From the NCBI GenBank assembly GCA_021372575.1, contig JAJFUE010000152.1, positions 1,995 through 65,994 on the forward strand: DNA of 64,000 nt. The letters run 5' to 3'. Within the stretch, counting starts at the first letter, position 1; the number at the start of each line of letters is the position of its first letter. Source of the stretch: a bacterium (lineage in GTDB: Bacteria; Sumerlaeota; Sumerlaeia; MVZB01). Shown here piece after piece: positions 1-64,000 of the stretch. The translations under genes were made by a program, and so were the position numbers. The notes under the pieces were generated by a model. That model saw nothing but the letters and a program-made list of their open reading frames with translations. It did no database searches and was not told the origin of the DNA.

Positions 1-525
1 GAGGCGCTGCTCGACCGCTGCGTCGAATACTGCGTGGCCTACGGGACGGCGCTGGCCGGCGCCGGCGCGGACATGCTCAGCACCGGCGACTCGCCCGCGG
101 GCTTGATCGGCCCGGCGCTGTATCGCGAGTGGGGCCTCCCCGGCGAGCAGCGCGTGTTCAAGCGCCTGCATGAGGACACCTCGGCCCTCCTCTCGCTGCA
201 CATTTGCGGCAACTCCACGCAGATCCTGGGCGACATGGCCAAGTCCGGCGCGGACGTGCTCGAGCTCGACCACCTCGTGCCGATGGATCTGGCCTGCCGC
301 GTCGTTCCTCAAAATGTCGCGATCTGGGGCAACCTCGATCCGGTGAGCGTGCTGATGAACGGCACGCCGGGGCAGGTGCGCGAGGCGTCGATCGCCGCGC
401 TCAAGACCTGCGCCCAGGCGGGCCGCAGCCGGTTCGTGCTGAGCTCGGGATGCACGCTTGCACCCGACACGCCCGAGGCCAACGTCCGCGCGCTGATCGA
501 CGTGGCGCGGGAGTATCGGTATTAG
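1..525 (+). CDS. URO-D (uroporphyrinogen decarboxylase / MtaA-CmuA-like methyltransferase) family protein, C-terminal part; 5' end lies outside the window
   Basis: Frame is open from base 1. C-terminal motifs (IWGNLDP...LMNGTP...SGCTLAPDTPEANVRALIDVAREY) are typical of the URO-D fold. Stop at 523-525. Confidence 0.55.
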   Translation, partial: EALLDRCVEYCVAYGTALAGAGADMLSTGDSPAGLIGPALYREWGLPGEQRVFKRLHEDTSALLSLHICGNSTQILGDMAKSGADVLELDHLVPMDLACRVVPQNVAIWGNLDPVSVLMNGTPGQVREASIAALKTCAQAGRSRFVLSSGCTLAPDTPEANVRALIDVAREYRY

Positions 526-555
526 AAATGATGGGTCCTATAAGTCCTATAGGTC

Positions 556-2769
556 CTATTCACAAAACACAGGCTTCACGCCCATTTCGCGCAGCAGGTA
601 GCCGCCGCCATCGACCGCGTCGAGCAGCCATTCCAAATAACGGACATCGGCGTGGATGCCGCGCGTGACGTCGGGCTGGAAGACGAGGTCGCTGCCGACA
701 CCCTCGATGTTGCCGTCGAACACGATGCCGGCGAACTCGCCGGCGGCGTTGAGCGTCGGCGAGCCGGAGTTGCCGTTGGTGATGTCGAGGTCGGTGAGGA
801 AATCGACCGGCACGCCGCCGGCCTTCGCGTCGGCATACGGTCCGAAACGCCGCTCGTTGATCGCCGCAATAAGTTTTTGCGGCGCGTTGTATGGGGCCTC
901 GCCCTTGTTGCGCGCCCATTTTTCGGCCATCTGCCAGACGTTGGTGAACGGGAAACAAACAGGCCTGCCGGCGACCGGGCTGAACCCGCGCACCGTGCCG
1001 AACGTCACGCGAATCGTGCCGTTGGCGTCCGGCGCGATACGGCCGTTGTTGAATTCGCTCAGCGCCTCGAAATATAGCGGCCGCAGGAAAAGCATCGCGC
1101 CCGCCGCGCGCTTGGAACGATCTTCTTCGGCCTTGATGACGGGCAGGGCCTTGAGCGCAAATTGGATCATCGGGTCCTTTGATTTCTTCAGCGCGGCGGT
1201 GTCGGCCGCGCGGATGAGCTTGAGCCGCGTATTCAGGTTGGCGAGCCCGGTCTTGTCGTAAAGCCCGGCGACGCGGGCGTGAATGGCGTCGGCCGTCGCG
1301 GGGCCGGCGCCCATGATGTCGTTGAAAATCGCGGGGCGCTGGTCGGCCGGAAGCTTCGCCGCCTCGCGCAGGAAAAATTCGAACACCGCCTCGTCGATCC
1401 TGCGGTCGTAGTCTTTCTGGTTGCGCTCCTGGGCCTGTTCGATGCGCTGCCAGTCGCGCTGCTGAAGGCCGGGCTCGCGCTCAAGGTCGGGCTTGGGGCG
1501 CTCCTCGGCGAGGCGCGCAATCGTGATCGCCGCCGACAGCAGGCTCGAGCCGCCGATGATGTTGCCGAACGCAAGCCGCGTCTCGCGGCCCTGTTCGTGC
1601 TCCTTGACGATTTCGTCGATTTCCTCCACGACGCCGCCGTATTTTTGTTCGCGCTCCGGCGTGGCCGCGATCCAGTCGATCAGCTTTTTTTCGTCGGCGG
1701 CCTTCTTTTGCTCGAGGCCGCTCGTTCGCGCCGCCTCAAGCATCCCCCCGCGTTTCTTGTTGCGGTTTTCGAGGCCGAACAGCATGCCCGAGGCCTTGAT
1801 CGCAAGCGCTTCGTCGCCATCGACGGTCTTGCGCACGAGGTCAATCTGCCGCTGCGCCTGATCGAGCTGGCGCGGCATTTCCCATCCGACGAACTGGCTC
1901 ATTTCATAGGCGGTCATGAGGCGCATCGTGCGGCCGGGATAACCGATGACCATCGCCAGATCGCCCTCCTGAATGCCTTTTGGGGCGAGGCGGAAATATG
2001 ACTTGGGCTTGTAGGGGACGTTCTTTTTGCTGTAGTCGGCGGGCTTGCCGTCGCGGCCGACGTAAGCGCGCACGAGGCCGAAATCGCCGTCGTGGCGCGG
2101 CCACATCCAGTTGTCGATCTCGCCGCCGAAGAAACCGATCCCTTCGTGCGGCGCCCACACGAGCCGCACGTCGCGCAGCTCGAGCCGCGTGATCAGGTAA
2201 TATTTCGCGCCGCCGTAAAACGTGACGACCTCGCAGCGCGTGCCGGGCGCGGCGGCCTCGGCCTCCTTCACGATTTCCTTCTGGCGCTTCGTGGCGGTCT
2301 TGAAGCGCTCGAGGTCGTCGGCAACATCCTTGAGCCCGCCGAGCACGCGATCGGTGACGTCCGTGACCGCGGTCGTGACAAAAACACGCGCGGTCGGCCC
2401 GCACGGAAGCTCCTCCTTGCGCGATCGCGCCAGATAGCCATCGACGACGAGGTTGCGCCCTTCCTTCGAGTTGTATTGCAGGTAACCGCGCACGCAGTGG
2501 TGATTCGTGATGCACAGGCCATCGGGCGAAACGAACGACGCCGACGCCCCGCCGAGGCTCACGACGGCATTGAGCGGAAAGGCGAGCATGTCGCCGAAGT
2601 TTTGCGGGTCGAACTTGAGGCCCATTTTCCTGAGCGTGTCGGCATGCACATCAGCGATCTGCTGCGGCATCCACATCCCGCCTGGCTGATACGCGAGCTC
2701 CCCGGCGGACGCGGAGACGGCGAGAAAAACAAATCCAACGAGCAGGGCGGCAATTCGGATCGATTTCAT
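556..2769 (-). CDS. Peptidase family S46 dipeptidyl-peptidase (DPP7/DPP11-like), secreted
   Basis: ATG at 2769 gives MKSIRIAALLVGFVFLAVSASA, a signal peptide. GGASASFVSPDGLCITNHHC near the N-terminus and GNSGSP near the C-terminus are S46 hallmarks. The long ORF upstream of this Met is the translated 5' leader. Confidence 0.8.
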   Translation of the reverse strand: MKSIRIAALLVGFVFLAVSASAGELAYQPGGMWMPQQIADVHADTLRKMGLKFDPQNFGDMLAFPLNAVVSLGGASASFVSPDGLCITNHHCVRGYLQYNSKEGRNLVVDGYLARSRKEELPCGPTARVFVTTAVTDVTDRVLGGLKDVADDLERFKTATKRQKEIVKEAEAAAPGTRCEVVTFYGGAKYYLITRLELRDVRLVWAPHEGIGFFGGEIDNWMWPRHDGDFGLVRAYVGRDGKPADYSKKNVPYKPKSYFRLAPKGIQEGDLAMVIGYPGRTMRLMTAYEMSQFVGWEMPRQLDQAQRQIDLVRKTVDGDEALAIKASGMLFGLENRNKKRGGMLEAARTSGLEQKKAADEKKLIDWIAATPEREQKYGGVVEEIDEIVKEHEQGRETRLAFGNIIGGSSLLSAAITIARLAEERPKPDLEREPGLQQRDWQRIEQAQERNQKDYDRRIDEAVFEFFLREAAKLPADQRPAIFNDIMGAGPATADAIHARVAGLYDKTGLANLNTRLKLIRAADTAALKKSKDPMIQFALKALPVIKAEEDRSKRAAGAMLFLRPLYFEALSEFNNGRIAPDANGTIRVTFGTVRGFSPVAGRPVCFPFTNVWQMAEKWARNKGEAPYNAPQKLIAAINERRFGPYADAKAGGVPVDFLTDLDITNGNSGSPTLNAAGEFAGIVFDGNIEGVGSDLVFQPDVTRGIHADVRYLEWLLDAVDGGGYLLREMGVKPVFCE

Positions 2770-2893
2770 TTTCGCAACTCCCAGAATGAGTCGGACGCAA
2801 ACATCACAGGTTTGGCGCAAGAATACTGATTGCGAACGGAATTCCCAATTAGAAAAAGCGGACACAACCAAAGATCCGGAAACAAAATGCAGG

Positions 2894-2935
2894 TCACGAA
2901 ATTCACGAAAGAAGACACGAAAGGCCACGAAAATC
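2894..2935 (-). promoter_or_regulatory. Four direct TTCGTG(A) repeats at roughly 10-12 bp spacing, 125-165 bp upstream of the S46 peptidase start; candidate response-regulator or operator site
   Basis: Plus strand reads tcacgaaattcacgaaagaagacacgaaaggccacgaaaatc. The same TTCGTGAATTTCGTGA core is found upstream of the GH20 gene at 39368-39386. Confidence 0.35.
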
Positions 2936-3322
2936 AAAAACCCAATCTTGTCGCGGAGACGCAGAGTTTGGCAAAGAAGCAGGGTGATCAAAAACGAACA
3001 GGAGGTAACGGAGGAAACGGAGAATGATTTCATAAAATCTCTGTTGCCTCCGTTGCCACCCGTTCAAAAATTTCCTGTTCATACGGGTGGAGCACCGCCT
3101 GACGCGTGAAATGATAATCGAGAAGATTGAAAAAAGGAATTCCCATAGCACCCCTTATGGCCCTTAGGAAACTTAATCTGAAAAAAGTGAAAATTTAGAA
3201 CGGAATCCCCACGGCGGCAAACTTGCGGAAATACAATAAGTCAAACGGCCCTGATATTTCGGGTTCCACGCAAGGATCATGAATTGTTAACGCAATTCCC
3301 AATTGGAATTATAATCAGAAAT

Positions 3323-5233
3323 TTAATAGCCGGTTCCCGACATCCTGTTGCTTCTGTCCGGGATCATTTTGATGTCGAGCGTGACGGTGGTTTCGTCGGG
3401 TTTGACGAGGCGCGATTCAAACGTTTTGTAGCCGGGCGCGATGAACTTATAACGGCGCAGGCTGTCGTCGAGGATGCGGTGCCGGAAGACGCCGCCCATG
3501 CGGTCGATGAGAGGCCCATGCGCGTAAGCCCAGGCCAGGTCACCGGAATTATCGTTATGAATTTCGGCGATGTTGACCTGAAAGGAATCGATCGGCTTGC
3601 CGGTTTGCGCGTCGGTGACGCTGGCCGTGACGTCCGTGTAAGGCTCGAGCGTAAACGTGTGCGTCACTTCGTTGGAAGCCTTGATCGCGACGTGCCTCGA
3701 CCGGTAGCCGGGCAGCATGATCCAATATTTTGTCTCGCGATCGGTGATTGAATCGCGGACCAGATAACCATTCTGATCCGTCTTGGCCCGGTCGCGGAAT
3801 TTGTCTCCGTCCGGGAACCGCATGAAATGAGAGATCGGCGGGTTGCCCGGCGAATCCACCGTGTCCGCAACGCCGACCTCGGCATTCGCAATGCCGCGTC
3901 CCTGCTGATCGACGACGCGAATGCGAAGCGTGTGGCCCGGTGACATTCTGAACTCAACCGGCGGATTGCCGGCGCGGATGCTCTTGAGCCACTGGAACGA
4001 CGGGGCAAAACCTTTCGCATATGCCGTCATGTAGATTTCGTGTTCGGTTTCGACCGCGTGCGCAAATCGAAACTCGCCCCTGGCGTCCGTCCTGAAGCCG
4101 GCAAAGCCGGGGAGCATGACCTGCGCGTTTTCAATCGGCGCGCCGGATTCATCGATAACATGCCCCTTGAGCTCGACGCCTGTTTTGACGACACATTGAG
4201 CATTCTGCGCCAGCAGCTCCGATTCCGTCGGCATGGCGTGGCCGAAAGCATAATCGGGGTGAGCGGCCGCGAGGCCGTCGAGATGATACCAGCGCGGGAA
4301 CTCGTCGAAATGCCAGCGGCCATCCGCGCCGGTCTCGGCGTAAAACGTGCCGCCGCCTTTCACCGCGTTTTCACCCGCGCGCGCGTCTTCGCCGCGGATG
4401 TAAAGCCGAACCTTCGCGCCGCTGACGGGCTCGTCTTTTTCGTTCACCACGCGACCGCCGATCCTGACGCCGCGATTCATCTTCACGGTGAACCGGCTGG
4501 GAATTGGATCTTCTCCAAACGTATTGCGCCACTCGCCGTCCATCTGAACATGGCCGGCGGCATGAACTTCGAACGAAAACCGATAATTCCCGGGCGGCAA
4601 AACGAGCCGGTATTTTCCGTTGCCGATGTGGGCGGCGGGCCGTTGGTCCCAATCGGCGTAGGCCTTGAATTCGGCGTTCGTGATCGGCTTGCCGGTGGAC
4701 GCATCGATCACCTCAATCGTCATCGTGCGCGTGGTGCTGTTTTCGATCGGGCTCGCGACGGGAGCCGGCGTGTTGGAGATCCGTTTTTCAGGCGGCGGCT
4801 TGCGCGCGGTTGTTTGTGTGGTCGTGGCGGTCACCGGGCTCGGGAACAGCTCGATGTTTTCGATCTGCGAGCGATTCAGACTGAAGGCCACTAAGCCGCG
4901 CTGGTGCACGCGGACCACTTCGCCCTTGACCCACGCCTCGCAGTCCTGAATGACGTGCCCGTTCTTTAGGTGGATCGTGACGCGGCCGATTTTGTGGACG
5001 GCATCTTTTTCGGGGGCTTTCTCGAGCGCTTGGAAAAGCGCTTCGTCCGGCTGGTCTGGTGGCTCGCCGACAATCGTCGCGGCGCCGGCAGTCGATACCG
5101 AAATAATCAATGCGACGAAGGTGAATACCGCGGTCAAGCGCTTCACGGCCCCATCCCCTTTCGGCGACAAGAAACGTGCCCGCCGCTGTTGCCGGTTACC
5201 AGATGATATAGTCCGGAATCGGCGAATTGCCAA
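3323..5233 (-). CDS. Secreted hypothetical protein with repeated beta-sandwich (carboxypeptidase-regulatory-like) modules
   Basis: 636-aa ORF. Hydrophobic signal-like segment VKRLTAVFTFVALIISVSTAGA (possible GTG start near 5146). Repeated 'D(A/V)xTGKPI' modules typical of CarboxypepD_reg-like domains. Confidence 0.5.
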   Translation of the reverse strand: MAIRRFRTISSGNRQQRRARFLSPKGDGAVKRLTAVFTFVALIISVSTAGAATIVGEPPDQPDEALFQALEKAPEKDAVHKIGRVTIHLKNGHVIQDCEAWVKGEVVRVHQRGLVAFSLNRSQIENIELFPSPVTATTTQTTARKPPPEKRISNTPAPVASPIENSTTRTMTIEVIDASTGKPITNAEFKAYADWDQRPAAHIGNGKYRLVLPPGNYRFSFEVHAAGHVQMDGEWRNTFGEDPIPSRFTVKMNRGVRIGGRVVNEKDEPVSGAKVRLYIRGEDARAGENAVKGGGTFYAETGADGRWHFDEFPRWYHLDGLAAAHPDYAFGHAMPTESELLAQNAQCVVKTGVELKGHVIDESGAPIENAQVMLPGFAGFRTDARGEFRFAHAVETEHEIYMTAYAKGFAPSFQWLKSIRAGNPPVEFRMSPGHTLRIRVVDQQGRGIANAEVGVADTVDSPGNPPISHFMRFPDGDKFRDRAKTDQNGYLVRDSITDRETKYWIMLPGYRSRHVAIKASNEVTHTFTLEPYTDVTASVTDAQTGKPIDSFQVNIAEIHNDNSGDLAWAYAHGPLIDRMGGVFRHRILDDSLRRYKFIAPGYKTFESRLVKPDETTVTLDIKMIPDRSNRMSGTGY

Positions 5234-5250
5234 TTTTGACGGGGCGGTGC

Positions 5251-5973
5251 CTAATTGCGGCCGGCCGCTGGGCCCTCGCCCGCCTCACGCCACGCGACCG
5301 CGAGCGCCTCGTCCACATCCTCGAGCGTACGGAACGGGATGAACGGGCGGCCTTCCTTCTCTAGGCATGCGGCCAGCGCCGACTTGGCGAACACAACGTC
5401 CGACCGGCGCGCGCCGCACACGTCGCTGCGGCCGTCGCCGATGTAAATGCTGCGCCGCCCCGGCAGTCCCAGCGCCTGCATCGAGCCGCACTTGCAGTGG
5501 GCGGCGTCCGCCTCACATTCGGGGTTGCGGTACGGGCAGACCAGCTCCATCCGGTCGCCATGCCGCCTGATGGTGTTCGCCCGGACGCAGACGTTCCGGA
5601 TCCCCGCGCGCGCAAGCAGGCGGCTGATGAACCAATCGACCCCGTCGCTCAGGATCGTGACCGGAACCTGCCAGGCCGCAAGCCGCCCGAACAGCGCCGC
5701 CGCCCCCGGGTCGAGCCGTCCGCCGTCGAGACACGCGTTCAGGTCCTCGTCGGAAATCCGGATTAAATCGAAGATTCCCCGCAAGCATTCGAGCGAACCG
5801 ATCCGGCCCGCATGCCACGCCGCCTCGATCGCCCGCCACGAGTCATCGACGGCGTAGCGCTCAACCAGCTCGTCGATCATATCCCACTCGGTAATGGTGC
5901 CGTCGAAATCGATCCAGACCTGGGCCTGGCGCCGGGGCGGGATCAGGCCCGCATGCTTCGTTTCGGAATTCAT
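5251..5973 (-). CDS. HAD-IB family hydrolase, MtnX (2-hydroxy-3-keto-5-methylthiopentenyl-1-phosphate phosphatase)-like
   Basis: HAD motif I WIDFDGTIT. C-terminal ...YIGDGRSDVC... motif. Cys-rich insert (CPYRNPECEADAAHCKCG) as in MtnX-like enzymes. Confidence 0.5.
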   Translation of the reverse strand: MNSETKHAGLIPPRRQAQVWIDFDGTITEWDMIDELVERYAVDDSWRAIEAAWHAGRIGSLECLRGIFDLIRISDEDLNACLDGGRLDPGAAALFGRLAAWQVPVTILSDGVDWFISRLLARAGIRNVCVRANTIRRHGDRMELVCPYRNPECEADAAHCKCGSMQALGLPGRRSIYIGDGRSDVCGARRSDVVFAKSALAACLEKEGRPFIPFRTLEDVDEALAVAWREAGEGPAAGRN

Positions 5974-6241
5974 CTGACCGCTTTTCGCCTCGATGGATCA
6001 TGGCGCAGCGCATGGAGCCCGTGCGCACGGATTCCAACCATGATACGCGTTGCGATTGAACCTGTCAGCAGTTCGCTGAGGCACTGGACCAGCAAATGGA
6101 TGTCTTCCGCCGCCGGGTAGTCGAATCGCTGAACGAAGCCATCGTAAAGGCCCACAAACCAATGCAGGAACCGAAGATTTTGGATATTTTTGAACCGGAG
6201 AAGGCGGTGGCTGTAGAAACGGGGCCTGCTGGCTGACCAGC

Positions 6242-6282
6242 AAAAACCCCAAGTCGTCTAAAATCAGCGACTTGGGGTTTTT
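6242..6282. terminator. Bidirectional rho-independent terminator immediately outside the tRNA-Lys 3' fragment
   Basis: aaaaaCCCCAAGTCG-tctaaaatcag-CGACTTGGGGttttt: a perfect 10-bp stem flanked by A5 and T5. Confidence 0.7.
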
Positions 6283-6288
6283 GAAACT

Positions 6289-6333
6289 TGGTAGGTCATG
6301 TAGGACTCGAACCTACAACCAACAGATTAAGAG
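6289..6333 (-). repeat. Partial tRNA-Lys copy (anticodon loop through the 3' end, about 45 nt); att-like direct repeat marking the distal end of the island
   Basis: The reverse complement reads CTCTTAATCTGTTGGTTGTAGGTTCGAGTCCTACATGACCTACCA. This is near-identical to the 3' half of the intact tRNA at 10316-10391. Confidence 0.8.
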
Positions 6334-6473
6334 CGCCCCGCCGCAACTCATAAAGTATAGATAAATCATAAATGCGCGAAAGCCAAGCGTGGGTTTTGTG
6401 TGGGTTCTTGATTTTCGGCGGACTCATGTTGCTCGGCTTCCCCTGATTTGGATTGTCATGCAACCCGAACCCT

Positions 6474-6899
6474 TTACCATAGACGCGCGCCGTTCCCACT
6501 CTTTTTGCCCAAGCTTGCACCAAATACCTGCAAAGTTCTTTGATGCAAGTACCGCTGAACATAAGAATTGATCGTGCCATCGGGGTATAAAATACGGCTT
6601 GCAATTAATGCATCCAATGCTTTTCCGGTGCGTGATCCCGCTCCGGGAATTCTCGCCAGAAGGTCGTCACGCGAATACGTGACTTTAGACCAAAGCCAAG
6701 CCCATCGGGCTTCATCGCCGGTTGCCTTGCATGTTTTTGGATTTCCCACACGCTTTATTTCCACGCCTGCCCAACACAAAATAATTCGAATAAGCGCGGC
6801 GTTGCCGACAACCATGAGGACTGATTCAGGTTGTTCGCCACTTTTGAACTGCTCAAGAATGCGATCGAATACAGGTTGTCTCACGATGTCCTCTTTCAT
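6474..6899 (-). CDS. Hypothetical protein (island cargo)
   Basis: ORF of 141-146 aa. The start at 6899 overlaps the upstream stop by 4 nt (ATGA-type coupling). No recognisable motifs. Confidence 0.4.
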   Translation of the reverse strand: MKEDIVRQPVFDRILEQFKSGEQPESVLMVVGNAALIRIILCWAGVEIKRVGNPKTCKATGDEARWAWLWSKVTYSRDDLLARIPGAGSRTGKALDALIASRILYPDGTINSYVQRYLHQRTLQVFGASLGKKSGNGARLW

Positions 6900-8080
6900 A
6901 ACACGCAATTGCATTGGCCGATATTCTGACTCACTCCAACATCTTTCCAGACTTCGACTGTTTCAAGACAAAGAGCAACGTGGAGATCACGCCGAAAACT
7001 TTTTGCGGCGGCGATGAGATGGCGATAAATCTCGACCCTTTTCTGATGTGAATACCGGATTCGTCCATCGCCAGTCGCTCTTTCGTGGAGATGGGCGGCA
7101 ATCGTATTATCTTTTCCAAGAAATTCGTTCATCAGCCTCATGGCGCGCTGATACATGCAGATTCCGCCGAACGTCAGACGATCAAGAGGAACTTCCTTGA
7201 TCAGGTCCCTGAGAAAATCGTGATATAGATCACGCCATCCGTCCTGAAGGATGACGGGCATGATTACGGCACGAACTGGGTAGCCTCGATCGGAACACTT
7301 TTTCATCGCTACAATTCGTCTCTCAACGGAAGGAACGTTGGTCTCGTGTCGGTTGGCGATCCCAGGTGGATTCAGGCTCCAGGACAGGATGGTATGTCCG
7401 TTATGATCGAGGTCGATGTATCGCTCGATTCGATCGGACTTTGTCAAGATGGTTTGCCGCGCATATGGATGACCGGCGAAATAAGGAACCAAAACGGTTG
7501 AATAGGCGGTTAACGGATCCAGCGCGATACCGTCTTGCAGCTTGCCTGAATAAAATGCAGTCGGTCGATTGAAACCACCGGCTACACGATCAATCCTTTC
7601 GATGATTTCGGGTAGATTGACAAAGATTTTAACCGTGGGTAAAAACCATACGCCCTGCGTGCCAGCAAGGTAACAATACCGGCATCCATACGGACAAAAT
7701 CCATAGACAGAAAAATGCCAGTAGTTCGGGCACGCGTTGTTTTCCTCCTCGCTAAACCTTACCGAGTCGTTTAATTCTCCAAAGACGAGTGTACGCTTAC
7801 CTTCATGGTGAAGTTCGGAAGGCGATTTCGAATTGAGTTCGATTTTATTGTGCGGCACATCCATTCGATCGATGATTTGGGCGGAAGGATACAAACCACA
7901 GATGCGCTCGACAAAACGTTTGCGAGCGGCGGTCGCCACGCTGCCCTTGCTCAGAACGATCGTCTTCACATCGAATTCATGAATTGATTGCGGAGTATAG
8001 TCCATGGGCAAACCCCAGGGCTTACCGTTGGAATCGGCTTCCGGATCGCAGCCGGGATGAAATAAATCCATTTGTCCCAT
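6896..8080 (-). CDS. Spore photoproduct lyase (SplB)-family radical SAM protein (COG1533 DNA-repair photolyase-like)
   Basis: CPYGCRYCYLAGTQG (CxxxCxxC) followed by ...TVKIFVNLPEII... aligns with B. subtilis SplB CMGHCHYCYLQ...YIRTYVNVEEIL. GYPVRAVIMPVILQDGWRDLYHDFLRDL matches SplB GYPLGFIVAPIYIHEGWEEGYRHLFEKL. Start taken at ATG 8080; the ORF is open to 8188. Confidence 0.7.
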   Translation of the reverse strand: MGQMDLFHPGCDPEADSNGKPWGLPMDYTPQSIHEFDVKTIVLSKGSVATAARKRFVERICGLYPSAQIIDRMDVPHNKIELNSKSPSELHHEGKRTLVFGELNDSVRFSEEENNACPNYWHFSVYGFCPYGCRYCYLAGTQGVWFLPTVKIFVNLPEIIERIDRVAGGFNRPTAFYSGKLQDGIALDPLTAYSTVLVPYFAGHPYARQTILTKSDRIERYIDLDHNGHTILSWSLNPPGIANRHETNVPSVERRIVAMKKCSDRGYPVRAVIMPVILQDGWRDLYHDFLRDLIKEVPLDRLTFGGICMYQRAMRLMNEFLGKDNTIAAHLHERATGDGRIRYSHQKRVEIYRHLIAAAKSFRRDLHVALCLETVEVWKDVGVSQNIGQCNCVL

Positions 8081-8090
8081 GTCAATACCT

Positions 8091-8903
8091 TCAACTGCGC
8101 TTCGTGGTTCGTGTGCGCTGTGCGCGCTTTCCGGTAAGAATCTCCCATCTACGCGCGATCGTATCACAATATGCCGGTTGCTTTTCAATCAGGATGGCCG
8201 TTCGGCCGGTTTTCTCTGCAGCAATCAATGTGGTTCCGGAACCGCCGAACGGATCGATCACGATTCCCTCGGAATCGGAATATGCAAGCAGGGTGCGATA
8301 CGGAATTTCCACAGGGCAGACGGCCGGGTGACCATAATCCTTTATTTGATTTGATACGGCCGGAATCTGCCAGATATCCGAATTGAACTGCCACATGTAT
8401 TTGGCACCATCGGAACTCATTTTCTTCATTTTGCCTGGCTTCTTGTAAATAAGCAGCGCCTCCCATTGAGAAGCCGGGAGATATAATTGGTTCCGTACGA
8501 TATGGGTGCATCTGGGAATCTGGTAATTAGGGCCGGTCTTAGCCCAAATAATCATGTCTTGGAACTGAAAACCGGCTTCTTCCAGTATTGAACAATGATG
8601 TGCGACATGGGCATGTTTTGTTGAATAGCCGTTGGCTATGTTCCATGCAACGATGCCGCCTTTATCGAGGACGGCGTGACAATTCCCTGCGATCTTCCGC
8701 ATATCAGTGAGGTAGTCGTCATACCTGCCCCAATGTGAATACTTCCTCTGATTAAAATATGGCGGACCGGCGAAAACATGACCAACGGGAATGCCGTCGA
8801 TCGCCTTTTTAAACGTTGACTGAAGACAAGAATCTCCGCATAGAACTCGATGTCGCCCAAGAATCAGAACGTCACCCGGTTTTGTTTTGGCATTACTTGG
8901 CAC
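8091..8903 (-). CDS. DNA methyltransferase, N6-adenine/N4-cytosine family (beta-class, N6_N4_Mtase)
   Basis: RHRVLCGDS near the N-terminus, GPPY (DPPY-like motif IV) and DPFGGSGTT (motif I, FxGxG) near the C-terminus. This is the circularly permuted order typical of beta-class MTases. Confidence 0.75.
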   Translation of the reverse strand: MPSNAKTKPGDVLILGRHRVLCGDSCLQSTFKKAIDGIPVGHVFAGPPYFNQRKYSHWGRYDDYLTDMRKIAGNCHAVLDKGGIVAWNIANGYSTKHAHVAHHCSILEEAGFQFQDMIIWAKTGPNYQIPRCTHIVRNQLYLPASQWEALLIYKKPGKMKKMSSDGAKYMWQFNSDIWQIPAVSNQIKDYGHPAVCPVEIPYRTLLAYSDSEGIVIDPFGGSGTTLIAAEKTGRTAILIEKQPAYCDTIARRWEILTGKRAQRTRTTKRS

Positions 8904-9325
8904 AGGTATCGATTTATTTTCCTCATGCCAGTCGTCTTGCAGTAAGCGGCGTAACTCTTGCCCACGAAACCAAGCGTCTTGAGATCAAAATCTTCATCCC
9001 GTAATTGCTTGAGGATGTGCTTCAACTTGCCAGAATCCCACTCAGCCAGCTCGCCTGTTTTATTTTCAGCGATTGCAAACGCTTTTTTGTCTTTTTCTGA
9101 CAGGGACAAAATAATCGCCGGGATATTCTTCAAGCCCAACCGACGAGCAGCTTTCAGGCGGGTATGACCTGCTCTAAGTCGGCTATCCCTGTCGCATAGG
9201 ACAGGGACATTGAACCCAAATCGCTCTATACTCTTCTCGACGGCTCCTACCGCTTGGTCATTCTTCCGTGGATTTTCAGCCCATTCTTTGATCCGGCTTA
9301 CCGGGAGTTGAACGACTTGCATCAT
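8864..9325 (-). CDS. ParB N-terminal (ParB/Srx nuclease-like) domain protein
   Basis: ...ENPRKND...GHTRLKAARRLGLKNIPAII... is a ParB-N fold signature. Its 3' end overlaps the MTase start by 40 nt in another frame. Confidence 0.6.
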   Translation of the reverse strand: MMQVVQLPVSRIKEWAENPRKNDQAVGAVEKSIERFGFNVPVLCDRDSRLRAGHTRLKAARRLGLKNIPAIILSLSEKDKKAFAIAENKTGELAEWDSGKLKHILKQLRDEDFDLKTLGFVGKSYAAYCKTTGMRKINRYLCQVMPKQNRVTF

Positions 9326-9627
9326 GTTCTGTCACCTCGGCGATTTTGTTTGGCAATGGCGAGAACTGCCAAACTCGCACGAGCGTCCCACAGATTTAGA
9401 AAAAAAAACAATTCCCTTACCGACCCTTATGAAACTTAACGACCCTTAATCTTTAGTTTTTTTCATTTTTTTGAGTGGAATATGGGCGCGCAAATACATG
9501 ATGCAGAGGTCTAATTACTAGCGATGCTCAGCTTTAAGCGGCCTAGGATCTTGCGTCGTTTTGGAGATGGCTCATGGATACAGTGTCTGGGCTCACATAT
9601 CAAGACCAAGCTGAATCTTCAAACTGA

Positions 9628-9662
9628 GTGGTGGGTCATGAAGGACTCAAACCTACGACCAA
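9628..9662 (-). repeat. Degenerate partial tRNA-Lys 3' copy (T-arm plus acceptor); internal att-like repeat between tandem elements
   Basis: tggtgggtcatgaaggactcaaacctacgaccaa is similar to the tRNA 3' end. The preceding 12 nt (ttcaaactgagtgg) also match the flank of the intact tRNA. Confidence 0.6.
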
Positions 9663-9951
9663 ATGCCCCGCCGAAACACGGCGAGTATACAACAAACCAT
9701 TATTGTGCAAATGCGAAGCGCGGGTTTTGTGTCGGTTTCTGATTTTCGGCAGACTCATGTTGTTCGGCTTTGGGCTGCTGAAATGGCCCGGTCAGATCAT
9801 GAAGATGCTGAGCCATTCGTGCGATCTCTGTCAGCCTTTCTTTGCTCGCATGGTCGTAATGACGACTGAGAACGGATTCCCGAAATGAAAGACCCCGATG
9901 GACCGTTTGTCCATCGGGGCACTTCCGATCTGATCGAGAGATGACAACTTA

Positions 9952-10123
9952 TCCCGCTATTGCGGGAAACTGGCCGCCAGTGCGGTCAAGCCCTGCGGCA
10001 ACTACTCCGCCCGCTAATGCGGGCAACGATCGTCAGCACGATCCGCATCATCATGCGCGAGCTCTTGAGGCTCTGAAAGTTATTCCGCTTCTTCATCTGA
10101 CCAATCCCGCCGACGCGGGAAAC
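9952..10123. repeat. Three copies of the hairpin motif (T)CCCGC-N4-GCGGG-(A/C)AAC in the remnant element next to the tRNA
   Basis: tcccgctattgcgggaaac (9952-9970), gcccgctaatgcgggcaac (9009-style spacing, 10009-10027), tcccgccgacgcgggaaac (10105-10123). Spacings are 57 and 96 nt. Confidence 0.5.
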
Positions 10124-10315
10124 TTCGCTCGCCTATCCGTCCAGGGACGATCACCACTGATGGACCAAATGCAGGTTTTGTGCAAGTGTCTCACCCACAT
10201 CGCAGCCATATCGCAGGCCTATCACAGTTTTTTGGGTCCGTTTTGGATTGAATCAAGCAGGCATAGAAAAAGCCCTAAACCAAGTAGATCGAATGGCTTA
10301 GGGCTTCAAACTGAG

Positions 10316-10391
10316 TGGTGGGTCATGTAGGACTCGAACCTACAACCAACAGATTAAGAGTCTGCTGCTCTACCAATTGAGCTAATGACCC
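10316..10391 (-). tRNA. tRNA-Lys (anticodon CTT), 76 nt including the encoded CCA
   Basis: The reverse complement GGGTCATTAGCTCAATTGGTAGAGCAGCAGACTCTTAATCTGTTGGTTGTAGGTTCGAGTCCTACATGACCCACCA folds as a cloverleaf. Anticodon loop CTCTTAA. Confidence 0.9.
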
Positions 10392-10590
10392 GATCGAGGC
10401 GGCCGCGGGGCCGGCTCCAATCGCCTCACCCCATGGCTTTCCATATCTTTCCCATTCCCGGCGAAGGTTTCAAGTACGAATTTCAGAAAAAATGCGTCCG
10501 GGACGCGCGTTGTGGTTGCCAGCGGCCTTCGGGTCAGGTAAATTTATCGCCGAGCGTTGCCGGGAGGGGATTTCCACAAATTGGGTCCCA

Positions 10591-11766
10591 ATGGCTTTTG
10601 ATTACGTCCTCATTGACACCAACGAGCAGATGCTCCAGCTTCTGGATGCGGTTTCCGGCGATGATTCCGTAGGCATCGACACCGAAGCCGATAGTCTTCA
10701 TCACTACCGCGAAAAGCTCTGCCTCATTCAGATATGCGCCGGTGGCCAGCAGTGGATCATCGACCCGCTCGTGGGCGGCCTGACGATGGCGCCGCTCATG
10801 GACCTGTTGGCCGGCCGCGAGCTCGTCTTGCACGGCGCCGACTACGACCTGCGCCTGCTGTGGCGCACGTACGGGTTCCGCCCGTCGCGCATTTTCGACA
10901 CAATGATCGCCGCGCAACTGTTGGGGTGGCCGCAATACGGGCTTGCCGCGTCGGTGCAGCGCGTCGTCGGCATTGAGCTCTCCAAGCACGGCCAGCGCGC
11001 CGACTGGTCGCGGCGGCCGCTGACCGAAAAGCTTCTGTGCTACGCCGCCTGCGACACGCGCTACCTGCGGCCGCTCATCGAGCGCCAGCGCGAGGAGCTC
11101 ACCCGGCTGGGCCGCCTCGACTGGCATCGCGATTCCTGCCGGCGCGTCATGGCCGGCGCGTGCAGCGAGCAGACCGCCGACCAGCGCGAGGCCTGGCGCC
11201 TCAAGGGCGGCCGGCACCTGCGCGGCCGCGCCGCCGCCATCATGCGCGAGCTGTGGCGCTGGCGCGAGGACACGGCCCGCCGCCTCGACCGCCCGCCGTT
11301 CAAGATTCTCGGCAGCGAATACATCCTGGAGTGGGCGACGTACGTCGCCGATCATCCCGACGCGACGGTCCAGGACGGGCCCGAGCCGCCCCGCGGCCTG
11401 CACGAGGGACGCCTCGCCAGTTTCCAGCGCGCGCTCGAAAAGGCCCTCAACATGCCGCCCGGGCTGTGGCCCGGTGAGCCGCACCTGGACCAGTGCCGCC
11501 GTTGTCGCCGGGTGCCGGAAGACCTGCTGCGCCGCGTCCTGACGGTGCGCGATGGGCTCGCCCGCGAACTCGGCATCGAGCCCGGGATCCTGGCCTCGCG
11601 CGAGGCGCTGAACCATCTCCTCCTCAAACATATCGAAGGCTACTCCAATGAGCGCCGCCCCGAAGGCCCCGGCCTCATGAAGTGGCAACACGACCTGCTT
11701 GCCCCGCACCTCGCCCCGATTTTCGAGGAACAATTCCAGGAACTCCCGCCGGCGCCCGATCAGTAA
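10591..11766 (+). CDS. rnd: Ribonuclease D (DEDDy 3'-5' exonuclease plus HRDC domain)
   Basis: MAFDYVLIDT...VGIDTEADSLHHYREKLCLIQI...YAACDTRYL are the Exo motifs I-III. C-terminal HRDC-like segment. Start moved to ATG 10591. Confidence 0.75.
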   Translation: MAFDYVLIDTNEQMLQLLDAVSGDDSVGIDTEADSLHHYREKLCLIQICAGGQQWIIDPLVGGLTMAPLMDLLAGRELVLHGADYDLRLLWRTYGFRPSRIFDTMIAAQLLGWPQYGLAASVQRVVGIELSKHGQRADWSRRPLTEKLLCYAACDTRYLRPLIERQREELTRLGRLDWHRDSCRRVMAGACSEQTADQREAWRLKGGRHLRGRAAAIMRELWRWREDTARRLDRPPFKILGSEYILEWATYVADHPDATVQDGPEPPRGLHEGRLASFQRALEKALNMPPGLWPGEPHLDQCRRCRRVPEDLLRRVLTVRDGLARELGIEPGILASREALNHLLLKHIEGYSNERRPEGPGLMKWQHDLLAPHLAPIFEEQFQELPPAPDQ

Positions 11767-12114
11767 TTCGTTCCTCAACTATACCCAATGACAAAAGTTT
11801 TTCGTCAATGAGCCGTGCGATCGAGCAACGCTTTCGGATTGGACGCGAACCGAGGCCCGAAGGGCCGGGGGTGAGCGCAGCGAACCCCCGGGTGCGGTTG
11901 CAAAAATGATCCGAGCCCCGACAGGGGCGGCAGAAAAACGTTCGCTTTCTGTCGCCGCCTTCGGGGCTCGGGCATATGGCGGCGTTCTACCGGGGGCTCG
12001 CTACGCTCGCGCCCCGGCTACAGCCTGCCGGCCCTTCGGGCCTCGCATCACTCCGGGTTCATTCTGATAAAACTTTTCTCACTCGCTCGCCGTTCCTATA
12101 GGTCCTATGTGCGC

Positions 12115-13527
12115 TTACTTGTATTCCCACTTGCGCACGTCGATGAAGTGGCCGGTCACGGCGGCGGCGACGGCCATGGCGGGGCTCACGAGGTGCGTGC
12201 GGCCGTCCTTGCCCTGGCGGCCTTCGAAGTTGCGGTTGCTGGTGGCCGCGCAACGGTCGCCGGGGTTCAGGCGGTCCTCGTTCATCGCGAGGCACATCGA
12301 GCAGCCCGACTCGCGCCACTCGAAGCCGGCCTCCTTGAAGATCCTGTCCAGGCCCTCGGACTCGGCCTGACGCTTGACCGCCTGGCTGCCGGGCACGACG
12401 AGCGCCTGCTCGATCGCGGGATGCACCTTGTGGCCCTTGGCGACGGCGGCGGCCGCGCGCAGGTCCTCGATGCGCCCGTTCGTACACGAGCCGATATAGA
12501 CCTTGTTGATCTTGATCCCGGTGATCGGCGTTCCCTCGTCGAGGCCCATGTAGGCCAGCGCCTTCTGCGCCGCGAGCCGGTCGTTGGGGTCGGCCAGTTC
12601 GTTGATCACCGGCGTCTGGCCGCTGATCCCGGTCACCATGCCCGGGCTCGTGCCCCACGTCACCTGCGGCTCGATCTCGCCGGCCTTGATGACGACCTCG
12701 TTGTCCCACGTGCAGTCGTGGTCGCTGGCGAACGAGTGCCACTTCTCGACGAGCTTCTCGAAATCCTGGCCGGCCAGGTACTTGCGGCCGCGCAGGTAGT
12801 CGAACGTCGTCTGGTCGGGCGAGATGAGGCCCGCGCGCGCTCCGGCCTCGATCGCCATGTTGCAGACGGTCATGCGGCCTTCCATCGAGAGGTCGCGGAT
12901 CGCCTCGCCGGTGAACTCGATGGCCTGGCCGGTTCCGCCAGCGGTGCCGATCTTGCCGATGATCGCCAGGATCAGGTCCTTGGCCGTGATGCCCGCGCCG
13001 AGCTTGCCTTCGACATGAATGCGCAGCGTCGGCGACTTCTTCTGGATCAGGGTCTGCGTGGCGAGGACGTGCTCGACTTCGCTCGTGCCGATGCCGAAGG
13101 CCAGCGCGCCGAAGGCGCCGTGCGTGGCCGTGTGGCTGTCGCCGCAGACGATCGTCATGCCGGGCTGCGTGAGGCCCAGTTCGGGCCCGATCACGTGGAC
13201 GATGCCGCCGAGCGGATTGTCCATGCCGAAGCAGGTCACGCCGAATTCCTTGCAGTTGGCCTCGAGGGTCGCGACCTGCTTGCGACTCATCGGGTCGCGG
13301 ATCGGTAGGTTGCGCGCCGTGGTTGGAATATTGTGGTCCATGGTCGCGAACGTAAGGCCCGGCCGGCGGACCTTGCGGCCGGCGAGGCGCAGGCCTTCGA
13401 AGGCCTGCGGGCTGGTCACTTCGTGGACGTAGTGCCGGTCGATATAGATCAGCGGGTCTTTCCCGTCTTCCTCGTGGACGACATGCGCGTCCCAGATCTT
13501 CTCGTAGATGTTCCTGCCCATGATCAC
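12115..13527 (-). CDS. leuC: 3-isopropylmalate dehydratase large subunit
   Basis: Aconitase-family motifs (VCGDSHT, GSCTNGR, Cys ligands CSMC). Confidence 0.9.
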
Positions 13528-13777
13528 TGCTCCCAGGCGCGAAATAAAATCAATCGGATCATATCAGACCGCCCCGCCCGCGTCCATTGTCAGTTCGTGC
13601 TCGTGCTTGCAATCCAAACCTGGCATAGCCAGAACCAACTGCCCCAGCCATTACCGAGTCATCGTAATCGAATCCCTTTCGTCCGCCCATCCCTCGCTCA
13701 CGCTCGGGCTAGATTGACAAAAATTTTCCGGCAATGCGCCAATCGAGATGGTTCCAAGTTTGGCGATTCGATGATGG

Positions 13778-13818
13778 GTTCGATTACGATTACGATTACG
13801 AGCACGAGCACGAACGGA
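13778..13818 (+). repeat. Hexamer-tandem dispersed repeat, copy 1: GGTTCGATTAC(GATTAC)2(GAGCAC)2GAACGG
   Basis: Direct reading of the sequence; member of a 7-copy family (see findings). Confidence 0.85.
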
Positions 13819-13873
13819 CAACTGTCGGCAAGCGCTCTACTGCACCATTCACCATCAACCATTCACCCTTCCC

Positions 13874-16800
13874 CTACAGCGGCTTGATTTCCGGATTCTC
13901 CGTCGTGCCCTTGACCTGCGCGCGAATCACCTTGCCGACCAGTTGGTTGATCACCTCGACCGCGGTGCCGAGGAGCGGCACGCCCTCCACAATCTGGAAC
14001 ACCTGCGCCGCGATCTGCAGGTCGAGCGTCTTGTCGAACCCGACCGACCCGCTGAGCTTCAGGTTGATGATCGGATTGTCGAACACCATCGCCGTGCTGT
14101 GGACGCGGTTGTTCTCGATCGTGACCGGCCCGTGAACGGTCGAGAACGAAATGTCCTCGAGCAGCGGCAGCTTGAGCAGCCCGCCCAGGCTGTGCAAGAT
14201 CGCGTTCGACACCAGCCGGCTTTGCTTGATCGTCACCTGCCCCTGTCCGTTCACCTGGTCCTTCACGCGGAAATCTTTTTTAACCTCGAGCCGGCCGGTC
14301 ACGACGCCGGAGAAAATGCCGCCCGGCTTTTGTTTTTTGCTCAGCGCCTCGGAGAGTGGCCGCAGCTCGACGTCGCGCGTCTCGAACGATGCCTCGAGCC
14401 GCCGGCTATAGACCGACCCGCTGAGGTCCGCCTTGCCGCCATAGACCGACGCCTGCGACAGGTACCAGCGCACCATCGCCGGCAGCCCGCGGAAATCATC
14501 CACCGTCAGGATGCCGTCGATGTCGCCACATTCGATCCCCTTGCACGAACCCGTCCGTGTCTTGAACGTGCCGCGAATGCTGAACGACGGCTTGAGGTTC
14601 GGGTTATACGGCTTGTCCGCCGGAGGCACCAATTCGGGCAGGTTTTTCGGCCGCCTGGCGTTCCATTGCCCGAGCCACGGCGTGAGGTCGAAGTGCTCGC
14701 CGGTCACGCCGAAGTTCAGCGTCCCTTCCGGGTTCGGCGGCATCGTCCACGTGATCTCGAGCGACGACTTCACGTTGCGCGAGCCGATGGGCGTCACCGC
14801 CAGCGGCTCGGGCGACCACAGCCGCCCCTGGTTGTAATACACCATCCCCGTGATTCCCTTGAGCGGCGTCGGCATGCGCCAGAACGTCATCTCGCCGTCG
14901 CGCATCCGGATGATCCCGTCGAAGTCCCAGCGCCAGTCCGCCACCAGTTGCGGCACCATGTGCGCCTCGTCGTGCAGGCCCGTGAAGTAATCGGCGAGCG
15001 CCGGCCAGCTCGTCGGCGCCTTGAATCCGGGTCGCGGCTCGATTTTCTGGTGATGCTCGATCGTCGCCGCGCCGGCGACCGTGAACAGCTCGAGCCCCGG
15101 CGGCGACCGCCGCTGCATCTCGGGCAGCTCGCCGTCGAGCTTCAGGTTGACCAGCCCGCCGCCCGGCTTGAGCACGCCTTCGGCCGAGACATCGACGCCG
15201 CCGAACTTGCCGCTTGCCGGCTCGATGCGCAGCTCGTCGCCCTTCAGCTCGAGCCCGAGGCGCTTGAATCGCAGCGGCCCGTTCACGCGCGCAATCGTGA
15301 AGCTCGTGCTGAAATCATCGACGTCGATCCGGCCGCCGGTCTCGAGCTTGCGCCAGTCCGCCAGCGGGCCGGCGACGCTCACCCTGGCCACCGCATTGCC
15401 GCCGAAATCGCTGAACCCGAACCGCCGCGGATTGGCCCCGTAGCGATGCGCCTGCGCCAACGCGTTCGCCAGCGACGTGGCCGCCTCGATCTTCAGGTCG
15501 GCGCGCGGATTCACCCACGGCTCCGGTTTGCCGCTCAGCGTGCCGTCGATCGTCACGCGCCCGCCGAGTGTTTCGCCCGCCAGCTTCTCGAAGCGCAGTG
15601 TCCCGTTCGACCAGCCGATCCGCCCGCCGACGCCGCTGACCTGCGGCAGCTTCCCTCCGCGCATGCTGCCTTTATTCACCGACAGTTGCGCGGTGACATC
15701 GGGGCGCGTCCCGTTCTTTTTTATTGTACCGCGCCCTTCGAAGTCGCCGTGGATCACGAGCGGCCCCTCGACGCGCGCCAGCGCGAGCGTCGTCGCGAAA
15801 TCCTTGAGGTTCACCGAGGCCTGGACCGGCCGCGACCGCCAGTCGGCCAGCGGCGCGTTTTTCATCTGGATCTCGAACATGCCCGACCCGGCGACCGGCG
15901 GCAGCGGCTCGATTGGGCGCCCCGTCGCCGCCGCGAGCTCCATGACCTGGTCGGCGATCGCCGGGAGCTCACCGCCGATCCGCGCATCGACCGTGAGCGT
16001 CGGCGACGACCACAGCAGCCGCTTCCCCGCCATCGATCCGCTCAGCGAAAGCGCCGTCGAGCCCATGCGCCCTTCGATCCGCCCGGCGCGCGCCTCGTTC
16101 GGCGCGAGGTCGATCCGGCCGTTGATTCCCGTCACCGGCGCCGGCAGCCGCGCGTCGCGCAGGGTCACGTCGCGGAAGCGAAGCCCGCCGTTGATCTCCG
16201 CGCGCGCCAGCGACGCCACGATCCCTTCGCGGGTTGGCTCGGCCAGCGTCAGCGTGCCGCTCCCGTTCAGGTCGCCCGTGAACGTCGGCCCGGCCACGAT
16301 CGGCCCGTCCGGCTTGGCGGTCCCGCCGGTTTTCCAGTTCACCCTCAGGCCCTCGACCGAGCGCGGCAGCGTTCCCGTGGCGACACCGTCGATCTCGATC
16401 GGCAGTCCGCCGTAGCGGCACGCGAGCCGCTCGACGCGCAGCGTCCCGGTCGTCATCTGCACGCGCCCGGAGATCGCGCGCACCGGCAGCGGCAACTTCG
16501 CCGACGCCACGTCGATCCCCCACGCCTGCCCGTTCAGTTCAATCACGTCCGGCGCGAGCAGGATCGATTCGCCCGCCGCCCGCCCGGAAACCTCGATTTT
16601 TTCAAGCCCCGTCGGGATCAGTTCCATGCCGTATCCGGGCAGCACGTGGTCGGCGATCAGTTCCACGTCGCCCATGCCGGCCGTGAACCGCTGCGCGCGC
16701 AAATCGTACGGCCACGGCGACTGCGTCCCGGCCCATCCCGCCAGCCCGATCGAGGACAGCGGCGTGCTGACGACGAGCCTGTCGATCTGCACGCGCCGGC

Positions 16801-17746
16801 CGGCCGGATCGAACTTGCCTGCCCACACCATGCGCGCGTAATCGATCACGCGCGTCTTCTCCTCGAGGATCAGCACGTTATCGACCTGTGATCCGCCCTG
16901 CGAGCGCCACGCGCCGTCCTTGCCGCGCTCCACGCTGGCGCTCACGCGAATCATCCCGGTGCTGAACGGAACCGGCACGCGCACCGACCGCAGGTCGCGG
17001 CTGCCGAACGCCTCGAGCCGCAACTGCACGTCGGCCATCCGCGCCGCCAGATCCGGCCGCACCGTGAGGAGAAACTCGCGCCCCGGTCCCGGTCCGTCGG
17101 CCAGCCTGCCAGAAAGCATCACCTGCCGCGGCCGCGTGTTTTGCTCGAAATCGACCGTCAGCGCCATGCCGTTGACCGACATCCGCACGTGCGAATCGCG
17201 CTCGCTCCGCTCGATCCAGCGCAGATCGACCGGCGCCACCGTGAGCTGCCTGAGCGCCGCCAGCGGCGGCTTGGCGCCGAGCTGCGAGCGTTTAAGCCGC
17301 TCCTGGAGGATGTTGATCACGCGCGGCCACGGCGCCATCAGCTCGAGGTGCTCGTCCTTCGTGATCACCCGCACGACCGTCGGCCCCTCGAGCTCCAACG
17401 AGTCGATCACCCTCGGCCCGCGCCCGAAAAGAAGCTGTAACAACGAGGCATTGACCCGCACGCGCCGCAGATACAACAGTCGATCACCGGTTTCGGGGTC
17501 CTTCAGCACCGGGTTGTCGATCGTCACGTCCGCCAGCGCGACCCGGATCGTCGAGCGCTGGTAATCGAGCGGCAGCCCGACAGTTTCCGCCCAGCGCTCC
17601 TTGAATTTTTTGTCCAGCCATGGGATCGACAGCGGATAAAACAGAATGAACAGCAGCCCGCCCGCGATCAGCAGCAGGAAGACCACCAGCGCCCGCACCC
17701 CGAACCGCAGCATCTTCCAGCGCCGCTTGATGCGCCTCAGCCGCAT
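13874..17746 (-). CDS. AsmA-family / TamB-like outer-membrane biogenesis protein (N-terminal membrane anchor, long beta-rich periplasmic region)
   Basis: About 1290 aa. N-terminal TM segment ALVVFLLLIAGGLLFILF. C-terminus ...NLKLSGSVGFDKTLDLQIAAQV...VKGTTENPEIKPL is typical of the AsmA_2 C-terminal domain. Start chosen at the Met before the TM segment (17746); the ORF is open to 17923. Confidence 0.65.
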   Translation of the reverse strand: MRLRRIKRRWKMLRFGVRALVVFLLLIAGGLLFILFYPLSIPWLDKKFKERWAETVGLPLDYQRSTIRVALADVTIDNPVLKDPETGDRLLYLRRVRVNASLLQLLFGRGPRVIDSLELEGPTVVRVITKDEHLELMAPWPRVINILQERLKRSQLGAKPPLAALRQLTVAPVDLRWIERSERDSHVRMSVNGMALTVDFEQNTRPRQVMLSGRLADGPGPGREFLLTVRPDLAARMADVQLRLEAFGSRDLRSVRVPVPFSTGMIRVSASVERGKDGAWRSQGGSQVDNVLILEEKTRVIDYARMVWAGKFDPAGRRVQIDRLVVSTPLSSIGLAGWAGTQSPWPYDLRAQRFTAGMGDVELIADHVLPGYGMELIPTGLEKIEVSGRAAGESILLAPDVIELNGQAWGIDVASAKLPLPVRAISGRVQMTTGTLRVERLACRYGGLPIEIDGVATGTLPRSVEGLRVNWKTGGTAKPDGPIVAGPTFTGDLNGSGTLTLAEPTREGIVASLARAEINGGLRFRDVTLRDARLPAPVTGINGRIDLAPNEARAGRIEGRMGSTALSLSGSMAGKRLLWSSPTLTVDARIGGELPAIADQVMELAAATGRPIEPLPPVAGSGMFEIQMKNAPLADWRSRPVQASVNLKDFATTLALARVEGPLVIHGDFEGRGTIKKNGTRPDVTAQLSVNKGSMRGGKLPQVSGVGGRIGWSNGTLRFEKLAGETLGGRVTIDGTLSGKPEPWVNPRADLKIEAATSLANALAQAHRYGANPRRFGFSDFGGNAVARVSVAGPLADWRKLETGGRIDVDDFSTSFTIARVNGPLRFKRLGLELKGDELRIEPASGKFGGVDVSAEGVLKPGGGLVNLKLDGELPEMQRRSPPGLELFTVAGAATIEHHQKIEPRPGFKAPTSWPALADYFTGLHDEAHMVPQLVADWRWDFDGIIRMRDGEMTFWRMPTPLKGITGMVYYNQGRLWSPEPLAVTPIGSRNVKSSLEITWTMPPNPEGTLNFGVTGEHFDLTPWLGQWNARRPKNLPELVPPADKPYNPNLKPSFSIRGTFKTRTGSCKGIECGDIDGILTVDDFRGLPAMVRWYLSQASVYGGKADLSGSVYSRRLEASFETRDVELRPLSEALSKKQKPGGIFSGVVTGRLEVKKDFRVKDQVNGQGQVTIKQSRLVSNAILHSLGGLLKLPLLEDISFSTVHGPVTIENNRVHSTAMVFDNPIINLKLSGSVGFDKTLDLQIAAQVFQIVEGVPLLGTAVEVINQLVGKVIRAQVKGTTENPEIKPL

Positions 17747-17944
17747 GGCTGTGGCGTGCAGTCCGCTTTCCGGCCTCAGGGGTGGCTTGTGGCGTTTCTT
17801 CACCATCGCGCCATTTTGCCCGACCACCGCGCAAACGATCAAGTTGCTTGCTCGATCCTGTTGTTGCACTATCGAATGGTTTATCATGGTTCCCATGGGT
17901 CCCATACGACCCATAGGACGCACGATCCACGACAGGAGCGCGCC

Positions 17945-19045
17945 ATGCGCATCGCGATCATCGGCTTTTCAACCAGCGGCAAGACGACCGTCTTCAACGC
18001 CCTCACCGGCCAGGCGGCGGCTACGTCGGCCTTCTCCACCGGCCGCGCCGAGACCCATCACGGCATCGTCAAGGTTCCCGACGCGCGCCTCGACAAGCTG
18101 ACCGAGCTGTTCAAGCCGAAGAAGCATACGCCGGCCACGGTCGAGTATCTCGACCTCGCGGCCGTCGCGCGCCAGGAAGACGCCGCCGCGGCCGGCAGCG
18201 AGGCCCTCGGCGAAAAGCAGATGGCGGAGATCGCCAACTCCGACGCGCTGCTGGCCGTCGTGCGCGGATTCGTGAACGCCGCCGGCGACCCGCCCGCCGC
18301 CGCCGCCGACATCGAGGCCATCGCGCTCGAGATGGCGCTGAGCGATCTGAAAAAAGTCGAGACGCGCGTCGAGCGCATCGACAAGCAGATCCAGCGCGCG
18401 CCCGCCGCCGAAAAACGCGCCCTCCAGATCGAACTCGACGCCTGCCGCCTCGTCCAGAAGGCGCTCGAGGAAGGCAAACCCGCACGTGCCGTCACGCTCG
18501 ACGAAGAGCAGCGCAAGTCCCTGCGCGGCTTCCAGCTCCTCACGCTCAAGCCCACGATGTTCCTCGTCAACGACGGCGAGGAGCAGTGGAAGGCCGACGG
18601 CGGCAAGCCCGTCGATCTCGGCACGCTCGCCGAGGCCCCGCAGACGCTCGCCGGCCGCCTCTCCGGCCAGATGGAGATGGAGATCGCGCAGCTCCCGCCC
18701 GAGGACCGCGAGGCGTTCCTCGCCGACTACGGCATCGCCGAGCCCGCCGCGCACCGCGTGATCCGCATGTGCTACGAGTTGCTCGGCCAGATCTCGTTCT
18801 TCACCGTCGGCCCCGACGAGTGCCGCGCCTGGACGATCCGCACCGGCACGACGGCCCAGCCCGCCGCCGGCGCGATCCACAGCGACCTCGAGCGCGGCTT
18901 CATCCGCGCCGAAGTCATCCGCTGGGACGAACTGCTCGCCGCCGGCTCCTACGCCGAAGCCAAGAAGCACGGCAAACTGCGCCTCGAAGGCAAAGACTAC
19001 ACCGTCCAGGACGGCGACATCATGAACATCCTGTTCAGCGTGTAA
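17945..19045 (+). CDS. ychF: Ribosome-binding ATPase YchF (Obg-like ATPase)
   Basis: MRIAIIGFSTSGKTTVFNALTG is the P-loop. C-terminal TGS domain (...TVQDGDIMNILFSV). Confidence 0.85.
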   Translation: MRIAIIGFSTSGKTTVFNALTGQAAATSAFSTGRAETHHGIVKVPDARLDKLTELFKPKKHTPATVEYLDLAAVARQEDAAAAGSEALGEKQMAEIANSDALLAVVRGFVNAAGDPPAAAADIEAIALEMALSDLKKVETRVERIDKQIQRAPAAEKRALQIELDACRLVQKALEEGKPARAVTLDEEQRKSLRGFQLLTLKPTMFLVNDGEEQWKADGGKPVDLGTLAEAPQTLAGRLSGQMEMEIAQLPPEDREAFLADYGIAEPAAHRVIRMCYELLGQISFFTVGPDECRAWTIRTGTTAQPAAGAIHSDLERGFIRAEVIRWDELLAAGSYAEAKKHGKLRLEGKDYTVQDGDIMNILFSV

Positions 19046-19070
19046 GTCGGCGGATTTCGCCGAATTGCCG

Positions 19071-19652
19071 TCAGCTGGATTTTTTGAAATAATCGCGCAC
19101 AAAATAGAGGTAGATGACAAAGCCCCACCAGCAGCATGCCAGCACGATGTTCACGATGTTGAGGATGGACACGAGTTGGCGCGCGTCGATGAGGTCCTTC
19201 GCGCCGTAGGCGTCCAACTGGTTGACGATTTCGTTGTAGCGGCCCTCGGGGTTCAATACGCAGATGATCTTCTCGGCCGTGTAGATGATCGTGCCGGCGA
19301 GGGCCATGTAAAATCCCCACGGCGGGGCCGACCAGAGCGCATAGCCGAACGCGAAGAAAAGCCCGATGTAAAAGAGGTGGTAACCGATCGCGGCGGCGCC
19401 GGTGATCGGGTCGCCGGTCAACACGACGGGCGACGTGAGATTGAGCGCCTCGACGACCGCCGAAAGCATGAAGAGAAAACCCGCCGTGCGGATCGTGAAG
19501 CTCGAGCGGTGTTTTTGCCGGGGCTTGGGCGCGACAGTTGCCCGCGCGACGGCCGCCGGCGGTTGCCACTGGCCATCAACCAGCCGCGCGCCGCAAAACC
19601 GGCACAACACCGCCTCGTCCCGGATCTCCTCGGCGCAATAAGGGCATTTCAT
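19071..19652 (-). CDS. Zinc-ribbon-containing membrane protein, hypothetical
   Basis: N-terminal CPYC...CRFCG zinc ribbon followed by several hydrophobic helices. The opposite-strand ORF has antisense-like composition. Confidence 0.5.
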   Translation of the reverse strand: MKCPYCAEEIRDEAVLCRFCGARLVDGQWQPPAAVARATVAPKPRQKHRSSFTIRTAGFLFMLSAVVEALNLTSPVVLTGDPITGAAAIGYHLFYIGLFFAFGYALWSAPPWGFYMALAGTIIYTAEKIICVLNPEGRYNEIVNQLDAYGAKDLIDARQLVSILNIVNIVLACCWWGFVIYLYFVRDYFKKSS

Positions 19653-19842
19653 CCGCGTGGGTTCCTTTGTCTGCATGTTCCGCAATGCTAATCGTAATTG
19701 CCGCGCCATTCGGGTTCAAGCTTCAGGTTGTCGTGGCAACAGAAATCATTCGACCATTGAAACGCAAATTCCATGCGGCGGGAAAAACAAGTTTACTCCC
19801 TCATCCCTGACGTAATAAATAGTAACCTTCAAGTCTGGCGTC

Positions 19843-21048
19843 TTGAAGGAACCTGTCATGAAGTCGAGCGCTCGCAAAAAACCGGCAAAATGCGCGTCCG
19901 CAGAATCCGCCACCGCTTACGTTCAAATCGTCGAGGACATATCGGAGTTGCTGGAGTCCGCGCGGCGCGGGGCAGCCCGTGCCGTCAATACGATACTGAC
20001 GGCGACCTATTGGGAAATAGGGCGCAGGATCATCGAATTTGAACAATCCGGCCGCACCAGGGCGGAGTATGGGGTCGAGCTGTTGAATCGACTATCGGCG
20101 GATTTGTCAGCCCGATTCGGGCGCGGATTCTCCGTCGATAATCTCGAATTAATGAGGTTGTTTTATATTCATTATCCATTTCATGACATTTCCGAGACAG
20201 GGTCTCGGGAATCAGGAAATTCCGAGACAGGTTCTCGGAAATTCGATCTGCAGCAACTGGCCACCACATTGAAACTGTCGTGGTCGCATTATGTCTTGCT
20301 CGTCCGGCGGGCCCGATCCAACGAAGCAAGGGCGTTTTACGAGACCGAAGCCTTGCGGGGCGGCTGGTCGGTGCGGCAATTGGAACGCCAAATCGATTCG
20401 CAATTTTACGAACGAATGGCATCGTCGCGCCCCAAAGCCGCCATGCCGGCAAGGACAAACATATCCGATGTTTCCAAAGAACCGGCTTACGAAAGTGAAT
20501 TTCGCGATCCGTTCGTTCTGGAGTTCCTCGATTTGAAGGACGAATACTCGGAGAACGATCTCGAACAGGCTCTCATCCGGCATCTCGAGACCTTCCTGCT
20601 CGAACTCGGCCGGGATTTCACGTTCGTATCGCGCCAGAAACGAATGCGGGTTGGAGATGAATGGTACCGGGTCGATCCGGTATTCTACCACCGCGGTTTG
20701 AGGTGCCTGGTGCTCATCGATCTCAAGCTGGGACGCCTCACGCATGCCGATGCCGGGCAGATGGACATGTATTTGAACTACGCCTGCGAACACTGGACCC
20801 GGCCGGATGAGAATCCGCCGGTCGGTTTGATCCTCTGCACGCATAAGGACAACGCCGTGGCACATTATGCGCTCGACGGTTTGCGCAACAAAGTGCTTGC
20901 GGCGGAATATAAAATAGCGCTGCCGGATGAAAAAAAGATCGCGCAAGAATTGATGCATACTCGTAAAATGCTTGAGACTCGGTCGGTGCTTAAGAATCCA
21001 AAGCGAAAGGGTTCGAGACCGCCGGATCGAACATCAAAATCGAGGTAG
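19843..21048 (+). CDS. YhcG-like PDDEXK nuclease-domain protein (DUF1016)
   Basis: N-terminal DUF1016_N-like segment (...TATYWEIGRRIIE...) and C-terminal PDDEXK core (RVDPVFYHRGLRCLVLIDLKLGRLTHADAGQMDMYLNY). GC content is lower than in neighbouring genes. Confidence 0.65.
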   Translation: MKEPVMKSSARKKPAKCASAESATAYVQIVEDISELLESARRGAARAVNTILTATYWEIGRRIIEFEQSGRTRAEYGVELLNRLSADLSARFGRGFSVDNLELMRLFYIHYPFHDISETGSRESGNSETGSRKFDLQQLATTLKLSWSHYVLLVRRARSNEARAFYETEALRGGWSVRQLERQIDSQFYERMASSRPKAAMPARTNISDVSKEPAYESEFRDPFVLEFLDLKDEYSENDLEQALIRHLETFLLELGRDFTFVSRQKRMRVGDEWYRVDPVFYHRGLRCLVLIDLKLGRLTHADAGQMDMYLNYACEHWTRPDENPPVGLILCTHKDNAVAHYALDGLRNKVLAAEYKIALPDEKKIAQELMHTRKMLETRSVLKNPKRKGSRPPDRTSKSR

Positions 21049-21052
21049 TCTG

Positions 21053-21646
21053 ATGAAGCCCTTCACCACGCACAACGGGATCGTCGCGCCGCTCGAGGCG
21101 CTCAACGTCGATACCGACCAGATCATGCCCAAGCAGTTCCTGAAGCGCATCGAGCGCACGGGCTACGAGGACTTCCTGTTTTTCGACTGGCGGTTCCGCG
21201 ACGACGGCTCGCCCAACCCCGAGTTCGAGATGAACGCGCCGCGCTATCGGGGCGCCTCGATCCTGCTCACGAAGGACAACTTCGGCTGCGGCTCGAGCCG
21301 CGAGCACGCGGTGTGGGGGCTGGAGAATTACGGTTTCCGCGCGATCCTCGCGCCGAGCTTCGCCGACATTTTCTTCAACAACTGCTTCAACAACGGCGTG
21401 CTGCCGATCGTGCTGCCGGGCGAGGAAATTGAGGCGTTGTTCAAGGAAGTGCGCGCGACCGCCGGCTACCGCCTCACGATCGACCTCGAGAGCCAGCAGA
21501 TCGTCACGCCCGCCGGGCGCAAGATTCCGTTCCACGTCGATGACGAGCGCCGCCACCGCATGCTCAAGGGGCTCGACCAGATCGGCGTGACGCTGATAAA
21601 CGAAGACAAGATCGCGCAGTACGAACAGACGCACGGCATCGCGTGA
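21053..21646 (+). CDS. leuD: 3-isopropylmalate dehydratase small subunit
   Basis: MKPFTTHNGIVAPLEALNVDTDQIMPKQFLK... is the canonical LeuD N-terminus. ATG at 21053. Confidence 0.85.
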   Translation: MKPFTTHNGIVAPLEALNVDTDQIMPKQFLKRIERTGYEDFLFFDWRFRDDGSPNPEFEMNAPRYRGASILLTKDNFGCGSSREHAVWGLENYGFRAILAPSFADIFFNNCFNNGVLPIVLPGEEIEALFKEVRATAGYRLTIDLESQQIVTPAGRKIPFHVDDERRHRMLKGLDQIGVTLINEDKIAQYEQTHGIA

Positions 21647-21705
21647 AAATTCGCGCAAGCGCATGGATGGCCCCGCCGGTGACGCAATCGGCGGGGCGTT
21701 TCATT

Positions 21706-22605
21706 TCAGATGCTGGTCAGGCGCGAGGCCCACAGGTGCTGATCGACGATCGAGCGGATGACGCGGATGTGCTCGGGGCCGGTTCCGCAGCAGCCGCCGA
21801 TGAAGCTCACGCCGGACTCGAGCATGCTCTTGACGTGATCGACGATTTTCTGTGGCGTCTCGGGCCATACCGGCCGGCCGTTGATCATCTCGGGGATGCC
21901 CGCGCTGGCCTGGGCCATGAGCGGCAGTTGCGTGAGCGCGCGCATGCGCCGCACGACTTCAACCATTTCCGCGTGACCCGTTCCGCAGTTGGCGCCGATG
22001 ATGTCGGCGCCGGCGGCGCCGAGGCGCTCGACGGCTTCCTCGATCGACACGCCGTCGGGGGTGTGCGTGCCGCCGATGCTGCGCTGAAAGGTCATCGTCG
22101 CGGCGACCGGCAGCCCCGTCGCGTGCGCCGCGCGGATCGCGAGCTCGGCCTCGTCCGCCGACGTCATCGTCTCGATGAGCAGCAGGTCCACGCCGCCCCC
22201 GGCCAGGGCTTCGGCCTGTTGCGTGAACATCGCGCGGGCCTCATCGAGGCGCACGGGGCCGAACGGTTCGAGCCGCTCGCCGATGGGCCCGATCGATCCG
22301 GCGACCAGCCGGCCGGCCGGGCATACCGCGCGCGCCAGCTTCGCCGCGTTGCGATTGAGGTCCGCGACCTGGTCCGCGATGCGCGGCCGCATGCGCTCGA
22401 TGCCGAACGTGTTGGTCGTCGAGATATCGGCCCCCGCATCGTAGTATTCGTGATGCACCGCAAGGACGAGGTCCGGCCGCGATAGCACCGCCTGCTCGCA
22501 CGGCTCATCGACGGGGAACCCCATCTCCTGAAGCCGCGTGCCCATCGCGCCGTCGCCGACGAAGATATGGCCGCCGGCCAATTTGATGAGCCAAGAGGCT
22601 CTCAT
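21706..22605 (-). CDS. Homocysteine S-methyltransferase domain protein (Pfam S-methyl_trans; MetH N-terminal or MmuM-like)
   Basis: ...FVGDGAMGT...DIISTNTF...GGCCGTGPEHI... has the Zn-binding Cys motifs. Start at ATG 22605. Confidence 0.7.
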   Translation of the reverse strand: MRASWLIKLAGGHIFVGDGAMGTRLQEMGFPVDEPCEQAVLSRPDLVLAVHHEYYDAGADISTTNTFGIERMRPRIADQVADLNRNAAKLARAVCPAGRLVAGSIGPIGERLEPFGPVRLDEARAMFTQQAEALAGGGVDLLLIETMTSADEAELAIRAAHATGLPVAATMTFQRSIGGTHTPDGVSIEEAVERLGAAGADIIGANCGTGHAEMVEVVRRMRALTQLPLMAQASAGIPEMINGRPVWPETPQKIVDHVKSMLESGVSFIGGCCGTGPEHIRVIRSIVDQHLWASRLTSI

Positions 22606-22728
22606 GATGACGCCTCCTGTTGAATTCACGATTATTTTACACCCAAAGGCGAATCGTCGGAATGTTTTAAAAAGAGTTGGATGATGATGATCAAACCAAA
22701 ATCGGCGAGGATTCCTTTTTGGAGTGGT

Positions 22729-22756
22729 GGTTTCGATTACGAGCGCGAGCACGACC
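22729..22756 (+). repeat. Hexamer-tandem dispersed repeat, copy 2 (short: GGTTTCGATTACGAGCGCGAGCACGACC)
   Basis: Direct reading. Intergenic, between two minus-strand genes. Confidence 0.7.
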
Positions 22757-22764
22757 GGGGATGG

Positions 22765-24519
22765 TCAATCCGCCTGCAACCATGCCGCCGGGCGAATCGC
22801 CGCGGACCCGCCTCCCAGCAGATCCCCGAATCCGGGCAGCAGGGCGTATTTCTTTTGCCAAGTTGTGTACATCAAACCGCGCACATTGGGCAGTGTCCGC
22901 GTCAGGGCAAGCCAGGCCTCGACCCCCGTTAAATCATTGGCGTCGTAGTAGCACGCCGCAAGCGTCCGGAATCCGTTGTCCGCGAAAAACTGCATGCTTT
23001 GCGTGCGCGGCGCGGCGCCCCACACGGCGATCGTCAAATCCTTCGGAACATGCTCCCAGGACCCGGTCCAATCGCCTTCCACAAGATAATAATTGCCGTG
23101 CGCATTGTGAGACGGATCAAGCATGTCGCTCCAGATATAAATCTCAACCCCGGGCATATGGCGGCGCAGGATCTGCGTCTGGCTCGTGATGCAGTCGCCC
23201 AGCAGGCCGGCCATGTTCCGCCCGGCGCACGCGCGGCAACTGCCGCCCATGCGAATTTCGTCCATCGAGAGCAGGACGCGGCGCGGATGCAGCCGCTCGG
23301 CAATGGCCCGAGCTTCCGCGTCGAAGATGTCGTAAAGGGCCGGCTCGGCCATGCACATGACAAGCTGGCTCTGGAAGAGCACCACGGGGTGATACCAACT
23401 GACGCGCAGGCGCTGGCCGTCGGCGATGCGGCCGCCGGGCAGCAGCTGCAATGCAGGAATGGCGTGGTCAACATTATAGAAGTCAAATTTGCTGTCGGTC
23501 AGGGGGGCGTAGTCCAGCCCCTCGGCGAACGTGGTGGCGCCGTCCTCGGAATGCACCACGACGGGCGTGCCGGGACGGCTCAGGACATTGATCGGGCCGA
23601 CCTCCTCGAGCGCCCAGTCGTCGAGCCAGACCTTGCCGGATATGCCGCCCCACACGCCCACGTAAAGCCGCAAGGTATCGAAACTCATGCTGTTGAACAT
23701 CAGCGAGACTTTACGCCAGTCGGCGGTTGAGGGAATCGTAAACGTGCGCGGGACGAAGTCGCGCCCGGCGGCCTGAATCAGGAGTCGAAACCCGCCGGCC
23801 GGATCGAGCTGGTCGGTTTTGATCCAGAAGCTCATGCGGAAGCAGCGGCGCGGCCGGAGCTTCACTTCCTGCATGATGCGGCCCATGCCACGGTTGGCCG
23901 TGAAATTTTCCAGGCGCAGGGAGGAGTTGCCCGCATGCTTGACCTGCGTATCGACGAAACTGATGACGCCGGGCTGGTCCTGAAAGACGAATCCGGAAAA
24001 CAGGTTGCCGGTCGCGTCCTCAAAGCCGCCATTGACGATCCGCGCGGGATCCTCGACGACGAAGTTTGCCTGCTCACCGCTGGCGACAAAAAGCGCGTCG
24101 TTGACGGGGACACCTTCGGCCAGGTTGCGATTGTGCGTCAGTGGGCTGCCGTAGCCGACGGAATAAATCACGGGGATCAGATCCATGCGGTTGCGTTCGC
24201 AGGCGTCGCGCACCGCGTCGAGCCGGCGCAAATAATCGGGGCCCTTGAGGCTGAGCGTATCGAGCGCGACCGACATCATCGCGCCGTTCAAGCCGTGCCG
24301 CGGCCCCATGTCGAGCAGATTGACGATTTCCGTCACATCGCTGTCCCTGGTCAGATTCCAGCCGAAAATGAAAGCGAAACGGTCTTCGTAAAGCGGCGCG
24401 GTCGCGCTTCGCGCGAACTGCACGAAACCGAGCAACTGCGCGATCGCAATGGCCAGGCACGCCAATGCGCGAAAATACTTAATATGCCGTTGTGAAATGG
24501 GATCCGCCGAATCGAACAT
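22765..24519 (-). CDS. Secreted hypothetical protein with a CBM4/9-like carbohydrate-binding module; possible glycoside hydrolase
   Basis: N-terminal signal-like segment. IVNGGFEDATGNLFSGF...W... is typical of CBM_4_9. No catalytic motif recognised. Confidence 0.45.
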   Translation of the reverse strand: MFDSADPISQRHIKYFRALACLAIAIAQLLGFVQFARSATAPLYEDRFAFIFGWNLTRDSDVTEIVNLLDMGPRHGLNGAMMSVALDTLSLKGPDYLRRLDAVRDACERNRMDLIPVIYSVGYGSPLTHNRNLAEGVPVNDALFVASGEQANFVVEDPARIVNGGFEDATGNLFSGFVFQDQPGVISFVDTQVKHAGNSSLRLENFTANRGMGRIMQEVKLRPRRCFRMSFWIKTDQLDPAGGFRLLIQAAGRDFVPRTFTIPSTADWRKVSLMFNSMSFDTLRLYVGVWGGISGKVWLDDWALEEVGPINVLSRPGTPVVVHSEDGATTFAEGLDYAPLTDSKFDFYNVDHAIPALQLLPGGRIADGQRLRVSWYHPVVLFQSQLVMCMAEPALYDIFDAEARAIAERLHPRRVLLSMDEIRMGGSCRACAGRNMAGLLGDCITSQTQILRRHMPGVEIYIWSDMLDPSHNAHGNYYLVEGDWTGSWEHVPKDLTIAVWGAAPRTQSMQFFADNGFRTLAACYYDANDLTGVEAWLALTRTLPNVRGLMYTTWQKKYALLPGFGDLLGGGSAAIRPAAWLQAD

Positions 24520-24744
24520 CCGCGCTGTGTCTCCCAAGATGCGAATGCAATCATGATATCGCCGGGCTTGACTTTATTCCACGGCGGAAACCGGCGCTCG
24601 TTGCGTCGTCCGGCGGACAATGCACATTCGCGCATGTCAATGGAAATGTGAATCGCTGTATGGATGCGAACAGTGGCCTTGCCCGCGAACGCGGTTTTCC
24701 ATTTGGCCGGCGCGGGGCGATGCCTATAAGATAGGCCAAGAAGG

Positions 24745-25464
24745 TTGCGCGGCCCGACTGCGCGCAACCCCGATCTGAAGTGCCAGGTTGTTCGAGCCGT
24801 GATTCCCGAGTATTTGGACATCCCGATTTTTCCGCTGCCGAACGTCACGTTCTTTCCGCAAACGTATCTGCCGCTCCACGTGTTCGAGCCGCGTTACCGC
24901 GCCATGACGGCCAATTGCCTCAAGGGCGATCGCATGATGGGCGTTGCGCTGCTCAAGGACGGCTGGCAGAGCGATTACTTCGGTCGCCCGCCGATCTGCA
25001 AGACGTTCGGCGTCGGCAAGGTCATCGATCACCAGCGCCTCTCCGACGGCCGCTACGACATCGTGCTGGAGGGGGTCTATCGCGTGCGCCTCGTCCAGGA
25101 GTTTCCGTCGAAGCCGTATCGCGTCGGGCGCGTGCAAGTCCTGCAGGAACTGCCGATCGACACGCGGCGCGAACAGGTTTCGATGCTGATGAAGGAACTG
25201 CGCGAGCTGACAGTGGAACTTGCGCGGCTCGTTCCCGACAGCAAGGATGCGATCTCGATCGCGTGGGCGGCGCACCCGCACCCGCTCGTCGCGGCGAACC
25301 AGCTTGCGGCCGCGCTGGTGATCGACGCCTACGATCGCCAGTCGATCCTCGAGCAGGATGACCCGATCCGGCGGCTCAAGCTGCTTCTCGTCCAACTCCG
25401 CACGGTCGTGTATCAACTCAGTGGCGGCTATGTGTACAAGGAAGAGATGGTCGAAGAGGAATAA
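24745..25464 (+). CDS. Lon N-terminal (LON substrate-binding / PUA-like) domain protein
   Basis: IPIFPLPNVTFFPQTYLPLHVFEPRYRAM is a Lon N-domain signature. Confidence 0.7.
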   Translation: MRGPTARNPDLKCQVVRAVIPEYLDIPIFPLPNVTFFPQTYLPLHVFEPRYRAMTANCLKGDRMMGVALLKDGWQSDYFGRPPICKTFGVGKVIDHQRLSDGRYDIVLEGVYRVRLVQEFPSKPYRVGRVQVLQELPIDTRREQVSMLMKELRELTVELARLVPDSKDAISIAWAAHPHPLVAANQLAAALVIDAYDRQSILEQDDPIRRLKLLLVQLRTVVYQLSGGYVYKEEMVEEE

Positions 25465-25467
25465 TTC

Positions 25468-25502
25468 AGTCCTGAGTCCTGAGTCATGAGTCCTGAGTGC
25501 TG
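25468..25502. repeat. Heptanucleotide simple-sequence repeat (AGTCCTG x5, two units imperfect) immediately 3' of the Lon-N gene
   Basis: agtcctgagtcctgagtcatgagtcctgagtgctgagg. Confidence 0.8.
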
Positions 25503-25593
25503 AGGCTCGGTCCGCTTTTTACTCAAACGATTCCCTTTCCATGTCGGTTGTGTTTTCGGCGATAATAGTTTGATTATTTAACCGAGGCGTGAC

Positions 25594-26337
25594 GTGAGTC
25601 CCATCACCGAACCACCGGCTGACGCCGATTACTCGCCCCGCGACTACTCGGGCGCATATTGCATCGATCAGGGCGACGGGGCGTTCTTTCGCGGTGACGG
25701 CAAGCTGGCGCTGCGCTGGTACACGCGCGCGATCGACAAGGAACCGGGCTTGATCGAGCCGTGGCTGGCCATGCTTCGCGTCCTGATCCTGAAGGGCGAC
25801 GTCGCCGAGGCGGCCACGTGGATTCATCGCGGGCTCACGATTTTCCCGGAGAATCCGCGGCTTCTGGCGCTGTGCAACGTTCAGCTGGCGCGGCGCGACA
25901 TGACCGCCAAGGCGCTCAACGACTCGCGCGACCTGCTCGAGCGCAATCCCAAGCTGCCGCTCGCGCACCTGTGCCGCGGCGAAGTGTTGATGGTGACGGG
26001 CGGCCGCCATTTCGACAGGTTGTTCCACGAGACGCTCGACCTCGTGCCGGGGGACGATTGGAAAACGCCGCTCACCATCGGGATGATCCTGCAAGACGCC
26101 GGTCACCTGCGGCTGGCGACGGGGTTTTTCGCGGAGGCGGTGCGGCGCAGCGAACAGAATCCCGCGGCGTGGTTCCAGCTTGCGCAGTGCCACGCCGCGA
26201 GGGGCCACCGCGTCCAGACGCAGCGCGCGCAGAACCAGGTGCGCGCCATCTGCACCGAAAACGACCCGTTGCTGGCGCAGGCCGATGCGCTGCGCTACGG
26301 ATCGATTTTGAGATGGCTCGCGAAGATCATGAACTAA
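25594..26337 (+). CDS. TPR-repeat protein, hypothetical
   Basis: Helical repeat composition with W/L/A/Y spacing typical of TPR. The opposite-strand ORF is antisense-like. Confidence 0.5.
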   Translation: MSPITEPPADADYSPRDYSGAYCIDQGDGAFFRGDGKLALRWYTRAIDKEPGLIEPWLAMLRVLILKGDVAEAATWIHRGLTIFPENPRLLALCNVQLARRDMTAKALNDSRDLLERNPKLPLAHLCRGEVLMVTGGRHFDRLFHETLDLVPGDDWKTPLTIGMILQDAGHLRLATGFFAEAVRRSEQNPAAWFQLAQCHAARGHRVQTQRAQNQVRAICTENDPLLAQADALRYGSILRWLAKIMN

Positions 26338-26504
26338 CAATCCTGAAAGAATATGGATATTTCTGCCGCTTCTTCAGGCCTCTCTGCATCACCCATCAAT
26401 TGTGAATCAAAATCGAAAAGTACTTTTGTCCACATCTGTATGTGAAATCTTGTCTTTTTATCGTTCATCATTCATCATTCACCATTCCAAGCGGGAGTCG
26501 CCTT

Positions 26505-27257
26505 ATGAGGCCGTGCTGGTTGATCGGAATGATCGCGCTCATCCTGATGCCGCGCGCGGTTGCCCAGTTGCCTGAAGCAACTACTTACACGCTCCCGCGC
26601 TTGAATGCGCTGCCGAAGGCGAAAGTCGTCCGCACGATCGACGGCGACACGATCGATTTGAAAATCGGCGGCAAGATCGAGAGTTGCCGTCTGATCGGGA
26701 TCGACACGCCCGAGCTGAAAGGCGACGCGGAGAAGACGTTTTACGGCCGCGAGGCGGCGTGGTACACGTTCAACCTGCTCGCGGGGGAGTCGGTGTGGTA
26801 CGAGGCCGATCCCAAAATGGCGCGCGACACGTTCGGCCGGCTGCTCGTGTTTGTGTACCGGGCACCGGACGGGCTGTTCGTGAACCTGGAGCTGATACGG
26901 CTCGGTTACGCGCGCGTTTATGAATATGAGCATGCGCGCGCGGGATTGTTCAAAGGCTATGAGGCGCGTGCGCGAGAGGCCAAGAAGGGTTTGTGGAATC
27001 CGACCCTGAAGAATGAGACATCGAAAGCCGCCGCGAATTCGAACGCCCAGACCGCCGCACCAAGACAAACCGTATCGGCATCGACCGGCGCAGCGGCCGC
27101 GAGCCCGGGAAACGACGCCGATACTGTTTATGTCACCAAATCAGGGAAGAAATATCACCGCGCCGGATGCCGATCGTTGAGCAAAAGCAGCATCCCGATC
27201 TCGCTGGCGACGGCGAAGGCTCGGAGGCTGCAACCGTGCAGCGTGTGCAAACCGTAG
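26505..27257 (+). CDS. Thermonuclease (SNase / micrococcal nuclease-like) family protein with a C-terminal Cys/His zinc-ribbon-like tail
   Basis: Signal peptide MRPCWLIGMIALILMPRAVA. VVRTIDGDTIDL...CRLIGIDTPE is the SNase core. C-terminal ...KYHRAGCRSL...CSVC. Confidence 0.7.
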   Translation: MRPCWLIGMIALILMPRAVAQLPEATTYTLPRLNALPKAKVVRTIDGDTIDLKIGGKIESCRLIGIDTPELKGDAEKTFYGREAAWYTFNLLAGESVWYEADPKMARDTFGRLLVFVYRAPDGLFVNLELIRLGYARVYEYEHARAGLFKGYEARAREAKKGLWNPTLKNETSKAAANSNAQTAAPRQTVSASTGAAAASPGNDADTVYVTKSGKKYHRAGCRSLSKSSIPISLATAKARRLQPCSVCKP

Positions 27258-27323
27258 GGAGATGAGGGCGGGATGGATTGAATGGGAAGAATGGGAGAAA
27301 AATGATTTGGCGATGCGGTGAGT

Positions 27324-27372
27324 GGTTCGATTACGATTACGATTACGAGCACGAATACGAATACGAATACGA
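27324..27372 (+). repeat. Hexamer-tandem dispersed repeat, copy 3: GGTTCGATTAC(GATTAC)2 GAGCAC (GAATAC)3 GA
   Basis: Direct reading. Abuts the terminator hairpin. Confidence 0.85.
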
Positions 27373-27403
27373 AAAAAAGGCCGGCGATATGCCGGCCTTT
27401 TTT
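27372..27403. terminator. Bidirectional rho-independent terminator between convergent genes
   Basis: aaaaaaaGGCCGGCgatatGCCGGCCtttttt. Confidence 0.8.
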
Positions 27404-27419
27404 CGATATCGATCCGAAA

Positions 27420-28169
27420 CTACATCAGCGTATTGCCGTCGGCGTCGATCATCTTGCCGGTCAGGATCATGACGACATCGACCAGGGCCCAGATGCCGAA
27501 GCCGCCGAGCGTCACGAGGCGCAGGATGGCGTCCTTTTTGCGGCCGAGATAGAACATGTGAAGGCCCAGGCAGCCGGGGCCCGGCAACGCCAGAATCATC
27601 GCGAGCCACTTGTTCTTGAAATCGGCGCTCTTGGGGGCCGACTGCGCCATCGGCGAGCCGGCCTCGATCGGCTGGAGATCCTTGGTGGCCTCGAGGGCCT
27701 GCGCCAGCGTCATGTTGCCCGGGTACGAGCGCAGCAGGCGGCCCAGGGTCTTGTTCATGTCGAGGAACAGGCCGTGCCAGTCGAGCTCGAGCTTGGAGCG
27801 CGTGTTTTCGGGCATGACCTGGATGTGAGCGAGGCTGACGGCCATGGACAGCACGTTCATGATGTCGTTGCCGCGGTCGAACTTGTCGGCCATGAGCTCG
27901 ACGAACATGAACTGCTTGCGGGCGAGCTGGCTCATGACCTGGAAGAAGGCCTTTTCCTCGGCGGGGGTGATTTCCTTTTCGGTGAGGTCCTCGGCGAAGA
28001 AGCGGAAGAACTGCATCCACAGGTTGATGTATTCGCGGCACACGACGATACGGTTGTCGAGCTTGACCAGATTCTCGACATACATCTTCTGTTCTTTGGT
28101 CAGCCGGACGGGGGCCTGCTTGTCGCCCTTAAGGTCCTTGGCTGCGCCGCCTCTAATGTTGATTGCCAT
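27420..28169 (-). CDS. TM2-domain membrane protein; the N-terminal roughly 120-aa cytoplasmic domain is paralogous to the protein encoded at 31632-32060
   Basis: C-terminal KNKWLAMILALPGPGCLGLHMFYLGRKKDAILRLVTLGGFGIWALVDVVMILTG matches the TM2 domain consensus. N-domain similarity to the 142-aa protein (ITPAEEKAFFQVMSQLARK vs ITPEHENAYLQLKSEVSRL; ...WHGLFLDMNKTLGRL vs ...WHRIYLKITRALGAL). Confidence 0.65.
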   Translation of the reverse strand: MAINIRGGAAKDLKGDKQAPVRLTKEQKMYVENLVKLDNRIVVCREYINLWMQFFRFFAEDLTEKEITPAEEKAFFQVMSQLARKQFMFVELMADKFDRGNDIMNVLSMAVSLAHIQVMPENTRSKLELDWHGLFLDMNKTLGRLLRSYPGNMTLAQALEATKDLQPIEAGSPMAQSAPKSADFKNKWLAMILALPGPGCLGLHMFYLGRKKDAILRLVTLGGFGIWALVDVVMILTGKMIDADGNTLM

Positions 28170-28227
28170 GGGTTATCTCGTCAAGGCCCGGCGGCGCCGC
28201 GCGCCAGCCGGGCCACCCTCCCCCCGT

Positions 28228-28353
28228 GTTAGTCTTTCTTGATCAAGTTGAACGCAAAGAAGAAATACACCATCAAGAGCAGGATGGCGACAAACGTCAA
28301 CCCCTCGATGCAATAAACCAGGTTGTTGCCCGAGATCAAGCCGGATATGAATC
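28228..28353 (-). CDS. 42-aa single-pass membrane peptide (MGFISGLISGNNLVYCIEGLTFVAILLLMVYFFFAFNLIKKD)
   Basis: Not in the ORF track (shorter than 60 aa). Lies between two co-oriented operon genes, has a good hydrophobic helix and an ATG start. Confidence 0.4.
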
Positions 28354-28379
28354 CCATTCGTAGCGACCTCTCAATTCAA

Positions 28380-31300
28380 TCAGCCGACCCGTTCGACCCC
28401 GACCGTCTTCTCCTGCATTCGCGGGTGCTCGACCTCGGCCTGGATCTTCTGCTCGGCCTGCTTGGCCTTGAGCATCTGCATGTAGGCGGTCTGGACGATA
28501 TTCGACGCGTCCGTCGCCGAATACTGGTCCAGGATCAGCATCTTTTCGAAGTTCTGGGCGGCTTCCTTGGCCAGCGACAGCATGCGAAGGGTTTCTTCGT
28601 GAATGGCCTGGCGCGTGGCGGGAACATTCATCCGCTCGACGCTGGCCCGGATCTGGGTCAGCTGGTTGCGCATTTCCGAGGGCGGCGCGGCATTGAGCAG
28701 CGAGACGGCGCGCGAGCGGCCCTGCGGGCCGATGACGAACTTGAGCATCGTCGTGCTGCCCATGTTCAGGACGATCCCGAACTTGTCGATCTGCTTGTTG
28801 AAATCGTTGAGGTACTGGGTCAGCTCGCTGTCGAACTGGCGCTGGTCGAGGCGCAGCTGAAGCGAGTCGAGCAGCTCCTGGGCGTCCTTGACGTTCTGGA
28901 AGCTGGAGCGGAACTTCTCGTTCTTGAAGTCGAGCTGGGCGTATTTGAGCTTGTTTTCGATGTCGCGCACGAGGGGCTCCTCGTCGCGGCGGGCGCCGCG
29001 GGCGTCAAGCGACGTGAGCCGCTCCTGCAAGGCCGTGGTGACGGTCTTGAGTGCCTCGGGCGTCGATTCCATCAGGCCGGCCAGCTGGGCCTCGAGCAAC
29101 TTCACCTTGTCCGCGTAGTCCTGGTACTTCTTGGGGTCGAAGTTGTTCTTGAGCTGGTTCATCTCGGCCATGATGCGGGCCATGTCCTTGATCTGGTAGA
29201 ACCCGGCGCCGCTCTTGCCGGCCTGGTCGAGGCGGGCCTTGAGCGAGTCCATCTGGTCGGCGAAGGCCATACGCTTGGCCTTGGCCGTCACGTCCTGGGC
29301 CGTGGTGAGCGCGAAGCTGGCCTCGACCTGCGCCTGCTGGTAGTTGCCCGAATCCATGTGCTCGCGGGCATTCTTGAGGCTGACGATCGCCTTGGCCATG
29401 CGGTCGGGCTGGTATTCGAAGCCGTTGAAGCGGCGGGCCGACGCGATGGCGTCCTCGGCGTTGTTGACCTCGGCCATGAGGGCGCCCTGGGCGGCATCGA
29501 CGGCCTGCGCGCCGATTTCGACGGCCTGCTCGTAGTGGTTCTGCGCGATCATGTCGTCCAGGTTCTTGCGCAGCGCCTGGGCCTGCTGGAGTTTTTCGGG
29601 GGCGAAGCGCGGGGCGCCGGCGGCGGTGGCGCGGCTGATCAGGATCTCGCTCTGGCGGGACATGTCCTCGGCCCACTTGCGCAGCGATTCCTGGGTGGCC
29701 TGGTTGGCGACCGACTGGGCGTTGGTCGCGGCCTCGATGGCCTCCTGCATGTTGCCGCCGCGCTCGAGCGAGCCCTTGGCCTGGTCGAGCAGGGTCATGG
29801 CCTGGGCCAGGGACTGGCTTTCATAGCGCTCGGCCCGTTTCTCGCGGGCCTGCTTGAGCTGATCGGAAGCCTGGTCGATGCGGCTGACGGCGACGCGCTC
29901 GAGTTCCTGGTAGAGGATGGAGAGCTGGGCCTTGGTGTCGGCGGCGCGGCGGACGGCCTCGCGGTACTGGGCCTTCTGGATCAGGGCCTTGGTTTCGTCG
30001 AGCATCGAATGGGTTTTGTCGAGCTCGACCTTGGCATACTGGCGGCCGCCCTCGCGTTCGTAGCGGGAGAGCTCGTTGGCGATCTCGAGGACGGAGTTGT
30101 GGGCGACGACGTGGAACGTCTCGCCGGTGATCTCCTCGGCGGACGTGCTGACCTTGCGGGCCACTTCGATCGCGACGTCAAAGTCCTTTTCCTGGCGGCG
30201 CACGGTGGCGAGCGTCAGGCTCAGGCCGGCGGTGCTGAGGCGGGAGCGAAGCTCTTCCTTCATGCCCTGCTTGGCGTCTTCCATGGCGCGGTCGGCGCCG
30301 GTCCAGTCGCCCGGGATCTTCTTGTCGAATATCTTCTCCATGGTCTTGAACGTCGCCTCGGCGGCGCCAAGCTGTTCGGAGGCCTTGTTGATTTCGTTCT
30401 GCGCGTAGGCGTCGAATTCGGCGTCGATGTTCTTGACGACGTCGAGGGCGCGCTCGGAGGTGGCGCGGGACTCGACGTAGAGCTGCTGGTCGAACTCGCT
30501 CTGGGCCTTGGAGGTCAGGTCGTCAAGCTGCTCGACGCGGCCGGGCAGGTAGATGCGGGCCTTGTTGTCGGTGAGGCGGGTGATCTCGTTGCGCGCGTTG
30601 GCCAGCTGCATCTTGGCGGCGTTGACCTTGGTCTCCTGGATGAGGGCCTCGGCTTCCTTCTTGACGTCCGGGGCGCCCTTGAGGACGGAGACGTAGTTGG
30701 CCTGGTCGAACTTGAGGAGCAGGTCGGCGAAGTCCTGGTGGGCCTTGGAGTCGGACTGGGCGGCGAAATCGGGCGACTTGAGCTTGACGGCGGTGGCGAG
30801 CAGGCCCTCGATTTCCTTGAGCTGGTTGTCGCTCTTGACGCGGCGGGTTTCGGTGATGCCCTTGTCGCGGGTCTGGCGCGCGGCGAGCCGCTCGTTCAAT
30901 GCGGAGCGGTAGTCGTTGTCGCGCTTGATGAAGGACTCGATCTTCTTGATGTGGTCGTCCATCTTGGTGATGGACTCGGCGTAGAACTGCTCGGCGCCCT
31001 CGTCGATCAGTTCCTTCCTCATGTCCTGGGTTTCCTTGAGGCCCTTTTCGGCGTCCTGACGCAGGTTGGACAGGAGCGACTGGGTGTCGCCGATGACCTT
31101 GAGGAACGTTTCGATGGCGGCCTCGTACTTCTGCTTGTCGTACTGGTCGTTGCGGCCGTGGTCGTTGAGCTGCTGGATGGCGTTGTACTTGCCCTGGTCG
31201 ATGGAGGCGGCGTCGTTCTTCTTGGCGATCTGGAGCCAGCCCCACGCCTCGTCGCGCAGCGCGCTGGCGCGGCGGGTGATGGTCTCATTGAGCAGGTTCT

Positions 31301-31622
31301 TGGCCAAGTCGGCGGCCTGCTTGGCCGACACACGCGCTTCCGCATAGCGCGCCGTGCCGATTTCGCCGGCGGCCTTGGTGATGGCCTGGTCGGTCTGCTT
31401 GAGAAGTTCGGGCGCGAACCTGATCGCGTCGTGTTTTTGAGCCTCGGCCTTGCGGTTCTGGGCCTGACTCTGGGAGTACTGGGCCAACATTTTGTTGCAG
31501 CCCATCGTGGAAATCAGGACGAGGCACAGGCTCAGCAGTCCCAAGTTCCGGCGCAGACGATTGACGGTGTGCACGACAGCATTCCTCCCAGGCAGACTTA
31601 ACAGGATCCGTGGCAATTTCAA
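28380..31622 (-). CDS. 1080-aa all-alpha (coiled-coil / helical-repeat) exported protein, probable lipoprotein; hypothetical
   Basis: N-terminal signal ...LGLLSLCLVLISTMGC. Extreme K/E/Q/A-rich helical composition with recurring ...YxxAxxxxxxAxxxL... periodicity. The opposite-strand 1092-aa ORF is a G/L/V/D-rich antisense artefact. Confidence 0.65.
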   Translation of the reverse strand: MKLPRILLSLPGRNAVVHTVNRLRRNLGLLSLCLVLISTMGCNKMLAQYSQSQAQNRKAEAQKHDAIRFAPELLKQTDQAITKAAGEIGTARYAEARVSAKQAADLAKNLLNETITRRASALRDEAWGWLQIAKKNDAASIDQGKYNAIQQLNDHGRNDQYDKQKYEAAIETFLKVIGDTQSLLSNLRQDAEKGLKETQDMRKELIDEGAEQFYAESITKMDDHIKKIESFIKRDNDYRSALNERLAARQTRDKGITETRRVKSDNQLKEIEGLLATAVKLKSPDFAAQSDSKAHQDFADLLLKFDQANYVSVLKGAPDVKKEAEALIQETKVNAAKMQLANARNEITRLTDNKARIYLPGRVEQLDDLTSKAQSEFDQQLYVESRATSERALDVVKNIDAEFDAYAQNEINKASEQLGAAEATFKTMEKIFDKKIPGDWTGADRAMEDAKQGMKEELRSRLSTAGLSLTLATVRRQEKDFDVAIEVARKVSTSAEEITGETFHVVAHNSVLEIANELSRYEREGGRQYAKVELDKTHSMLDETKALIQKAQYREAVRRAADTKAQLSILYQELERVAVSRIDQASDQLKQAREKRAERYESQSLAQAMTLLDQAKGSLERGGNMQEAIEAATNAQSVANQATQESLRKWAEDMSRQSEILISRATAAGAPRFAPEKLQQAQALRKNLDDMIAQNHYEQAVEIGAQAVDAAQGALMAEVNNAEDAIASARRFNGFEYQPDRMAKAIVSLKNAREHMDSGNYQQAQVEASFALTTAQDVTAKAKRMAFADQMDSLKARLDQAGKSGAGFYQIKDMARIMAEMNQLKNNFDPKKYQDYADKVKLLEAQLAGLMESTPEALKTVTTALQERLTSLDARGARRDEEPLVRDIENKLKYAQLDFKNEKFRSSFQNVKDAQELLDSLQLRLDQRQFDSELTQYLNDFNKQIDKFGIVLNMGSTTMLKFVIGPQGRSRAVSLLNAAPPSEMRNQLTQIRASVERMNVPATRQAIHEETLRMLSLAKEAAQNFEKMLILDQYSATDASNIVQTAYMQMLKAKQAEQKIQAEVEHPRMQEKTVGVERVG

Positions 31623-31631
31623 ATGCCGGCT

Positions 31632-32060
31632 TTATTTCTTCTTGACCGGTTCCTTCGAGCGAAGCCGATCGCGATGCATGTGAGGGTAGTAACCCGACTT
31701 CATGACTTCAAGGGCGCCGAGGGCGCGCGTGATCTTCAGGTAAATGCGGTGCCAGCCTGCGTAGTAATTCTGGCGCTCGGCCGCGCCCTGATTGCTCAGA
31801 TGCTCCATCGTCATGGCGTTCTTGAGCATCTCCATCATCTTGTCGCCTTCGAATGCCAGGCCGCGCGGAAGGCGGTCCGAGACCATTCGGTAAAGCCGCG
31901 AGACTTCGCTTTTGAGCTGAAGGTAGGCGTTCTCATGCTCGGGCGTGATCGGCCCCTCCCCAAACGCCTTTTGGAAGATCAGCTTGATGCGCATCCATGC
32001 CTCGAGCAATTTCTTGATCGATTCGTGGAGGTGTTCTACATCGTCAACCGTCAGTGCCAT
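31632..32060 (-). CDS. Small cytoplasmic protein, paralog of the N-domain of the TM2 protein
   Basis: See the alignment evidence under 27420-28169. Only a 9-nt gap to the downstream gene. Confidence 0.55.
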   Translation of the reverse strand: MALTVDDVEHLHESIKKLLEAWMRIKLIFQKAFGEGPITPEHENAYLQLKSEVSRLYRMVSDRLPRGLAFEGDKMMEMLKNAMTMEHLSNQGAAERQNYYAGWHRIYLKITRALGALEVMKSGYYPHMHRDRLRSKEPVKKK

Positions 32061-32094
32061 ATGCCCTGAATCTCTTTCCGGTTAATTCGCAAGA

Positions 32095-33153
32095 CTACAC
32101 GCCGCCCTCGATGCCGCCGCCGCCGCCGGGCCCACCCATGCCGGGCATGCCGGGCATGTTGCCCATCGGATTCATCGCGCTCTGGCGCGCCGACTCTTCC
32201 GCGCGCATCAGGGCCTGAGGATCGCTGAACGGGGTCCACTGCTGCCCGAACGGGGGCGCGACCGTCGGCGGCTGGGGCGGCAGCGGAATATAGAGCGAGT
32301 AGAACTGGCTCGTCATGTCATCCTTGTTGGTGCGGAATTCCTGAAGGAAGCGGACGGCCCAGTTGCTCTTGATGTTGGCGTCCTTTTCCTGTTCTTTCTG
32401 GCGATAGTTCGGAACGGTCACCGTGGCCGAGGTCTGCACCTCGCGGAACGTGAAACCGGGGCCGCCCTCGGGGACCGGCACGAGCCGCCACGCGCGATTG
32501 CGCGGCGCAGTGTCAGAGCGCTCCGTGCTGGCGATCGGGATCCCGAAATACTGGAGCGGGGTCATGCCGTCGGCGACAACAAGCGCCTTGACCAGCTGTT
32601 CCTTGAACCGCTGGTTCGACATCCCGAGGGCGTCCTTGCGCTCATCGACCTTGGCCATCTCGCCGTCGTTCGGCGTCACGTCGCCGTGCGTGCCGTCATC
32701 GAAATATTTTTCTGCTTCGGATTGCGGAACTTTTTTCTGAATCGGCTCGTCGAGCAGCGAGCCCGTGATCGCGTCGAACACGCGCGTGCCGGTGATGACG
32801 GTGATCGTCTGGCCGGTGGGAAGCACCGGGGCCGGAGCCGTCGTCGTGGGTTGGTTGGGAGCCGGGGTGCCGCTGGTCGGCGGAGGAGTTTGCGGAGGAG
32901 TCTGTGGCGCGGGCGGCTGCGTTGTCGGCGGAGCGCCCGCCTGCGTGTTGCCCTGCTTCAAACCTTGCGCGCGCTTTAAGGCTTCGTTGCCGACGCCCGA
33001 GCTGACGGAACCGCTGCTCATCTCCGACGAAATCGCGGAGGTGGCCTCCAATTCCATAAGCCCCTGCGCGGCGCCGCGAGTTGGCGTCAGTACGATCAAC
33101 GCCGCGGCCAGAGCCAGCGACCCGATCCACTTGGCCGTCGATTTGATTTTCAT
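32095..33153 (-). CDS. Secreted protein with a Pro/Thr-rich linker and a Gly/Met/Pro-rich C-terminal tail; hypothetical (first gene of the operon)
   Basis: Signal peptide MKIKSTAKWIGSLALAAALIVLTPTRGAAQG. PPTTQPPAPQTPPQTPPPTSGTPAPNQPTTTAPAPVLP linker. C-terminal MNPMGNMPGMPGMGGPGGGGG. Confidence 0.55.
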   Translation of the reverse strand: MKIKSTAKWIGSLALAAALIVLTPTRGAAQGLMELEATSAISSEMSSGSVSSGVGNEALKRAQGLKQGNTQAGAPPTTQPPAPQTPPQTPPPTSGTPAPNQPTTTAPAPVLPTGQTITVITGTRVFDAITGSLLDEPIQKKVPQSEAEKYFDDGTHGDVTPNDGEMAKVDERKDALGMSNQRFKEQLVKALVVADGMTPLQYFGIPIASTERSDTAPRNRAWRLVPVPEGGPGFTFREVQTSATVTVPNYRQKEQEKDANIKSNWAVRFLQEFRTNKDDMTSQFYSLYIPLPPQPPTVAPPFGQQWTPFSDPQALMRAEESARQSAMNPMGNMPGMPGMGGPGGGGGIEGGV

Positions 33154-33460
33154 GGCCTTGTCATCCTTCTAAACCATGCAAAAACAGACATCCGCCCTCC
33201 GCTGGTTCTAACGGAAGACGAACTGGACTGTCAATCGACAAATCGCCCCACGCGGCCGAATTTCCGCCTTCGGCACCCGCATCAGGCCTCCATCACTCAC
33301 AAATGTGGTTCCAAATCCCTCAAACTGCAACCAGAAAATTGTTGTCTCATATGGATTTCTGCATCCGTACCCTGATTCTACACCCGAACGCGTTTTTAGG
33401 GGCATCGATTTGCCCCAAAGAGCCCCCAGGACCCAATGGACCTCAAGGCCTAAAACCGAT

Positions 33461-35365
33461 TCATTCGAATATGACGTTGATCTCCGCGATGGCCGCGCCG
33501 AGCGTACGGAAATCGCTGTAGCCGGGCTTGTCCTGCGCGGGCGAATGCACCCAGGACAGCCCCAGCTCGATGCGGTTGTATCCTTTCGTGAGCGCGCCGG
33601 CCGGCACTTGCCAGGTTTGCGTCGAGAATCCCGCCGGCAACGCGCGCCGCTCCAGGAGCAGCGTGCCGACGCGGGGCTGGATCCACTGCGGCGGCCCGCC
33701 GGGCCACTGGAACGGCATGAGCGTGATGCTGAGCCTGGCGGGAGCGGCTCGCAGGAGGGGGAAGTTGAACCAGCCGACGGTGCGCGTGAGCCAGCGCACG
33801 GAAAAATCCTTCGACCACGTCTCGGGCTCGCTCCAGCCCGATCCGAGCAACACCGCGGGGACCCATCCCGGACGGAACGCCGGCGGGTCGCCGAGCGCCG
33901 CCGTGAGCTGGCCCAGTTTTTCGATCGGCGGCGCCTGGGCGAGCGGCTCGATCATGACGCCGCGCACAGTCGCAGTTTTCCCCTGATCGCCGAAGGCCTG
34001 ATCGACGCGCCAGTAGGGCGAGTCGGGCAGGTTTTGCGCGGCGTCGGCGGTGAACAACGGTGCGTTCACGCCCTCGCGATGCAGGTAATATTCAAGCGGC
34101 ACATGCACCAGATGGCTGGTGGCGACGATGCGCTGGCCGGGTTGAACGCGCTCGCGCAGGTAACGGGCCGCCGCGCGCCAGTCCGTTTTCCGATCGCGGT
34201 CGGCGGCGTGGAACGCAAGCATGGCGGCGGCGGCCGCGAGAACGATCGCCGGCATGAGGAACGGACGCCTCACGCGTTCGGCGATCGCCAGCGCGCCTTG
34301 CGCCATCAGCATGCACAGGCCCGGCACGCAATAGATCGTGTAGCGCGAGTAGAACTTGCGGTTGATGAGCGCATAGAACACGACGGCCGCGACCGGCAGG
34401 CCGATCGACCACAGCACGACGAACGCCGCCGCGCGCCGGTCGGCGCGGAAGGCGCGAACCGAGCCGATGAGCACGAAGGCCATTCCAAGAAGCGCGGCGC
34501 CCCATGCCAGAGCCATTTGCGGCTGGGGTCCGGCAAGGTGCTCGGCGATCCACCCGACCAGCATTGCCGGATGGATCGGAGTGAATTTCCAGAAGTATTC
34601 GGAGGGGGTGGGGATATCGACGCGCGAGCGCAGCGGCAAGGCCGCGAGAACGACCACGCCGATCAAAGCCAGAAACCAAAAGAGCGGGCTGAAATCAAAG
34701 CGCCGCCGCTCGAGTGTGGGGGCAATCAGCACAAACAGCAGCTCGCACGCAAGCACCAGCGCGGTTGCATATAATGTATAAAGCGCGACGACCGTGACGA
34801 CGCCCAAGCCGGTCAACCACGCCCACGCGTTTTTTTCGTGCTCGTGCTCGTGCTCGTGCTCGTAATCGTAATCGTAATCGAATACCCTTCCGGCCCTCAC
34901 CCACCACTCCCAAAACAGCCACATCTGACCGATGAGGAGCGCGGTGATCATCGCGTAGGGCCGGGCCTCGCGTGAATAATGAATGAGCAGCGCGTGCGCC
35001 GAGGCCAGCGCCAGCGTCGCCCACGCCACGCGCGATCCGAACAACCTGCGCGCGAAACCGAAGATCAAAACCAGGGTGATGACGCCCGCGATGGCCTCCG
35101 GCAGGCGATGGCTGACTTCCTTCGCGAGCGGCAAGCGGTCGGCAACGGACTGGATGTAATAGTCGAGCGGCGGCTTGTCGCGCGGGATGCGGTTGAGGAT
35201 TTCTGACGGCGGACCCTCGACGATCCGCGCGCTGAAGACTTCGTCGATCCAGAAGCTCTCGCGCCCCAGATCATGCACGCGCAACCAGACACCGATGGCG
35301 AGCAACGCGATGGAAATGCCAATCAGCAACGCGCCGGGTCGGGAGTATGTCGTTTCAGGGTTCAT
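33461..35365 (-). CDS. GT-C fold glycosyltransferase (family 39/83, ArnT/PMT-like) with an in-frame hexamer-repeat insertion
   Basis: ...ESFWIDEVFSARIV... and ...PPLDYYI... are ArnT/PMT_2 hallmarks, in a multi-TM topology. The internal stretch RVFDYDYDYEHEHEHEHEKNAW is encoded by repeat copy 4. Confidence 0.7.
   Translation of the reverse strand: MNPETTYSRPGALLIGISIALLAIGVWLRVHDLGRESFWIDEVFSARIVEGPPSEILNRIPRDKPPLDYYIQSVADRLPLAKEVSHRLPEAIAGVITLVLIFGFARRLFGSRVAWATLALASAHALLIHYSREARPYAMITALLIGQMWLFWEWWVRAGRVFDYDYDYEHEHEHEHEKNAWAWLTGLGVVTVVALYTLYATALVLACELLFVLIAPTLERRRFDFSPLFWFLALIGVVVLAALPLRSRVDIPTPSEYFWKFTPIHPAMLVGWIAEHLAGPQPQMALAWGAALLGMAFVLIGSVRAFRADRRAAAFVVLWSIGLPVAAVVFYALINRKFYSRYTIYCVPGLCMLMAQGALAIAERVRRPFLMPAIVLAAAAAMLAFHAADRDRKTDWRAAARYLRERVQPGQRIVATSHLVHVPLEYYLHREGVNAPLFTADAAQNLPDSPYWRVDQAFGDQGKTATVRGVMIEPLAQAPPIEKLGQLTAALGDPPAFRPGWVPAVLLGSGWSEPETWSKDFSVRWLTRTVGWFNFPLLRAAPARLSITLMPFQWPGGPPQWIQPRVGTLLLERRALPAGFSTQTWQVPAGALTKGYNRIELGLSWVHSPAQDKPGYSDFRTLGAAIAEINVIFE
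34836..34882 (-). repeat. Hexamer-tandem dispersed repeat, copy 4, in frame inside the GT39-like CDS
   Basis: tcgtgctcgtgctcgtgctcgtgctcgtaatcgtaatcgtaatcgaa is the reverse complement of TTCGATTAC(GATTAC)2(GAGCAC)4GA. Confidence 0.85.
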
Positions 35366-35519
35366 CGCGCGTGAAGGGACCGATGGGAATGATGGGAATC
35401 ATGGGAAACATTCGTCATTTCCGGCGTTCGCAGCCAACGATGGAGACATTGGCGCATTGCATGATCGCGGTTCCAATTCCGGTTGACTCGGAATGGATTT
35501 TAATTCCGCACTCCGCATT

Positions 35520-36164
35520 TTATTGTTCGCTTCTGGTCAATATTTTCACGAACGCGAAGTAGTCCCATGCGCCGTCGCGCGACTTCATGCGGTAGATTTC
35601 GTAGGCGTCCTTCGCCGAGTGCACGGTGCGCTGGCTTGCGACGTGAACGTTGGCGAGCTGGCCGCGCGAAACGAGGTTGAACACCGAATACAACTTAATC
35701 CCCGACGCCTGGTTGAGAGGCAGCAAATCGATCGCGACGGTCGTCAACTCGAGCTCGCCCGGCATGGCGCGCCCCGAGGCCCCTTCGGGATAATACACCT
35801 CCGACATATACCCGCCGAAGTCGCCGTATTTGACCTTGCAGCGCGGCGACATCAGCGTCTTCGCGAGCGGATGCGACTCGAACAGATCGACGACGTCCTG
35901 CGTGACCGGCTTGCCGAGCTCGATCTTCTTGCGCAGGTCGAAGCTCATCTTCTGATACGCAGCCGACGGCAGCGCCAGCAGCTCGATCTCGAACTGCACC
36001 TCGTTGCGGCCGATGTCGTAACGCGCCTTGACGAGCGGGGGCGCGGCGGTTTTTTGCACGGTCGTGGCCCCGGCGGGTTGATTCTGTCCAGTTGCGTGCT
36101 TGCACGCGGCGCCAAGAACGATCATCAGCATCAGGCAATAAACGGCACTCGGTCTTAACCTCAT
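35520..36164 (-). CDS. Secreted hypothetical protein; paralog of the protein at 38542-39198 (GH20-associated pair)
   Basis: Signal peptide. Shared motifs FEIELLALPSAAY / FEIELLAMPTKAY and DYFAFVKILTRSE / DYLVFLKVSQE. Confidence 0.55.
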   Translation of the reverse strand: MRLRPSAVYCLMLMIVLGAACKHATGQNQPAGATTVQKTAAPPLVKARYDIGRNEVQFEIELLALPSAAYQKMSFDLRKKIELGKPVTQDVVDLFESHPLAKTLMSPRCKVKYGDFGGYMSEVYYPEGASGRAMPGELELTTVAIDLLPLNQASGIKLYSVFNLVSRGQLANVHVASQRTVHSAKDAYEIYRMKSRDGAWDYFAFVKILTRSEQ

Positions 36165-36199
36165 ATCTTCACCTCTGCGCAGGCCAACCTCAGGTTTCT

Positions 36200-36340
36200 G
36201 TCGCCCCTACGGGGCTCATGATGTGAGTGCGGCAGCTTGCTGCCGCTTAAACCCAGGGGAGCTTGCTCCCCGGTTCGCATGCCGGCCAGTCACGGGCAAG
36301 CAAGCTTGCCCGGCAAAAGCGGGAGCAAGCTCCCGCACTC
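36200..36340. other. Tandem array of 5 stem-loops, four sharing an AGCTTGCT / AGCAAGCT core. Candidate structured RNA, attenuator or REP-like array between the GH20 gene and the paralog-A gene.
   Basis: GCCCCtacGGGGC (36203-36215), GCGGCAGcttgCTGCCGC (36229-36246), GGGGAGcttgCTCCCC (36256-36271), CGGGCAAGcaagCTTGCCCG (36293-36312), GCGGGAGCaaGCTCCCGC (36319-36336). The outer GAGTGCGG...CCGCACTC pair also matches. Confidence 0.6.
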
Positions 36341-36364
36341 CACATGGACTCACGATCCACGCGC

Positions 36365-38089
36365 TTATCCTTCCACCTTGCGGATCGGGCCCGGGGCTTC
36401 GGGGGTCTTCTCCGGATCGAACGGGTTGAAGTAATAGATCCCCTTGCGGTCGCACTGGCGCAGGAACGCCGGGACGCGCTTCATGAAATCGTCGATGTTC
36501 TTGTTTGCGGCGGGCGTCCAGCCGTCCTCGGCAAGCGCGGCGAGGCGCGGGTAAAGAATGTATTGCAGGCGCTTCATCGTGGAGATCGACTCGGTCCACA
36601 CGCACGCCTCGACGCCCATGACCTGGTCCATCCTGCCCTCCGGCACGAGCTTGTCCGTCCAGCGATCGGGGAAATTATAGACGCTCTGGATCGTGTTCGT
36701 GACCTTCTTGCCGCCGTATTCCTTGCGGCCGACTTCGAGCCCCTCGTACTGGATGAAATCGAAGTAACACGGGTCGCGCGGGCAGAGAACGACCGGGAAT
36801 CCGTCCTCGACGCCCTTGGTCAGGACCTGCGGTTTTTCGTGGTGCCACCACAGCAACGCCGACTGGTTGGGGTCGATGCCGGCGGCGCCGATGTCGTCCC
36901 AGCCCATGACGATCTTGCCCATCTTGTTGATGTTGCCGGCCATGCGGCGGATGAAGTAATGCTCGAGCTCGACCTCGTTCTTGAGGCCCTGCGCGCGCGT
37001 GAACGCGAGGATCTGCGGGTCGGTCTTCCACGCCGTGTTGCCGAAGAACACCTCATCGCCGCCGATGTTGACGTATGGGCCGGGGAACATCGTCGCCAGC
37101 TCGCGCATCACGTCCGTGAGGAACTCGTAGGTCTCTTCTTTTGCCGGATTGAACGTGAAGCCCGGATACTTGGGATCGTCGCCGCCGGAGATTTCCGGGT
37201 AGGCCTTCGTGGCCGCCGTGGCGTGACCGGGCATGTCGATCTCGGGGATGATGACGATCTGGCGCTCGGCGGCGTAGGCGACGATCTCGCGGATCTCATC
37301 CTGCGTGTAATACGAGCGCACGTTGGGGTCGATGCCGCGTTCGGTCCCGCCGACCGTCGTCAGCTTCGGGTCTTTCTTGATCTCGACGCGCCAGCCCTGC
37401 GAGTCGGTCAAATGCCAGTGAAAGCGGTTCATCTTGAGGCCGGCCATCATGTCGAGGCATTCCTTGACGGCCTTCATCCCAAAGAAATGCCGTGACTCGT
37501 CGAGCATCATGCCGCGGTATCCGAACCGCGGCTCGTCGGCGATCTTGACGGCAGGCAAATTAAGCGGCCATGCGGGACCGTCATAGACCACCGGATAGTG
37601 CACCAAATGCGCATCAACCATTTGCAGCACCGATTGCACGCCGTAGAACAGGCCGGTCTCGGCGCGCGCGGTGACCTTGATGCCGCGCGGCGTGACGGTC
37701 AGTTCATAGGCTTCGGGGTTCTTCGATGAAATCAACCCCGGTTCGATCACGATCGCGCCCTTGTGCGATTGGCCGACCTTGTTAACGACGTTGACCTTGA
37801 GGTTAAGGCCGGTGCGCTCCTTAATGCCGTCCTTCAAAAACTTCGCCGAGAGCTGGCCAGCCGATGAATTGGCGTAAATTTCAGTCCCTGGAGTGACCGC
37901 GAAATGGCCTCTGCCCAATTCGCATTGGGCCGGCGCGGGGATGATCCCGACATTGCCGGCCTTGCCTGCGTTCTTCTTCGCCATCATTTCCGCGCACGCA
38001 GGCAAGAGAACGGCGATGCACGCCGCCAACACGATTCCGCCCAGCCACCGTTTCATAGCCAACCCCTCCAGTGTTCGTTGAGATGACAA
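36365..38089 (-). CDS. Beta-N-acetylhexosaminidase, glycoside hydrolase family 20 (secreted)
   Basis: Signal peptide. ...RFHWHLTDSQGWR... and ...IGGDEV... are GH20 catalytic-domain motifs. Confidence 0.8.
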   Translation of the reverse strand: MSSQRTLEGLAMKRWLGGIVLAACIAVLLPACAEMMAKKNAGKAGNVGIIPAPAQCELGRGHFAVTPGTEIYANSSAGQLSAKFLKDGIKERTGLNLKVNVVNKVGQSHKGAIVIEPGLISSKNPEAYELTVTPRGIKVTARAETGLFYGVQSVLQMVDAHLVHYPVVYDGPAWPLNLPAVKIADEPRFGYRGMMLDESRHFFGMKAVKECLDMMAGLKMNRFHWHLTDSQGWRVEIKKDPKLTTVGGTERGIDPNVRSYYTQDEIREIVAYAAERQIVIIPEIDMPGHATAATKAYPEISGGDDPKYPGFTFNPAKEETYEFLTDVMRELATMFPGPYVNIGGDEVFFGNTAWKTDPQILAFTRAQGLKNEVELEHYFIRRMAGNINKMGKIVMGWDDIGAAGIDPNQSALLWWHHEKPQVLTKGVEDGFPVVLCPRDPCYFDFIQYEGLEVGRKEYGGKKVTNTIQSVYNFPDRWTDKLVPEGRMDQVMGVEACVWTESISTMKRLQYILYPRLAALAEDGWTPAANKNIDDFMKRVPAFLRQCDRKGIYYFNPFDPEKTPEAPGPIRKVEG

Positions 38090-38147
38090 GATGTGCGACC
38101 GCGTTCCACCCGCATTGGTAGATCAAATTAAGAGGGTTCACAAGAGA

Positions 38148-38184
38148 TTATTGTCCATTCATGCTCGTACTCGTGCTCGTAATC
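38148..38184 (-). repeat. Hexamer-tandem dispersed repeat, copy 5
   Basis: The reverse complement reads ATGTTCGATTACGATTACGAGCACGAGTACGAGCATGAA. Confidence 0.8.
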
Positions 38185-38263
38185 GTAATCGAACATATCA
38201 GCGATTCGACGACCGAGACCTGTTCCGATCAGAAGGGCGTGCCGCCAGCCCCGCAGGGGCAAC

Positions 38264-38406
38264 ACGTTTGTAGCCATGCGATTTTAAAAAGAGCCGAACT
38301 CCGCAGGAGTGGCACGTGATGGGTGTGCCCGATTACGTGCCGCTCCTGCGGAGCTCGGATTTTATTGGCGATCTTTGCTACAAACGTACCGCTCCTGCGG
38401 AGCTGG
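38264..38406. repeat. Roughly 120-bp imperfect palindrome (arms acgtttgtagc...ccgaactccgcaggagtggcacg / cgtgccgctcctgcggagctc...gctacaaacgt) plus an extra direct copy of the 16-mer CCGCTCCTGCGGAGCT. MITE-like element or operator cluster upstream of GH20.
   Basis: Outer 11-mers at 38264-38274 and 38376-38386 are exact reverse complements. Inner 21-mers at 38294-38316 and 38338-38359 match 19/21. Third 16-mer copy at 38388-38406. Confidence 0.6.
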
Positions 38407-38541
38407 CTTGGCGCCGTTATCAAATGCTCATAAACCACGGAATGGCCTGACAACCGGAAAATACTTACATTCGAGACGCGGCGGCGCAAAGAATGCCCTC
38501 TTTGCGTCCCCGCGTCTCGGCGCGATAAAGACCCCGGCTTG

Positions 38542-39198
38542 TTACTCCTGCGAAACCTTGAGGAACACGAGATAATCGAAGCCCTCGCGGTTGATGAAGC
38601 GTTCAACGTAAGACAGGTCGGGCGACGGGATCATCTTCCGCTCGGTCTTGAAATAAATCGTCCGATCCGGCGTTGCCGGCGCGGCCTTTCCCTTGTTGTT
38701 CAGCATCGGAATCGCCAACACCTCCGTAACCCGAACCGTTCCGTCGGGCTGCGAAACCGGCGTCACGGTGATCTCCAGGTCCTCTTTCGGCCTGGCGTCA
38801 TTGCTTTCGCCTATCCTTACGTTGCCGTCATCTCCATCGCAAACAAGAAGCCGCGGGCGCAACAAAATCCGCGTCTGCGAATTCGACAGGAACTGATGCA
38901 CGGCATGCGTGTCGATCCTGCCGCTGTCGACCTGGGCGCGCAAACCCTCGTCCACTTTGCCGTATGCTTTGGTGGGCATCGCAAGGAGCTCGATTTCAAA
39001 GAGATATTGTTTTCGCGGCTCAAGCGATTTCTTTGTCACATGCGCGGGCTTTGGTTGTGACCGGGCCTCGGTTTTTTCCGGCGCGCGCGCCGCGGGTCCT
39101 TCCTCGTGGCCAGCTTGCGTCCTGGCGGCGCGGCTGCATCCAAGCGCGCACATGGCAAGGAGCATGACCATCCACAATGAACTCGAACGTGCAATCAT
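38542..39198 (-). CDS. Secreted hypothetical protein, paralog of 35520-36164
   Basis: Signal-like MIARSSSLWMVMLLAMCALGC (the ORF is open to 39222). The shared motifs are given under 35520-36164. Confidence 0.55.
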   Translation of the reverse strand: MIARSSSLWMVMLLAMCALGCSRAARTQAGHEEGPAARAPEKTEARSQPKPAHVTKKSLEPRKQYLFEIELLAMPTKAYGKVDEGLRAQVDSGRIDTHAVHQFLSNSQTRILLRPRLLVCDGDDGNVRIGESNDARPKEDLEITVTPVSQPDGTVRVTEVLAIPMLNNKGKAAPATPDRTIYFKTERKMIPSPDLSYVERFINREGFDYLVFLKVSQE

Positions 39199-39367
39199 CT
39201 GTCGCCTCCAATCAACGAACATGGTACATCCAGCTTCCCCATTCCTAACAAATACCGCGCCAATGGAAATTGCGCGTATTTTCCATTAAAATATCCCCCG
39301 AGCCGCGATCCCCCGCTTTCGCCGATTGTGATTTCTCGAAAAACCTGTTCGCGTCTTTTGCGCAATT

Positions 39368-39386
39368 CTTTCGTGAATTTCGTGAT
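39368..39386 (+). promoter_or_regulatory. TTCGTGA-N2-TTCGTGA direct repeat 60-80 bp upstream of the GH20 gene at 39447; same motif as upstream of the S46 peptidase
   Basis: tttcgtgaatttcgtgatc. Confidence 0.35.
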
Positions 39387-39446
39387 CTTCCCCGCCGTTG
39401 CTGTTTTCATTTGCCGCCGCGATCTGTTCCGGTAACAATAGTTGAT

Positions 39447-41276
39447 ATGAAAGAGTATCGGGAACCCATCCTGCTGCCGCGGCCGCGCGGGGTTGTCCTG
39501 CGCGATGGCTGGTGCGACATCCCGGCCGACCTGGCCGGGCGAATCGATCCCGCGTGGGCGCGGCGCGTCAAGGGCGGCGGTGCGGCCGGACGCGTCGCGA
39601 TCGTCCTCGACGGCGGTCCGGGCCTGAGCCTTGGCATCGACGAGACGGCGCGGCCGCAGGGCTACCGGCTCGAAGTTGCCCCGGGCGCGATCTCCGTCGC
39701 CGGCCACGACCACAGCGGCATCTTTTATGGATTGATGACGCTGCGCCAGCTGGCGCGGCTCGGGCGCGAAACCGGCCGCATCCCGGCCGTCGTCATCGAA
39801 GACTGGCCCGACCTCGCCGTGCGCGGCGCGATGCTCGACGTCAGCCGCGACCGCGTTCCCACGATGGAGCGGCTCCTCGAGACGATCGACACGCTCGCCG
39901 GGCTGAAGGTCAACCAGATCCAGCTCTACATGGAGCACGCGTTCGCCTACGAGCGCCACCAGATCGTGTGGCAAGACGCCTCGCCGCTCACGGCCAAAGA
40001 AATCCGGATCATCGACGCGTTCTGCCACGACCGGTTCATCGAGCTGATCCCGAACCAGAACTCGTTCGGCCACATGGAGCGCTGGCTGCTCCACGATCCC
40101 TATAACGAACTAGCCGAGCTGCCCGACAAGGCGCGCGAGAAATTCGCCGGCAGCCGCAGCCTGTGCCCGATCGACGACCGCGTGTTCCCGTTCCTCGAGG
40201 AACTCTACGACGAGCTGCTGCCGAACTTCGCGAGCCGCCGGTTTAACGTCGGGCTCGACGAGACGTTCGATTTGGGCAAAGGGCGCAGCCGCGAGGCATG
40301 CGAGCGGCTCGGCAGTGGCCGCGTGTATCTGGAGTATCTCAAGAAGGTGTATGAGCTCGTGCGCCGGCGCGGCCACCGCATGCAGTTCTGGGCCGACATC
40401 ATCCTGAATTACCCGGAGCTCCTGCCCGAACTGCCGCACGAGTGGATCACCGTGCTGATCTGGGGTTATGAAGCGAATCACCCATTTGACGAGCAGTGCC
40501 GGCGGCTGCGGCAGTCGGGGCTGCCGTTTTGCGTGTCGCCGGGCACGTCGAGCTGGAATGCCCTGATCGGCCGCACGGCGAACATGCGCGCCAACGTGCT
40601 CGGCGCGGCGCGCGCGGCCGAGGGCTCAATGGGGCTGCTCATGACCGACTGGGGCGACAACGGCCACTGGCAACATCCTCCGTCGATGTGGCCGGGATTC
40701 GCGCTCGGTGCGGCCGTGGCGTGGTCGCTTCAGGCCAACGAGAACATCGACCTGGCCGCGGCGCTCGACGCGCACGTCTTCGAGCCAAAGAGCGGCCACA
40801 TCGCGGCGGCGCTGCTCGATCTCGGCGACGCTTATCTTGATACCGGCGTCCTGATCCCGAACGCGACGATCTTCGGCCAGTTGCTCATTTACCCGGAGCG
40901 CCCCATCTCCGACGAGCGCTGGTCGGGGCTATCGGCCATCGGGCTCGAGGCAGCCATGCATCACATCGAGCAGGCGCTGCACGGGCTGGCGCCGGCGGCA
41001 ATGCAGCCTCCGGCCGCGGCCCTCGCCGTCGAGCAGATCCGCCACAACGCGGCGATGGCGCTTCACGCGTGCCGGCAGGGGCTGGCGCGGATCGCCGCCG
41101 GCAAAGACGGACGCATCGAGGACGTCCCGGCCGCCGCGCGCGCGCGCCTGGCGGGCGAACTCGAGCCGCTCATCGAGGAACACCGGCGCCTGTGGCTGGC
41201 CGACAGCCGGCCGGGCGGCCTCGCCGACAGCGCGGGCCGTCTCGAAAAGCTTGTCTCTTGTTATCGACTTGCATAA
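39447..41276 (+). CDS. Glycoside hydrolase family 20 (beta-hexosaminidase-like) protein
   Basis: ...AVRGAMLDVSRDRVPTMERLLETIDTLAGLKVNQIQLYMEHAFAYE... is GH20 catalytic (beta/alpha)8-domain-like. ATG at 39447. Confidence 0.65.
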   Translation: MKEYREPILLPRPRGVVLRDGWCDIPADLAGRIDPAWARRVKGGGAAGRVAIVLDGGPGLSLGIDETARPQGYRLEVAPGAISVAGHDHSGIFYGLMTLRQLARLGRETGRIPAVVIEDWPDLAVRGAMLDVSRDRVPTMERLLETIDTLAGLKVNQIQLYMEHAFAYERHQIVWQDASPLTAKEIRIIDAFCHDRFIELIPNQNSFGHMERWLLHDPYNELAELPDKAREKFAGSRSLCPIDDRVFPFLEELYDELLPNFASRRFNVGLDETFDLGKGRSREACERLGSGRVYLEYLKKVYELVRRRGHRMQFWADIILNYPELLPELPHEWITVLIWGYEANHPFDEQCRRLRQSGLPFCVSPGTSSWNALIGRTANMRANVLGAARAAEGSMGLLMTDWGDNGHWQHPPSMWPGFALGAAVAWSLQANENIDLAAALDAHVFEPKSGHIAAALLDLGDAYLDTGVLIPNATIFGQLLIYPERPISDERWSGLSAIGLEAAMHHIEQALHGLAPAAMQPPAAALAVEQIRHNAAMALHACRQGLARIAAGKDGRIEDVPAAARARLAGELEPLIEEHRRLWLADSRPGGLADSAGRLEKLVSCYRLA

Positions 41277-41321
41277 ATTAGTCTCAATTGCAGTGCAGTC
41301 TTCGGTCGAGGATCGAACCCG

Positions 41322-42116
41322 GTGAAATTACAGTATGCATCCCGAACGCATGTCGGACTGGTCCGTCCATCCAATGAAGATTCGATGCTGGCCATTCCCG
41401 ACGCCGGCGTATTCGTGATCGCCGACGGCATGGGCGGCGAAGTCGCCGGCGAAGAGGCCTCGGCCCAGACGATCAGCAGCATCGACCAGGCGCTCAGGCC
41501 GCTCGCGCAGAACCCGCCGGCCAATCCCGACCAGCTCGAGCTGCTGCTGCAGGACGCGCTCATGCAGGCGCACCGCGACGTGTTCGACATCTCGAAGCTC
41601 AACCCGCTCAAGCGCGGCATGGGCTCGACGGCCTCGCTGCTGTGCGTGCACCGCGACGCGTGGATGGTCGCGCAGATCGGCGACAGCCGCGTGTATCTCA
41701 TTCGCAACGGCCTCATCCGCCAGATCACGACCGATCACACCGTCGTATGGGAGCTTTACAAGCAGGGCATCATCGAGCGCGACCAGCTCGCGCTGCACCC
41801 GACGCGCCATCTGCTGACGCAGTGCATCGGCAGCTCCGAGCCGATCAAGATCGACCTGTTCGAGGGGGCCGTTCGCAACGGCGACATGTTCCTGATCTGT
41901 TCGGACGGCCTGACGGGCTACGTTCCCGAGGAGCAGCTCAACGCGACGCTGGTCGATCCGGCGCTGGACCTGGACCAGATGGCGGACGAGCTCGTCGAAT
42001 CGGCGCTGGCCGGCGGCGGCGGCGACAATATCTCGCTCATCCTGCTGCGCGTCCATCCCGATCCCGGCGACCGCTGGCTGGCGATGTTCCACGCCGACCA
42101 AACGTCGGTGGGGTAA
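41322..42116 (+). CDS. PP2C-family Ser/Thr protein phosphatase (Stp-like)
   Basis: ...SNEDSMLA...FVIADGMGGEVAGEEAS...ICSDGLTGYV...GGGDNISLILLRV are PP2C motifs. Confidence 0.8.
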   Translation: MKLQYASRTHVGLVRPSNEDSMLAIPDAGVFVIADGMGGEVAGEEASAQTISSIDQALRPLAQNPPANPDQLELLLQDALMQAHRDVFDISKLNPLKRGMGSTASLLCVHRDAWMVAQIGDSRVYLIRNGLIRQITTDHTVVWELYKQGIIERDQLALHPTRHLLTQCIGSSEPIKIDLFEGAVRNGDMFLICSDGLTGYVPEEQLNATLVDPALDLDQMADELVESALAGGGGDNISLILLRVHPDPGDRWLAMFHADQTSVG

Positions 42117-42131
42117 TGGAATTTCAAAAAA

Positions 42132-42170
42132 ATCGTGCTCGTGCTCGTAATCGTAAACGCAATCGAACAC
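42132..42170 (-). repeat. Hexamer-tandem dispersed repeat, copy 6 (degenerate); forms an inverted pair with copy 7
   Basis: The reverse complement reads GTGTTCGATTGCGTTTACGATTACGAGCACGAGCACGAT. Confidence 0.75.
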
Positions 42171-42257
42171 GCGATCGCATGGAGACCATCATGCCGCATG
42201 GAAGCGAATTCGATTGCGACAAAAAATAAATATGTCGAGCGTTTCAGCGAAGGATCC

Positions 42258-42317
42258 GGATTTTCGATTACGATTACGAGCACGATTACGAGCACGATTA
42301 CGAGCACGAGCACGACG
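42258..42317 (+). repeat. Hexamer-tandem dispersed repeat, copy 7 (longest): GGATTTTCGATTACGATTACGAGCAC(GATTACGAGCAC)2GAGCACGACG
   Basis: Direct reading. Confidence 0.85.
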
Positions 42318-42340
42318 ACTTGCCATGCTTTGCGCCGAAT

Positions 42341-43279
42341 CTACTTTGATTCGCTCTCGTGAATCTCGGGCGGCTCGGGATGCACGGTCACGTCGGCGCC
42401 GGGGATGATCTCCTGCAGTTCCTGCTCGATGCGCTCGGTGAGGGCGTGGACGTTGCGCAGGGTCTCTTCCCCGCTGACCAGGATGTGAATATCGATGAAC
42501 GCCTTGGGGCCACTGTAGCGCATGCGCACTTGATGGCAGTCGATCACGCCGGGGATCGATTCCACCTTGCGCGTGATTTCATCGGCCTTGCCGCGCGGGG
42601 CGGCGTCGAGGAGCGCCTGGATCGAACGCATGCCAAGCCGCACGCTGACCCAGGTCATGATCGCAGCCACGACGAGCGCGCTGATCGAGTCCACCTTGTG
42701 CAGGAACGGCCATTGCGGCAGGGACTCGCCGGCCTTGACGCAGATGAGGCCCAGGATGACGACCGAGGAGCTCCACACGTCCGTGCTGAAATGAAGCGCG
42801 TCCGCCTCGAGCGCCTGGCTGTTGTGCTTGATCGCGGCGCGCATCAGCATGCGCGACCGCGTGATATCCACCACGATCGACGTCGCCATCACCGCGAACG
42901 ACCAGAAGTTCACTTCGATTTCAATCTGGGTCTTGCCGAGCAGGCGCTCGGTGGCTTCCATAACGATCCAGACGCACGTCGCAAGCAACAACACAGTCTC
43001 GATGAGCGCGGAGAAATTCTCGACCTTGCCGTGGCCGTAATGGTGCCCGATGTCGGCCGGCTTGCCCGAGATCCTGACCGCGAAATAAGTCGTCACGGCC
43101 GCGAGAAAATCGAGCGCCGAGTGCGCGGCCTCGGCCATGATGCCGAGGCTGCCGGTAAGGAGTCCCACGACCAGTTTCATGGACGTCAAACCGGCCGCCG
43201 CCATCACCGACGAAAAGGCCACGAATCTTTTTTCCTGATCCGCGTGAAGCTGGGTTTGATCGCTCAATGCCATGACCAA
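42341..43279 (-). CDS. Cation diffusion facilitator (CDF) family metal efflux transporter
   Basis: ...LKLVVGLLTGSLGIMAEAAHSALDFLAAV...HHYGHGKVENFSALIE... is the CDF signature. Six TM segments plus a C-terminal cytoplasmic domain. Confidence 0.8.
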   Translation of the reverse strand: MVMALSDQTQLHADQEKRFVAFSSVMAAAGLTSMKLVVGLLTGSLGIMAEAAHSALDFLAAVTTYFAVRISGKPADIGHHYGHGKVENFSALIETVLLLATCVWIVMEATERLLGKTQIEIEVNFWSFAVMATSIVVDITRSRMLMRAAIKHNSQALEADALHFSTDVWSSSVVILGLICVKAGESLPQWPFLHKVDSISALVVAAIMTWVSVRLGMRSIQALLDAAPRGKADEITRKVESIPGVIDCHQVRMRYSGPKAFIDIHILVSGEETLRNVHALTERIEQELQEIIPGADVTVHPEPPEIHESESK

Positions 43280-43463
43280 CCTGAAATGATTGATGGGCGC
43301 CGGCTGGCACGCCCGCGCCTTAACGTATGAATCGGGCGCGATATCGCACCGCGCCCGTCAAGCAAACCGGTTTCGAAACTATCACGCTCTCGAATCGCAA
43401 ATCAACCGAACTTCATGCGGCGCCGCGGCGGATCCGGTTGTTGCCGCGCCGTTTGCCCGCGCA

Positions 43464-44948
43464 TTATTTGTTCGCGGCCGCGGGGCTTGCCATGTAGTTC
43501 AGCACGGCCCAGCCGTAGAGCTCGGCGGCGGAGTCGCCGGCCGTGCACTGGCCCATGTAAATCTTCTCGCATTTTTGCAGGGTGTCGCCGCCAAGGAGCA
43601 TGAAGCCGCTGACGGCCGAGTTCTTCTCGCCCCGGCTGCCGCCCTGCTCGCCGGCGACGGTGGCCCACATCGCGCCGCCCTTGTCGGTTTCGCCATACAT
43701 TTTCCCAAAGGTCTTGGCGAACGCCTGAACGTCGGCGTCGGTGAAGACGACCTTGCGCCGGGCGCACTCGACCATGAAGCGCAGCGTGTCCTGCAGGAAC
43801 TCGATCTTCTCGGGCTGCGGCTCGCCCTTGAAGGAGGGGGTGTTGACGCTGATGTTGTCAGCCTTCGTCCAGCCCTTGTTTACCGGGCCGTACCAGTGAT
43901 CCATGTAGGCCGCGCCGTCTTTTTCGGTGATGAGGGTCTTGATGAACGTGGCGAGCTGTGTGGCGCGCCGCGCGTAGAGCTCCTTGCCGGTGGCGTCGTT
44001 CATGTAAAGGAGGGCGGTGCCCATCGCCGACAGCGCATACGGCGCGTCGGGCACGCCGTCGCACCAGATCGGGGCGCCCTTCTCGATCTTGTAGTAGCCG
44101 CCTTCGCCCTGATCGACCCACGCCTTCTCGTTTTCAAGCTCGGCGAACGTTTCCTCGGCGGTCGTCAGGTACATCTGGCCGCGGTGCGCAAGCCCCGCCA
44201 TGTCGGGGTATTTCTTGATCATCGCCGCGACCTTCGCGAGCGGAACCATGATCCGGCCCGATTGGTGCGACAGCAGCACACAGCGCTGGGTGGGCAGCGT
44301 GAACGGATTGTGCGCGATCGGGACGTTGCCGCCGAGCTTCCGGACCTTGAGCACGCTGCCCGGCGTGTTGACCTTGGCCTCGAGCGTGTCCATCGTGAGG
44401 CCGAGCCAGTTGCCGACCTGGTTGCCCGTCAGCAGGTTCATCACGACGATCGAGAATTGTTTCGGGTTCTTCGAGTCGGGGGTGATCTGAATCGTGAGGC
44501 TGTTATTGTCCTGATGCGCGACGGCCTGCAGCATGAACGAGGGCTTGCCGTCCTTGTCCAGGACCGTGGCCGGCTGGCCGAGGGTGTATTGGCCGTCGGT
44601 GAGCCACCCGTGATGCAGCACGCCCTTGTAATCGACGCCACCGGACTTGTCGGCGCGCGCGGTGTTGACCATGTCGGCCATTGACACGAAGTTGTCGATG
44701 TAATCGCCGTTCTGGGTCGCTTCGTACATCAGCAGGTAGGCGTCCATCTCGTAGGAGTCGGCCCACGTGATGCCGCCGTTGAGGTTGCTGGAGGCCTTGT
44801 TGGCGCGGGCAGCGCGAACGCGCTCGCCGCAATCGTCGAAATGCTTCAGCAACGCGGCCGTGTCCGCGGCCGGCGCCGTGTTGATCGCCGCCATCACAAG
44901 AATCGCCGTCAGTAACCCGCCGACCGCCTTGAACCACCTGCTCGCCAT
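43464..44948 (-). CDS. Secreted hypothetical protein (about 494 aa)
   Basis: Signal peptide MASRWFKAVGGLLTAILVMAAINTAPAA. Balanced composition. The opposite-strand 464-aa ORF is antisense-like. Confidence 0.5.
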   Translation of the reverse strand: MASRWFKAVGGLLTAILVMAAINTAPAADTAALLKHFDDCGERVRAARANKASSNLNGGITWADSYEMDAYLLMYEATQNGDYIDNFVSMADMVNTARADKSGGVDYKGVLHHGWLTDGQYTLGQPATVLDKDGKPSFMLQAVAHQDNNSLTIQITPDSKNPKQFSIVVMNLLTGNQVGNWLGLTMDTLEAKVNTPGSVLKVRKLGGNVPIAHNPFTLPTQRCVLLSHQSGRIMVPLAKVAAMIKKYPDMAGLAHRGQMYLTTAEETFAELENEKAWVDQGEGGYYKIEKGAPIWCDGVPDAPYALSAMGTALLYMNDATGKELYARRATQLATFIKTLITEKDGAAYMDHWYGPVNKGWTKADNISVNTPSFKGEPQPEKIEFLQDTLRFMVECARRKVVFTDADVQAFAKTFGKMYGETDKGGAMWATVAGEQGGSRGEKNSAVSGFMLLGGDTLQKCEKIYMGQCTAGDSAAELYGWAVLNYMASPAAANK

Positions 44949-45125
44949 GGGTCGATCCTCCTGTTATCAATCAAAATTGAGCATGAACCGTTTTGATACG
45001 TACGACCATCATATAAGTGCCGACTCGAACAGGCACTCAAAATCACACTTCACGCGGCGATTTGCAACAACTTCACGCCTTATGGACATGCCATTCCACT
45101 GGCCCGCCGCGCGGCGTGTTGTGCT

Positions 45126-46901
45126 ATGCTCGTTGGCGCCATGAAGAACCCGACCGCGCCAGAGACCAATCCCGCGATGCTGCTTGCTGCGGCGGCGCTC
45201 GCCGTTTTGGCGTTCGCGGTGTACCTGCCCGCGATCAGCGGCGGGTTTATCTGGGACGACCTGCCGCTGGTTTTCGACAACGCGCTGCTGCGCGACAAAA
45301 CCGGGCTGTGGCGGATCTGGACGACGATCTCCAGCATGGAGGCCGAGGACCATTACCGGCCGCTGCAGTACACGCTCCTGTGGCTGCAATACCAATGCTG
45401 GGGCAACTGGACGGCCGGCTATCACGCGGTGAACATGCTGCTGCACGGGGCGGTCGCCGTTCAGATCTGGCGGCTCATGCGGCGGCTGGGGCTGCCCGGC
45501 GCGTGGATCGGAGCGGCGCTGTTCGCGGTCCATCCGGTTCACGCCGAATCCGTCGCATGGATCTTCGGCGTCAAGGACCTGGTCTCGACGCTGCTGTGCC
45601 TGGCGGCCGTGGAAATGTACCTGAATCACGAGGAACGCGGCGGCTGGAAGTGGCTGGCGCTGGCGGCCGCGGCGGTTTTCGCGGCGATGCTCGCCAAAAG
45701 CACCTCGACGATGCTGCCCTTCGCGATCGCGATCCTCGCCTGGTATCGCCGGGGGCGGATCACGCGGCGCGAAATCTTAAGCATCTCGCTGCTGGCGGCG
45801 ATCACGCTGGCCGTGGCGCTGGCCGATACCTATGTCGTAAAGATCAATAATGCAAACCGGACGATGATCGTTCCGCCGCTCATGGACCGGCTGGTACAGT
45901 CCGGCATGGCGCTGATGTTCTATCTCGGCAAGCTCGCCTGGCCGGCCGGGCTGAGCCCGATCTATCCGCAGTTCGCATACCGGCTGGGCGATCCGCTGCA
46001 TTGGCTGCCGCTGGCGGCGACCGTCCTCGTGACGGCGGTGTTGTGGCTGGCGCGCGGGAGCATCGGCCGCGGGCCGCTGGCTTGCTGGCTTGATTACGCC
46101 CTCATGCTCGCGCCGATGCTGGGCCTCGTCTATTTCGGGTTCCTGACGAAATCGCCGGTCGCCGACCGTTTCCAATACATGGCGAGCATCGGCCCGATCG
46201 TGGGCATTGCCGCGCTGGCCGGCGGCTGGATCGCGAACGCCGACGGGAAATCGCGGCTGATCCGCGCCGCGCCGGCGATCGCCGTCCTGGTGGCGCTCTC
46301 GCTGCTGACGTGGCGGCAGGCCGGCTTTTACCGCGATCAATTTACTTTTTTCCGCCGCGCACTGGAAATCGCGCCCGAATCGCCGGCCGCCTATTACTGC
46401 CTCGGCGTGCGCGCCTGGGGCCACAACGAGTTTCACGCCGCCGAGAAACTGTTCGCGGAGGCCCACCGGCTCGATTCGAAGGACAACGAAACCATTTACG
46501 CCCTGGGCAACTCGATGGCCCGGCAGGGCAAAACGGCCGAGGCGGTCAAGTTCTATCGCGATAAGATAGGCGAGGGCTGCACGAATGCGAAGGTGTGGGG
46601 CGCGCTCGCGTGGCTCCTGGCGACCGATCCGCGGGTGCGCGATCCCGAACAGGCCTTGCGGGTCGCGACCGAATGCGTTGCGCGGTCAAAGGCACCCGAT
46701 CCCAAGTTGTGGAGCACGCTCGCGGCGGCGCAGGCCGCCAACGGCCAAACGCGCGAAGCCGCCGCGACCGCCCGCAAGGCGCTGCAACTGGCCAAGGCAA
46801 ACAACCTCATCGGAGTCCAGCAAATCCTCGAGCAGTTGATCCCGCTCTACGATGAAGGCAAGCCATACATCGCGCCGCCGGCAAGCAACATCGGGTTGTA
46901 G
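45126..46901 (+). CDS. GT-C-like multi-pass membrane protein (PMT_2/DUF1736-like) with C-terminal TPR repeats (TMTC-like)
   Basis: ...AISGGFIWDDLPLV...YRPLQYTLLWLQY... N-terminal membrane domain. C-terminal ...AAYYCLGVRAWGHNEFHAAEKLFAEAHRLD... TPR-like repeats. Confidence 0.6.
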   Translation: MLVGAMKNPTAPETNPAMLLAAAALAVLAFAVYLPAISGGFIWDDLPLVFDNALLRDKTGLWRIWTTISSMEAEDHYRPLQYTLLWLQYQCWGNWTAGYHAVNMLLHGAVAVQIWRLMRRLGLPGAWIGAALFAVHPVHAESVAWIFGVKDLVSTLLCLAAVEMYLNHEERGGWKWLALAAAAVFAAMLAKSTSTMLPFAIAILAWYRRGRITRREILSISLLAAITLAVALADTYVVKINNANRTMIVPPLMDRLVQSGMALMFYLGKLAWPAGLSPIYPQFAYRLGDPLHWLPLAATVLVTAVLWLARGSIGRGPLACWLDYALMLAPMLGLVYFGFLTKSPVADRFQYMASIGPIVGIAALAGGWIANADGKSRLIRAAPAIAVLVALSLLTWRQAGFYRDQFTFFRRALEIAPESPAAYYCLGVRAWGHNEFHAAEKLFAEAHRLDSKDNETIYALGNSMARQGKTAEAVKFYRDKIGEGCTNAKVWGALAWLLATDPRVRDPEQALRVATECVARSKAPDPKLWSTLAAAQAANGQTREAAATARKALQLAKANNLIGVQQILEQLIPLYDEGKPYIAPPASNIGL

Positions 46902-47200
46902 AGTCGTTCTCGAAAATAATTTCCGTTTGCCGCTTGTAGTGCAGCACGTACTTTGGTGCGGCGGCTTGCCGCCGCTTTGTTTTGCGTTGGACGATTCCTT
47001 TATTTTTTCGCGCAAAACCGGTCGTGAGACAAAAGCGGCGGCAAGCCGCCGCACTCCAAGGCGGTTTTCGGCGCTCGATGAGCGCCCCATCAAATGTGCG
47101 ATAACTTTCGAGAAATGGTCTAATTTCGATTACAGGCACGAAAAAAGGGTGAAGCGCGGACCTGGTCCACGCTTCACCCTTCGCTCTTTTCAATTTTGTT

Positions 47201-47959
47201 TTACAGGTCCTTGCGGCCGGTGCGGATCGAGGCCTCCGTCGGGTGGATGCCCGCCTCGAGCAGGGCGCGCGTCTCGTCCTCGCCCTTGCTGCGCGCCTCG
47301 GTGCGGATCATGACCTCCTCGGCGATCTCCTGCGGGATGACCAGCACGCCGTCGGTGTCGCCCAGCAGGAAGTCCATCGGCCGGATCAGGACGTCGCCCC
47401 ACCAGATCGGCAGGTTCCAGCCGCGGATGCGCGAGTAGTGGAAGCCATCGACGCAGCTGGAGTACTTGGCGTAGATCGGGAAGCCCAGCTTGCGCACGAA
47501 GCCGACGTCCTTGGCACCGCCGTTGATGACCGCGCCGCGCACGCCGTTCTTGATGCAGGTCGTCGTGGCGAGCTCGCCCCAGAAGCCGCTCTTGTGGTCG
47601 TTGCCGCAATCGACGACGACAATCGAGTTTTTCGGATAGGAACCGACCATCTTGGCGCCCATCATGCCGCGCTCCTCGGGGCACGGGTCGCTGATCCACT
47701 GGATGGTGAACGCAAAGCCGGCCAGCGCCGGCTCGTCGTTGGTCATCCACTTGGTCAGGCACTTGACGTCCGGCCCCAGCCACTGGTTGTGGAGGTTCAT
47801 CTCCTGGAAGATGTCGATCACGGCGCCGGTGTAGAGCTTGCTGTAACGCTCGCACATGTCGTCAATATTGAGCTTGTACGGCGACGGGAACTGGCGCACC
47901 TCGCACAGGCTGAGCTCGCCGGCCTTGTTGGGCTCCATGATCATGTTGTTGTAATCCAT
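47201..47959 (-). CDS. RraA-family protein (RNase E regulator / 4-hydroxy-4-methyl-2-oxoglutarate aldolase-like)
   Basis: ...GELATTTCIKNGVRGAVINGGAKDV... is an RraA-fold signature. ATG at 47959. Confidence 0.65.
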   Translation of the reverse strand: MDYNNMIMEPNKAGELSLCEVRQFPSPYKLNIDDMCERYSKLYTGAVIDIFQEMNLHNQWLGPDVKCLTKWMTNDEPALAGFAFTIQWISDPCPEERGMMGAKMVGSYPKNSIVVVDCGNDHKSGFWGELATTTCIKNGVRGAVINGGAKDVGFVRKLGFPIYAKYSSCVDGFHYSRIRGWNLPIWWGDVLIRPMDFLLGDTDGVLVIPQEIAEEVMIRTEARSKGEDETRALLEAGIHPTEASIRTGRKDL

Positions 47960-48060
47960 CGGTCGATTCCTTCCGTTCCTGACGATATCCGGATTATTAA
48001 TTTTCCAAACTGTTTGCCGTGCCCGGGGCCCATTTCCCCCAACTATGTCTCCCGCCTGCG

Positions 48061-49419
48061 TCAAGCTTTGGCGGCTTGTTCCCGATTCAGCCACACCGTG
48101 AATATATAACTCACGATCGGCAGCAGCGCCGCGACCACAAGGATCACGGTGTAGCTCGGCTTACCGGTCGCGGCGGCTTCCGCCGAGAACCCCGGCTTGG
48201 CCGAAAATGCCAGCCACCAACCCGTGAACAGTGTGAACAACGTCGTCCCGCCCTGCTGGCCAATGCCGCTCCAGCTCATGACCGTGGCGACTTCTTGCTT
48301 CGGGAACGAGTCCGAAACGAGCGCCAGCATGTTGGCCACCCACAGCCCCCACGCGAACGTCAGGAAGCTGATGAGCGCAATCGCCAGCGCGGCCGTGTTG
48401 GTTTCAGCGATCAGGAAGCTGACCATCATCCCGACGGCGCCGATGCCCATCACGATGATGCGCGACGCAATCGGCCGTCTGCCGTTCGCGATCAACGCGC
48501 CCGACCACCAGCCGCCGACGATGTTGCCGATATCGGCCGTGGCGAACGGAATCCATGCAACCGCGGTGATTTTTGTCCAGTTGAAGCCGAATTTGTCATT
48601 CAGGTAGTTGGCGATCCAGTAGGCGACGAAGAACCACACCGGGCTGGCCAGCGCGCGCGCGATGAAAATGCCCCAAAACCGCGGCTTGACCGCGACTTCC
48701 CAGAACGGGGCCTTCTTGCCCTTGACCTGATCATGCTCGATCAGTTCGCGCTCCTCGGCCGTGATCCGCGGATGCTGGCCCGGCGCGTGATACAGGTAAA
48801 GCCAAAAGGCCACCCACGCGATCACGAACACCGGCGTCACGACGAATGCCAGGCGCCAGTTGCCGGTCACCGCCAGCGCAAAGCCCATGATCCATGGGGC
48901 GACGATCGCGCCGATCGACACGCCGCCGTTGAAGAATCCCATCGCCAGGCCGCGCTCCCTCGTCGGGAACCACTCGGCGACCGCCTTGCCGGCGCACGGC
49001 CAGTTGCCCGCCTCGCCGATCGCAAGGATGGAACGCAGCACGATCAGGCCAACCAGGCCGGCCGACAGCGTCATCGCCCCGATCGTGATCGTCCCCGTCG
49101 GCAGCAACGCGTGCATGGCCGCCGAAACCGACCAGATGCCAATGAACAGGACGAACCCGACGCGTGTTCCGATTTTGTCAATGATCGGGCCGACAAAAAA
49201 CAACGCCGCCACCGTCGCAATCGTAAACGCCGAAACGATCCACGAATATTCAAGGTTGCCAAACCCGAGTTCTTTCTTGAGCGTCGGAGCGAGGAACGAC
49301 AGCAGCTGCCGATCGACATAGTTCAGCACCGTGGACAGGAACAACATCAGCAGGATATACCACCTTAGATGCCCCGTTCTCATCCCACGGACGACTTCTT
49401 TCCAACCTTTTCCTGCCAC
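48061..49419 (-). CDS. MFS transporter
   Basis: 12-TM architecture. ...LNYVDRQLLSFLAPTLKKELGF... N-terminal MFS motif. Confidence 0.75.
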   Translation of the reverse strand: MAGKGWKEVVRGMRTGHLRWYILLMLFLSTVLNYVDRQLLSFLAPTLKKELGFGNLEYSWIVSAFTIATVAALFFVGPIIDKIGTRVGFVLFIGIWSVSAAMHALLPTGTITIGAMTLSAGLVGLIVLRSILAIGEAGNWPCAGKAVAEWFPTRERGLAMGFFNGGVSIGAIVAPWIMGFALAVTGNWRLAFVVTPVFVIAWVAFWLYLYHAPGQHPRITAEERELIEHDQVKGKKAPFWEVAVKPRFWGIFIARALASPVWFFVAYWIANYLNDKFGFNWTKITAVAWIPFATADIGNIVGGWWSGALIANGRRPIASRIIVMGIGAVGMMVSFLIAETNTAALAIALISFLTFAWGLWVANMLALVSDSFPKQEVATVMSWSGIGQQGGTTLFTLFTGWWLAFSAKPGFSAEAAATGKPSYTVILVVAALLPIVSYIFTVWLNREQAAKA

Positions 49420-49503
49420 CGCCCTCCTCCTTCTATTCCCCCACTATCAACTTGCTATCGGCATCGAGCCCACCGGCCCGGCAGTTCCACGCTTGCACTC
49501 GGG

Positions 49504-50610
49504 CTACTGCATCACATCGACCGGCTTGCCGGTCTCCAAACATTGATGGACGGCCAACGCGGCCGCTGTGGCAGCCCTTCCGTCCTGACCTGACGGGTAT
49601 TTTCCTTCGAGCTGCTTGATGTCGCCGCCGTCCTCGAGCCACGTCACCAGCCGCATGAAATCCTTGATCGGATCGACGAAATAGCCGCTGTGAAGCGATC
49701 CGCCAAGAGCTAACGGCTGAACATGGGCCGAGTTTACGTTGAAAGTTTTCATCCCGCCGCCCGAGAAGCAGCCGCTGAAGCCGCGATCCTGCGTGTCGAG
49801 CTCGAGAACCCCCTCGCTGCCGACGAACCGCGCGCCCTGGTTGACCACCGCCGGGAACGTCTCGGGCAGGATCCAGCTGATATCGACGCTGAACACCGCG
49901 CCGCCGCTGAACTCCAACTCGGCATGGACCGAATCGTAGGTGTTCAGGCCCAGGCCGCTCAGCTTGCCCTTCCAGCCCTTGGCCGAGTTCACGCGGACAA
50001 CTTCCTGGCCCAGGCTCCAACGCAGCATGTCGATCTGGTGGACGCCGATAAACCAGAACGGCGTGGTGGCCTCGGCCCACTTCGGGAACCAGTCGCGCGG
50101 CACCACGATCGTGTCTTCCATGTAGCAGTTTCCGTATTGAACCGTGCCGATCTTGCCCTGCAGGATGAACTCGCGGGTCTTCTGCTGGACCTGGTCGTAG
50201 CGCTTATGAAAATCGACGAACAGCAGGCGGCCGGTTTCCCGGGCGACGCGGTTCATCTCGTCGCAACCCTCGACCGTCAAGTCCATGGGCTTTTCGCAGA
50301 TCACGTGCTTGCCGGCGCGCATGGCCTTGATGGCCATGTCGCGGTGCAAGTGGTCCGGCGTGACGACCGATATGGCGTGAATGTCTTCTCTGGCGATTAA
50401 TTCATCGTAATTGCGGGTGCCGTCGATTTTCCACTCGGAGGTCATTTTATCGACGGTTTCCTGCGTGCGGGCGCACATCGCCACCAGCTTGGCGCGGCCT
50501 TCGGCTTCCAAGTCGCGAACCGCGTTCATGTGATGGCTGGCCCACACGCCACCGCCGACAATACCCAACCCCGGAACTGTTGCCACAATGCACCTCCGCT
50601 CCGACCCCAT
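49504..50610 (-). CDS. Gfo/Idh/MocA-family NAD(P)-dependent oxidoreductase
   Basis: GLGIVGGGVWASHHMNA Rossmann motif. ...HVICEKPM... consensus. ATG at 50610. Confidence 0.75.
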   Translation of the reverse strand: MGSERRCIVATVPGLGIVGGGVWASHHMNAVRDLEAEGRAKLVAMCARTQETVDKMTSEWKIDGTRNYDELIAREDIHAISVVTPDHLHRDMAIKAMRAGKHVICEKPMDLTVEGCDEMNRVARETGRLLFVDFHKRYDQVQQKTREFILQGKIGTVQYGNCYMEDTIVVPRDWFPKWAEATTPFWFIGVHQIDMLRWSLGQEVVRVNSAKGWKGKLSGLGLNTYDSVHAELEFSGGAVFSVDISWILPETFPAVVNQGARFVGSEGVLELDTQDRGFSGCFSGGGMKTFNVNSAHVQPLALGGSLHSGYFVDPIKDFMRLVTWLEDGGDIKQLEGKYPSGQDGRAATAAALAVHQCLETGKPVDVMQ

Positions 50611-50854
50611 TTTCAATCCTCGGCAAAATGCGGCTGACACCGCTGCGGAAAACAATAAATAACGAATCCAAGTCCAAAGAGTCAAGTTGTTTCCGCCAAG
50701 GAAACATCTTTTTCAAATTTTATTTCAAAATTTAATGATTCACCACTCACCATTTGCGATTCTGATTCATGATTCCATTTCGTGCCTTGATTTGCTAAAG
50801 ATGGTGCTGTGGCGTCGTGCGCCACCGATTCTTTCACCCGGGAAAGCTGGGTCC

Positions 50855-51997
50855 ATGGCCTCCGAGAGCAAAGATTATTACAAAACGCTGGGCGTTGAGC
50901 GCGATGCGACGGCCGATCAGATCAAGAAAGCCTATCGCAAGCTGGCGATCAAGTATCACCCCGATAAGAACGCCGATGACGTCGCCGCGGCCGAGGAAAA
51001 ATTCAAGGAAATCTCCGAAGCCTACGAGGTCCTGAGCGACGAGCAGAAACGGGCCGCTTACGACCGTTACGGCTATGAAGGCGTCAAGGGCCAGTTCCGC
51101 GGCGGCGGGTTCAGCTGGGACGATTTCCATCACGCCGGCGAGTTCGAGGACCTGTTCGGCGGGCTGTTCGAGTCGTTCTTCGGGTTCGGCGGCGGCGGCC
51201 GGGGCGGTCGCGCGCGCGGCCGCGATTTGCGCATCCGCCTGGACCTGACGCTCGAGGAAGCCCTGATGGGCAAGGAGGCGGAGCTGACGCTCAAGCGCAT
51301 GGAGCTGTGCGCGGGGTGCAACGGCTCCGGTGCGCGCGCCGGTTCGTCGCCGCGCACGTGCCCGCGCTGCGGCGGCCAGGGGCGCCTCAGGCTGGTCCAG
51401 GGTTTCTTCAGCATGACGACCACCTGCGACGTGTGCCACGGCCGCGGCCAGGTGATCGGCGATCCCTGCCCCGATTGCCATGGCGAAGGCCGCGTCGAGC
51501 AGAAGGCCACGATCCGCCTGCGCATCCCGCGCGGCGTCGATGACGGCAACCAGCTGCGCCTCGTCGGCGAAGGCGAAGCCGGCCCTCCCGGAGGCGACCG
51601 CGGCGACCTCTACGTCGTGCTGGCCGTCAAACGCCACAAGCGCTACGAGCGCGACGGCTACGACCTGCACGCCAAGGAGCCGATCAGCTTCACGCTCGCG
51701 GCCCTGGGCGGCGAATGCACGATCGAGACACCGTACGGCCCGCACACGCTCAAGATCCCGGCCGGCAGCCAGCCCGGCCAGGTGATCCGGATCGCGGGCT
51801 ACGGCGTCCCGCGCGGCGACGCCGAGGATTCCCCGCGCGGCAGCCTGTTCTGCCACCTGACGATCCAGGTCCCCAAGAAGCTGACCGACCGCCAGCGCGA
51901 GCTGCTGCAACAACTCGCCAAAGAGTCGGGCGAAAACCACTCGCCGTCGGCCAAGGGATTCTTCGACAAGGTCAGAGAGAAGATCGGGCTGGAGTAA
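50855..51997 (+). CDS. dnaJ: Molecular chaperone DnaJ
   Basis: J-domain (DYYKTLGV...YHPDKN), G/F-rich region, four CxxCxGxG zinc-finger repeats. Confidence 0.9.
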
Positions 51998-52072
51998 TTA
52001 CGCACCGGAGCGCCGATCTCCGAATCGTCAATTTGGTTTTTTGCAGCAATTGCATTTGCCACTACGCCAGTA

Positions 52073-52870
52073 TTGATGAGAGGTGGTCCGCAAAAAATGT
52101 TGGCAAACAAAATGCCTTGTTTTTGGCGAGCAGCGGTGATCCCGTTGGCGTTATTATGTTGTCAGGCATGCACTGTCAGCGTTTGGAAATATGGCCTCCG
52201 CAAAGAATACCACCTAAAGGGAATTGAAGGTATTTCGCCAAACGATTTGGGGAAACCGGATTTTTCCGGATACCTGTTGGTATCATATGGCAATGGCACC
52301 GGCAGCTCGAACTTGTTTTATGAGAAATATTTTTGCGCTATTCCCATCATCGACGGAAGGGTTCAGGATCCGTTTGATTACAAAGGCTCGCAAACCGGCC
52401 TGAAATGCATTGCGAATGATGTATCCCCTGAGCGTTTGAACAGAATTCGAAAATACAGTTTTGACGCGGAATCAATAAATCTGGCGTCAAAATTATATTA
52501 TGAGAAAAAATATATTCCGAACGACCGCTACCATAACCCGCAATTTGGATCCGGCTACTCTGTCTCTGATGGCGTGAGTTTGATCCCGTATCATCCGAAT
52601 ACAATGGAGTTTGCGGATCCGGAGAAAAATTCGAGGGTTCACTGGCGTCCGGGCAAGAATCCATTGGAGCCTCCGTTCGATGTGACATGTCGCGTCATTA
52701 TTCTGCCTAGCACACAACCTGTTTCTAAGCCGGAGCGGGTTCGAAATGTATTTGGAGCAGTGATTGAAACTCCATTCACGATTGTTGCTGATCTGTCCAC
52801 GTTTCTGTTGTTTTGCATTTTCGACCCCAAGAACGCGTTATCGTATTGGGGCGATGAGGCTGGATTTTAA
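52073..52870 (+). CDS. Hypothetical exported protein or lipoprotein; AT-rich, likely horizontally acquired
   Basis: Signal-like ...AAVIPLALLCCQAC. GC about 35-45% against a roughly 67% background. Confidence 0.45.
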   Translation: MMRGGPQKMLANKMPCFWRAAVIPLALLCCQACTVSVWKYGLRKEYHLKGIEGISPNDLGKPDFSGYLLVSYGNGTGSSNLFYEKYFCAIPIIDGRVQDPFDYKGSQTGLKCIANDVSPERLNRIRKYSFDAESINLASKLYYEKKYIPNDRYHNPQFGSGYSVSDGVSLIPYHPNTMEFADPEKNSRVHWRPGKNPLEPPFDVTCRVIILPSTQPVSKPERVRNVFGAVIETPFTIVADLSTFLLFCIFDPKNALSYWGDEAGF

Positions 52871-52965
52871 GTAGCGTTTTTTGTCGCAGGCGAGCAGGAT
52901 CGGGCAGAATCAGGTCTTATAGGTCCCACTCAACTAAAACACCGGGAGAAACGTCATTAAACCTC

Positions 52966-53715
52966 TCACTTCATATACACCCTGCCCTGGTCGTCCATGC
53001 CGATGCTTGTGCCGTTGCCTAGATCGAGCGTCTTGGTGATCTGGTCCGGCGGCGGATCGAACGTGAACACTGCGCCTTCGTTGGCCGCTTTTTCCAAATA
53101 AACGAGTAGGCGGTCCGCCTTGGCCAGCGCGGTCGCGCACACGTCCGGCTTGCAGTTCAGCGTCGATTTCGACACCAGCAACGTGAACGGCCACGTGATG
53201 AGGTTGAAGAGCCTCTGCTTGATGCCCGGCCGGTGTTTGCCTTGCTCGACTTCGTTGAGATATTCGAGGCTCTTTTGCAGGCAGTATTTCAACATCTTGA
53301 AGATCATCAGGTATTCGCCGGCATCGCATCGCCGGCTGATCTCGGAATTGTGGAAGATGAATCGCGAGACGAAGATGCGGATCCCGTGATCGAAGTCCTT
53401 GGGATTGGCCGTCCAGCCGTGACCCTTGCCCGACAGCGCCTTCACCCACTCGCCGCTCTTCGCGCACAGCTCGCAGTAGGACAGGAAGTAGCCGTTCATT
53501 TCCGCGCTGTCGGCGGCGGTGGTGCTGGTGAGCTTCTTGAGTTTCTCGAGGATCGGCTTTGCGCGTTCGTCGGTGATTTTGTAGGTCCAGTTCATGGCGT
53601 AGCTGATACCCCACGCGAACTCGAAAAACTCCGGCGGCGTGAACAGCGTTTCGAGCAGCTTGTCCGGCCCCGGCTTGGCCGCGGAGAAGATCTTCAGATT
53701 CGGACCCGTCGCCAT
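52966..53715 (-). CDS. Hypothetical protein; AT-rich, likely horizontally acquired
   Basis: 249-aa ORF with no recognisable motifs. Convergent with the previous gene. Confidence 0.45.
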   Translation of the reverse strand: MATGPNLKIFSAAKPGPDKLLETLFTPPEFFEFAWGISYAMNWTYKITDERAKPILEKLKKLTSTTAADSAEMNGYFLSYCELCAKSGEWVKALSGKGHGWTANPKDFDHGIRIFVSRFIFHNSEISRRCDAGEYLMIFKMLKYCLQKSLEYLNEVEQGKHRPGIKQRLFNLITWPFTLLVSKSTLNCKPDVCATALAKADRLLVYLEKAANEGAVFTFDPPPDQITKTLDLGNGTSIGMDDQGRVYMK

Positions 53716-53987
53716 GGGAACCTCCCGAAAGAAAATCCGTTTGTTTTGACTAACACATTAGCTTGCCGAATTCGAGAATATTAGGCAGCCTGATATCTCA
53801 CCGTCGATTTCGACTATGGAATTTTTGATTTTCATTTGACTGCCTGGCAGCCTTGGCGTCTTGGCGTAAAAGAATTTCTCTTCTGTGAGGTCTCCGCCTC
53901 TCGGCGTCTCTGCGATAAAAATCCCGGAGTCGGCTCGGAGAGCCGACCTACCTTGACTCTTTTTCGCGAATCGCCAAGTATGTCTGC

Positions 53988-56339
53988 ATGGAGCCGCGCC
54001 GCAGACCATCACCGCGCCTTGTCGCCGCCCATGCCGTGGGCCTGATCCTTGCCTTGGTCGCGGTCGCGTTCTGCGTGTGGGCCGAGATCAACTGGGCGCT
54101 CATCAGCGACCCGTTCCGCGCGCGCGGCAGCTGGCCCAATCCGTTCGCGGTGTTCCCGTATCTGTTCGACTCGTGGTCGTCGCTGCGCGGCGGATTCGAC
54201 TGGCGCGGGCTCATCTTCGGCGCGCTGGCCGTCGCGCTCACGACCGTGCTCGGCGCGTTCCTCCTCGAGTGCTTCGAAATCTATGTCGGACGCGCGGCGT
54301 GGCTGGCGCTGGCGTTTTTGTTCGGCCTCGGGATGGCCGGCGTCGTCCTCGAATGGCTCGCGATCCCGTTCCTGCTGGGCCGCGGCTCGATCGCCGTTTC
54401 GCTCATCGCGCTGCTCGCGATCCTCGCGCTTGGTGCATGGCGCGCGGCGCGGCGGCCGCCGCATTCGATCCCCGGCGCGGTCGGCGACCCCGCCGATCAC
54501 AGTTACCGCCACGTGCAGGCGCGCAAGGCGTTCCGCAATTCGTTGACGCACCCGCGACGTCCGCACGAGATCATCTTCGCGGTTGCGGCCTTGTTCGTCA
54601 TCGCCGCGATTACGGCTGCCAACTTCTGGCACGCGATCCTTTACCCCGAGGTCTATTGGGATTCGCTGATCCTGTACATGGGCTACGCGCGCCAGACGTT
54701 CCTCGCGCACGGCTTCCCGATCAAGGTCTGCGGCCACGTCGGGATCGGGCTTGGCGCGAACTACCCGCATCTCTACGCGGTGCTGGGGTCGGGCGTCGCG
54801 ACCGCGATGGGCGAGTGGAGCGAGCTGCCGCAGCGCATCATCGCGCCGCTGGCCGGCCTCGCCACGACCGTGCTCGTTTATCAAACCGCACTGCGCATGA
54901 CGCGCCACGTGAACGCCTCGCTCGCCGTCGCGCTCCTATATCGCTCGATCCCGCTCGGCATCATGTATGACCAATACGGCTCCGATTACGCGCTGGTCAT
55001 TCTCTTCACGGCCGGTTTCCTTTACCTCTCGATCCTCTACATTCAAGACGCACTGCCGGGCTATTTCGTCCTGATGACGCTCCTGATCGCGATCTCGATG
55101 CACATTAATTACCTGATGGGCATCCTGTGGCTGCCGTGGGCGCTGACGATCGTGATTGCACATAAGTTCGTAGTCCCGCCTTCAGGCGGAACGACGAACG
55201 ATGCGCCTTGGACGACGCTTACAGTCCGCCCCCCCCTCATCACATTCCTGTTTTCCAACCGCTTCTGGCTGTGGCTGGTGATCGCGTGCGCGATCGGTTC
55301 GACTTGGTATATTCGCAACTGGATCGTGACCGGCAATCCTGTTTATGCGTTCTTCTACAAGTTCCTCGACGGCAAGCACATCAATGGAGACGTGATGGCC
55401 GCGGCCGAAAGGGAATGGCAGTCCAACGGCTACGGCATCGGCCTGTTTGGCGCGACCGTGCTCGAGCGCATCCGGCACGCGTGGGGCTTCTTCACCGGCT
55501 TGAACATCGTCATCCAGGGCGAGGGCGCGGAAAAGACGGCGCGCTGGACGTTCAGCACGCCGAGCTACAGCATCTCGCCGGTCTTCATGGGCTTCGCGAT
55601 GCCGGCGCTGATCGCGTGGCTCGGATCGTTCCTCGCGCTGCGCCGCGGGAGCGACAAAATACCCGGCGCGCGCGCGTTCGGGTTTGTGGTCGGAACGCTC
55701 ACGCTCGCGCTCCTCGCGTTTCACTTCGTGCTCGCACCGTTCTACCTCTACCAAATCATCTCGATCATCCCGTGCCTCGCGCTGCTCGTGGCGGCGGCGT
55801 GGCCATGGTGGTCGATCCGGCCGTGGCGCTGGGTGCTCGGCGGACTTGCATTGCTGGTCGCGATCGCGCCGGGTCTCGGCTGGTCGCTGATGGGATTTAA
55901 ATTGATCGGCGAATTCGAGCCCACGCCGGGCGCGCGCAGCGAATACCCGCAGACGCTGTGGCCGCTGCGCCACCCGCTGCCCAAAACCTCGCAGTTTTAT
56001 CGCTGGCGCTACGGCGACGACGTGGTGATGTGGGACTACCTCAACGCGCACCTCAAGGGCGAGAAAATCCTCACGCACGAGAACCGCGACCTCGTCCTCG
56101 ACCCGACCATCGAGATTGTGAATCTCGACGATTGGGACATGCAGCCGCTGTGGGAGCTGCCGCAAACCGAGCGCGTCCGCCGCCTCATCGAGAACCACAA
56201 CATCCACTACTACCTGTTCGTCCCGAACGAGCTCGCGACGCCGACCAACGCCCGCATGGGCACGGCCGAATGGCCCAAGCTGGGCCTGGCGGAGCTGGAG
56301 TTCCAGGCCGGCGAAAACAAGCTCTACAAGCTTAAATGA
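53988..56339 (+). CDS. Large polytopic membrane protein (783 aa, at least 12 TM helices plus a C-terminal soluble domain); possibly a GT-C-type glycosyltransferase
   Basis: Numerous hydrophobic segments throughout. C-terminal roughly 150 aa are hydrophilic. The opposite-strand ORFs are antisense-like. Confidence 0.5.
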   Translation: MEPRRRPSPRLVAAHAVGLILALVAVAFCVWAEINWALISDPFRARGSWPNPFAVFPYLFDSWSSLRGGFDWRGLIFGALAVALTTVLGAFLLECFEIYVGRAAWLALAFLFGLGMAGVVLEWLAIPFLLGRGSIAVSLIALLAILALGAWRAARRPPHSIPGAVGDPADHSYRHVQARKAFRNSLTHPRRPHEIIFAVAALFVIAAITAANFWHAILYPEVYWDSLILYMGYARQTFLAHGFPIKVCGHVGIGLGANYPHLYAVLGSGVATAMGEWSELPQRIIAPLAGLATTVLVYQTALRMTRHVNASLAVALLYRSIPLGIMYDQYGSDYALVILFTAGFLYLSILYIQDALPGYFVLMTLLIAISMHINYLMGILWLPWALTIVIAHKFVVPPSGGTTNDAPWTTLTVRPPLITFLFSNRFWLWLVIACAIGSTWYIRNWIVTGNPVYAFFYKFLDGKHINGDVMAAAEREWQSNGYGIGLFGATVLERIRHAWGFFTGLNIVIQGEGAEKTARWTFSTPSYSISPVFMGFAMPALIAWLGSFLALRRGSDKIPGARAFGFVVGTLTLALLAFHFVLAPFYLYQIISIIPCLALLVAAAWPWWSIRPWRWVLGGLALLVAIAPGLGWSLMGFKLIGEFEPTPGARSEYPQTLWPLRHPLPKTSQFYRWRYGDDVVMWDYLNAHLKGEKILTHENRDLVLDPTIEIVNLDDWDMQPLWELPQTERVRRLIENHNIHYYLFVPNELATPTNARMGTAEWPKLGLAELEFQAGENKLYKLK

Positions 56340-56755
56340 ACCGCCCGAAAGCAGCCTCCGCAGGCATCGACCCCATTGGAGAAGCCACGCGCGGGTTGAC
56401 ACTCGGCGCCGATGCCGTTATGTTTTTTACAGAAGGGTGCAAAAGCTATCAAGCTGGCGCAGGAATTCGGATGGTCGGGCCGCCATCCAGTTGATGATGT
56501 CAATTCACAATTGGAGGGGTCCCATGTTTTCCTGGAAAATCCCAAACACCGCCCTTGTCTTTTTTCGCTCTCCACTTCATCCCAAAATGAATAGCGCCTG
56601 TTAATCCTGGGCAAACACCGGGGCGCACGGGGCGTCTCGGTCATAAACATACTTATTTTTCTAATTCGTGCTGCACACGCGGTCGCCTGAATGGACAGCT
56701 GGGTATTGCGTGCCGTGGGTGGGTTGTCGTGTTCGCATGGACGGAGGTCGGCATC

Positions 56756-57634
56756 ATGCTGTTTACCAACCCCAAGGCAAGGAAACATGAAGCCCCGCAT
56801 GTGGAAAGGGCCGGGCCGGCCGAAGCCGGGCGGCCGGGCCGGGCCCCGGAACCGCAAGCACAGGTCCTCGAGGCGTTTTTCGCGCGCCTGCGGCGGGCCT
56901 CGTTGCGCGTCTTGATGCTCGATTACGATGGAACACTGGCCCCTTTCCGGGTCAAACGCGACCACGCCCGGCCGTTTCCGGGGATTCTTGAGGCAATCGA
57001 TCGGATCGCGCGCGACGAACGCAACCGCATCATCGTCGTGACCGGCAGAAAGATTTCGAATTTTCAGGCGATCAGCGGGTTCCCCGACGGCCTTGAGATC
57101 TGGGGCTCGCACGGATGGGAACACCAATGCAGCAACGGCGCCCGCGAGGTCCTGGCCTGCGAAGAACACGCCCTGGCCGGCCTGATCCGGGCCGAGGCTC
57201 GGCTCGCGCGCAATGGTCTTGCCGAGCGGGTCGAGCTCAAGCCGGGGTGCCTGGAGTTTCACTGGCGCGGCCTGCCCGATGAGCGGGTCGAAGAGTTGCG
57301 CGGGACGCTGACGAGAGAATGGGCCGAACTCACGCGAGGCGGCGGATTAAGCATCCATGAATTCGACGGCGGGATGTCGCTGCGGGTTCCGGGCCGCGAC
57401 AAAGGCACCGCGGTCCGCGCCGTCCTGAGCCGTTTGCCGGCCGATGCGCCCGCCGCGTTCCTTGGCGACGACGAGACCGATGAAGACGCATTCGGCGCAA
57501 TGACCGATCCCTGCCGCCTTGGCGCGCTTGTCCGGACCGAATACCGGATGACGGGCGCGCGCGCCTGGCTCAGGCCGCCGGGCGAGCTGCTGAAATTCCT
57601 TGGGCGTTGGAGCGAGGCGGGCATGAACCGGTAA
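56756..57634 (+). CDS. otsB: Trehalose-6-phosphate phosphatase (HAD-IIB)
   Basis: ...LMLDYDGTLAPF... is HAD motif I. ...GDDETDEDAF... is motif IV. Adjacent to otsA. Confidence 0.75.
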   Translation: MLFTNPKARKHEAPHVERAGPAEAGRPGRAPEPQAQVLEAFFARLRRASLRVLMLDYDGTLAPFRVKRDHARPFPGILEAIDRIARDERNRIIVVTGRKISNFQAISGFPDGLEIWGSHGWEHQCSNGAREVLACEEHALAGLIRAEARLARNGLAERVELKPGCLEFHWRGLPDERVEELRGTLTREWAELTRGGGLSIHEFDGGMSLRVPGRDKGTAVRAVLSRLPADAPAAFLGDDETDEDAFGAMTDPCRLGALVRTEYRMTGARAWLRPPGELLKFLGRWSEAGMNR

Positions 57635-57665
57635 ATTCTTGGAGACGCGAACGGGAGGCCAATCC

Positions 57666-59192
57666 ATGATCTCATCCACCCATCGGTTAATTGTCGTGTC
57701 AAATCGCCTGCCGTTCGTGCTCACGCGGCGGTCCGATAAAACGTCGCGCCTCGAGCCGGCGTCGGGCGGGCTGGTGACGGCGCTGGCACCGGTCCTGCGC
57801 GACCGCGGCGGAGTGTGGATCGGCTGGCCGGGCCAGGCAGTGGACATTCCCGAGTTGCCCGGCCTGCTCGAGGACGCAAGCGACCTGGCGGGGTATCAAT
57901 TCGTCCCGGTGGCGCTCACGGCCGAGGAGCATGAGAACTATTACAACGGGTATGCCAACGAAAGCCTGTGGCCGCTGTTCCATGATTTGCAATCGCAATG
58001 CCGGTTTCACCCGGATTACTGGAAAGCCTACGCAACCGTCAACGGCCACTTTGCCGGCGCGATCCTGGAACAGGCCTGCGCCGGTGATTTCGTGTGGGTT
58101 CACGATTACCACCTGATGGGAGTGGCCGATATCCTGCGAAAATGCGGGCGGGACAATCCGCTGGCGTTTTTCCTGCACGTGCCGTTCCCGCCGCTCGACA
58201 TCTTCATCAAGCTGCCGGAGCGGCACAAGTTGCTCGGCATGCTGCTGCACTACGACCTGATCGGCCTGCAAACCCAACGCGACCGGCGCAATTTCATCCA
58301 TTGCGTGCGGGCCTTGGCGCCGGGTGCGCACATCAGTCACCGGGGGAATCTGCACACGATCCGGCTCGGCGAACGCCAGGTCAACGTCGGGGCCTTTCCG
58401 ATCGGGATCGACTTCAAGGGATTCGCCGACCACACCGCATCCGAGGAAGTGGCGACGCGAGCCTGGCACATCCACGAGAATTTCCCCGAGCGCCAGATCG
58501 TATTCGGGCTGGACCGCCTTGATTACACCAAGGGCATTCCGCATCGGCTGGAGGCCTTTCGCAACCTGCTCAAGCGCTACCCGGAACTGCACGAGCGCAT
58601 CAACCTGGTCCAGGTCGTCGTGCCAAGCCGGGTGGGCATCCCCAAGTACGACGCGCTCAAGCGCGAGATCGAGCGCCTCGTCGGCGAAATCAACGGCCAA
58701 TTCACCCGGTCGGGATGGATTCCGGTCCATTACATCTTCCGCAGCCTCGAGCGCACGGAACTGCTGGCGTGGTACCGCACGGCGGAGATCGCACTGGTGA
58801 CGCCGCTCAAGGACGGGATGAACCTGGTCTCGAAGGAGTTCTGCGCGTCGAGCATCGAGGAGAACGCGGTCCTGATCCTGAGCCAGTTCGCCGGCGCGGC
58901 CGCGCAGCTCAAACGCGGCGCCCTGCTGGTCAATCCGTACGACGTCGAGCAGACGGCGGACGCGATCCGGCAGGCGTTTTACATGCCGCCGGAGGAGCGC
59001 CGCGCGCGCATGCGCCAGATGCGCCGCAACGTCCGCCATCAGGACATCTATTGGTGGGTCGATTACTTCATCGAGTCGGCCATCGGCAAGGAACTGAAGG
59101 ATTTCCCGATCCAGGAGGAGTATATCCCGGAAAACCTGCAGCCGCTGGACTCAGCCGCACCCGCCGCGCTGGAACCCATTGATACTCATTGA
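57666..59192 (+). CDS. otsA: Alpha,alpha-trehalose-phosphate synthase (GT20)
   Basis: MISSTHRLIVVSNRLP...GGLVTAL...WVHDYHLM... GT20 motifs. An alternative start at 57639 is possible. Confidence 0.8.
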   Translation: MISSTHRLIVVSNRLPFVLTRRSDKTSRLEPASGGLVTALAPVLRDRGGVWIGWPGQAVDIPELPGLLEDASDLAGYQFVPVALTAEEHENYYNGYANESLWPLFHDLQSQCRFHPDYWKAYATVNGHFAGAILEQACAGDFVWVHDYHLMGVADILRKCGRDNPLAFFLHVPFPPLDIFIKLPERHKLLGMLLHYDLIGLQTQRDRRNFIHCVRALAPGAHISHRGNLHTIRLGERQVNVGAFPIGIDFKGFADHTASEEVATRAWHIHENFPERQIVFGLDRLDYTKGIPHRLEAFRNLLKRYPELHERINLVQVVVPSRVGIPKYDALKREIERLVGEINGQFTRSGWIPVHYIFRSLERTELLAWYRTAEIALVTPLKDGMNLVSKEFCASSIEENAVLILSQFAGAAAQLKRGALLVNPYDVEQTADAIRQAFYMPPEERRARMRQMRRNVRHQDIYWWVDYFIESAIGKELKDFPIQEEYIPENLQPLDSAAPAALEPIDTH

Positions 59193-59246
59193 TTCTTGCT
59201 ATTTTTCCCCCTCACACGTACGATTCGTTGCTGTATAATGTGAGTC

Positions 59247-60242
59247 GTGGACATTCCCTCCCGGGAGGCGCAAAGGGCAGGTCCGTTGAGCGAATCCGTC
59301 CAGAAAGTCATCACGCTGGATCACGACGAGCTGCTCAAGTTCTGCGGCCTGGGCGACCGCAAGCTCAAGTCGATCCAGCAGCGCATCAAGGCCAAAATCG
59401 TCGCGCGCGGCAACGAGCTGCGCATCAACGGCCCACCCTCCGACGTCGATTCCGCCTACACCATGATCACCGACCTCCTTGAAGTCCAGCGCGCGGGCGG
59501 CAAGGCCCTCACCAGCCAGCAGATCCACATGGCCGGCGAGCACTTCGCCGCGGGCCGCCCCGGCGCGATCAAGGAAATCTTCCTCGACACGATCCCGATC
59601 CCGCTCAAGCGCAAGCAGGTCGCGCCGCTGTCGCCCAACCAGAAGCGCTACATCGACTCGATCCGCCAGCACGACATCGTGTTCGCGATCGGCCCGGCCG
59701 GCACCGGCAAGACGTTCCTCGCCGTCGCGATGGCCGTGGCCTCGCTCATTAATGGTTCGGTCGGCCGTATTATTCTCGTCAGGCCGGCGGTCGAGGCCGG
59801 CGAGCGGCTCGGGTTCCTGCCGGGCGACATCGAACAGAAACTCAACCCCTACCTGCGCCCGCTCTACGATGCGCTCTACGAGATGCTCGACCCGGAGAAA
59901 ATGAAGTCCTACATCGAGGACGGCATCATCGAGATCGCGCCGTTGGCGTTCATGCGCGGCCGCACGCTCAACAACAGCTTCATCATCCTGGACGAGGCGC
60001 AAAACACGACGATCGAGCAGATGAAGATGTTCCTCACGCGCCTCGGCCTCGACTCGCAGGCGGTCATCACCGGCGACATCACCCAGACCGACCTGCCCAA
60101 GGGCCAGGCCTCGGGCCTCGTGCACGTGCGCAAGATCCTGTCCCACATCGACGGCATCGATTTCATCGAATTCACCGGTCGCGACGTCGTGCGCCATCAA
60201 CTGGTGCAGCGCATCATTCAGGCCTACGAGAAACATGGCTAA
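59247..60242 (+). CDS. phoH: PhoH-like ATPase (phosphate starvation-inducible protein family)
   Basis: KH-like N-terminal region. ...[16 protein letters not shown]... Walker A. ...FIILDEAQN... Walker B. Confidence 0.8.
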
Positions 60243-62598
60243 CGCACCGCAACCCACCCTGCGCCTCGACGAAGCCGGCGAGCCGCGCCGGCTTGGGCCC
60301 CAGCCGCTGCTGCGCCGCTGGCGCGCGCGACTGACCGCCCTTGCGTGGTTCGTCCTCATCGTGCTCGTGCTCGGGCCGTTCTTCCGCGAACAGCCGTACC
60401 CGACAACCCCCGGCCAGGTCGCGCGCGCGCGCATCCCCGCGCCGCGCAAGGTCGAGGTCAGCGACCCCGAGGCAACCAACGCGGCGCTCAACAATCTCGC
60501 CACGCACCAGACGCAGATCTGGCAGCGCGACGTCAAGGCCGAGGAGCGCATCCAGCAGAACCTGCGCTCGTTCTTCGACGACCTGAGCCGGCAGGGCGAT
60601 CAGCTCCGCAGCATCGAACAGCTCAAGACGTTCGCCGACTCCGAGCTCGCCACGCACAACATCGCCATCGACATCAGCACGATCCAGGCGCTGCTGGCCG
60701 CCCCGACCGGCCCCGACCCGATGACGCTCAATGCCATCCAGCGCGAACTGCGCCTGATCGTGATCAACGCGCTGTTCGACTGCGGCATCGTCTCCAACCG
60801 CGGCGACTACAAGGCCGAATCGAGCGCCGGCGTGCTCAGGCTCATGATCGGAGGCGAGGAGCAGAAGAAAATCCCCGAGCCCAACCTGGTGCTCGGCTGG
60901 CCCGAACACACGCGCAGCGAACTGGCCAACGCCATCGAGGCTCGCTTCTCGACGCGCGATTCGCGCCGCGCCCTGCGCCAGGCGTGCCTTGACCTGCTGA
61001 TGTCGATCCTCGAGCCGAACATCGTCTATGACCCGATCGCGACGCGCAAACTGTATGAAGAGCAGCGCGCCGGGCTCCTGGCCCAACCGATCAAGAAGAC
61101 GTTCAACCGCGACGAGCCGATCGTCGAGCAGGGCGCGATCATCAGCCCGCTCGAGGCCGAGGCGCTCTCGATCCTCGAGGCGCAGCGTCACCAGACGATG
61201 GCGCTCAAATACCTGGGCCTCATCTCGATGACCGCGATTTTCTTTGCCGCGATCGCCATCTACCTCAAGCGGTTCCGCCGTGAGTTCACGCTCGATGCAT
61301 CAACCATCACGCTGCACGTTCTGCCGCCGATGGTCGCGCTCGTCGTCGGGCAGGTCCTGCTCATCTGGCAGGGCCAACCGACGCACACCGTCATGATCTG
61401 GTTCCCGGCGGGCCTTGTCGGCATGCTGTCGTCGCTGCTGATCGCGCCGCAGGTCGCGTTCGTCCTCGTGCTGACGACGGCGTGCCTGTTCGGCTTCTCC
61501 GCCGCGCTGCCGCTGCAGTTCATGATCATCGCGCTGTTCGGCGGGTTCACGGCCGTGCTGGCAAGCCGCAACATCCGCAGCCGGCTCGACATCCTGAGCG
61601 TTGGCATGAAGGTCGGCGTCGTCAACATGGTCGCGCTCACGATCATGGCGCTCGCCGACCCCAACTGGCTCGTCTCCGACGGCGGCGCGAGCTCGATGAC
61701 CCTGTACGCGCGGCTGCTGGCGAGCGGATTCCTCAACGGCATCGCCTGCTCGCTGGCCACGCTCGTCTTGCTCATCATCTTCGAGTGGAGCTTCGGCATC
61801 GTGACCGACCTGCGCCTGCTCGAGCTGACCGGCATGAAGCACCCGCTCATCCGACAGCTCGAGGCCAAGGCCCCCGGCACGTACCAGCACACGCTCAACG
61901 TCTCCAAGCTCGCCGAGGCCGCCGCCGAGGCGATCGGCGCCAACACGCTGCTCGTGCGCGCCGGCACGTATTTCCACGACGTCGGCAAGATGGTCAAGCC
62001 GAAGTATTTCAGCGAGAACCAGGTGACGCTCGACGACAAGAAGGCGCACGCGCGCCTGTCGCCCTACATGAGCGTCCTCATCATCAAGAACCACGTCAAG
62101 GAAGGCCAGGAGCTGGCGCGCGCGTTCGGCCTGCCGCAGAAGATCATCGACTTCATCCCGCAACACCACGGCACGGGCCTCATTCGCTATTTCTACCAGG
62201 AGGCGCTCAAGCGCTACGAAAACAGCGAGGCCGTCGATCCGGTGCGCGAGGAGGATTTCCGCTACCCCGGCCCCAAGCCGCAATCGATCGAGGCCGCAAT
62301 CGTCCTGCTCGCCGACTCGGTCGATGCGATCGCGACGAGCCGATTCACCGGCGCCCAAGTCAACGAGAGCGAACTGCGCCGCCACGTGCAGCTCGCGATC
62401 GGCGAGAAATTCAACGACGGCCAGTTCGACGAGTGCAACCTGACGATGAGCCATCTCTATCGCATTCGCGAGGCGCTCGTGGCCGCGCTCATGGCGCGCT
62501 TCCACTTCCGCATCGCCTACCCGACGCCGCCCAAGCCCCCGAGAGAAGCCGCCGCCGCGCCGACGCAGATCACGGTCTCCGGCCCCGGCGGAAGCTGA
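60235..62598 (+). CDS. 7TM-receptor with intracellular HD hydrolase (PgpH/YqfF-like HDIG phosphodiesterase)
   Basis: N-terminal extracellular region, 7 TM helices, C-terminal HD domain (...YQHTLNVSKLAE...GTYFHDVGKMVKP...). Overlaps phoH by 8 nt, the usual phoH-pgpH arrangement. Confidence 0.75.
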   Translation: MANAPQPTLRLDEAGEPRRLGPQPLLRRWRARLTALAWFVLIVLVLGPFFREQPYPTTPGQVARARIPAPRKVEVSDPEATNAALNNLATHQTQIWQRDVKAEERIQQNLRSFFDDLSRQGDQLRSIEQLKTFADSELATHNIAIDISTIQALLAAPTGPDPMTLNAIQRELRLIVINALFDCGIVSNRGDYKAESSAGVLRLMIGGEEQKKIPEPNLVLGWPEHTRSELANAIEARFSTRDSRRALRQACLDLLMSILEPNIVYDPIATRKLYEEQRAGLLAQPIKKTFNRDEPIVEQGAIISPLEAEALSILEAQRHQTMALKYLGLISMTAIFFAAIAIYLKRFRREFTLDASTITLHVLPPMVALVVGQVLLIWQGQPTHTVMIWFPAGLVGMLSSLLIAPQVAFVLVLTTACLFGFSAALPLQFMIIALFGGFTAVLASRNIRSRLDILSVGMKVGVVNMVALTIMALADPNWLVSDGGASSMTLYARLLASGFLNGIACSLATLVLLIIFEWSFGIVTDLRLLELTGMKHPLIRQLEAKAPGTYQHTLNVSKLAEAAAEAIGANTLLVRAGTYFHDVGKMVKPKYFSENQVTLDDKKAHARLSPYMSVLIIKNHVKEGQELARAFGLPQKIIDFIPQHHGTGLIRYFYQEALKRYENSEAVDPVREEDFRYPGPKPQSIEAAIVLLADSVDAIATSRFTGAQVNESELRRHVQLAIGEKFNDGQFDECNLTMSHLYRIREALVAALMARFHFRIAYPTPPKPPREAAAAPTQITVSGPGGS

Positions 62599-62720
62599 GT
62601 TAGATGATGCAGTAGCCCGAGTATCAGTGAGGGACCACCTGACAGGGTGTTGAAATAGTCCCGGAGGGACGACCGAACACATCATTCGGGTGGAATTCGT
62701 TTTTCTTCAACATCCCAAGC

Positions 62721-62748
62721 AAAAAGCCGGCTCCGTGCCGGCTTTTCA
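62721..62748. terminator. Bidirectional rho-independent terminator between convergent genes
   Basis: aaaaaGCCGGCtccgtGCCGGCttttt. Confidence 0.75.
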
Positions 62749-62801
62749 TTTCTCATTGCTCATGCCCTTCTCCGCATCTCCGCGATAAAATCTCCTGTCC
62801 T

Positions 62802-64000
62802 TTACCAGCTCAAAACTTCTCCCCCGATGTCGGCCATGATCCCCTCGCGCCAATACTCGTTGACGCGCGCGCACCAGCGATCGACGGGGTTCAAATCGTC
62901 CGTCACGACGATCCCCGACCCCGCCGCGAAATGAAACCGCCGCTTCTCCAGCTCCGGCCGCCACGCCTCGGCCGCCGCATCGACCGCCACGCCCGAGAAC
63001 GGCGCATTCGAGAAGAACATCAGGACGTTGCGCAGGTCATTCGGGTCCTCGCCGAGCTCGCCGAAATAACCGCGGCTTTCCTCAAACACCCCGGCGGCCG
63101 TCCTGAACAGCGACGCGCTCATCAGGCTGTCGGGCCCCTGCGTGAACGCGATCGTGTTGAGCGCGACGACGCCGCCTGGGGCGAGGATTCTTTTGATCTC
63201 TTCGAACGCCTCGCGCGAAAACAAATGGAACGGCTGCGAGCCGCCGGTGAACACGTCGAGCACGATCGCGTCGTACTTATCCCTGCACGCGCGGATGTAA
63301 GCGCGGCCGTCGGCCTCGATCAGGCGAAACCCCGCCGGATCGCAGCCGAAATAATCGCGCGCCGTCTCGACGATCGCCGGATCCAGCTCGACCACGTCGA
63401 TCTTGAAGCCGCGCATCTTGAGCGGCTCGACGAGCGCGCCGCCGCCCAGCCCGACCAGCAGCGCGCGCCGGCCCTTGGGCGGATGGATCGCAAAAAACCT
63501 TTCAATCACCTGCGTGTAGCCCGACTGCAGCTCCTTCGACCCGAGCACGATGCTCGTCTGCACCGTGCCATCGAGCAGCAGCATGCGGTGCATTTGCCCC
63601 TGATAGCTGCGGTCGAGCACCTTGATCTGCGCATACTGGCCCTCGCGGCTCAGTTGCATCCGCCCGAACATCGGGTTGATCGGCCGCGCCGTCGCGGCGT
63701 CCAAAAACCCGAACGTCGCCAGCACGAGCGCGCCCATCCCGAGCCAGCCCATCTGTCGCCCGATCGCGAACCACACCGCCGGCGGCAGCAGGATCACCGC
63801 CGTGCTCGCCCAGAACGTCGCCTTGACGCCCAACTCCGGGATGAGGAAGAACCCCGCCGCAATCGTCCCAATGACGCTGCCCACGGTGGAGATCGCGTAG
63901 AGCGTCCCGGCCGTGCGGCCCGTTTCCCTGAGGTCCGCAAGCGCCAGCCGCAGCACGTACGGCGACACCATGCCGAGGATCGTCAGCGGCGGCCCGAACA
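62802..64000 (-). CDS. Spermidine synthase-like (polyamine aminopropyltransferase fold) protein with an N-terminal membrane domain; 5' end outside the window
   Basis: ...RRALLVGLGGGALVEPLKMRGF-KIDVVELDPAIVETAR... is a SAM-dependent spermidine synthase-like core, preceded by hydrophobic helices. The ORF is open to the window edge. Confidence 0.55.
   Translation of the reverse strand, partial: FGPPLTILGMVSPYVLRLALADLRETGRTAGTLYAISTVGSVIGTIAAGFFLIPELGVKATFWASTAVILLPPAVWFAIGRQMGWLGMGALVLATFGFLDAATARPINPMFGRMQLSREGQYAQIKVLDRSYQGQMHRMLLLDGTVQTSIVLGSKELQSGYTQVIERFFAIHPPKGRRALLVGLGGGALVEPLKMRGFKIDVVELDPAIVETARDYFGCDPAGFRLIEADGRAYIRACRDKYDAIVLDVFTGGSQPFHLFSREAFEEIKRILAPGGVVALNTIAFTQGPDSLMSASLFRTAAGVFEESRGYFGELGEDPNDLRNVLMFFSNAPFSGVAVDAAAEAWRPELEKRRFHFAAGSGIVVTDDLNPVDRWCARVNEYWREGIMADIGGEVLSW

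What the first reader, a model, noticed from the sequence alone, without database searches (positions are those of the whole stretch)
6289..10391. tRNA-Lys-integrated low-GC island with tandem att repeats, carrying SPL-family radical SAM, DNA methyltransferase and ParB-like nuclease, but no integrase
The intact tRNA-Lys(CTT) at 10316-10391 is followed, in the tRNA's own direction, by two further partial copies of its 3' end in the same orientation (9628-9662 and 6289-6333). About 12 nt beyond the tRNA end are also shared (ttcaaactgagtgg / ttgaaacttggtagg). A roughly 70-nt segment next to each partial copy is repeated too (6371-6440 and 9708-9780). This is the classical footprint of serial site-specific integration at a tRNA 3' end: element A is about 3.3 kb, and B is a 650-bp remnant. 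The interior is visibly AT-richer than the chromosome. Cargo is a small hypothetical protein, a spore-photoproduct-lyase-like radical SAM enzyme, an N6/N4 DNA MTase and a ParB-nuclease-domain protein. No integrase or excisionase ORF is present. The original tRNA terminator (6242-6282) now sits just outside the distal att copy. A radical-SAM DNA-repair or DNA-modifying enzyme packaged with a ParB-MTase module on a mobile island is not a standard defined system. It could be a DNA modification or repair cassette, or an anti-restriction module.
Basis: partly seen in the sequence, partly recalled or inferred. Interest (0 to 1): 0.7.

Follow-up and report, generated by a model that had tools for sequence, protein, structure and literature searches.

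The report
Decayed tRNA-Lys island with radical-SAM cargo
The low-GC stretch beside tRNA-Lys is the wreck of two tyrosine-integrase mobile elements inserted one after the other; their integrase survives only as fragments, while the cargo, an uncharacterised DNA-methylase-linked radical-SAM enzyme related to spore photoproduct lyase plus a small DNA-binding-like partner, is intact and widespread in uncultured bacteria.

Summary
An intact tRNA-Lys(CTT), two downstream copies of its 3' end, a repeated arm beside each copy, and 48-50% GC against about 65% in the flanks are all real and far beyond chance.

Two corrections apply.
- "ParB" and "MTase" are one ParB-N6/N4-methylase fusion gene, broken by a 1-nt deletion near 8957.
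- The integrase is not absent without trace. 9700-9879(-) encodes the last ~59 codons of a tyrosine integrase, and the repeated arm is that gene's 3' tail.

A 91.5%-identical relative (L087/L090) has the full integrase, an intact fusion methylase, the same radical-SAM and small genes, and the same arm and 45-nt att. So the window holds two decayed, tandemly accreted elements (CIME-like). That is an ordinary kind of island.

The cargo is the interesting part. The SPL-fold radical-SAM enzyme has >1800 homologues at 50-62% identity, found in 250 species genomes spanning many named phyla. It sits next to a methyltransferase gene in 45 of 84 loci (three unrelated families). It often lies in small islands bounded by tRNA repeats. 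It is nearly absent from phage and plasmid collections. It stays under purifying selection (dN/dS 0.09) where the methylase has decayed. Its function is unknown; a DNA-directed radical modification or repair role is inferred.

The parts
10316..10391 (-). Intact tRNA-Lys(CTT). Its 3' 45 nt (10316-10360) is the att core (attL).
   Evidence: ARAGORN; Rfam tRNA 76.7 bits; repeat family D1
9880..10315 (-). tRNA-proximal part of remnant B. It holds a terminator-like hairpin just after the tRNA, three hairpin repeats (9951-10124) and no credible gene. The stretch 10134-10311 is conserved (85%) after tRNA-Lys in L004.
   Evidence: Sequence; repeat family D3; ORF 9941-10330 has no Pfam hit; blastn to L004
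9700..9879 (-). Remnant of a tyrosine-integrase gene (last ~59 codons plus the stop codon). It includes the SRHY catalytic-Tyr region, and its tail runs into the repeated arm.
   Evidence: tblastn with the L087 integrase: 70% identity over 46 aa, E 4e-15; integrase-family HMM E 5e-9; blastn 82.7% over 98 nt to the integrase gene in L087
9629..9673 (-). Middle att copy, degenerate. About 35 nt resemble the tRNA 3' end, and 10 nt are missing relative to the other copies. It forms the junction between remnant B and element A.
   Evidence: Repeat family D1, 71%; alignment A3
9473..9628 (-). tRNA-proximal arm of element A. Its first 12 nt (CTCAGTTTGAAG) are identical to the sequence after the intact tRNA. 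The rest has no homologue in L087/L090.
   Evidence: Sequences compared; blastn
9326..9472 (-). Upstream control region of the cassette. It is A/T-rich with two 14-nt direct repeats (9416-9448), and is conserved in L087.
   Evidence: Repeat family D13; 91.5% blastn block begins at 9472; sequences
8864..9325 (-). ParB_N (ParB/Srx CTPase-fold) half of a ParB-methyltransferase fusion gene, with a GHTR box. The reading frame runs on to a stop because of the frameshift.
   Evidence: Pfam PF02195 E 7.6e-8; phrog_620 E 9e-41 and phrog_498 positions 33-163; homologues are single proteins of 402-411 aa
8955..8959 (-). Site of the 1-nt deletion (GGGCAA-GAG here, GGGCAAGGA in L087) that splits the fusion gene, in the linker between the two domains.
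   Evidence: Three-frame translations; nucleotide alignment with L087
8091..8903 (-). N6/N4 DNA methyltransferase half of the fusion. Motif I is DPFGGSGTT and motif IV is GPPY.
   Evidence: Pfam PF01555 E 2.5e-36; phrog_498 positions 185-432; PADLOC MTase_II; motif count
6896..8080 (-). SPL-fold radical-SAM enzyme, 394 aa. It has CPYGCRYCY and five further invariant Cys (117, 308, 371, 390, 392). Intact.
   Evidence: Pfam SPL E 2.4e-27; NCBIfam below cut-off; alignment A1; PDB SPL E about 1e-30; Foldseek 4FHC TM 0.72/0.82; dN/dS 0.086
6474..6914 (-). Small partner protein, 146 aa. No family match; the model suggests a winged-helix-like fold. Its start overlaps the end of the radical-SAM gene by 19 nt.
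6334..6473 (-). Distal arm of element A. The stretch 6366-6445 is a displaced copy of the integrase 3' tail (…AEQHESAENQEPTQNPRLAFAHL*).
   Evidence: Repeat families D2 and D7; alignment A3; reading of the sequences; 88% identical to L087 10478-10660
6289..6333 (-). Distal att copy (attR), identical to the tRNA 3' end at 44 of 45 positions.
6241..6283 (.). Hairpin terminator (16-bp perfect stem plus T-run) just outside attR. It is probably the tRNA's original terminator.
   Evidence: Inverted repeat I1; sequence

Best explanation
The region 6289-10360 is what remains of two related integrative elements. Both used a tyrosine integrase to recombine with the 3' 45 nt of tRNA-Lys(CTT).

Proposed history:
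1. An L087-type element inserted first. L087-type means at least 14 kb, with an integrase followed by a three-gene cassette lodged in the integrase's 3' tail, then the arm and att. It later lost everything between its tRNA-side arm and the cassette, integrase included. That left element A (9628-6334): arm, ParB-methylase, radical SAM, small protein, integrase tail, att.
2. A second, cassette-free relative then inserted into the tRNA-side att. It decayed to remnant B (10315-9663), which keeps only the end of its integrase gene.

Both pieces keep their att flanks, so they are cis-mobilisable-element-like relics in tandem accretion.

The cargo is a conserved module. A ParB-fused N6/N4 DNA methylase (here recently frameshifted) is followed by an SPL-fold radical-SAM enzyme and a small protein that is probably a winged helix.

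Shown: the architecture, the homology, the decay and the selection on the radical-SAM gene.

Inferred:
- The radical-SAM enzyme binds DNA and uses a 5'-deoxyadenosyl radical to abstract a hydrogen from a base. It acts on, or alongside, methylated DNA, either to modify it further or to reverse or repair a methyl-derived lesion. I put about 0.35 on this functional class.
- It benefits the host independently of its methylase.
- The small protein regulates or targets it.
For: Island origin:
- The att copies and arms are real, and the stretch is low in GC.
- L087/L090 is 91.5% identical over 2975 nt (window 6499-9472). Its gene order is Phage_integrase (427 aa), ParB_N+N6_N4_Mtase (411 aa, one ORF), SPL (394 aa), 141-aa protein, then the arm and a perfect 45-nt tRNA-Lys copy, then Cas9/Cas1/Cas2. 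That is a different host flank.
- Window 9742-9879(-) matches residues 376-420 of that integrase (70% identity, E 4e-15). Both arms encode the same C-terminal tail.
- No other match to this integrase or to its family HMM exists in the window.

Decay:
- The methylase carries a 1-nt deletion relative to L087, yet dN/dS is 0.05 for the ParB half and 0.09 for the methylase half. Both halves were therefore constrained over most of the window-L087 divergence, which points to a recent frameshift.
- L004 and L088 join window 10134 directly to 8380. This removes ParB and the methylase N-terminus but keeps the radical-SAM gene (and, in L088, the small gene) intact.
- For the radical-SAM gene, window against L004 gives dS 0.76 and dN/dS 0.086.

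Cassette:
- The radical-SAM protein has 1823 homologues. It occurs in 250 species genomes spanning many named phyla at 50-62% identity.
- In 84 loci the neighbours are: ParB-methylase directly upstream in 27, small protein downstream in 21, an Rsm22/Methyltransf_25-like methyltransferase in 12, an Eco57I/N6_Mtase in 7, and DUF523 in 15.
- The same three genes are bounded by tRNA-Pro and a perfect 45-nt repeat 3.7 kb away in L001.
- The fold is SPL.
- Precedent for an SPL-like radical-SAM enzyme that installs a DNA modification: phage M6 gp53 (PMC8989533).
- ParB-N6N4 methylase fusions are enriched in prophages (PMC12704722).
Against: - The order of events (A first, B second) is inferred. A single ancestral element with an internal duplication of arm plus att is not excluded.
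- The 150 nt at 9473-9613 have no counterpart in L087, so A's left end cannot be tied to that element.
- No empty tRNA-Lys site or circular form was seen.
- The frameshift could be an assembly error in a metagenome-assembled genome. The only independent contig that matches exactly (L086) does not cover it.
- On function there is no direct evidence of the substrate. The SPL hydrogen-donor Cys140 is replaced by an invariant Lys. About 45% of loci show no methyltransferase from the three recurrent families within about 6 kb, although many of those contigs are short. Apart from the radical-SAM motif and the Cys positions, no residue-level active-site inference was possible.
Confidence: 0.75

Rival explanations
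1. Element A is not just a relic. It is a still-mobile, integrase-less mini-element (a CIME or satellite) that a cognate integrase, supplied in trans by an L087-like element, excises and re-integrates. Its small size would then be selected for.
For: - Both att-flanking arms are retained around A.
- A second, independent 3.7-kb island carries the same three genes, perfect 45-nt repeats and no integrase at tRNA-Pro.
- Radical-SAM islands of 3.2-3.4 kb, bounded by tRNA repeats, occur in L029 and L061.
- Cis-mobilisation of such elements is documented in streptococci (PMC5704250).
Against: - No intact integrase of this family occurs in the 64-kb window, and the family is rare, with 12 homologues in 5.8 billion proteins.
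- The middle att is degenerate, with 10 nt missing and 3-4 mismatches.
- The methylase is frameshifted, and relatives show further deletions that remove att.
- Only one narrow integrase HMM was used to declare the other islands integrase-free.
Confidence: 0.2
2. The radical-SAM enzyme is simply a spore-photoproduct lyase or other SOS-type DNA-repair lyase, carried as a fitness cargo. The neighbouring methylase is an unrelated selfish passenger.
For: - Its best and only close structural match is SPL.
- The YCY tyrosines of SPL are conserved.
- COG1533 splB genes are LexA-regulated in several phyla (PMC4951493, PMC8565304).
- A LexA-like gene sits just upstream of the cassette in L002.
- The radical-SAM gene survives the loss of the methylase under purifying selection.
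Against: - It scores 128 bits against the 400-bit cut-off of the SplB equivalog model and 56 against 437 for the SPL-family model.
- SPL Cys140 aligns with an invariant Lys.
- Five further invariant Cys (four in the C-terminal part) and an extra N-terminal segment are absent from SPL.
- Linkage to a methyltransferase of three unrelated families in 45 of 84 loci is hard to credit to chance.
- The hosts are not spore formers.
Confidence: 0.2
3. The cassette is a restriction-modification-like defence system. The methylase marks self DNA and the radical-SAM enzyme damages unmarked invading DNA, with the small winged-helix protein acting as controller.
For: - A methylase and a DNA-directed enzyme lie in one operon on tRNA-associated islands, as is typical of defence cargo.
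- The family is nearly absent from phages.
- A small HTH-like protein resembles the C-protein logic of restriction-modification systems.
Against: - PADLOC recognises only the methylase.
- The radical-SAM gene is intact and under purifying selection where the methylase is frameshifted (window) or truncated to about 95 residues (L004, L088). A methylation-gated toxic effector should not tolerate that.
- Many loci lack any adjacent methylase.
Confidence: 0.12
4. The three-gene cassette is itself a mobile insertion that targets the integrase-att junction of integrative elements or tRNA 3' ends, perhaps using the ParB-fold domain as a nuclease.
For: - In L087 and in element A the cassette sits exactly between the body of the integrase gene and its displaced 3' tail. 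Remnant B shows the uninterrupted arrangement.
- The cassette is found at different tRNAs (Lys, Pro).
- Divergence is mosaic: dS is 0.07 for the radical-SAM gene against 0.6-0.8 for its neighbours.
Against: - No terminal repeats or target duplications of the cassette itself were seen.
- No recombinase domain is detected in any of the three proteins.
- The position between integrase and att is a common site for ordinary cargo.
Confidence: 0.05

Closest known systems
Cis-mobilisable elements (CIMEs) and tandem accretion at tRNA genes, e.g. ICESt1-related islands and the S. agalactiae tRNA-Lys composite islands (PMC5704250)
   Same: The elements are flanked by attL and attR, have lost their integrase and sit in tandem with a related element at the 3' end of a tRNA gene (tRNA-Lys in S. 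agalactiae). The published three-step scheme of integration, decay and second integration fits the anatomy here.
   Different: No conjugation or mobilisation genes are seen. The parent element (L090) looks phage-like or otherwise unclassified (GP88, C5 methylase). The host is an uncultured high-GC bacterium. Cis-mobilisation was not tested.
Tycheposon-built islands of Prochlorococcus (bioRxiv 10.1101/2020.12.28.424599) and the ssrA island arrays of Dehalococcoides (PMC3146451, title and abstract only)
   Same: Tyrosine-recombinase elements target tRNA or tmRNA 3' ends. Successive insertions push older ones inward. Partial tRNAs and fragmented integrases are scattered through cargo-rich islands.
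   Different: The integrase family is different and rare (12 homologues). No replication module is seen. The arrays found here are in Chloroflexota, Planctomycetota and Hydrogenedentota metagenome-assembled genomes.
Spore photoproduct lyase SplB (PDB 4FHC; TIGR04070)
   Same: The whole-chain fold matches (TM 0.72/0.82). The CxxxCxxC cluster lies within a C..C.YCY motif. The enzyme presumably binds DNA.
   Different: Identity is only 20%, and the score is far below the equivalog cut-off. Cys140 is replaced by an invariant Lys. There are five additional invariant Cys, four of them in the C-terminal part, and an extra N-terminal segment of about 40 aa. The gene is linked to methylases and the hosts are non-sporulating.
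Phage M6 gp53, an SPL-like radical-SAM isomerase in thymidine hypermodification (PMC8989533)
   Same: It is an SPL-like radical-SAM enzyme on a mobile genome that acts on DNA after another base-modifying enzyme, not as a repair enzyme.
   Different: gp53 works with a 5-hmdU kinase, a transferase and a PLP decarboxylase in a virulent phage. The family here pairs with methyltransferases and is essentially absent from phage collections. No sequence comparison with gp53 was made.
ParB-N6/N4 methyltransferase fusions of prophages (phrog_498; PADLOC PDLC03229; PMC12704722)
   Same: The two-domain architecture is the same (seen in L087 and 26 other loci), the ParB GHTR box is conserved, and the genes sit on mobile elements.
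   Different: In the window the gene is split by a frameshift. Motif IV is GPPY in 18 of the 20 radical-SAM-linked members in which an xPP[YFW] motif was found, not D/N/SPPY. The obligate radical-SAM neighbour is not described in that survey, which has no occurrence of "radical".

Membership tests
tRNA-targeting tyrosine-integrase integrative element (genomic island or prophage) | Intact target tRNA plus a direct repeat of its 3' end bounding foreign DNA | tested here: met
   45-nt repeat with 1 mismatch, 0 expected by chance; GC 0.48-0.50 against about 0.65
tRNA-targeting tyrosine-integrase integrative element (genomic island or prophage) | Element-encoded integrase next to att | tested here: not met
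   There is no intact gene. Only a fragment of ~59 C-terminal codons at 9700-9879 and a ~25-codon tail copy (plus stop) at 6366-6445 remain. The intact gene is present in relative L087/L090.
tRNA-targeting tyrosine-integrase integrative element (genomic island or prophage) | Same element at the same att in a different genomic background, or an empty site in relatives | tested here: inconclusive
   L090 has the same cassette, arm and att, but followed by Cas9 and not by the HAD-hydrolase flank. No empty tRNA-Lys site was found, and the attL of L090 lies beyond the contig end.
Cis-mobilisable element (CIME) in tandem accretion | attL and attR retained, integration and transfer genes lost, adjacent to a related element at the same site | tested here: met
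   Three att copies delimit A (3.3 kb) and B (0.65 kb). The arms are 76-83% identical, and the integrase survives only as remnants.
Cis-mobilisable element (CIME) in tandem accretion | Excision or transfer when a cognate integrase is supplied | not testable with these tools
   This needs PCR or read evidence for circles and empty sites.
Spore photoproduct lyase (SplB, TIGR04070) | Score at or above the curated equivalog cut-off | tested here: not met
   128.2 bits against a 400-bit cut-off; TIGR03886 scores 56.4 against 437.55
Spore photoproduct lyase (SplB, TIGR04070) | Radical-SAM CxxxCxxC cluster and the SPL fold | tested here: met
   C129/C133/C136 are invariant; Foldseek to 4FHC gives E 1e-22 and TM 0.72/0.82, and the next fold match is at E about 6e-5
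Spore photoproduct lyase (SplB, TIGR04070) | Hydrogen-donor cysteine (Cys140 in G. thermodenitrificans, Cys141 in B. subtilis) | tested here: not met
   In the profile alignment to 4FHG the residue aligns with the invariant Lys180 of FYxGKLQD. An invariant Cys117 lies three positions from Ser76, which is mutated to Cys in PDB 4RH0. From memory, I take Ser76 to be the position used by clostridial SPLs. Equivalence was not established.
ParB-N6/N4 DNA methyltransferase fusion (phrog_498 type) | ParB_N and N6_N4_Mtase in one polypeptide | tested here: not met
   The window gene is split by a 1-nt deletion at about 8957. The feature is met in L087, L001, L002 and L003.
ParB-N6/N4 DNA methyltransferase fusion (phrog_498 type) | Methyltransferase motifs I (FxGxG) and IV ((D/N/S)PP(Y/F)) | tested here: inconclusive
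   DPFGGSGTT is present. Motif IV reads GPPY here and in 18 of the 20 linked homologues in which an xPP[YFW] motif was found. The consequence for activity is unknown.
Known anti-phage defence systems (PADLOC-DB 2.0) | All components match the models of a defined system | tested here: not met
   Only MTase_II and orphan-methylase models hit. The radical-SAM and small proteins have no hit.

The most novel reading that the evidence does not exclude
The methyltransferase-linked, SPL-fold radical-SAM family, with its extra four- or five-cysteine site, may be a new class of DNA-directed radical enzyme that works on methylated bases. One example would be an oxygen-independent demethylase or repair enzyme for (mis)methylated DNA in anaerobes. 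In that scheme the enzyme abstracts a hydrogen from the N-methyl group, an auxiliary cluster oxidises the radical, and hydrolysis follows. Another example would be the second step of an unknown DNA hypermodification. The family would be spread across many phyla as minimal cassettes in tRNA-repeat-bounded islands.
Probability: 0.25. Interest if true: 0.8.

Novelty: new variant of a known kind. Interest (0 to 1): 0.5.

Why it matters
The island itself is textbook: decayed integrative elements stacked at a tRNA. It is useful mainly as a clean, fully dissected example, with integrase tail, arms and att all resolved, from an uncultured lineage.

The cargo matters more. Only two activities are known to me for SPL-fold radical-SAM enzymes: spore-photoproduct repair and one phage thymidine-hypermodification step.

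Here a third, well-conserved branch is tied to methyltransferase genes of at least three unrelated families. It occurs in hundreds of mostly anaerobic, uncultured species. It travels on minimal islands and is kept under purifying selection after its methylase has decayed.

If it modifies or de-modifies methylated DNA, it would add a new enzymatic route in bacterial epigenetics or repair. It would also be a candidate tool enzyme.

Tried and rejected
- Chance or artefact for the repeats: rejected (0 of 100 shuffles).
- Structured RNA in the arms: Rfam at E<=1 over 5.5-11 kb found only the tRNA. The arms turned out to be the integrase coding tail.
- Phage origin of the cassette:
  - tblastn of the radical-SAM protein against 50,697 phage records gave 2 hits at 24-25% identity.
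  - The small protein gave none.
  - blastn of the island against phages gave none.
  - IMG/VR gave 1 distant hit.
  - Plasmids held only canonical splB or SPL-family genes at 31% identity or less.
- Known defence system: PADLOC recognises only the methylase.
- A cognate integrase elsewhere in the window: tblastn and a family HMM found only the remnant. Low-GC patches at 19.8-21 kb (a YhcG/DUF1016-like ORF, judged by eye) and 52-53.7 kb (hypothetical proteins) showed no obvious recombinase by eye. No general Pfam scan of the whole window was done.
- The attL of the intact relative: the whole 18.85-kb contig (L090) has no tRNA and no second att copy, so the element is longer than 14 kb and its left end is unknown.
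- A cassette-free homologue of the integrase (L091): it has no tRNA or att similarity and was uninformative.
- Literature: seven keyword searches covering spore photoproduct lyase/SPL/COG1533, ParB, methyltransferase and DUF1848, plus term look-ups inside the papers they returned, found no description of this cassette.
- Auxiliary-cluster geometry: model coordinates cannot be read by the script tool, so Cys-Cys distances were not measured.

Full report
**1. The observation**

ARAGORN finds a single tRNA in the 64-kb window, tRNA-Lys(CTT) at 10316-10391 on the minus strand. Rfam agrees. The 3' 45 nt of the tRNA recur at 6289-6333 with one mismatch. A search for the 45-mer allowing 3 mismatches gives exactly these two hits and none in 100 shuffles.

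A shorter, degenerate copy lies at 9629-~9662. Beyond the tRNA end, cttcaaactgagtgg (about 12 nt past it) is identical to what follows the intact tRNA. Next to each partial copy a 77-nt segment is 83% identical (6363-6439 and 9694-9770). With the att copy included, the similarity runs over 152 nt at 76%.

GC is 0.46-0.51 from 6.25 to 9.75 kb against 0.62-0.74 on both sides. No other multi-kb stretch of the window is comparable. A perfect 16-bp hairpin with a T-run lies at 6241-6283, just outside the distal copy.

**2. The genes**

Four minus-strand ORFs fill element A:
- ParB_N at 8864-9325.
- N6_N4_Mtase at 8091-8903.
- An SPL-family radical-SAM protein at 6896-8188. Its real ATG is at 8080, giving 394 aa.
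- A 146-aa protein with no family match at 6474-6914.

The first two ORFs overlap out of frame. They match consecutive parts of the same phage fusion family: phrog_498 positions 33-163 and 185-432. In every relative examined the two domains form one protein of 402-411 aa. Alignment with a 91.5%-identical relative pins a single missing G at about 8957, in the inter-domain linker. So the window carries a frameshifted ParB-methylase fusion, not two genes. An assembly error cannot be excluded, because the one independent identical contig (L086) does not reach this site.

**3. Where the integrase went**

The small protein is 100% identical to an NCBI entry, "LLG95_14395 [bacterium]", which names the source as an unclassified metagenome-assembled genome. 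An 89%-identical homologue led to a Logan contig, L087, whose whole 18.85 kb is L090.

This contig is 91.5% identical to window 6499-9472 over 2975 nt, and 88% identical over the arm and att. Its gene order is as follows:
- Phage_integrase, 427 aa.
- ParB_N+N6_N4_Mtase, 411 aa and intact.
- SPL radical SAM, 394 aa.
- A 141-aa protein.
- The arm, then a perfect 45-nt copy of the tRNA-Lys 3' end.
- Cas9, Cas1 and Cas2, which is a different host flank from the window's HAD hydrolase.

Upstream of the integrase lie GP88, a C5 methylase and hypothetical genes. No tRNA or second att copy is present on the contig, so the element exceeds 14 kb.

Searching the window with this integrase gives one hit, 9742-9879(-). 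It is 70% identical to residues 376-420, which include the SRHY catalytic-tyrosine region (E 4e-15). A family HMM confirms it (E 5e-9). Read in frame, the remnant continues through the "arm" to a stop at 9700-9702 (…GPFQQPKAEQHESAENQKPTQNPRFAFAQ*).

Arm A encodes the homologous tail …AEQHESAENQEPTQNPRLAFAHL* downstream of the small gene. The repeated arm is therefore the 3' end of the integrase gene. In L087 and in element A the 3.3-kb cassette sits between the body of the integrase gene and its displaced tail. Remnant B shows the uninterrupted integrase-tail-att arrangement.

**4. Model**

An L087-type element integrated at tRNA-Lys. It then lost everything between its tRNA-side arm (9473-9628) and the cassette, which gave element A. 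A related, cassette-free element then integrated into the tRNA-proximal att. It decayed to remnant B, which keeps a tRNA-side arm with its own terminator, about 400 nt of non-coding sequence with three hairpin repeats, and the integrase 3' end.

The degenerate middle att lacks 10 nt and has 3-4 mismatches. That fits an attP from a diverged relative. This is the integration-decay-accretion scheme described for CIMEs (PMC5704250). It also resembles the partial-tRNA and fragmented-integrase islands built by tycheposons (10.1101/2020.12.28.424599).

The order of events is inference. The 150 nt at 9473-9613 have no counterpart in L087.

**5. Decay continues, but the radical-SAM gene is kept**

Two other Logan contigs, L004 and L088, are about 85% identical to the window. 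Both join window position 10134 directly to 8380. That deletes the rest of B, the middle att, ParB and the first ~175 residues of the methylase. The radical-SAM gene stays full length, and in L088 so does the small gene; in L004 the contig ends 26 codons into the small gene.

L004 still begins with the tRNA-Lys 3' end and the same terminator. L088 has lost the distal arm and att, and it has what looks like an IS21-type transposase upstream (judged by eye).

Between the window and L004 the radical-SAM gene has dS 0.76, dN 0.065 and dN/dS 0.086. Against L087, the ParB and methylase halves have dN/dS of 0.05 and 0.09, so both were constrained over most of that divergence and the window's frameshift is probably recent. 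The radical-SAM gene has dS of only 0.07 against 0.6-0.8 for its neighbours, which is a mosaic pattern.

**6. The cassette is a widespread module**

The radical-SAM protein has 1823 homologues in the 5.8-billion-protein set. After one at 88% identity, the listed best hits fall at about 54-62%. A pattern scan of one genome per species found 250 carriers. Their record titles name Chloroflexota/Dehalococcoidia, Planctomycetota, Hydrogenedentota, Armatimonadota, Myxococcota, Actinomycetota, Bacillota, Poribacteria, Sumerlaeia and others.

Neighbours in 84 loci:

| Neighbour | Position | Loci |
|---|---|---|
| ParB-methylase | directly upstream | 27 |
| Small protein | directly downstream | 21 |
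| DUF523 (2-thiouracil desulfurase family) | upstream | 15 |
| Rsm22/Methyltransf_25-like methyltransferase | divergent | 12 |
| Eco57I/N6_Mtase, 760 aa | downstream | 7 |
| PAPS-reductase-like | nearby | 3 |

That makes 45 of 84 loci with a neighbouring methyltransferase from one of three unrelated families. Two of those families are DNA-methylase families. The third is a generic class I fold whose substrate is unknown.

A tRNA lies within 2 kb of the radical-SAM gene in 14 of 84 loci. In 13 of these the tRNA's 3' end points at the gene. By my rough estimate, about 5 would be expected by chance, with random orientation.

Direct repeats of the tRNA 3' end bracket the gene in several loci:
- L001: tRNA-Pro with a perfect 45-nt repeat 3.7 kb away, enclosing the same three genes.
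- L029: tRNA-Lys(TTT), 3.4 kb.
- L061: tRNA-Met with five repeats.
- L072.

No integrase was evident in these islands. That rests only on one narrow HMM and visual inspection.

The family is all but absent from phages. Plasmids carry only canonical splB or SPL-family genes at 31% identity or less.

**7. What the proteins look like**

The alignment of 20 radical-SAM homologues has invariant C129, C133 and C136 inside CPYGCRYCY. It also has invariant C117, C308, C371, C390 and C392, with CNCVL at the very C-terminus.

A profile search of the PDB hits only spore photoproduct lyase (E about 1e-30). The AlphaFold model (pLDDT 79.8, pTM 0.84) superposes on 4FHC with TM 0.72/0.82 at 20% identity. Every other radical-SAM fold is 17 or more orders of magnitude worse in E-value.

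In the HMMER alignment SPL's hydrogen-donor Cys140 falls on the invariant Lys180. The two tyrosines of YCY are conserved. C117 lies near the position (Ser76) that carries an engineered Cys in PDB 4RH0. From memory, I take Ser76 to be the position used by clostridial SPLs. NCBIfam scores are far below the SplB and SPL-family cut-offs.

**8. How it probably works**

Shown: the SPL fold, the radical-SAM cluster, operon linkage to methyltransferases, mobility on tRNA islands, and purifying selection without the methylase.

Inferred: the enzyme binds DNA as SPL does and abstracts a hydrogen atom from a base. The extra cysteines may hold a second cluster.

Precedents exist for both repair (SPL, and LexA-regulated COG1533 splB genes; PMC4951493, PMC8565304) and modification (phage M6 gp53; PMC8989533).

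- The repeated pairing with unrelated methyltransferases argues for chemistry on, or downstream of, methylated DNA.
- Survival of the gene after methylase loss, and its absence from phages, argue against a methylation-gated toxic effector and against phage anti-restriction.
- My leading reading is a DNA modification or demodification-repair enzyme functionally coupled to methylation, at about 0.35.
- Plain lesion repair stands at about 0.2, and a restriction-modification-like defence at about 0.12.

**9. Verdict**

The island is an ordinary, well-explained object: tandem decayed integrative elements at tRNA-Lys.

The cargo belongs to an undescribed but widespread methyltransferase-linked branch of the SPL radical-SAM family. 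I found no description of it in PADLOC, in the curated family libraries or in the searchable literature. That is worth experimental follow-up, but no function has been demonstrated here.

Noticed in passing
window 9951-10124: There are three copies of a hairpin unit (ATCCCGC-N4-GCGGGAAACT) spaced 57 and 96 nt apart inside remnant B. They could be protein-binding sites or a small REP-like repeat. They remain unexplained.
   Followed up: no
window 9892-9920 (-): A strong terminator-like hairpin (12 pairs, 8 of them G-C) directly abuts the 5' break of the integrase fragment and marks the deletion junction.
   Followed up: no
window 6896-9325 compared with L087 7559-10426: Divergence is mosaic. 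The radical-SAM gene has dS 0.07 (97% amino-acid identity), while ParB has dS 0.80, the methylase 0.61 and the small gene 0.38. This suggests recent recombination that replaced only the radical-SAM gene.
   Followed up: partly
L061 7320-15008 (tRNA-Met plus five repeats of its 3' end); also L055, L072 and L001: Arrays of very small cargo units are each bounded by a 45-50-nt copy of the tRNA 3' end, with no integrase seen within about 9 kb. The units include a HicB-like antitoxin, a methyltransferase plus radical-SAM pair, and hypothetical genes. The layout resembles an integron.
   Followed up: partly
L002 9671-11937; L072 7133-9876; L005 5056-7999: Further SPL-like or other radical-SAM genes co-occur with the family. 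One is paired with a ~550-aa protein that has no Pfam hit but carries a DLGAGSG SAM-binding-like motif. Others sit with DUF1848. This hints at multi-radical-SAM systems.
   Followed up: no
ParB-methylase genes upstream of the radical-SAM gene in 27 loci (e.g. window 8091-8903, L087 7559-8794): Methyltransferase motif IV reads GPPY in 18 of the 20 members in which an xPP[YFW] motif was found, not the usual D/N/SPPY. This may mean an atypical target atom or altered activity.
   Followed up: partly
15 loci, e.g. L002 7518-7988 and L011 3914-4381: A DUF523 (2-thiouracil desulfurase family) gene is repeatedly inserted directly upstream of the radical-SAM gene, in some loci between it and the ParB-methylase. 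Its role is unexplained.
   Followed up: no
L002 5544-6146: A LexA-like gene (LexA_DNA_bind plus Peptidase_S24) sits between tRNA-Pro and the cassette. This recalls the published LexA control of COG1533 splB genes.
   Followed up: no
window 19843-21048 (+): A 401-aa ORF of lower GC (0.53) that looks like a YhcG/DUF1016 PD-(D/E)xK nuclease (judged by eye, not scanned) sits just upstream of the leuD-like ORF.
   Followed up: no
window 52073-53715, and window 2500-3500: Two further short low-GC patches (0.45-0.47) carry only hypothetical ORFs or the end of a long surface-protein-like gene. No recombinase was obvious by eye.
   Followed up: no
L088 161-751 (-): What looks like an IS21-type transposase N-terminus (judged by eye) lies immediately upstream of the truncated methylase in this relative. 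This shows additional rearrangement of the same island.
   Followed up: no

Follow-up and report, generated by a model that had tools for sequence, protein, structure and literature searches.

The DNA analysed here is a window of 64,000 nucleotides from a bacterium of the phylum Sumerlaeota. It encodes a radical SAM protein similar to spore photoproduct lyase (SPL), and the question is which substrate this enzyme acts on and what it does next to a DNA methyltransferase. To our knowledge, no radical SAM DNA repair enzyme other than SPL has a known substrate. SPL-like genes are numerous in non-sporulating bacteria, and we know of none with an assigned lesion. The features of the locus are collected in Table 1. 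The analyses tentatively point to a radical SAM lyase that is directed at DNA, has the SPL fold, and belongs to a distinct clade with a part in the DNA-damage response; a role in DNA modification has to be weighed against it.

Table 1. Features of the radical SAM locus and its island (window positions).
Feature	Position	Strand	Remarks
Distal att repeat	6289..6333	.	45-nt copy of the tRNA-Lys 3' end, 98% identical
Small all-helical protein	6474..6899	minus	141 aa from MKEDIV; 146 aa if the start is at 6914
SPL-fold radical SAM gene	6896..8080	minus	394 aa, uninterrupted; ATG at 8080, stop at 6896-6898
ParB_N-N6/N4 DNA methyltransferase	8091..9325	minus	split: ParB ORF 8864-9325, methyltransferase ORF 8091-8903
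Degenerate internal copy of the att repeat and adjacent ~100 nt	9629..9770	.	as 6289-6439; ~71-83% identity
Tyrosine integrase 3'-end remnant, ~100 nt	9781..9878	minus	82.7% identical to L086 6081-6178
tRNA-Lys(CTT)	10316..10391	minus	3' 45 nt (10316-10360) = proximal att repeat

The 394-aa protein matched the Pfam SPL family PF20903 with an E-value of 2.4e-27 (96.2 bits; gathering score 27), and the Geobacillus SPL in the PDB with E-values of 1.7e-19 by single sequence and 2.5e-32 by family profile. One relative is named "SPL family radical SAM protein" by NCBI. The score against the SplB equivalog model TIGR04070 was 128.2 bits, below the cut-off of 400, and that against TIGR03886 was 56.4 bits (cut-off 437.6). 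The Rv2578c (NF038135) and PA0069 (NF033668) models gave no match to the protein at E<0.01. True SPL was the nearest curated family, with an identity of only about 20-25%. The preliminary description had proposed an SPL-family enzyme to be compared with SplB by profile. The family assignment is upheld by the PF20903 match, the PDB match and the SPL fold of the AlphaFold model; in the profile comparison, true SPL came out nearest, but the equivalog threshold was not reached. On these sequence comparisons, the protein is a member of the SPL superfamily (PF20903/COG1533) and not an SplB orthologue. Its clade is distinct from SPL, large, and uncharacterised. More than 1800 clusters make up the family. 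Its 251 host species belong mainly to Chloroflexota and Planctomycetota, with others in Hydrogenedentota and further phyla, and an identity of 50-60% is conserved across phyla. The gene is under purifying selection, with a dN/dS of 0.09-0.17 against its relatives. The hosts are not endospore formers, and many of them are sediment or groundwater anaerobes. The non-sporulating type of host, pointed out in the preliminary description, is not surprising, as COG1533 genes of non-sporulators were already known and reported to be LexA-regulated (PMC8565304).

The AlphaFold model (pLDDT 88.9) was aligned with SPL (4K9R/4FHC) by Foldseek with TM-scores of 0.72/0.83 and an rmsd of 3.4 Å over 348 columns. 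SPL is the sole close structural match (E ~1e-24); the next PDB match, at 1e-6, is about 18 orders of magnitude weaker. The protein shares with SplB (TIGR04070; PDB 4FHC, Geobacillus thermodenitrificans) the fold, the CX3CX2C motif, the two Tyr on either side of the third Cys, the SAM-binding Lys and Ser, the Arg/Tyr β-hairpin, and presumably also DNA as substrate. The cluster motif is C129-P-Y-G-C133-R-Y-C136, which is invariant in 37 family members and aligned to C90/C94/C97 of SPL. The Tyr chain is also kept: the invariant Y135 and Y137 correspond to Tyr96 and Tyr98 of SPL, which are radical-transfer residues (PMC3467042). The SAM-binding K174 and S195 of SPL are found as K214 and S235. A DGRxRY motif is conserved in the family, and may be equivalent to the β-hairpin residues R304/Y305 of SPL.

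The pocket itself is different. The fourth Cys, the hydrogen donor of SPL (C140 in G. thermodenitrificans, C141 in Bacillus subtilis), is not kept, and its position is occupied by the invariant Lys180 in an invariant GKLQD motif. The position of S76 in G. thermodenitrificans, or Cys77 in the clostridial enzyme, is a Glu; an invariant C117, which may still be a donor of the clostridial type, is located three residues later in the same loop. Two residues that contact the spore photoproduct are changed (R193 to S233, and E268 to G305), and the phosphate-contacting R273 is opposite a gap and has no counterpart; for K309, the other phosphate contact, the alignment gave no equivalent position. Since the residues that read the spore photoproduct are replaced, the lesion is probably not the classical 5-thyminyl-5,6-dihydrothymine. 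The earlier guess of another substrate is in line with these replacements, including that of C140 by Lys. Five extra Cys residues (C117, C308, C371, C390, and C392) are invariant in the family and absent from SPL. Compared with SplB, the window protein has an extra C-terminal tail of about 25 residues ending with CNC (...GQCNCVL).

The gene lies within an island of 49% GC in a genome of 63% GC. The island ends are 45-nt direct repeats of the tRNA-Lys(CTT) 3' end, and a displaced tRNA terminator hairpin is located at 6241-6283, beyond the distal repeat. The low GC content and the repeats confirm the island location that had been claimed. The remainder of the integrase gene is absent from the window island, and the degenerate internal repeat is left over from tandem or rearranged elements. 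The close relative L086 has the same att and an intact integrase; its cassette is placed between the integrase and the att of a prophage-like element, and is adjoined by Cas9. Because the integrase is reduced to a remnant of about 100 nt, the window island is, as judged from its sequence, probably a decayed and immobile remnant of a tRNA-Lys integrative element.

On the minus strand, the order of transcription is ParB, methyltransferase, radical SAM, and then the small ORF (141/146 aa). The radical SAM gene begins 10 nt past the methyltransferase stop. It was correctly described as co-oriented with the ParB and methyltransferase genes, but it is located downstream of both, not upstream. The ParB-methyltransferase, one fused gene of 402-413 aa in the relatives L001, L002, and L086, is split in the window by the loss of 1 nt between 8957 and 8958. 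The same architecture is found in the ParB-N6/N4 methyltransferase fusions of phages and prophages (PHROG 498; PADLOC MTase_II PDLC03229), and the position beside the integrase in L086 is a further likeness. The cassette enzymes differ from these fusions by motif IV, which is an invariant GPPY instead of (D/N/S)PPY, and by the radical SAM and small genes that follow. The radical SAM stop codon and the ATG of the small gene overlap (ATGA), a sign that the two genes may be translationally coupled. The small gene is also under purifying selection. At least 1523 clusters of its family were found by profile search, all about 131-146 aa and unannotated, and no fusions were present among the best 120 of these. 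The small protein had no match in Pfam, NCBIfam, or PHROG, and nothing significant was found among the PDB folds (best E 0.68, with weak MarR-like rows).

The cassette of ParB-methyltransferase, radical SAM, and ~135-aa protein is present in about 30% of the loci and in several phyla. The neighbourhood noted in the preliminary description is thus conserved in homologous loci. The two partners co-occur with the radical SAM gene in 19 of 64 well-flanked loci; in another 17 of the 64 the gene stands alone with no recurrent partner. About 60% of the loci are without an adjacent DNA methyltransferase, and most are chromosomal. The linked methyltransferases are of unrelated types, ParB-N6_N4 in about 20-25 loci and Eco57I-like in 6. 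The radical SAM gene is intact despite the methyltransferase frameshift (window) or deletion (L004, L087), and therefore the enzyme has a function of its own apart from the methyltransferase. In IMG/VR, there was just one match to the family in 2.9 million contigs. The INPHARED isolate phages and the PLSDB plasmids contained no family member, only distant SPL relatives at 24-31% identity. A phage or plasmid gene was rejected on this near absence. The preliminary description had regarded the gene as cargo of mobile elements in particular; the viral and plasmid collections, the predominance of chromosomal loci, and the many loci without a methyltransferase speak against it. The cassette (SPL with ParB and methyltransferase, or radical SAM with ParB and LexA) was not found described in the literature. 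SplB is distinguished from the window family by these frequent operons with DNA methyltransferases and by the occurrence of the family in Chloroflexota, Planctomycetota, Hydrogenedentota, and other phyla.

The promoters of the relatives suggest how the gene is controlled. A GAAC-N4-GTTC box (≤1 mismatch, within -100 to +10 of the start) was found at 17 of 27 Chloroflexota operon starts, compared with 6 of 153 control starts (Fisher p 2e-12). Several of the six control matches belong to a divergent neighbour with a common intergenic region, or to part of a split cassette. The boxes precede the radical SAM gene where it stands alone, and the ParB-methyltransferase gene in the cassette loci. We take GAAC-N4-GTTC to be a LexA-type box, on the understanding that LexA recognises the Gram-positive box in Chloroflexota. 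In the Hydrogenedentota chromosome L001, lexA (TIGR00498, 154 bits; cut-off 111) is directly upstream of the cassette, and LexA-like genes are also neighbours of the cassette in L011 and L030. No GAAC-N4-GTTC (Cheo-type) box was found upstream of the window operon, where this consensus may not be the LexA motif of the host. The E. coli-type LexA box CTGT-N8-ACAG was not enriched. An exhaustive scan for palindromes with 4-nt arms outside Chloroflexota found only AAAT-N8-ATTT; of the loci that carry it, 7 are from Planctomycetota, for the most part Pirellulales, and 1 is binned as Actinomycetota. This palindrome probably reflects clade-specific promoter conservation, and was set aside as an operator. 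In the relatives, the radical SAM gene looks to be wired into the SOS response. The earlier guess that it processes element DNA is disfavoured, as the LexA-type boxes and the adjacent lexA point to a role in SOS and DNA damage. SplB-like COG1533 genes are reported to be SOS-regulated in several phyla, including the Rv2578c and PA0069 families of non-sporulators (PMC8565304). The window family resembles them in the SPL superfamily, the LexA link, and the stand-alone chromosomal genes in many genomes; a cassette with ParB-methyltransferase and small protein was not found described for them.

In the mechanism tentatively preferred here, DNA as the substrate, the repair chemistry, and the roles of the Cys residues are inferred. 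The enzyme would bind duplex DNA, and the retained β-hairpin (DGRxRY) would flip out a damaged base or dinucleotide. SAM would be cleaved by the [4Fe-4S] cluster of the CX3CX2C motif, and the 5'-deoxyadenosyl radical would take a hydrogen atom from the lesion, leading to bond scission. The substrate radical might be quenched via Cys117, which is in the same loop as the donor Cys of clostridial SPL, together with Tyr135/Tyr137. A second metal site would probably be held by C308, C371, C390, and C392. The radical SAM gene is the middle gene of an operon in about one third of the loci, including the window, where the operon is cargo of the decayed island, which lost its integrase and has a frameshifted methyltransferase. 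Several observations stand against this DNA-damage reading. The window operon is not preceded by a GAAC-N4-GTTC box. SOS control also fits genes for prophage or element induction. A plain repair role leaves unexplained the tight operon linkage to two unrelated types of DNA adenine/cytosine methyltransferases. UV lesions are unlikely for hosts that are anaerobes of sediment and groundwater.

A serious rival, though one we consider unlikely, is that the radical SAM enzyme, the methyltransferase, and the small protein cooperate in making a base modification or in elaborating one, for example on a methylated base; the modification would protect the element or host DNA or act epigenetically. The 10-nt operon gap, the 19 of 64 loci with both partners, the invariant GPPY motif, and the typical cargo-gene position in L086 are consistent with such a role. 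It is also favoured by an unrelated Eco57I/PglX-like methyltransferase immediately downstream in 6 Planctomycetota loci, and by pairs of ParB_N and PAPS-reductase-like genes in 3 loci. There is a precedent in phage M6, whose thymidine hypermodification involves the SPL-like radical SAM isomerase gp53 (PMC8989533). This SPL-fold enzyme acts on DNA bases in a mobile element, and shows that the SPL fold can be recruited for DNA modification. However, no M6-like match to the window protein was found in the phage database, and the M6 partners (5-hmdU kinase, aGPT-Pplase, and PLP enzyme) were not found in the gene neighbourhood. A joint modification pathway is also opposed by the ~60% of loci without an adjacent methyltransferase, by the near absence from viral collections, and by a radical SAM gene that purifying selection keeps intact even after frameshift or deletion of the methyltransferase; repair accounts better for the LexA-type boxes and for the adjacent lexA. 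Less probable again is an SOS module of anaerobes that spreads horizontally and whose methyltransferase and radical SAM enzyme share one target base. In one version, the enzyme would be an oxygen-independent equivalent of AlkB-type oxidative dealkylation that cleans up aberrant methylation, abstracting hydrogen from the N-methyl group with the four-Cys site as electron sink. In the other version, a methylated base would be converted to a new DNA modification upon damage. Either version, if true, would extend radical SAM enzymes to a DNA chemistry that has yet to be described for them.

A genuine SPL is improbable. Such an enzyme would repair 5-thyminyl-5,6-dihydrothymine of dry, frozen, or A-form DNA in non-sporulators, with a clostridial-type upstream Cys as the donor. 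The SPL fold over the full length, the conserved Cys triad, Tyr pair, SAM ligands, and Arg/Tyr hairpin would agree with it, as would the location of C117 close to the clostridial Cys77 position. The TIGR04070 score, the low identity, the replacement of C140, R193, and E268, the missing R273, the five Cys foreign to SPL, and hosts that form no endospores are against it. An RNA or other non-DNA substrate has a slightly lower probability still; the enzyme might reverse near-UV 4-thiouridine cross-links in tRNA together with a TudS-like desulfidase. A TudS-like gene adjoins the radical SAM gene in 14-16 loci. TudS and RudS act on thiouracil nucleotides and tRNA s4U, and the RudS (TudS-DUF1722) genes are photolyase partners in light and UV operons (PMC11417400), a context that also speaks for the DNA-damage reading. 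Against RNA, no TudS gene is present in the window cassette, the fold is nearest to that of a DNA repair enzyme, and the most frequent partner is a DNA methyltransferase that carries a ParB DNA-binding domain. A defence system in which the methyltransferase gives protection and the enzyme serves as the toxic "restriction" arm, inflicting radical damage on unmethylated incoming DNA, is very improbable. The island beside a tRNA gene, the Cas9 neighbour in L086, and the Type II typing of the partner methyltransferases by PADLOC could be read this way. Yet intact radical SAM genes occur in genomes whose methyltransferase is frameshifted, deleted, or missing, and there an enzyme of this kind would be self-toxic; PADLOC had no match for the radical SAM or the small protein, and the enzyme is not partnered by a nuclease, helicase, or ATPase. 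A known defence or restriction-modification system was rejected, as PADLOC recognises the methyltransferase only (MTase Type II).

The clade offers several handles on the substrate question: its size and conservation, the remodelled active site, the extra Cys motif, the operon partners, and the signature of the damage response. The identity of the substrate could reveal a direct-reversal repair independent of light and oxygen in anaerobes such as Dehalococcoidia and Planctomycetota. Alternatively, it could reveal that a methyltransferase and a radical enzyme cooperate to produce a new DNA modification.

The flagged radical SAM protein resembles spore photoproduct lyase (SPL), as the preliminary description had proposed. 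It matched the Pfam SPL profile PF20903 with an E value of 2.4e-27 (96 bits; gathering score 27), and the Geobacillus SPL in the PDB with E values of 1.7e-19 (single sequence) and 2.5e-32 (family profile). For an AlphaFold model based on 37 family sequences (pLDDT 88.9), SPL structures are the only strong PDB neighbours (TM 0.72/0.83, E ~1e-24; the next match is at 1e-6). Together with a match to the NCBIfam SplB equivalog TIGR04070, these results make the SPL likeness real and far beyond chance. However, TIGR04070 scored 128 bits where 400 are required, so the protein is not an SplB orthologue.

Residue roles in the SPL of Geobacillus thermodenitrificans (Gt; PMC3467042) were carried via HMMER alignments onto the family alignment. 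The Cys triad C90/C94/C97 (C129/C133/C136 in the window family), the tyrosines Y96/Y98 (Y135/Y137), and the SAM ligands K174 (K214) and S195 (S235) are kept; for the hairpin R304/Y305 the family has an Arg/Tyr motif, DGRxRY. The preliminary description had proposed checking the Tyr residues and a fourth Cys. The former are conserved, whereas the hydrogen-donor C140 is replaced by an invariant Lys (FYxGKLQD). S76, the position of the clostridial donor Cys, is Glu, and an invariant Cys117 follows three residues later in the same loop. The SP contacts R193 and E268 are Ser and Gly, respectively, and the phosphate contact R273 has no counterpart. Further invariant Cys residues are C308, C371, C390, and C392. 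Of these, C390 and C392 belong to a C-terminal tail (...CNCVL) absent from SPL. From their placement at strand ends and on the tail, we infer a putative second metal site. The protein has kept the SPL fold and radical-initiation machinery and, like SPL, probably acts on DNA, but its substrate pocket is different.

The family comprises more than 1800 clusters at 90% identity. Its members have ~390 aa and are 50-62% identical across phyla. It is present in 251 of 185,579 GTDB species, almost every one a MAG from Chloroflexota/Dehalococcoidia, Planctomycetota, Hydrogenedentota, or a small number of other phyla. The family is almost absent from viral contigs (one match), and no member was found in the isolate phages and plasmids searched.

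In the window (~63% GC), the gene lies in a trough of ~49% GC (roughly 6000-10500), where every plausible gene is on the minus strand. The transcription order is ParB, methyltransferase, radical SAM, and small ORF. The radical SAM start lies 10 nt past the methyltransferase stop; the gene is therefore downstream of the methyltransferase and ParB, the reverse of the order first described. The repeated tRNA-Lys 3' end and the displaced terminator are what integration into the 3' end of a tRNA gene classically leaves behind. The duplication of the att segment inside the island points to related elements that integrated in tandem or were rearranged. A pair of 14-nt repeats, ~90-120 nt upstream of the ParB start, could be a candidate regulator-binding or integrase arm-type site. 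Elsewhere, a second low-GC patch just after dnaJ may be another acquired segment. An AT-rich stretch (2600-3400, 43-51% GC) lies around the points where an S46 peptidase gene (556-3033) starts and a CarboxypepD_reg-repeat protein gene (3323-5233) ends, and a riboswitch-like RNA sits downstream of a PMT_2-type glycosyltransferase ORF.

Features of the island and other segments of the window
Feature	Position	Strand	Details
Displaced tRNA terminator hairpin	6241-6283		directly after the 45-nt repeat
Repeat of tRNA-Lys 3' end	6289-6333		45 nt, 98% identity
att and adjacent element end	6289-6439		~150 nt
Small ORF	6474-6914	-	146 aa
Radical SAM ORF (flagged)	6896-8080	-	ATG 8080, 394 aa
N6_N4 DNA methyltransferase ORF	8091-8903	-	motif IV at 8700-8760
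ParB_N ORF	8864-9325	-	
14-nt direct repeats	9416-9448		CTTACCGACCCTTA / CTTAACGACCCTTA, 19 nt start to start
Degenerate internal copy of att and adjacent sequence	9629-9770		~71-83% identity to 6289-6439
Integrase 3' end	9781-9878		only ~100 nt left
tRNA-Lys(CTT)	10316-10391	-	
Low-GC patch	52000-53800		~51% GC
Hypothetical ORF	52073-52870	+	265 aa, low-GC patch
Hypothetical ORF	52966-53715	-	249 aa, low-GC patch
nhaA-I riboswitch-like RNA	56435-56488	+	Rfam RF03057, 47.8 bits vs gathering score 37

A close relative was found on a Logan contig (L086), whose DNA is 91.5% identical over window 6499-9472. There, phage-like genes are followed by a tyrosine integrase (427 aa), a ParB-methyltransferase fusion (411 aa), the radical SAM and small genes, an identical 45-nt att, and finally a Cas9 locus. 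This Cas9-Cas1-Cas2 locus (L086 9886-14276) begins ~230 nt past the att site. The window differs from L086 in the integrase, of which only the ~100-nt 3' end is left, and in the degenerate internal att copy. It also has a 1-nt deletion between 8957 and 8958, so that the fusion appears as the two ORFs of the preliminary description. Similar splits at the homologous loci L030, L033, and L058, like that in the window, may be real pseudogenes, working two-gene variants, or errors of MAG assembly. Two other relatives (L004 and L087) have lost ParB together with the methyltransferase's 5' half but keep the radical SAM and small genes intact. The radical SAM gene has dN/dS values of 0.09-0.17, and the small gene has 0.10-0.19. 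The copy in the window is an immobile, decayed remnant in which these two genes are still maintained. Between the window and L086, dS is 0.07 for the radical SAM gene, 0.38 for the small gene, and 0.6-0.8 for the parts encoding ParB and methyltransferase; the element is thus a mosaic, which implies recent recombination inside the cassette.

Neighbourhoods were analysed at 84 loci by tblastn and ORF clustering, with neighbours counted over the 64 loci having both flanks present. A ParB-type methyltransferase was found in 20 loci and the small protein in 23; they occur together in 19/64, the small protein only in 4, and the methyltransferase only in 1. The neighbourhood with methyltransferase and ParB is thus conserved in homologues, and the three-gene cassette is a genuine, though not universal, unit. 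Other neighbours are a TudS-like desulfidase (PF04463; 14 loci), a second, shorter SPL-like radical SAM (11), and a divergent class-I methyltransferase in Chloroflexota synteny (10); 17 loci have no recurrent partner, and the enzyme evidently works alone too. Of the full set of 84 loci, 6 from Planctomycetota have an Eco57I/PglX-like N6 methyltransferase directly 3' of the radical SAM gene, and 3 have pairs of ParB_N and PAPS-reductase-like genes. At L005 (5056-9173), four genes stand in a row, for a 324-aa radical SAM protein, a short SPL-like radical SAM of 303 aa, a DUF1848 protein of 316 aa, and the family member; L001, L011, and L073 have an extra ~540-590-aa protein without Pfam domain and another radical SAM gene. 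Such arrangements resemble larger clusters for the repair or modification of nucleic acids.

The small protein begins with a codon that overlaps the stop of the radical SAM gene (ATGA). At least 1523 clusters make up its family; all are unannotated and ~131-146 aa long, and searches gave neither a Pfam domain nor a significant structural neighbour. Motif IV of beta-class amino-methyltransferases is (D/N/S)PPY. In the cassette ParB-methyltransferases it is G-P-P-Y in 14/14 full-length proteins examined, those of L086 (6559-7794) and 13 cassette homologues, and also in the split window copy; it aligns to SPPY of Thermus TTHA0409 (PDB 2ZIE). GPPY may reflect an atypical target atom or chemistry.

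A signature of the damage response was found in the upstream regions. Gram-positive bacteria use GAAC-N4-GTTC as their LexA operator, and Fernández de Henestrosa et al. reportedly described it in 2002 for Dehalococcoides as well. With at most one mismatch allowed within -100 to +10 of the operon's first start codon, this box occurs at 17/27 Chloroflexota operon starts versus 6/153 other gene starts of the same loci (Fisher p 2e-12); several of the 6 control matches are not independent, some being a divergent neighbour on the same intergenic region and one a split ParB part of the cassette. Several boxes are perfect, e.g. GAACATATGTTC-like sites. The box precedes the stand-alone radical SAM gene, or the ParB-methyltransferase where the cassette is present. 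In L001, a complete Hydrogenedentota chromosome, a bona fide lexA (TIGR00498, 154 bits vs 111) lies immediately upstream of ParB-methyltransferase, TudS, radical SAM, and small gene, and LexA-like genes neighbour the radical SAM gene in L011 and L030 too. COG1533 SplB-like genes are reported to be SOS-regulated in several non-sporulating phyla (PMC8565304), and TudS-DUF1722 genes accompany photolyase in light-induced operons (PMC11417400). The L001 lexA and these two reports independently support the damage-response link. The region upstream of the window operon has no Cheo-type box of this kind; the host's LexA motif may be another one.

At four Chloroflexota loci (L022, L042, L062, and L019), a divergent class-I SAM methyltransferase (~306 aa, Methyltransf_25/Rsm22-like) shares the upstream intergenic region of the radical SAM gene. 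Several such regions hold a second LexA-type box, and both genes may thus be SOS-controlled. A different element, GCA(G/A)AAAT(A/T)TCTTGAAATTT (AAAT-N8-ATTT), lies ~118-138 nt upstream of the radical SAM start in L056, L063, L064, L066, L067, L070, L072, and L074, which are seven Planctomycetota loci (mostly Pirellulales) and one binned as Actinomycetota. It may serve as an operator or promoter, or be mere clade conservation.

The best-supported reading, which we hold tentatively as not quite an even chance, is that the protein is a DNA-damage-induced radical SAM lyase of SPL fold, which would reverse a lesion in DNA that is not the classical spore photoproduct. An autonomous repair-type function is favoured by the SOS signatures in relatives, by the many genomes in which the gene stands alone, and by its persistence where the methyltransferase is lost. 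The main rival is that it modifies DNA jointly with the methyltransferase. In favour of this role, which we consider possible and rather unlikely, are the repeated fusion into operons with DNA methyltransferases of two unrelated classes, the place of the L086 cassette between integrase and att, the invariant, atypical GPPY motif, and the precedent of phage M6 gp53 (PMC8989533).

Other functions are less likely. A genuine SP lyase would agree with the retained radical machinery; given the altered SP contacts, we regard it as improbable. An RNA substrate appears slightly more doubtful still, and a restriction-like effector is very improbable.

It is already known that non-sporulating bacteria have SPL-superfamily genes and that these are under SOS regulation. 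The literature searched yielded no description of this clade's active-site remodelling and extra Cys motif, of a cassette in which a ParB-GPPY methyltransferase and a member of a new small-protein family are its conserved partners, or of carriage of the clade on a tRNA-Lys element. The finding is real; the cassette and its link to the damage response are more surprising than the aspect stressed in the preliminary description, a mobile-element SPL in a non-sporulator.

Follow-up and report, generated by a model that had tools for sequence, protein, structure and literature searches.

Organization of the five-gene locus

Five co-oriented ORFs, named A to E in their order of reading, were found on the minus strand of the analysed window. 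The window, 64,000 nucleotides long, derives from a MAG of Candidatus Sumerlaeota (BRC1), an uncultivated phylum. The gaps between consecutive genes measure 34 nt (A-B), 57 nt (B-C), 22 nt (C-D) and 59 nt (D-E), and not the 9-35 nt previously stated; the B-C gap shrinks to 9 nt only with the TTG start of C, discussed below. Shine-Dalgarno-like motifs precede each of the five starts.

Upstream, the genes are separated from a PMT_2-type glycosyltransferase gene by an intergenic spacer of 307 bp (33154-33460, minus strand), with a GC content of 52% vs 62-67% in genes and flanks, which presumably holds the promoter and leader of the operon. A TTGACA hexamer, without a good -10 hexamer, could be read at 33234-33229; the promoter scan listed no promoter within the spacer, and no Rfam family matched there. 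A hairpin (14-pair stem, then a T-run; 33190-33223, minus strand), reported as a terminator-like site by the scan, is found 37 nt before the ATG of A and could serve either to terminate the upstream gene or as a leader structure. Downstream, a bidirectional intrinsic terminator (27372-27403) is common to the operon and to a convergent SNase-family gene (26442-27257). It reads A7-GGCCGGC-gatat-GCCGGCC-T6 and its RNA is predicted to fold at -26.9 kcal/mol (z = -4.9), a stability reached by none of 200 shuffles; it was not among the sites listed by a simple terminator scan. The five genes form one operon, and the original prediction of a co-oriented unit, delimited by an AT-richer upstream region and by a perfect bidirectional terminator, agrees with these data.

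Conservation of the cluster

The order A-B-C-D-E was found in all 30 species-representative loci provided with flanking DNA, in which the identity of C falls to 28%. C adjoins E in all 30 Sumerlaeota-type loci with covered flanks; B is upstream of C wherever covered, and A, according to the family alignment and HMM, is directly upstream of B in every locus reaching that far. A D-like peptide of 32-48 aa lies between C and E in 36 of 36 related loci covering the gap. The genes flanking the cluster differ between loci. The genes are, in other words, syntenic elsewhere and behave as the coherent unit that had been proposed.

For four of the five proteins, no significant match was found in Pfam, NCBIfam, PADLOC or PDB, E matching TM2 only, and no description of such a cluster was found in the literature searched, so that the system does appear, as suggested from the beginning, to be undescribed.

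The exported proteins A and C

Protein A (32095-33153, minus strand; 352 aa in the ORF list) starts with a Sec signal peptide, ending in a conserved A-Q cleavage context, and continues with a Pro/Gly-rich low-complexity linker, a conserved core and a Gly-rich tail. Its motifs are YxDDGxHGDxxxxDG, located in the core, and PPxPPxVxPP...W.PF. A Pfam search of A gave no match. Two candidate families were rejected: the choice-of-anchor X domain (NF041940), scoring 20.8 bits vs a cutoff of 25 over residues 151-165 only, and the PA1041 anchor lipoprotein (NF053612), scoring 14.6 bits vs a cutoff of 250.

The ORF of gene C extends from a TTG (28380-31622, 1080 aa), but the GTG at 31574, standing 8 nt after a GGGAGGA Shine-Dalgarno motif, is the likelier start. 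The resulting gene (28380-31574, minus strand) encodes 1064 aa, as many as the deposited protein P0091. The length of 1080 aa originally given is accordingly less probable, while the signal peptide and the Cys following it are retained. Lipoproteins were defined by a positive n-region, a hydrophobic h-region and a lipobox [LVI..][ASTM][GAS]-C ending the signal peptide. The signal peptide of C, read directly as M-HTVNRLRRNLGLLSLCLVLISTMG and followed by C, has a charged n-region, a hydrophobic h-region and a lipobox-like STMG-C (residues 22-26), as predicted for a lipoprotein processed by SPase II; G25 and C26 recur in at least 90% of the 13 homologues compared.

Ala makes up about 14% of C, and Q, E and K about 8% each. 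The protein is modelled by AlphaFold2 as all-helical, with a mean pLDDT of 86.8 and a pTM of 0.35, meaning that confidence is high only locally and that overall shape and length are not fixed by the model. The model shows about 13-14 repeats of about 72 aa, each with helices of 43 and 19 aa joined by a 4-aa turn helix, and carrying an [FY]xP turn-helix motif; the units match in register by hhalign, with up to 95.7% probability. The almost purely alpha-helical nature of C had been correctly anticipated; the protein is, on the other hand, a folded repeat array rather than a K/E/Q/A polymer. In the model, the units are of a spectrin-like three-helix type, distantly similar to DUF4398. Membership of C in DUF4398 (PF14346) was rejected (16.5 vs 27.9 bits, E = 0.012); in 7 of 13 homologues this family matches at E <= 0.1 (best 8.3e-5), always under its cutoff, and the scores support a distant resemblance of the repeat unit, not membership. 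The lipoprotein LipL71 (NF033163) was likewise rejected, at 18.5 vs 600 bits.

Homologues of C measure 1037-1095 aa in one comparison and 1037-1189 aa in a second, in each with identities down to 28%. The gene is intact and conserved in length in about 20 complete loci, and is split in only two low-coverage MAGs; decay of this long ORF in relatives, which would have spoken against the unit, was not the rule.

The membrane peptide D and the domain shared by B and E

Gene D (28229-28357, minus strand; ORF list) encodes a single-pass membrane microprotein of 42 aa, whose C-terminal, cytoplasmic part has the conserved motif ..F.FNL[FI]KK[DE].

B (31632-32060, minus strand; 142 aa in the ORF list) is modelled by AlphaFold2 as a four-helix bundle (pLDDT 86; helices 5-33, 40-61, 72-89 and 93-121), its C-terminus reading GYYPHMHR, then a basic tail. 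E (27420-28169, minus strand; 249 aa) is composed of a four-helix domain at about residues 30-150, a linker and a C-terminal two-helix membrane anchor (residues 185-233), which matches TM2 (PF05154) above cutoff (E = 2.2e-12, 47.4 vs 27.9 bits). B was aligned with the N-domain of E by BLASTP at E = 7e-12, with 25% identity over 103 aa, in keeping with the paralogy already noticed. Orthologues number 42 for B and 47 for E, about half of the latter lacking TM2. The shared domain, a bundle of about 120 aa, is a new family, with conserved positions in all four helices: helix 1 has W, helix 2 has E..F, helix 3 an S-L turn, and helix 4 W-H...G. The family HMM matches B at 1e-43 and E at 7.5e-47, and a profile search with the domain retrieved 421 representative clusters; no PDB match was found, and no member matches Pfam consistently.

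Neither B nor E carries a signal peptide; anchors are N-in, TM2-less orthologues are soluble, and tail-anchor and type II architectures are found across the family. Both proteins are predicted to be cytoplasmic. The idea of a soluble and a tethered version of one module is borne out by the B/E pair, its placement within the envelope is not; since the shared module would be cytoplasmic, the unit would span the envelope, instead of being purely an envelope system.

TM2 on E is confined to the subclade of the window, most relatives having a C-terminal TM on B and a soluble E. In the clade of the window it is E that carries the anchor, either as TM2 or as a basic/amphipathic tail; most other species have a tail-anchor TM on B instead. 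One of the two paralogues is membrane-anchored in most covered genomes, no clear anchor being seen on either in L021, L044 and L074. This swapping of the anchor between B and E argues for joint work at the membrane. TM2 is not core to the cluster: as it is restricted to one subclade and the anchor is mostly on B, the suggested co-occurrence of TM2 with giant helical lipoproteins proved mostly negative.

Proposed assembly and alternative readings

Since no described system is matched, a function for the cluster can only be inferred, and this applies equally to those originally offered (scaffold, tether, stress sensing). The cluster is tentatively interpreted as a Sumerlaeota-specific envelope-spanning apparatus, possibly a structural tether or spacer (scaffold or ruler). 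Operon anatomy, synteny, the length of C kept at 28% identity, the conserved lipobox, the repeat model, the weak structural neighbours of C listed below, the predicted cytoplasmic placement of B and E and their exchange of anchors favour this reading. C would be lipid-anchored by its N-terminal Cys and, given the Asn at +2, would reside in the outer membrane, provided that sorting in the phylum follows the Lol rules of E. coli; the +2 rule may be invalid in Sumerlaeota, a point that counts against the scaffold. The protein would form a periplasmic rod of about 40 nm (our own estimate, from 13-14 repeats of about 3 nm each and a model with a pTM of 0.35), and it also counts against the scaffold that such a rod, if upright, would exceed the depth of a typical periplasm. 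The conserved C-terminal end of C would meet the short periplasmic N-terminus of D, whose cytoplasmic KK[DE] tail, and/or the anchor of B or E, would connect to a B/E hetero-oligomer docked at the cytoplasmic membrane on its inner side. A, secreted and with a flexible Pro/Gly linker, would be a periplasmic or outer-membrane partner, and the whole assembly would link both membranes to a cytoplasmic platform. The contacts among the five proteins are suggested by synteny only, and the few genomes lacking a clear anchor on both B and E (L021, L044, L074) are a further point against the scaffold.

The sole functional association of the B/E domain elsewhere, that with type IV pilus genes, has no part in the scaffold reading. 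Outside Sumerlaeota, the domain adjoins genes for the type IV pilus ATPase (T2SSE) or platform (T2SSF). In 13 of 27 confirmed non-Sumerlaeota loci, a T2SSE ATPase gene is followed immediately, in the same orientation, by that of an E-like tail-anchored protein; in Omnitrophota the ATPase is fused to PilZ (PilZ-T2SSE, 464 aa), and four other MAGs encode a plain T2SSE of 362-375 aa. A subclass of 340-360 aa (domain, TM and periplasmic domain) is found in the arrangements pilB-pilC-X-dprA (L086) and T2SSF-X (L009). These neighbourhoods suggest that the cluster could supplement a type IV filament machine (type IV pilus, T2SS-like or competence) as an accessory module, B and E docking a PilB/PilT-type ATPase or PilC platform encoded elsewhere, and C, D and A acting as periplasmic alignment or stator parts; membrane tethering of T2SSE ATPases by bitopic proteins has precedents in GspL, BfpC, TcpR and PilM/PilN. 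The reading is nevertheless considered rather improbable. A phmmer scan of the whole window found no T2SSE, and the Pfam-annotated neighbours, over about 10-47 kb of the window, include no T2SSE, T2SSF, pilin or prepilin peptidase. No such gene is adjacent in the flanks of L001-L008, the only ones seen being N_methyl genes about 8 kb off, on the other strand, in L001. Outside Sumerlaeota, moreover, the domain is never accompanied by a C-like protein in the loci examined, and some Omnitrophota loci (L050 and L085) keep the order dnaE-domain-HU-hisS without the ATPase, so that the T2SSE link may partly be inherited gene order. Type IV filament systems (T4P/T2SS/Tad/Com) were defined by T2SSE ATPase, T2SSF platform, prepilin(s) and prepilin peptidase encoded together; the cluster, containing no such component, was rejected as a system of this kind.

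Sensing of envelope stress or envelope geometry is a still more doubtful explanation. C would report an outer-membrane or periplasmic perturbation to D, which would switch B/E, by a logic analogous to that of RcsF/IgaA or of the Psp system. Parts of the system are placed on either side of the membrane, D is conserved and has a charged cytoplasmic tail, and the B bundle resembles sensor four-helix bundles, Foldseek retrieving the ligand-binding domains of Tsr, KinB and NarX; with TM-scores of 0.45-0.61 and no E-value below 0.09, this resemblance is, however, generic and not significant, and no kinase, phosphatase, DNA-binding, cyclase or anti-sigma motif was found in the five proteins or their conserved neighbours. 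Finally, the variable flanks, and the Mu-like prophage genes (Portal_Mu, Phage_Mu_Gp36) adjoining the cluster in L006, would suit a mobile, phage-derived or anti-phage defence cassette, or five ORFs that are neighbours by chance, but the former is most improbable, given that PADLOC-DB returned 0 families for all five proteins, the E-like DNA pattern was unmatched in 2.9 million viral contigs, the cluster is single-copy in all 30 covered Sumerlaeota loci with C divergent to 28%, its GC and GC3 are like those of surrounding genes, and no integrase or repeat boundaries are present, and synteny in 30 of 30 loci rules out chance.

Comparison with known systems

The T2SSE tethers resemble the B/E family in architecture, a single TM following a cytoplasmic N-domain and in some cases preceding a periplasmic one, and share the gene position, next to T2SSE/T2SSF, of its non-Sumerlaeota members. 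GspL and PilM have an actin-like fold, whereas B is a four-helix bundle and the B/E domain is similar to no Pfam family; an ATPase gene, moreover, is missing from the Sumerlaeota cluster. TM2 proteins (PF05154; B. subtilis YozV; eukaryotic TM2D1-3) are related to E through residues 185-233. In E, however, the hairpin is an exchangeable anchor, replaced by a basic/amphipathic tail or moved to B, and TM2 therefore tells little about function.

DUF4398-type lipoproteins (PF14346; the PA1041 family; the N-region of LipL71/LruA; the spectrin-like N-terminal domain of BB0323) are exported by Sec and lipobox, all-helical and periplasmic, as C is predicted to be, the weak match to C being that of Leptospira LipL71. 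Borrelia BB0323 is reported to have a spectrin-repeat fold, rare in bacteria (PMC12758692). In known members, one or two units are joined to a peptidoglycan-binding domain of OmpA or LysM type, whereas C has about 13-14 units and no such domain, and its operon is a dedicated one that also encodes cytoplasmic partners.

Spectrin repeats were defined by a three-helix unit of about 106 aa, a C helix continuous with the next A helix, and a Pfam or structural match. In its model, C shares with spectrin-repeat and Ebh-type rods the tandem array and the long helix common to successive three-helix units; its unit is shorter (about 72 vs 106 aa), and the protein would be periplasmic and lipid-anchored. 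No Pfam spectrin or FIVAR/GA match was obtained for C, and its Foldseek neighbours (the Staphylococcus EbhA rod, Borrelia BB0323, and vinculin, talin and catenin bundles) are weak, none with an E-value below 0.017.

The Braun lipoprotein Lpp (58 aa) forms a trimeric coiled coil attached to peptidoglycan, and TolA is a partner of the TolQR motor. C has no sequence or fold relationship with either; it is modelled as a chain of three-helix bundles, not as a coiled coil, and the cluster contains no motor genes. Like Lpp and domain II of TolA, C would nonetheless be an anchored helical element whose length relates two membranes, and that length is conserved while the sequence diverges.

Structure and conservation of the operon

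The five co-oriented minus-strand ORFs of the original prediction were all found, namely A (32095-33153, 352 aa), B (31632-32060, 142 aa), C (28380-31622, 1080 aa counted from the first TTG), D (28229-28357, 42 aa) and E (27420-28169, 249 aa). Judging by sequence context, the true start of C is most likely the GTG at 31574, which lies 8 nt downstream of GGGAGGA and yields 1064 aa, the length of P0091, the deposited protein identical to C. With this start, a purine-rich motif precedes every gene, and the intergenic gaps are 34, 57, 22 and 59 nt. A plus-strand ORF (28323-31601) overlaps C; GC3 is 0.92 in the minus-strand frame, and the ORF is an antisense shadow, usual for a GC-rich gene.

The spacer 5' of A is 307 bp long, with 52% GC versus 62-67% within the genes, and a promoter scan revealed no convincing sigma-70 promoter in it. 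At the other end, a hairpin (A7-GGCCGGC-gatat-GCCGGCC-T6, 27372-27403) starts 16 nt past the E stop, folds with -26.9 kcal/mol (z = -4.9) and faces a convergent SNase-family gene. An Rfam search of the operon and its leader gave nothing above noise. A further minus-strand hairpin (33190-33223), made of 14 pairs followed by a T-run, lies 37 nt 5' of the A ATG and about 240 nt past the upstream gene; it has no Rfam match, and could be either the terminator of that gene or a leader or attenuator of the A-E operon.

Identical and near-identical proteins, by their database names, assign the window to a Candidatus Sumerlaeota/Sumerlaeia (BRC1) MAG. The order A-B-C-D-E is kept, with different flanking genes, in the related contigs L001/L002, L003/L004, L005, L006/L007 and L008, including L005, where C is just 28% identical. 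The E motif WHxx[FY][LIM]x.NKxLG, turned by hand into a degenerate DNA pattern, was used to scan one genome per GTDB species. The scan produced 74 loci, 61 of which were confirmed by the domain HMM; the other 13 are chance matches, to be compared with about 9 by our estimate. In all 30 Sumerlaeota-type loci with neighbouring DNA inside the 8-kb block, a C homologue adjoins E, and B sits 5' of C in every Sumerlaeota-type locus covering that position. The gap between C and E is covered in 36 loci and contains a D-like peptide in each; an A homologue lies 5' of B in every locus whose block extends far enough. About 20 complete loci have an intact C of 1037-1189 aa. Only two MAGs carry it in two overlapping frames (L018, 5123-7998, and L074, 1098-4380), which may be due to a low-coverage assembly frameshift (coverage is about 6x for L018) or to a true pseudogene. 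A lack of synteny elsewhere, or a C split or pseudogenised in close relatives, had been named in advance as evidence against the proposal, and these results bear out neither. Every covered genome of the phylum keeps the A-E operon.

The surroundings of the operon vary. In L001 (10784-11326) and L003 (10552-11085) a pentapeptide-repeat protein of 177-180 aa is encoded by a sixth co-oriented gene 3' of E; the window has the terminator directly 3' of E instead. In L006 (1-7345) the cluster directly adjoins the Mu-like prophage genes Portal_Mu and Phage_Mu_Gp36, probably an unrelated insertion.

The giant lipoprotein C

The signal peptide of C terminates in STMG, immediately followed by Cys, and the G-C pair is conserved. 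AlphaFold2, supplied with 13 homologues, modelled the protein with a mean pLDDT of 86.8 and a regular pattern, in which a helix of about 43 residues, a turn helix of 4 and a helix of 19 follow one another. No repeats were found by self-BLAST. The alignment of C was divided into 14 units of about 72 aa and these were compared by hhalign, which aligned 25 pairs in register with probabilities of 55% or more and a maximum of 95.7%. These values may be inflated by helical composition; the shared register supports true repeats, detectable by profile-profile comparison only. The architecture of C is a series of about 13-14 three-helix units of about 72 aa. C is not a low-complexity polymer, as judged by the high pLDDT, the regular helix pattern and the in-register repeats. 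An LEA-like disordered polymer was also rejected, being contradicted by the high pLDDT and by conserved hydrophobic positions.

The turn helix bears a DUF4398-like [FY]xP motif, and 7 of 13 homologues match DUF4398 itself with sub-threshold scores. The arrangement is spectrin-like in that successive three-helix units have a long helix in common. At about 3 nm per unit, 13-14 units would form a rod of about 40 nm by our estimate; the model has a pTM of 0.35, which leaves its overall shape uncertain.

Foldseek against the PDB returned nothing below E = 0.017 for C. The weak neighbours were vinculin, talin and catenin bundles, the Staphylococcus EbhA rod and the N-domain of the Borrelia lipoprotein BB0323, which is spectrin-like (PMC12758692). 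The C profile matched, among PDB sequences, only the long helices of influenza HA2 (E about 0.005), which we attribute to helix bias. In the distant homologue of L008 (about 1600-2100), a low-complexity insertion of about 150 aa, rich in Pro, Ser, Gly, Ala and Thr, lies mid-rod; the rod thus tolerates a flexible hinge there.

Proteins A and D

A comprises a Sec signal peptide, whose Ala-Gln cleavage context is conserved, a linker that is rich in Pro, Gly and Gln and varies in length, and a conserved core. In the family alignment the motifs of the core are TRV.D, Y.DDG.HGD....DG, a K/R-EQL helix and F/Y-xLY[IV]P.PP.PP...PP...W.P[FL]. Among known models, choice-of-anchor X is touched by the DDG motif alone, below cutoff. 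The N-terminus of D is short and in many species carries the motif N-[YH]-[VI]-[YH]..[EQ]; it is followed by a single transmembrane (TM) helix and a conserved tail, ..Y.F..LNLFKK[DE], predicted to be cytoplasmic by the positive-inside rule.

B and E share a domain and exchange a membrane anchor

The proposed paralogy of B and the N-domain of E was confirmed by BLASTP (E = 7e-12, 25% identity over 103 aa), and the TM2 domain (PF05154) of E, at residues 185-233, scores above the Pfam cutoff. Neither protein has a signal peptide. B was modelled by AlphaFold2 as a four-helix bundle (pLDDT 86); Foldseek against the PDB retrieved only generic four-helix bundles, headed by syntaxin Habc with an rmsd of 18 Å.

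TM2 is missing from about half of the E orthologues, whose C-terminal tails are basic or amphipathic (e.g. GFLARFRKS, GFFAKLLRRA, GLFGKKK). In the commonest state across species genomes, B carries a C-terminal tail-anchor TM and E is soluble (132-170 aa); in the subclade of the window, B ends in GYYPH[LM]HR plus a basic tail, and E has TM2 or a basic tail. Neither paralogue has a clear TM anchor in the loci L021, L044 and L074. One of the two has a recognisable membrane anchor in most covered genomes, and the anchor therefore moves between them. B and E are paralogues that swap their anchor, which argues for joint action of the two at the inner membrane, on its cytoplasmic side. Being interchangeable with other anchors, TM2 bears no specific functional message, and caution is needed in naming proteins by TM2 alone.

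The B/E domain next to type IV filament genes

A profile of both B and E was searched against 1.84 billion representative proteins. It retrieved 421 clusters (at 50% identity) with E <= 1e-3, and 265 with E <= 1e-10. The majority of members consist of the domain and a tail-anchor TM. In others, the domain stands alone with a basic or Pro-rich tail, precedes a TM and about 180 aa of periplasmic domain in proteins of 330-365 aa, or occurs in 2-3 tandem copies with an amphipathic helix (KKGFFARLFGG) at the C-terminus. Helix 1 has a conserved Trp, helix 2 a conserved E..F, helix 3 S-L and helix 4 W-H...G. No member has a consistent Pfam match, and the profile matched no PDB sequence.

Carriers outside Sumerlaeota are mainly Candidatus Omnitrophota MAGs, together with some MAGs labelled Planctomycetia, Nitrospirota, Caldisericota or Bacteroidota; a C-like protein was found in none of them. 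In 13 of the 27 non-Sumerlaeota loci the domain gene lies directly downstream, on the same strand, of an ATPase gene of the type IV filament family T2SSE. In Omnitrophota this ATPase has 464 aa and is a PilZ-T2SSE fusion; the loci L045, L054, L062 and L076 encode a plain T2SSE of 362-375 aa. The ATPase is missing at the corresponding place in some Omnitrophota loci (L050, L085), and part of the link may therefore be inherited gene order. The fusion, in which an N-terminal PilZ domain precedes a PilT/PilB-like T2SSE core, has a conserved place between dnaE and the gene of a tail-anchored E-like four-helix protein in the Omnitrophota-type loci L016, L030, L047, L052, L055, L065, L067, L068 and L073, which suggests an ATPase under c-di-GMP control that has a membrane tether of its own.

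Proteins of the 340-360-aa class (four-helix domain, TM and periplasmic domain; here X) occur in the orders pilB-pilC-X-dprA (L086, 1-4811), T2SSF-X, T2SSF being the platform family (L009), and X-dprA (L087), which hints at a link with type IV pili and natural transformation. Its recurrence next to pilB/pilT-like and pilC genes, in Omnitrophota and in further phyla, makes the family a concrete and testable candidate for the membrane tether so far missing for type IV filament ATPases.

Other features of the window

A dispersed hexamer-run element, (CGATTA)n(CGAGCA)n, is present at six or more sites, in both orientations and mostly at gene ends (13759-13821, 27306-27381, 34824-34895, 38147-38208, 42121-42180 and 42243-42343), and looks like a REP/MITE-like genome repeat. 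One copy abuts the A-E terminator; another is in frame within the 634-aa ORF of a PMT_2 glycosyltransferase, encoding FDYDYDYEHEHEHEHEK. A block of about 4 kb (6289-10391) is bracketed by the tRNA-Lys(ctt) gene (10316-10391) and, at 6289-6333, by a 45-nt stretch that is 98% identical to the 3' part of that gene; it encodes a ParB_N protein, an N6/N4 DNA methylase and a radical-SAM SPL-like protein. The block has the signature of an integrated islet; no integrase was seen. The C-terminal part of a 1349-aa minus-strand ORF (13874-17923) weakly matches YhdP (AsmA-like lipid transport), which would fit a two-membrane envelope and is relevant to where C could be anchored.

Proposed function

The function ranked most likely, still tentatively, is that of a structural tether or spacer. 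C would be a lipid-anchored periplasmic rod; should the E. coli +2 rule hold here, its Asn at +2 would place the anchor in the outer membrane. D would act as a transmembrane connector, B and E as a cytoplasmic platform, and A as a periplasmic or outer partner. The conserved length of C would let membrane spacing by protein rulers be tested beyond Lpp-bearing proteobacteria.

It is unlikely that the cluster is an accessory of a type IV filament machine, as the gene neighbourhoods outside Sumerlaeota might suggest: the defining components of such a system are absent, a phmmer scan found no T2SSE gene anywhere in the window, and no type IV filament genes occur among the Pfam-annotated neighbours, at about 10-47 kb of the window. 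A broader reading, equally doubtful, takes the B/E domain as an unrecognised membrane-docking partner of type IV filament ATPases and platforms, duplicated in Sumerlaeota and connected by a microprotein to a secreted partner and to a spectrin-like rod, about 40 nm long and anchored in the outer membrane. If true, the result would be an envelope-spanning machine or molecular ruler of a new kind, for which no counterpart is described. An envelope sensor is quite improbable, and its output would not be a recognisable one. That the genes form a mobile or defence cassette, or are chance neighbours, is hardly credible, being contradicted by PADLOC, the viral scan and synteny.

Two specific candidates were rejected: an anti-sigma factor (no ZAS motif, and no sigma factor gene in the Pfam-annotated flanks) and a defence system (no PADLOC match for the five proteins).

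Comparison with known systems

Conserved operons of unknown role are common in candidate phyla. To our knowledge, no member of Sumerlaeota has been cultivated and the cell envelope is uncharacterised; a unit present in every covered genome likely encodes a basic envelope structure of the phylum. The rod lipoprotein, the anchor-swapping pair of paralogues and the pilus-ATPase link of an unannotated domain of 421 clusters are specific features that can be tested.

No description of the cluster or the domain was found in searches of the available literature on Sumerlaeota, DUF4398, TM2 and PilZ/PilT/Omnitrophota. The "TM2 domain" of the Cap1 paper is a second TM helix and not PF05154. The cluster falls outside any described kind of system, and is new in the sense of being undescribed and unassignable, novelty of mechanism not being implied. 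When A-E were compared with Pfam, NCBIfam and PADLOC, TM2 was the sole match above threshold, E being a member of PF05154; all matches to DUF4398, LipL71, PA1041 and choice-of-anchor X lie below cutoffs. With about 13-14 spectrin-like repeats, C would rank among the longest predicted periplasmic rods.
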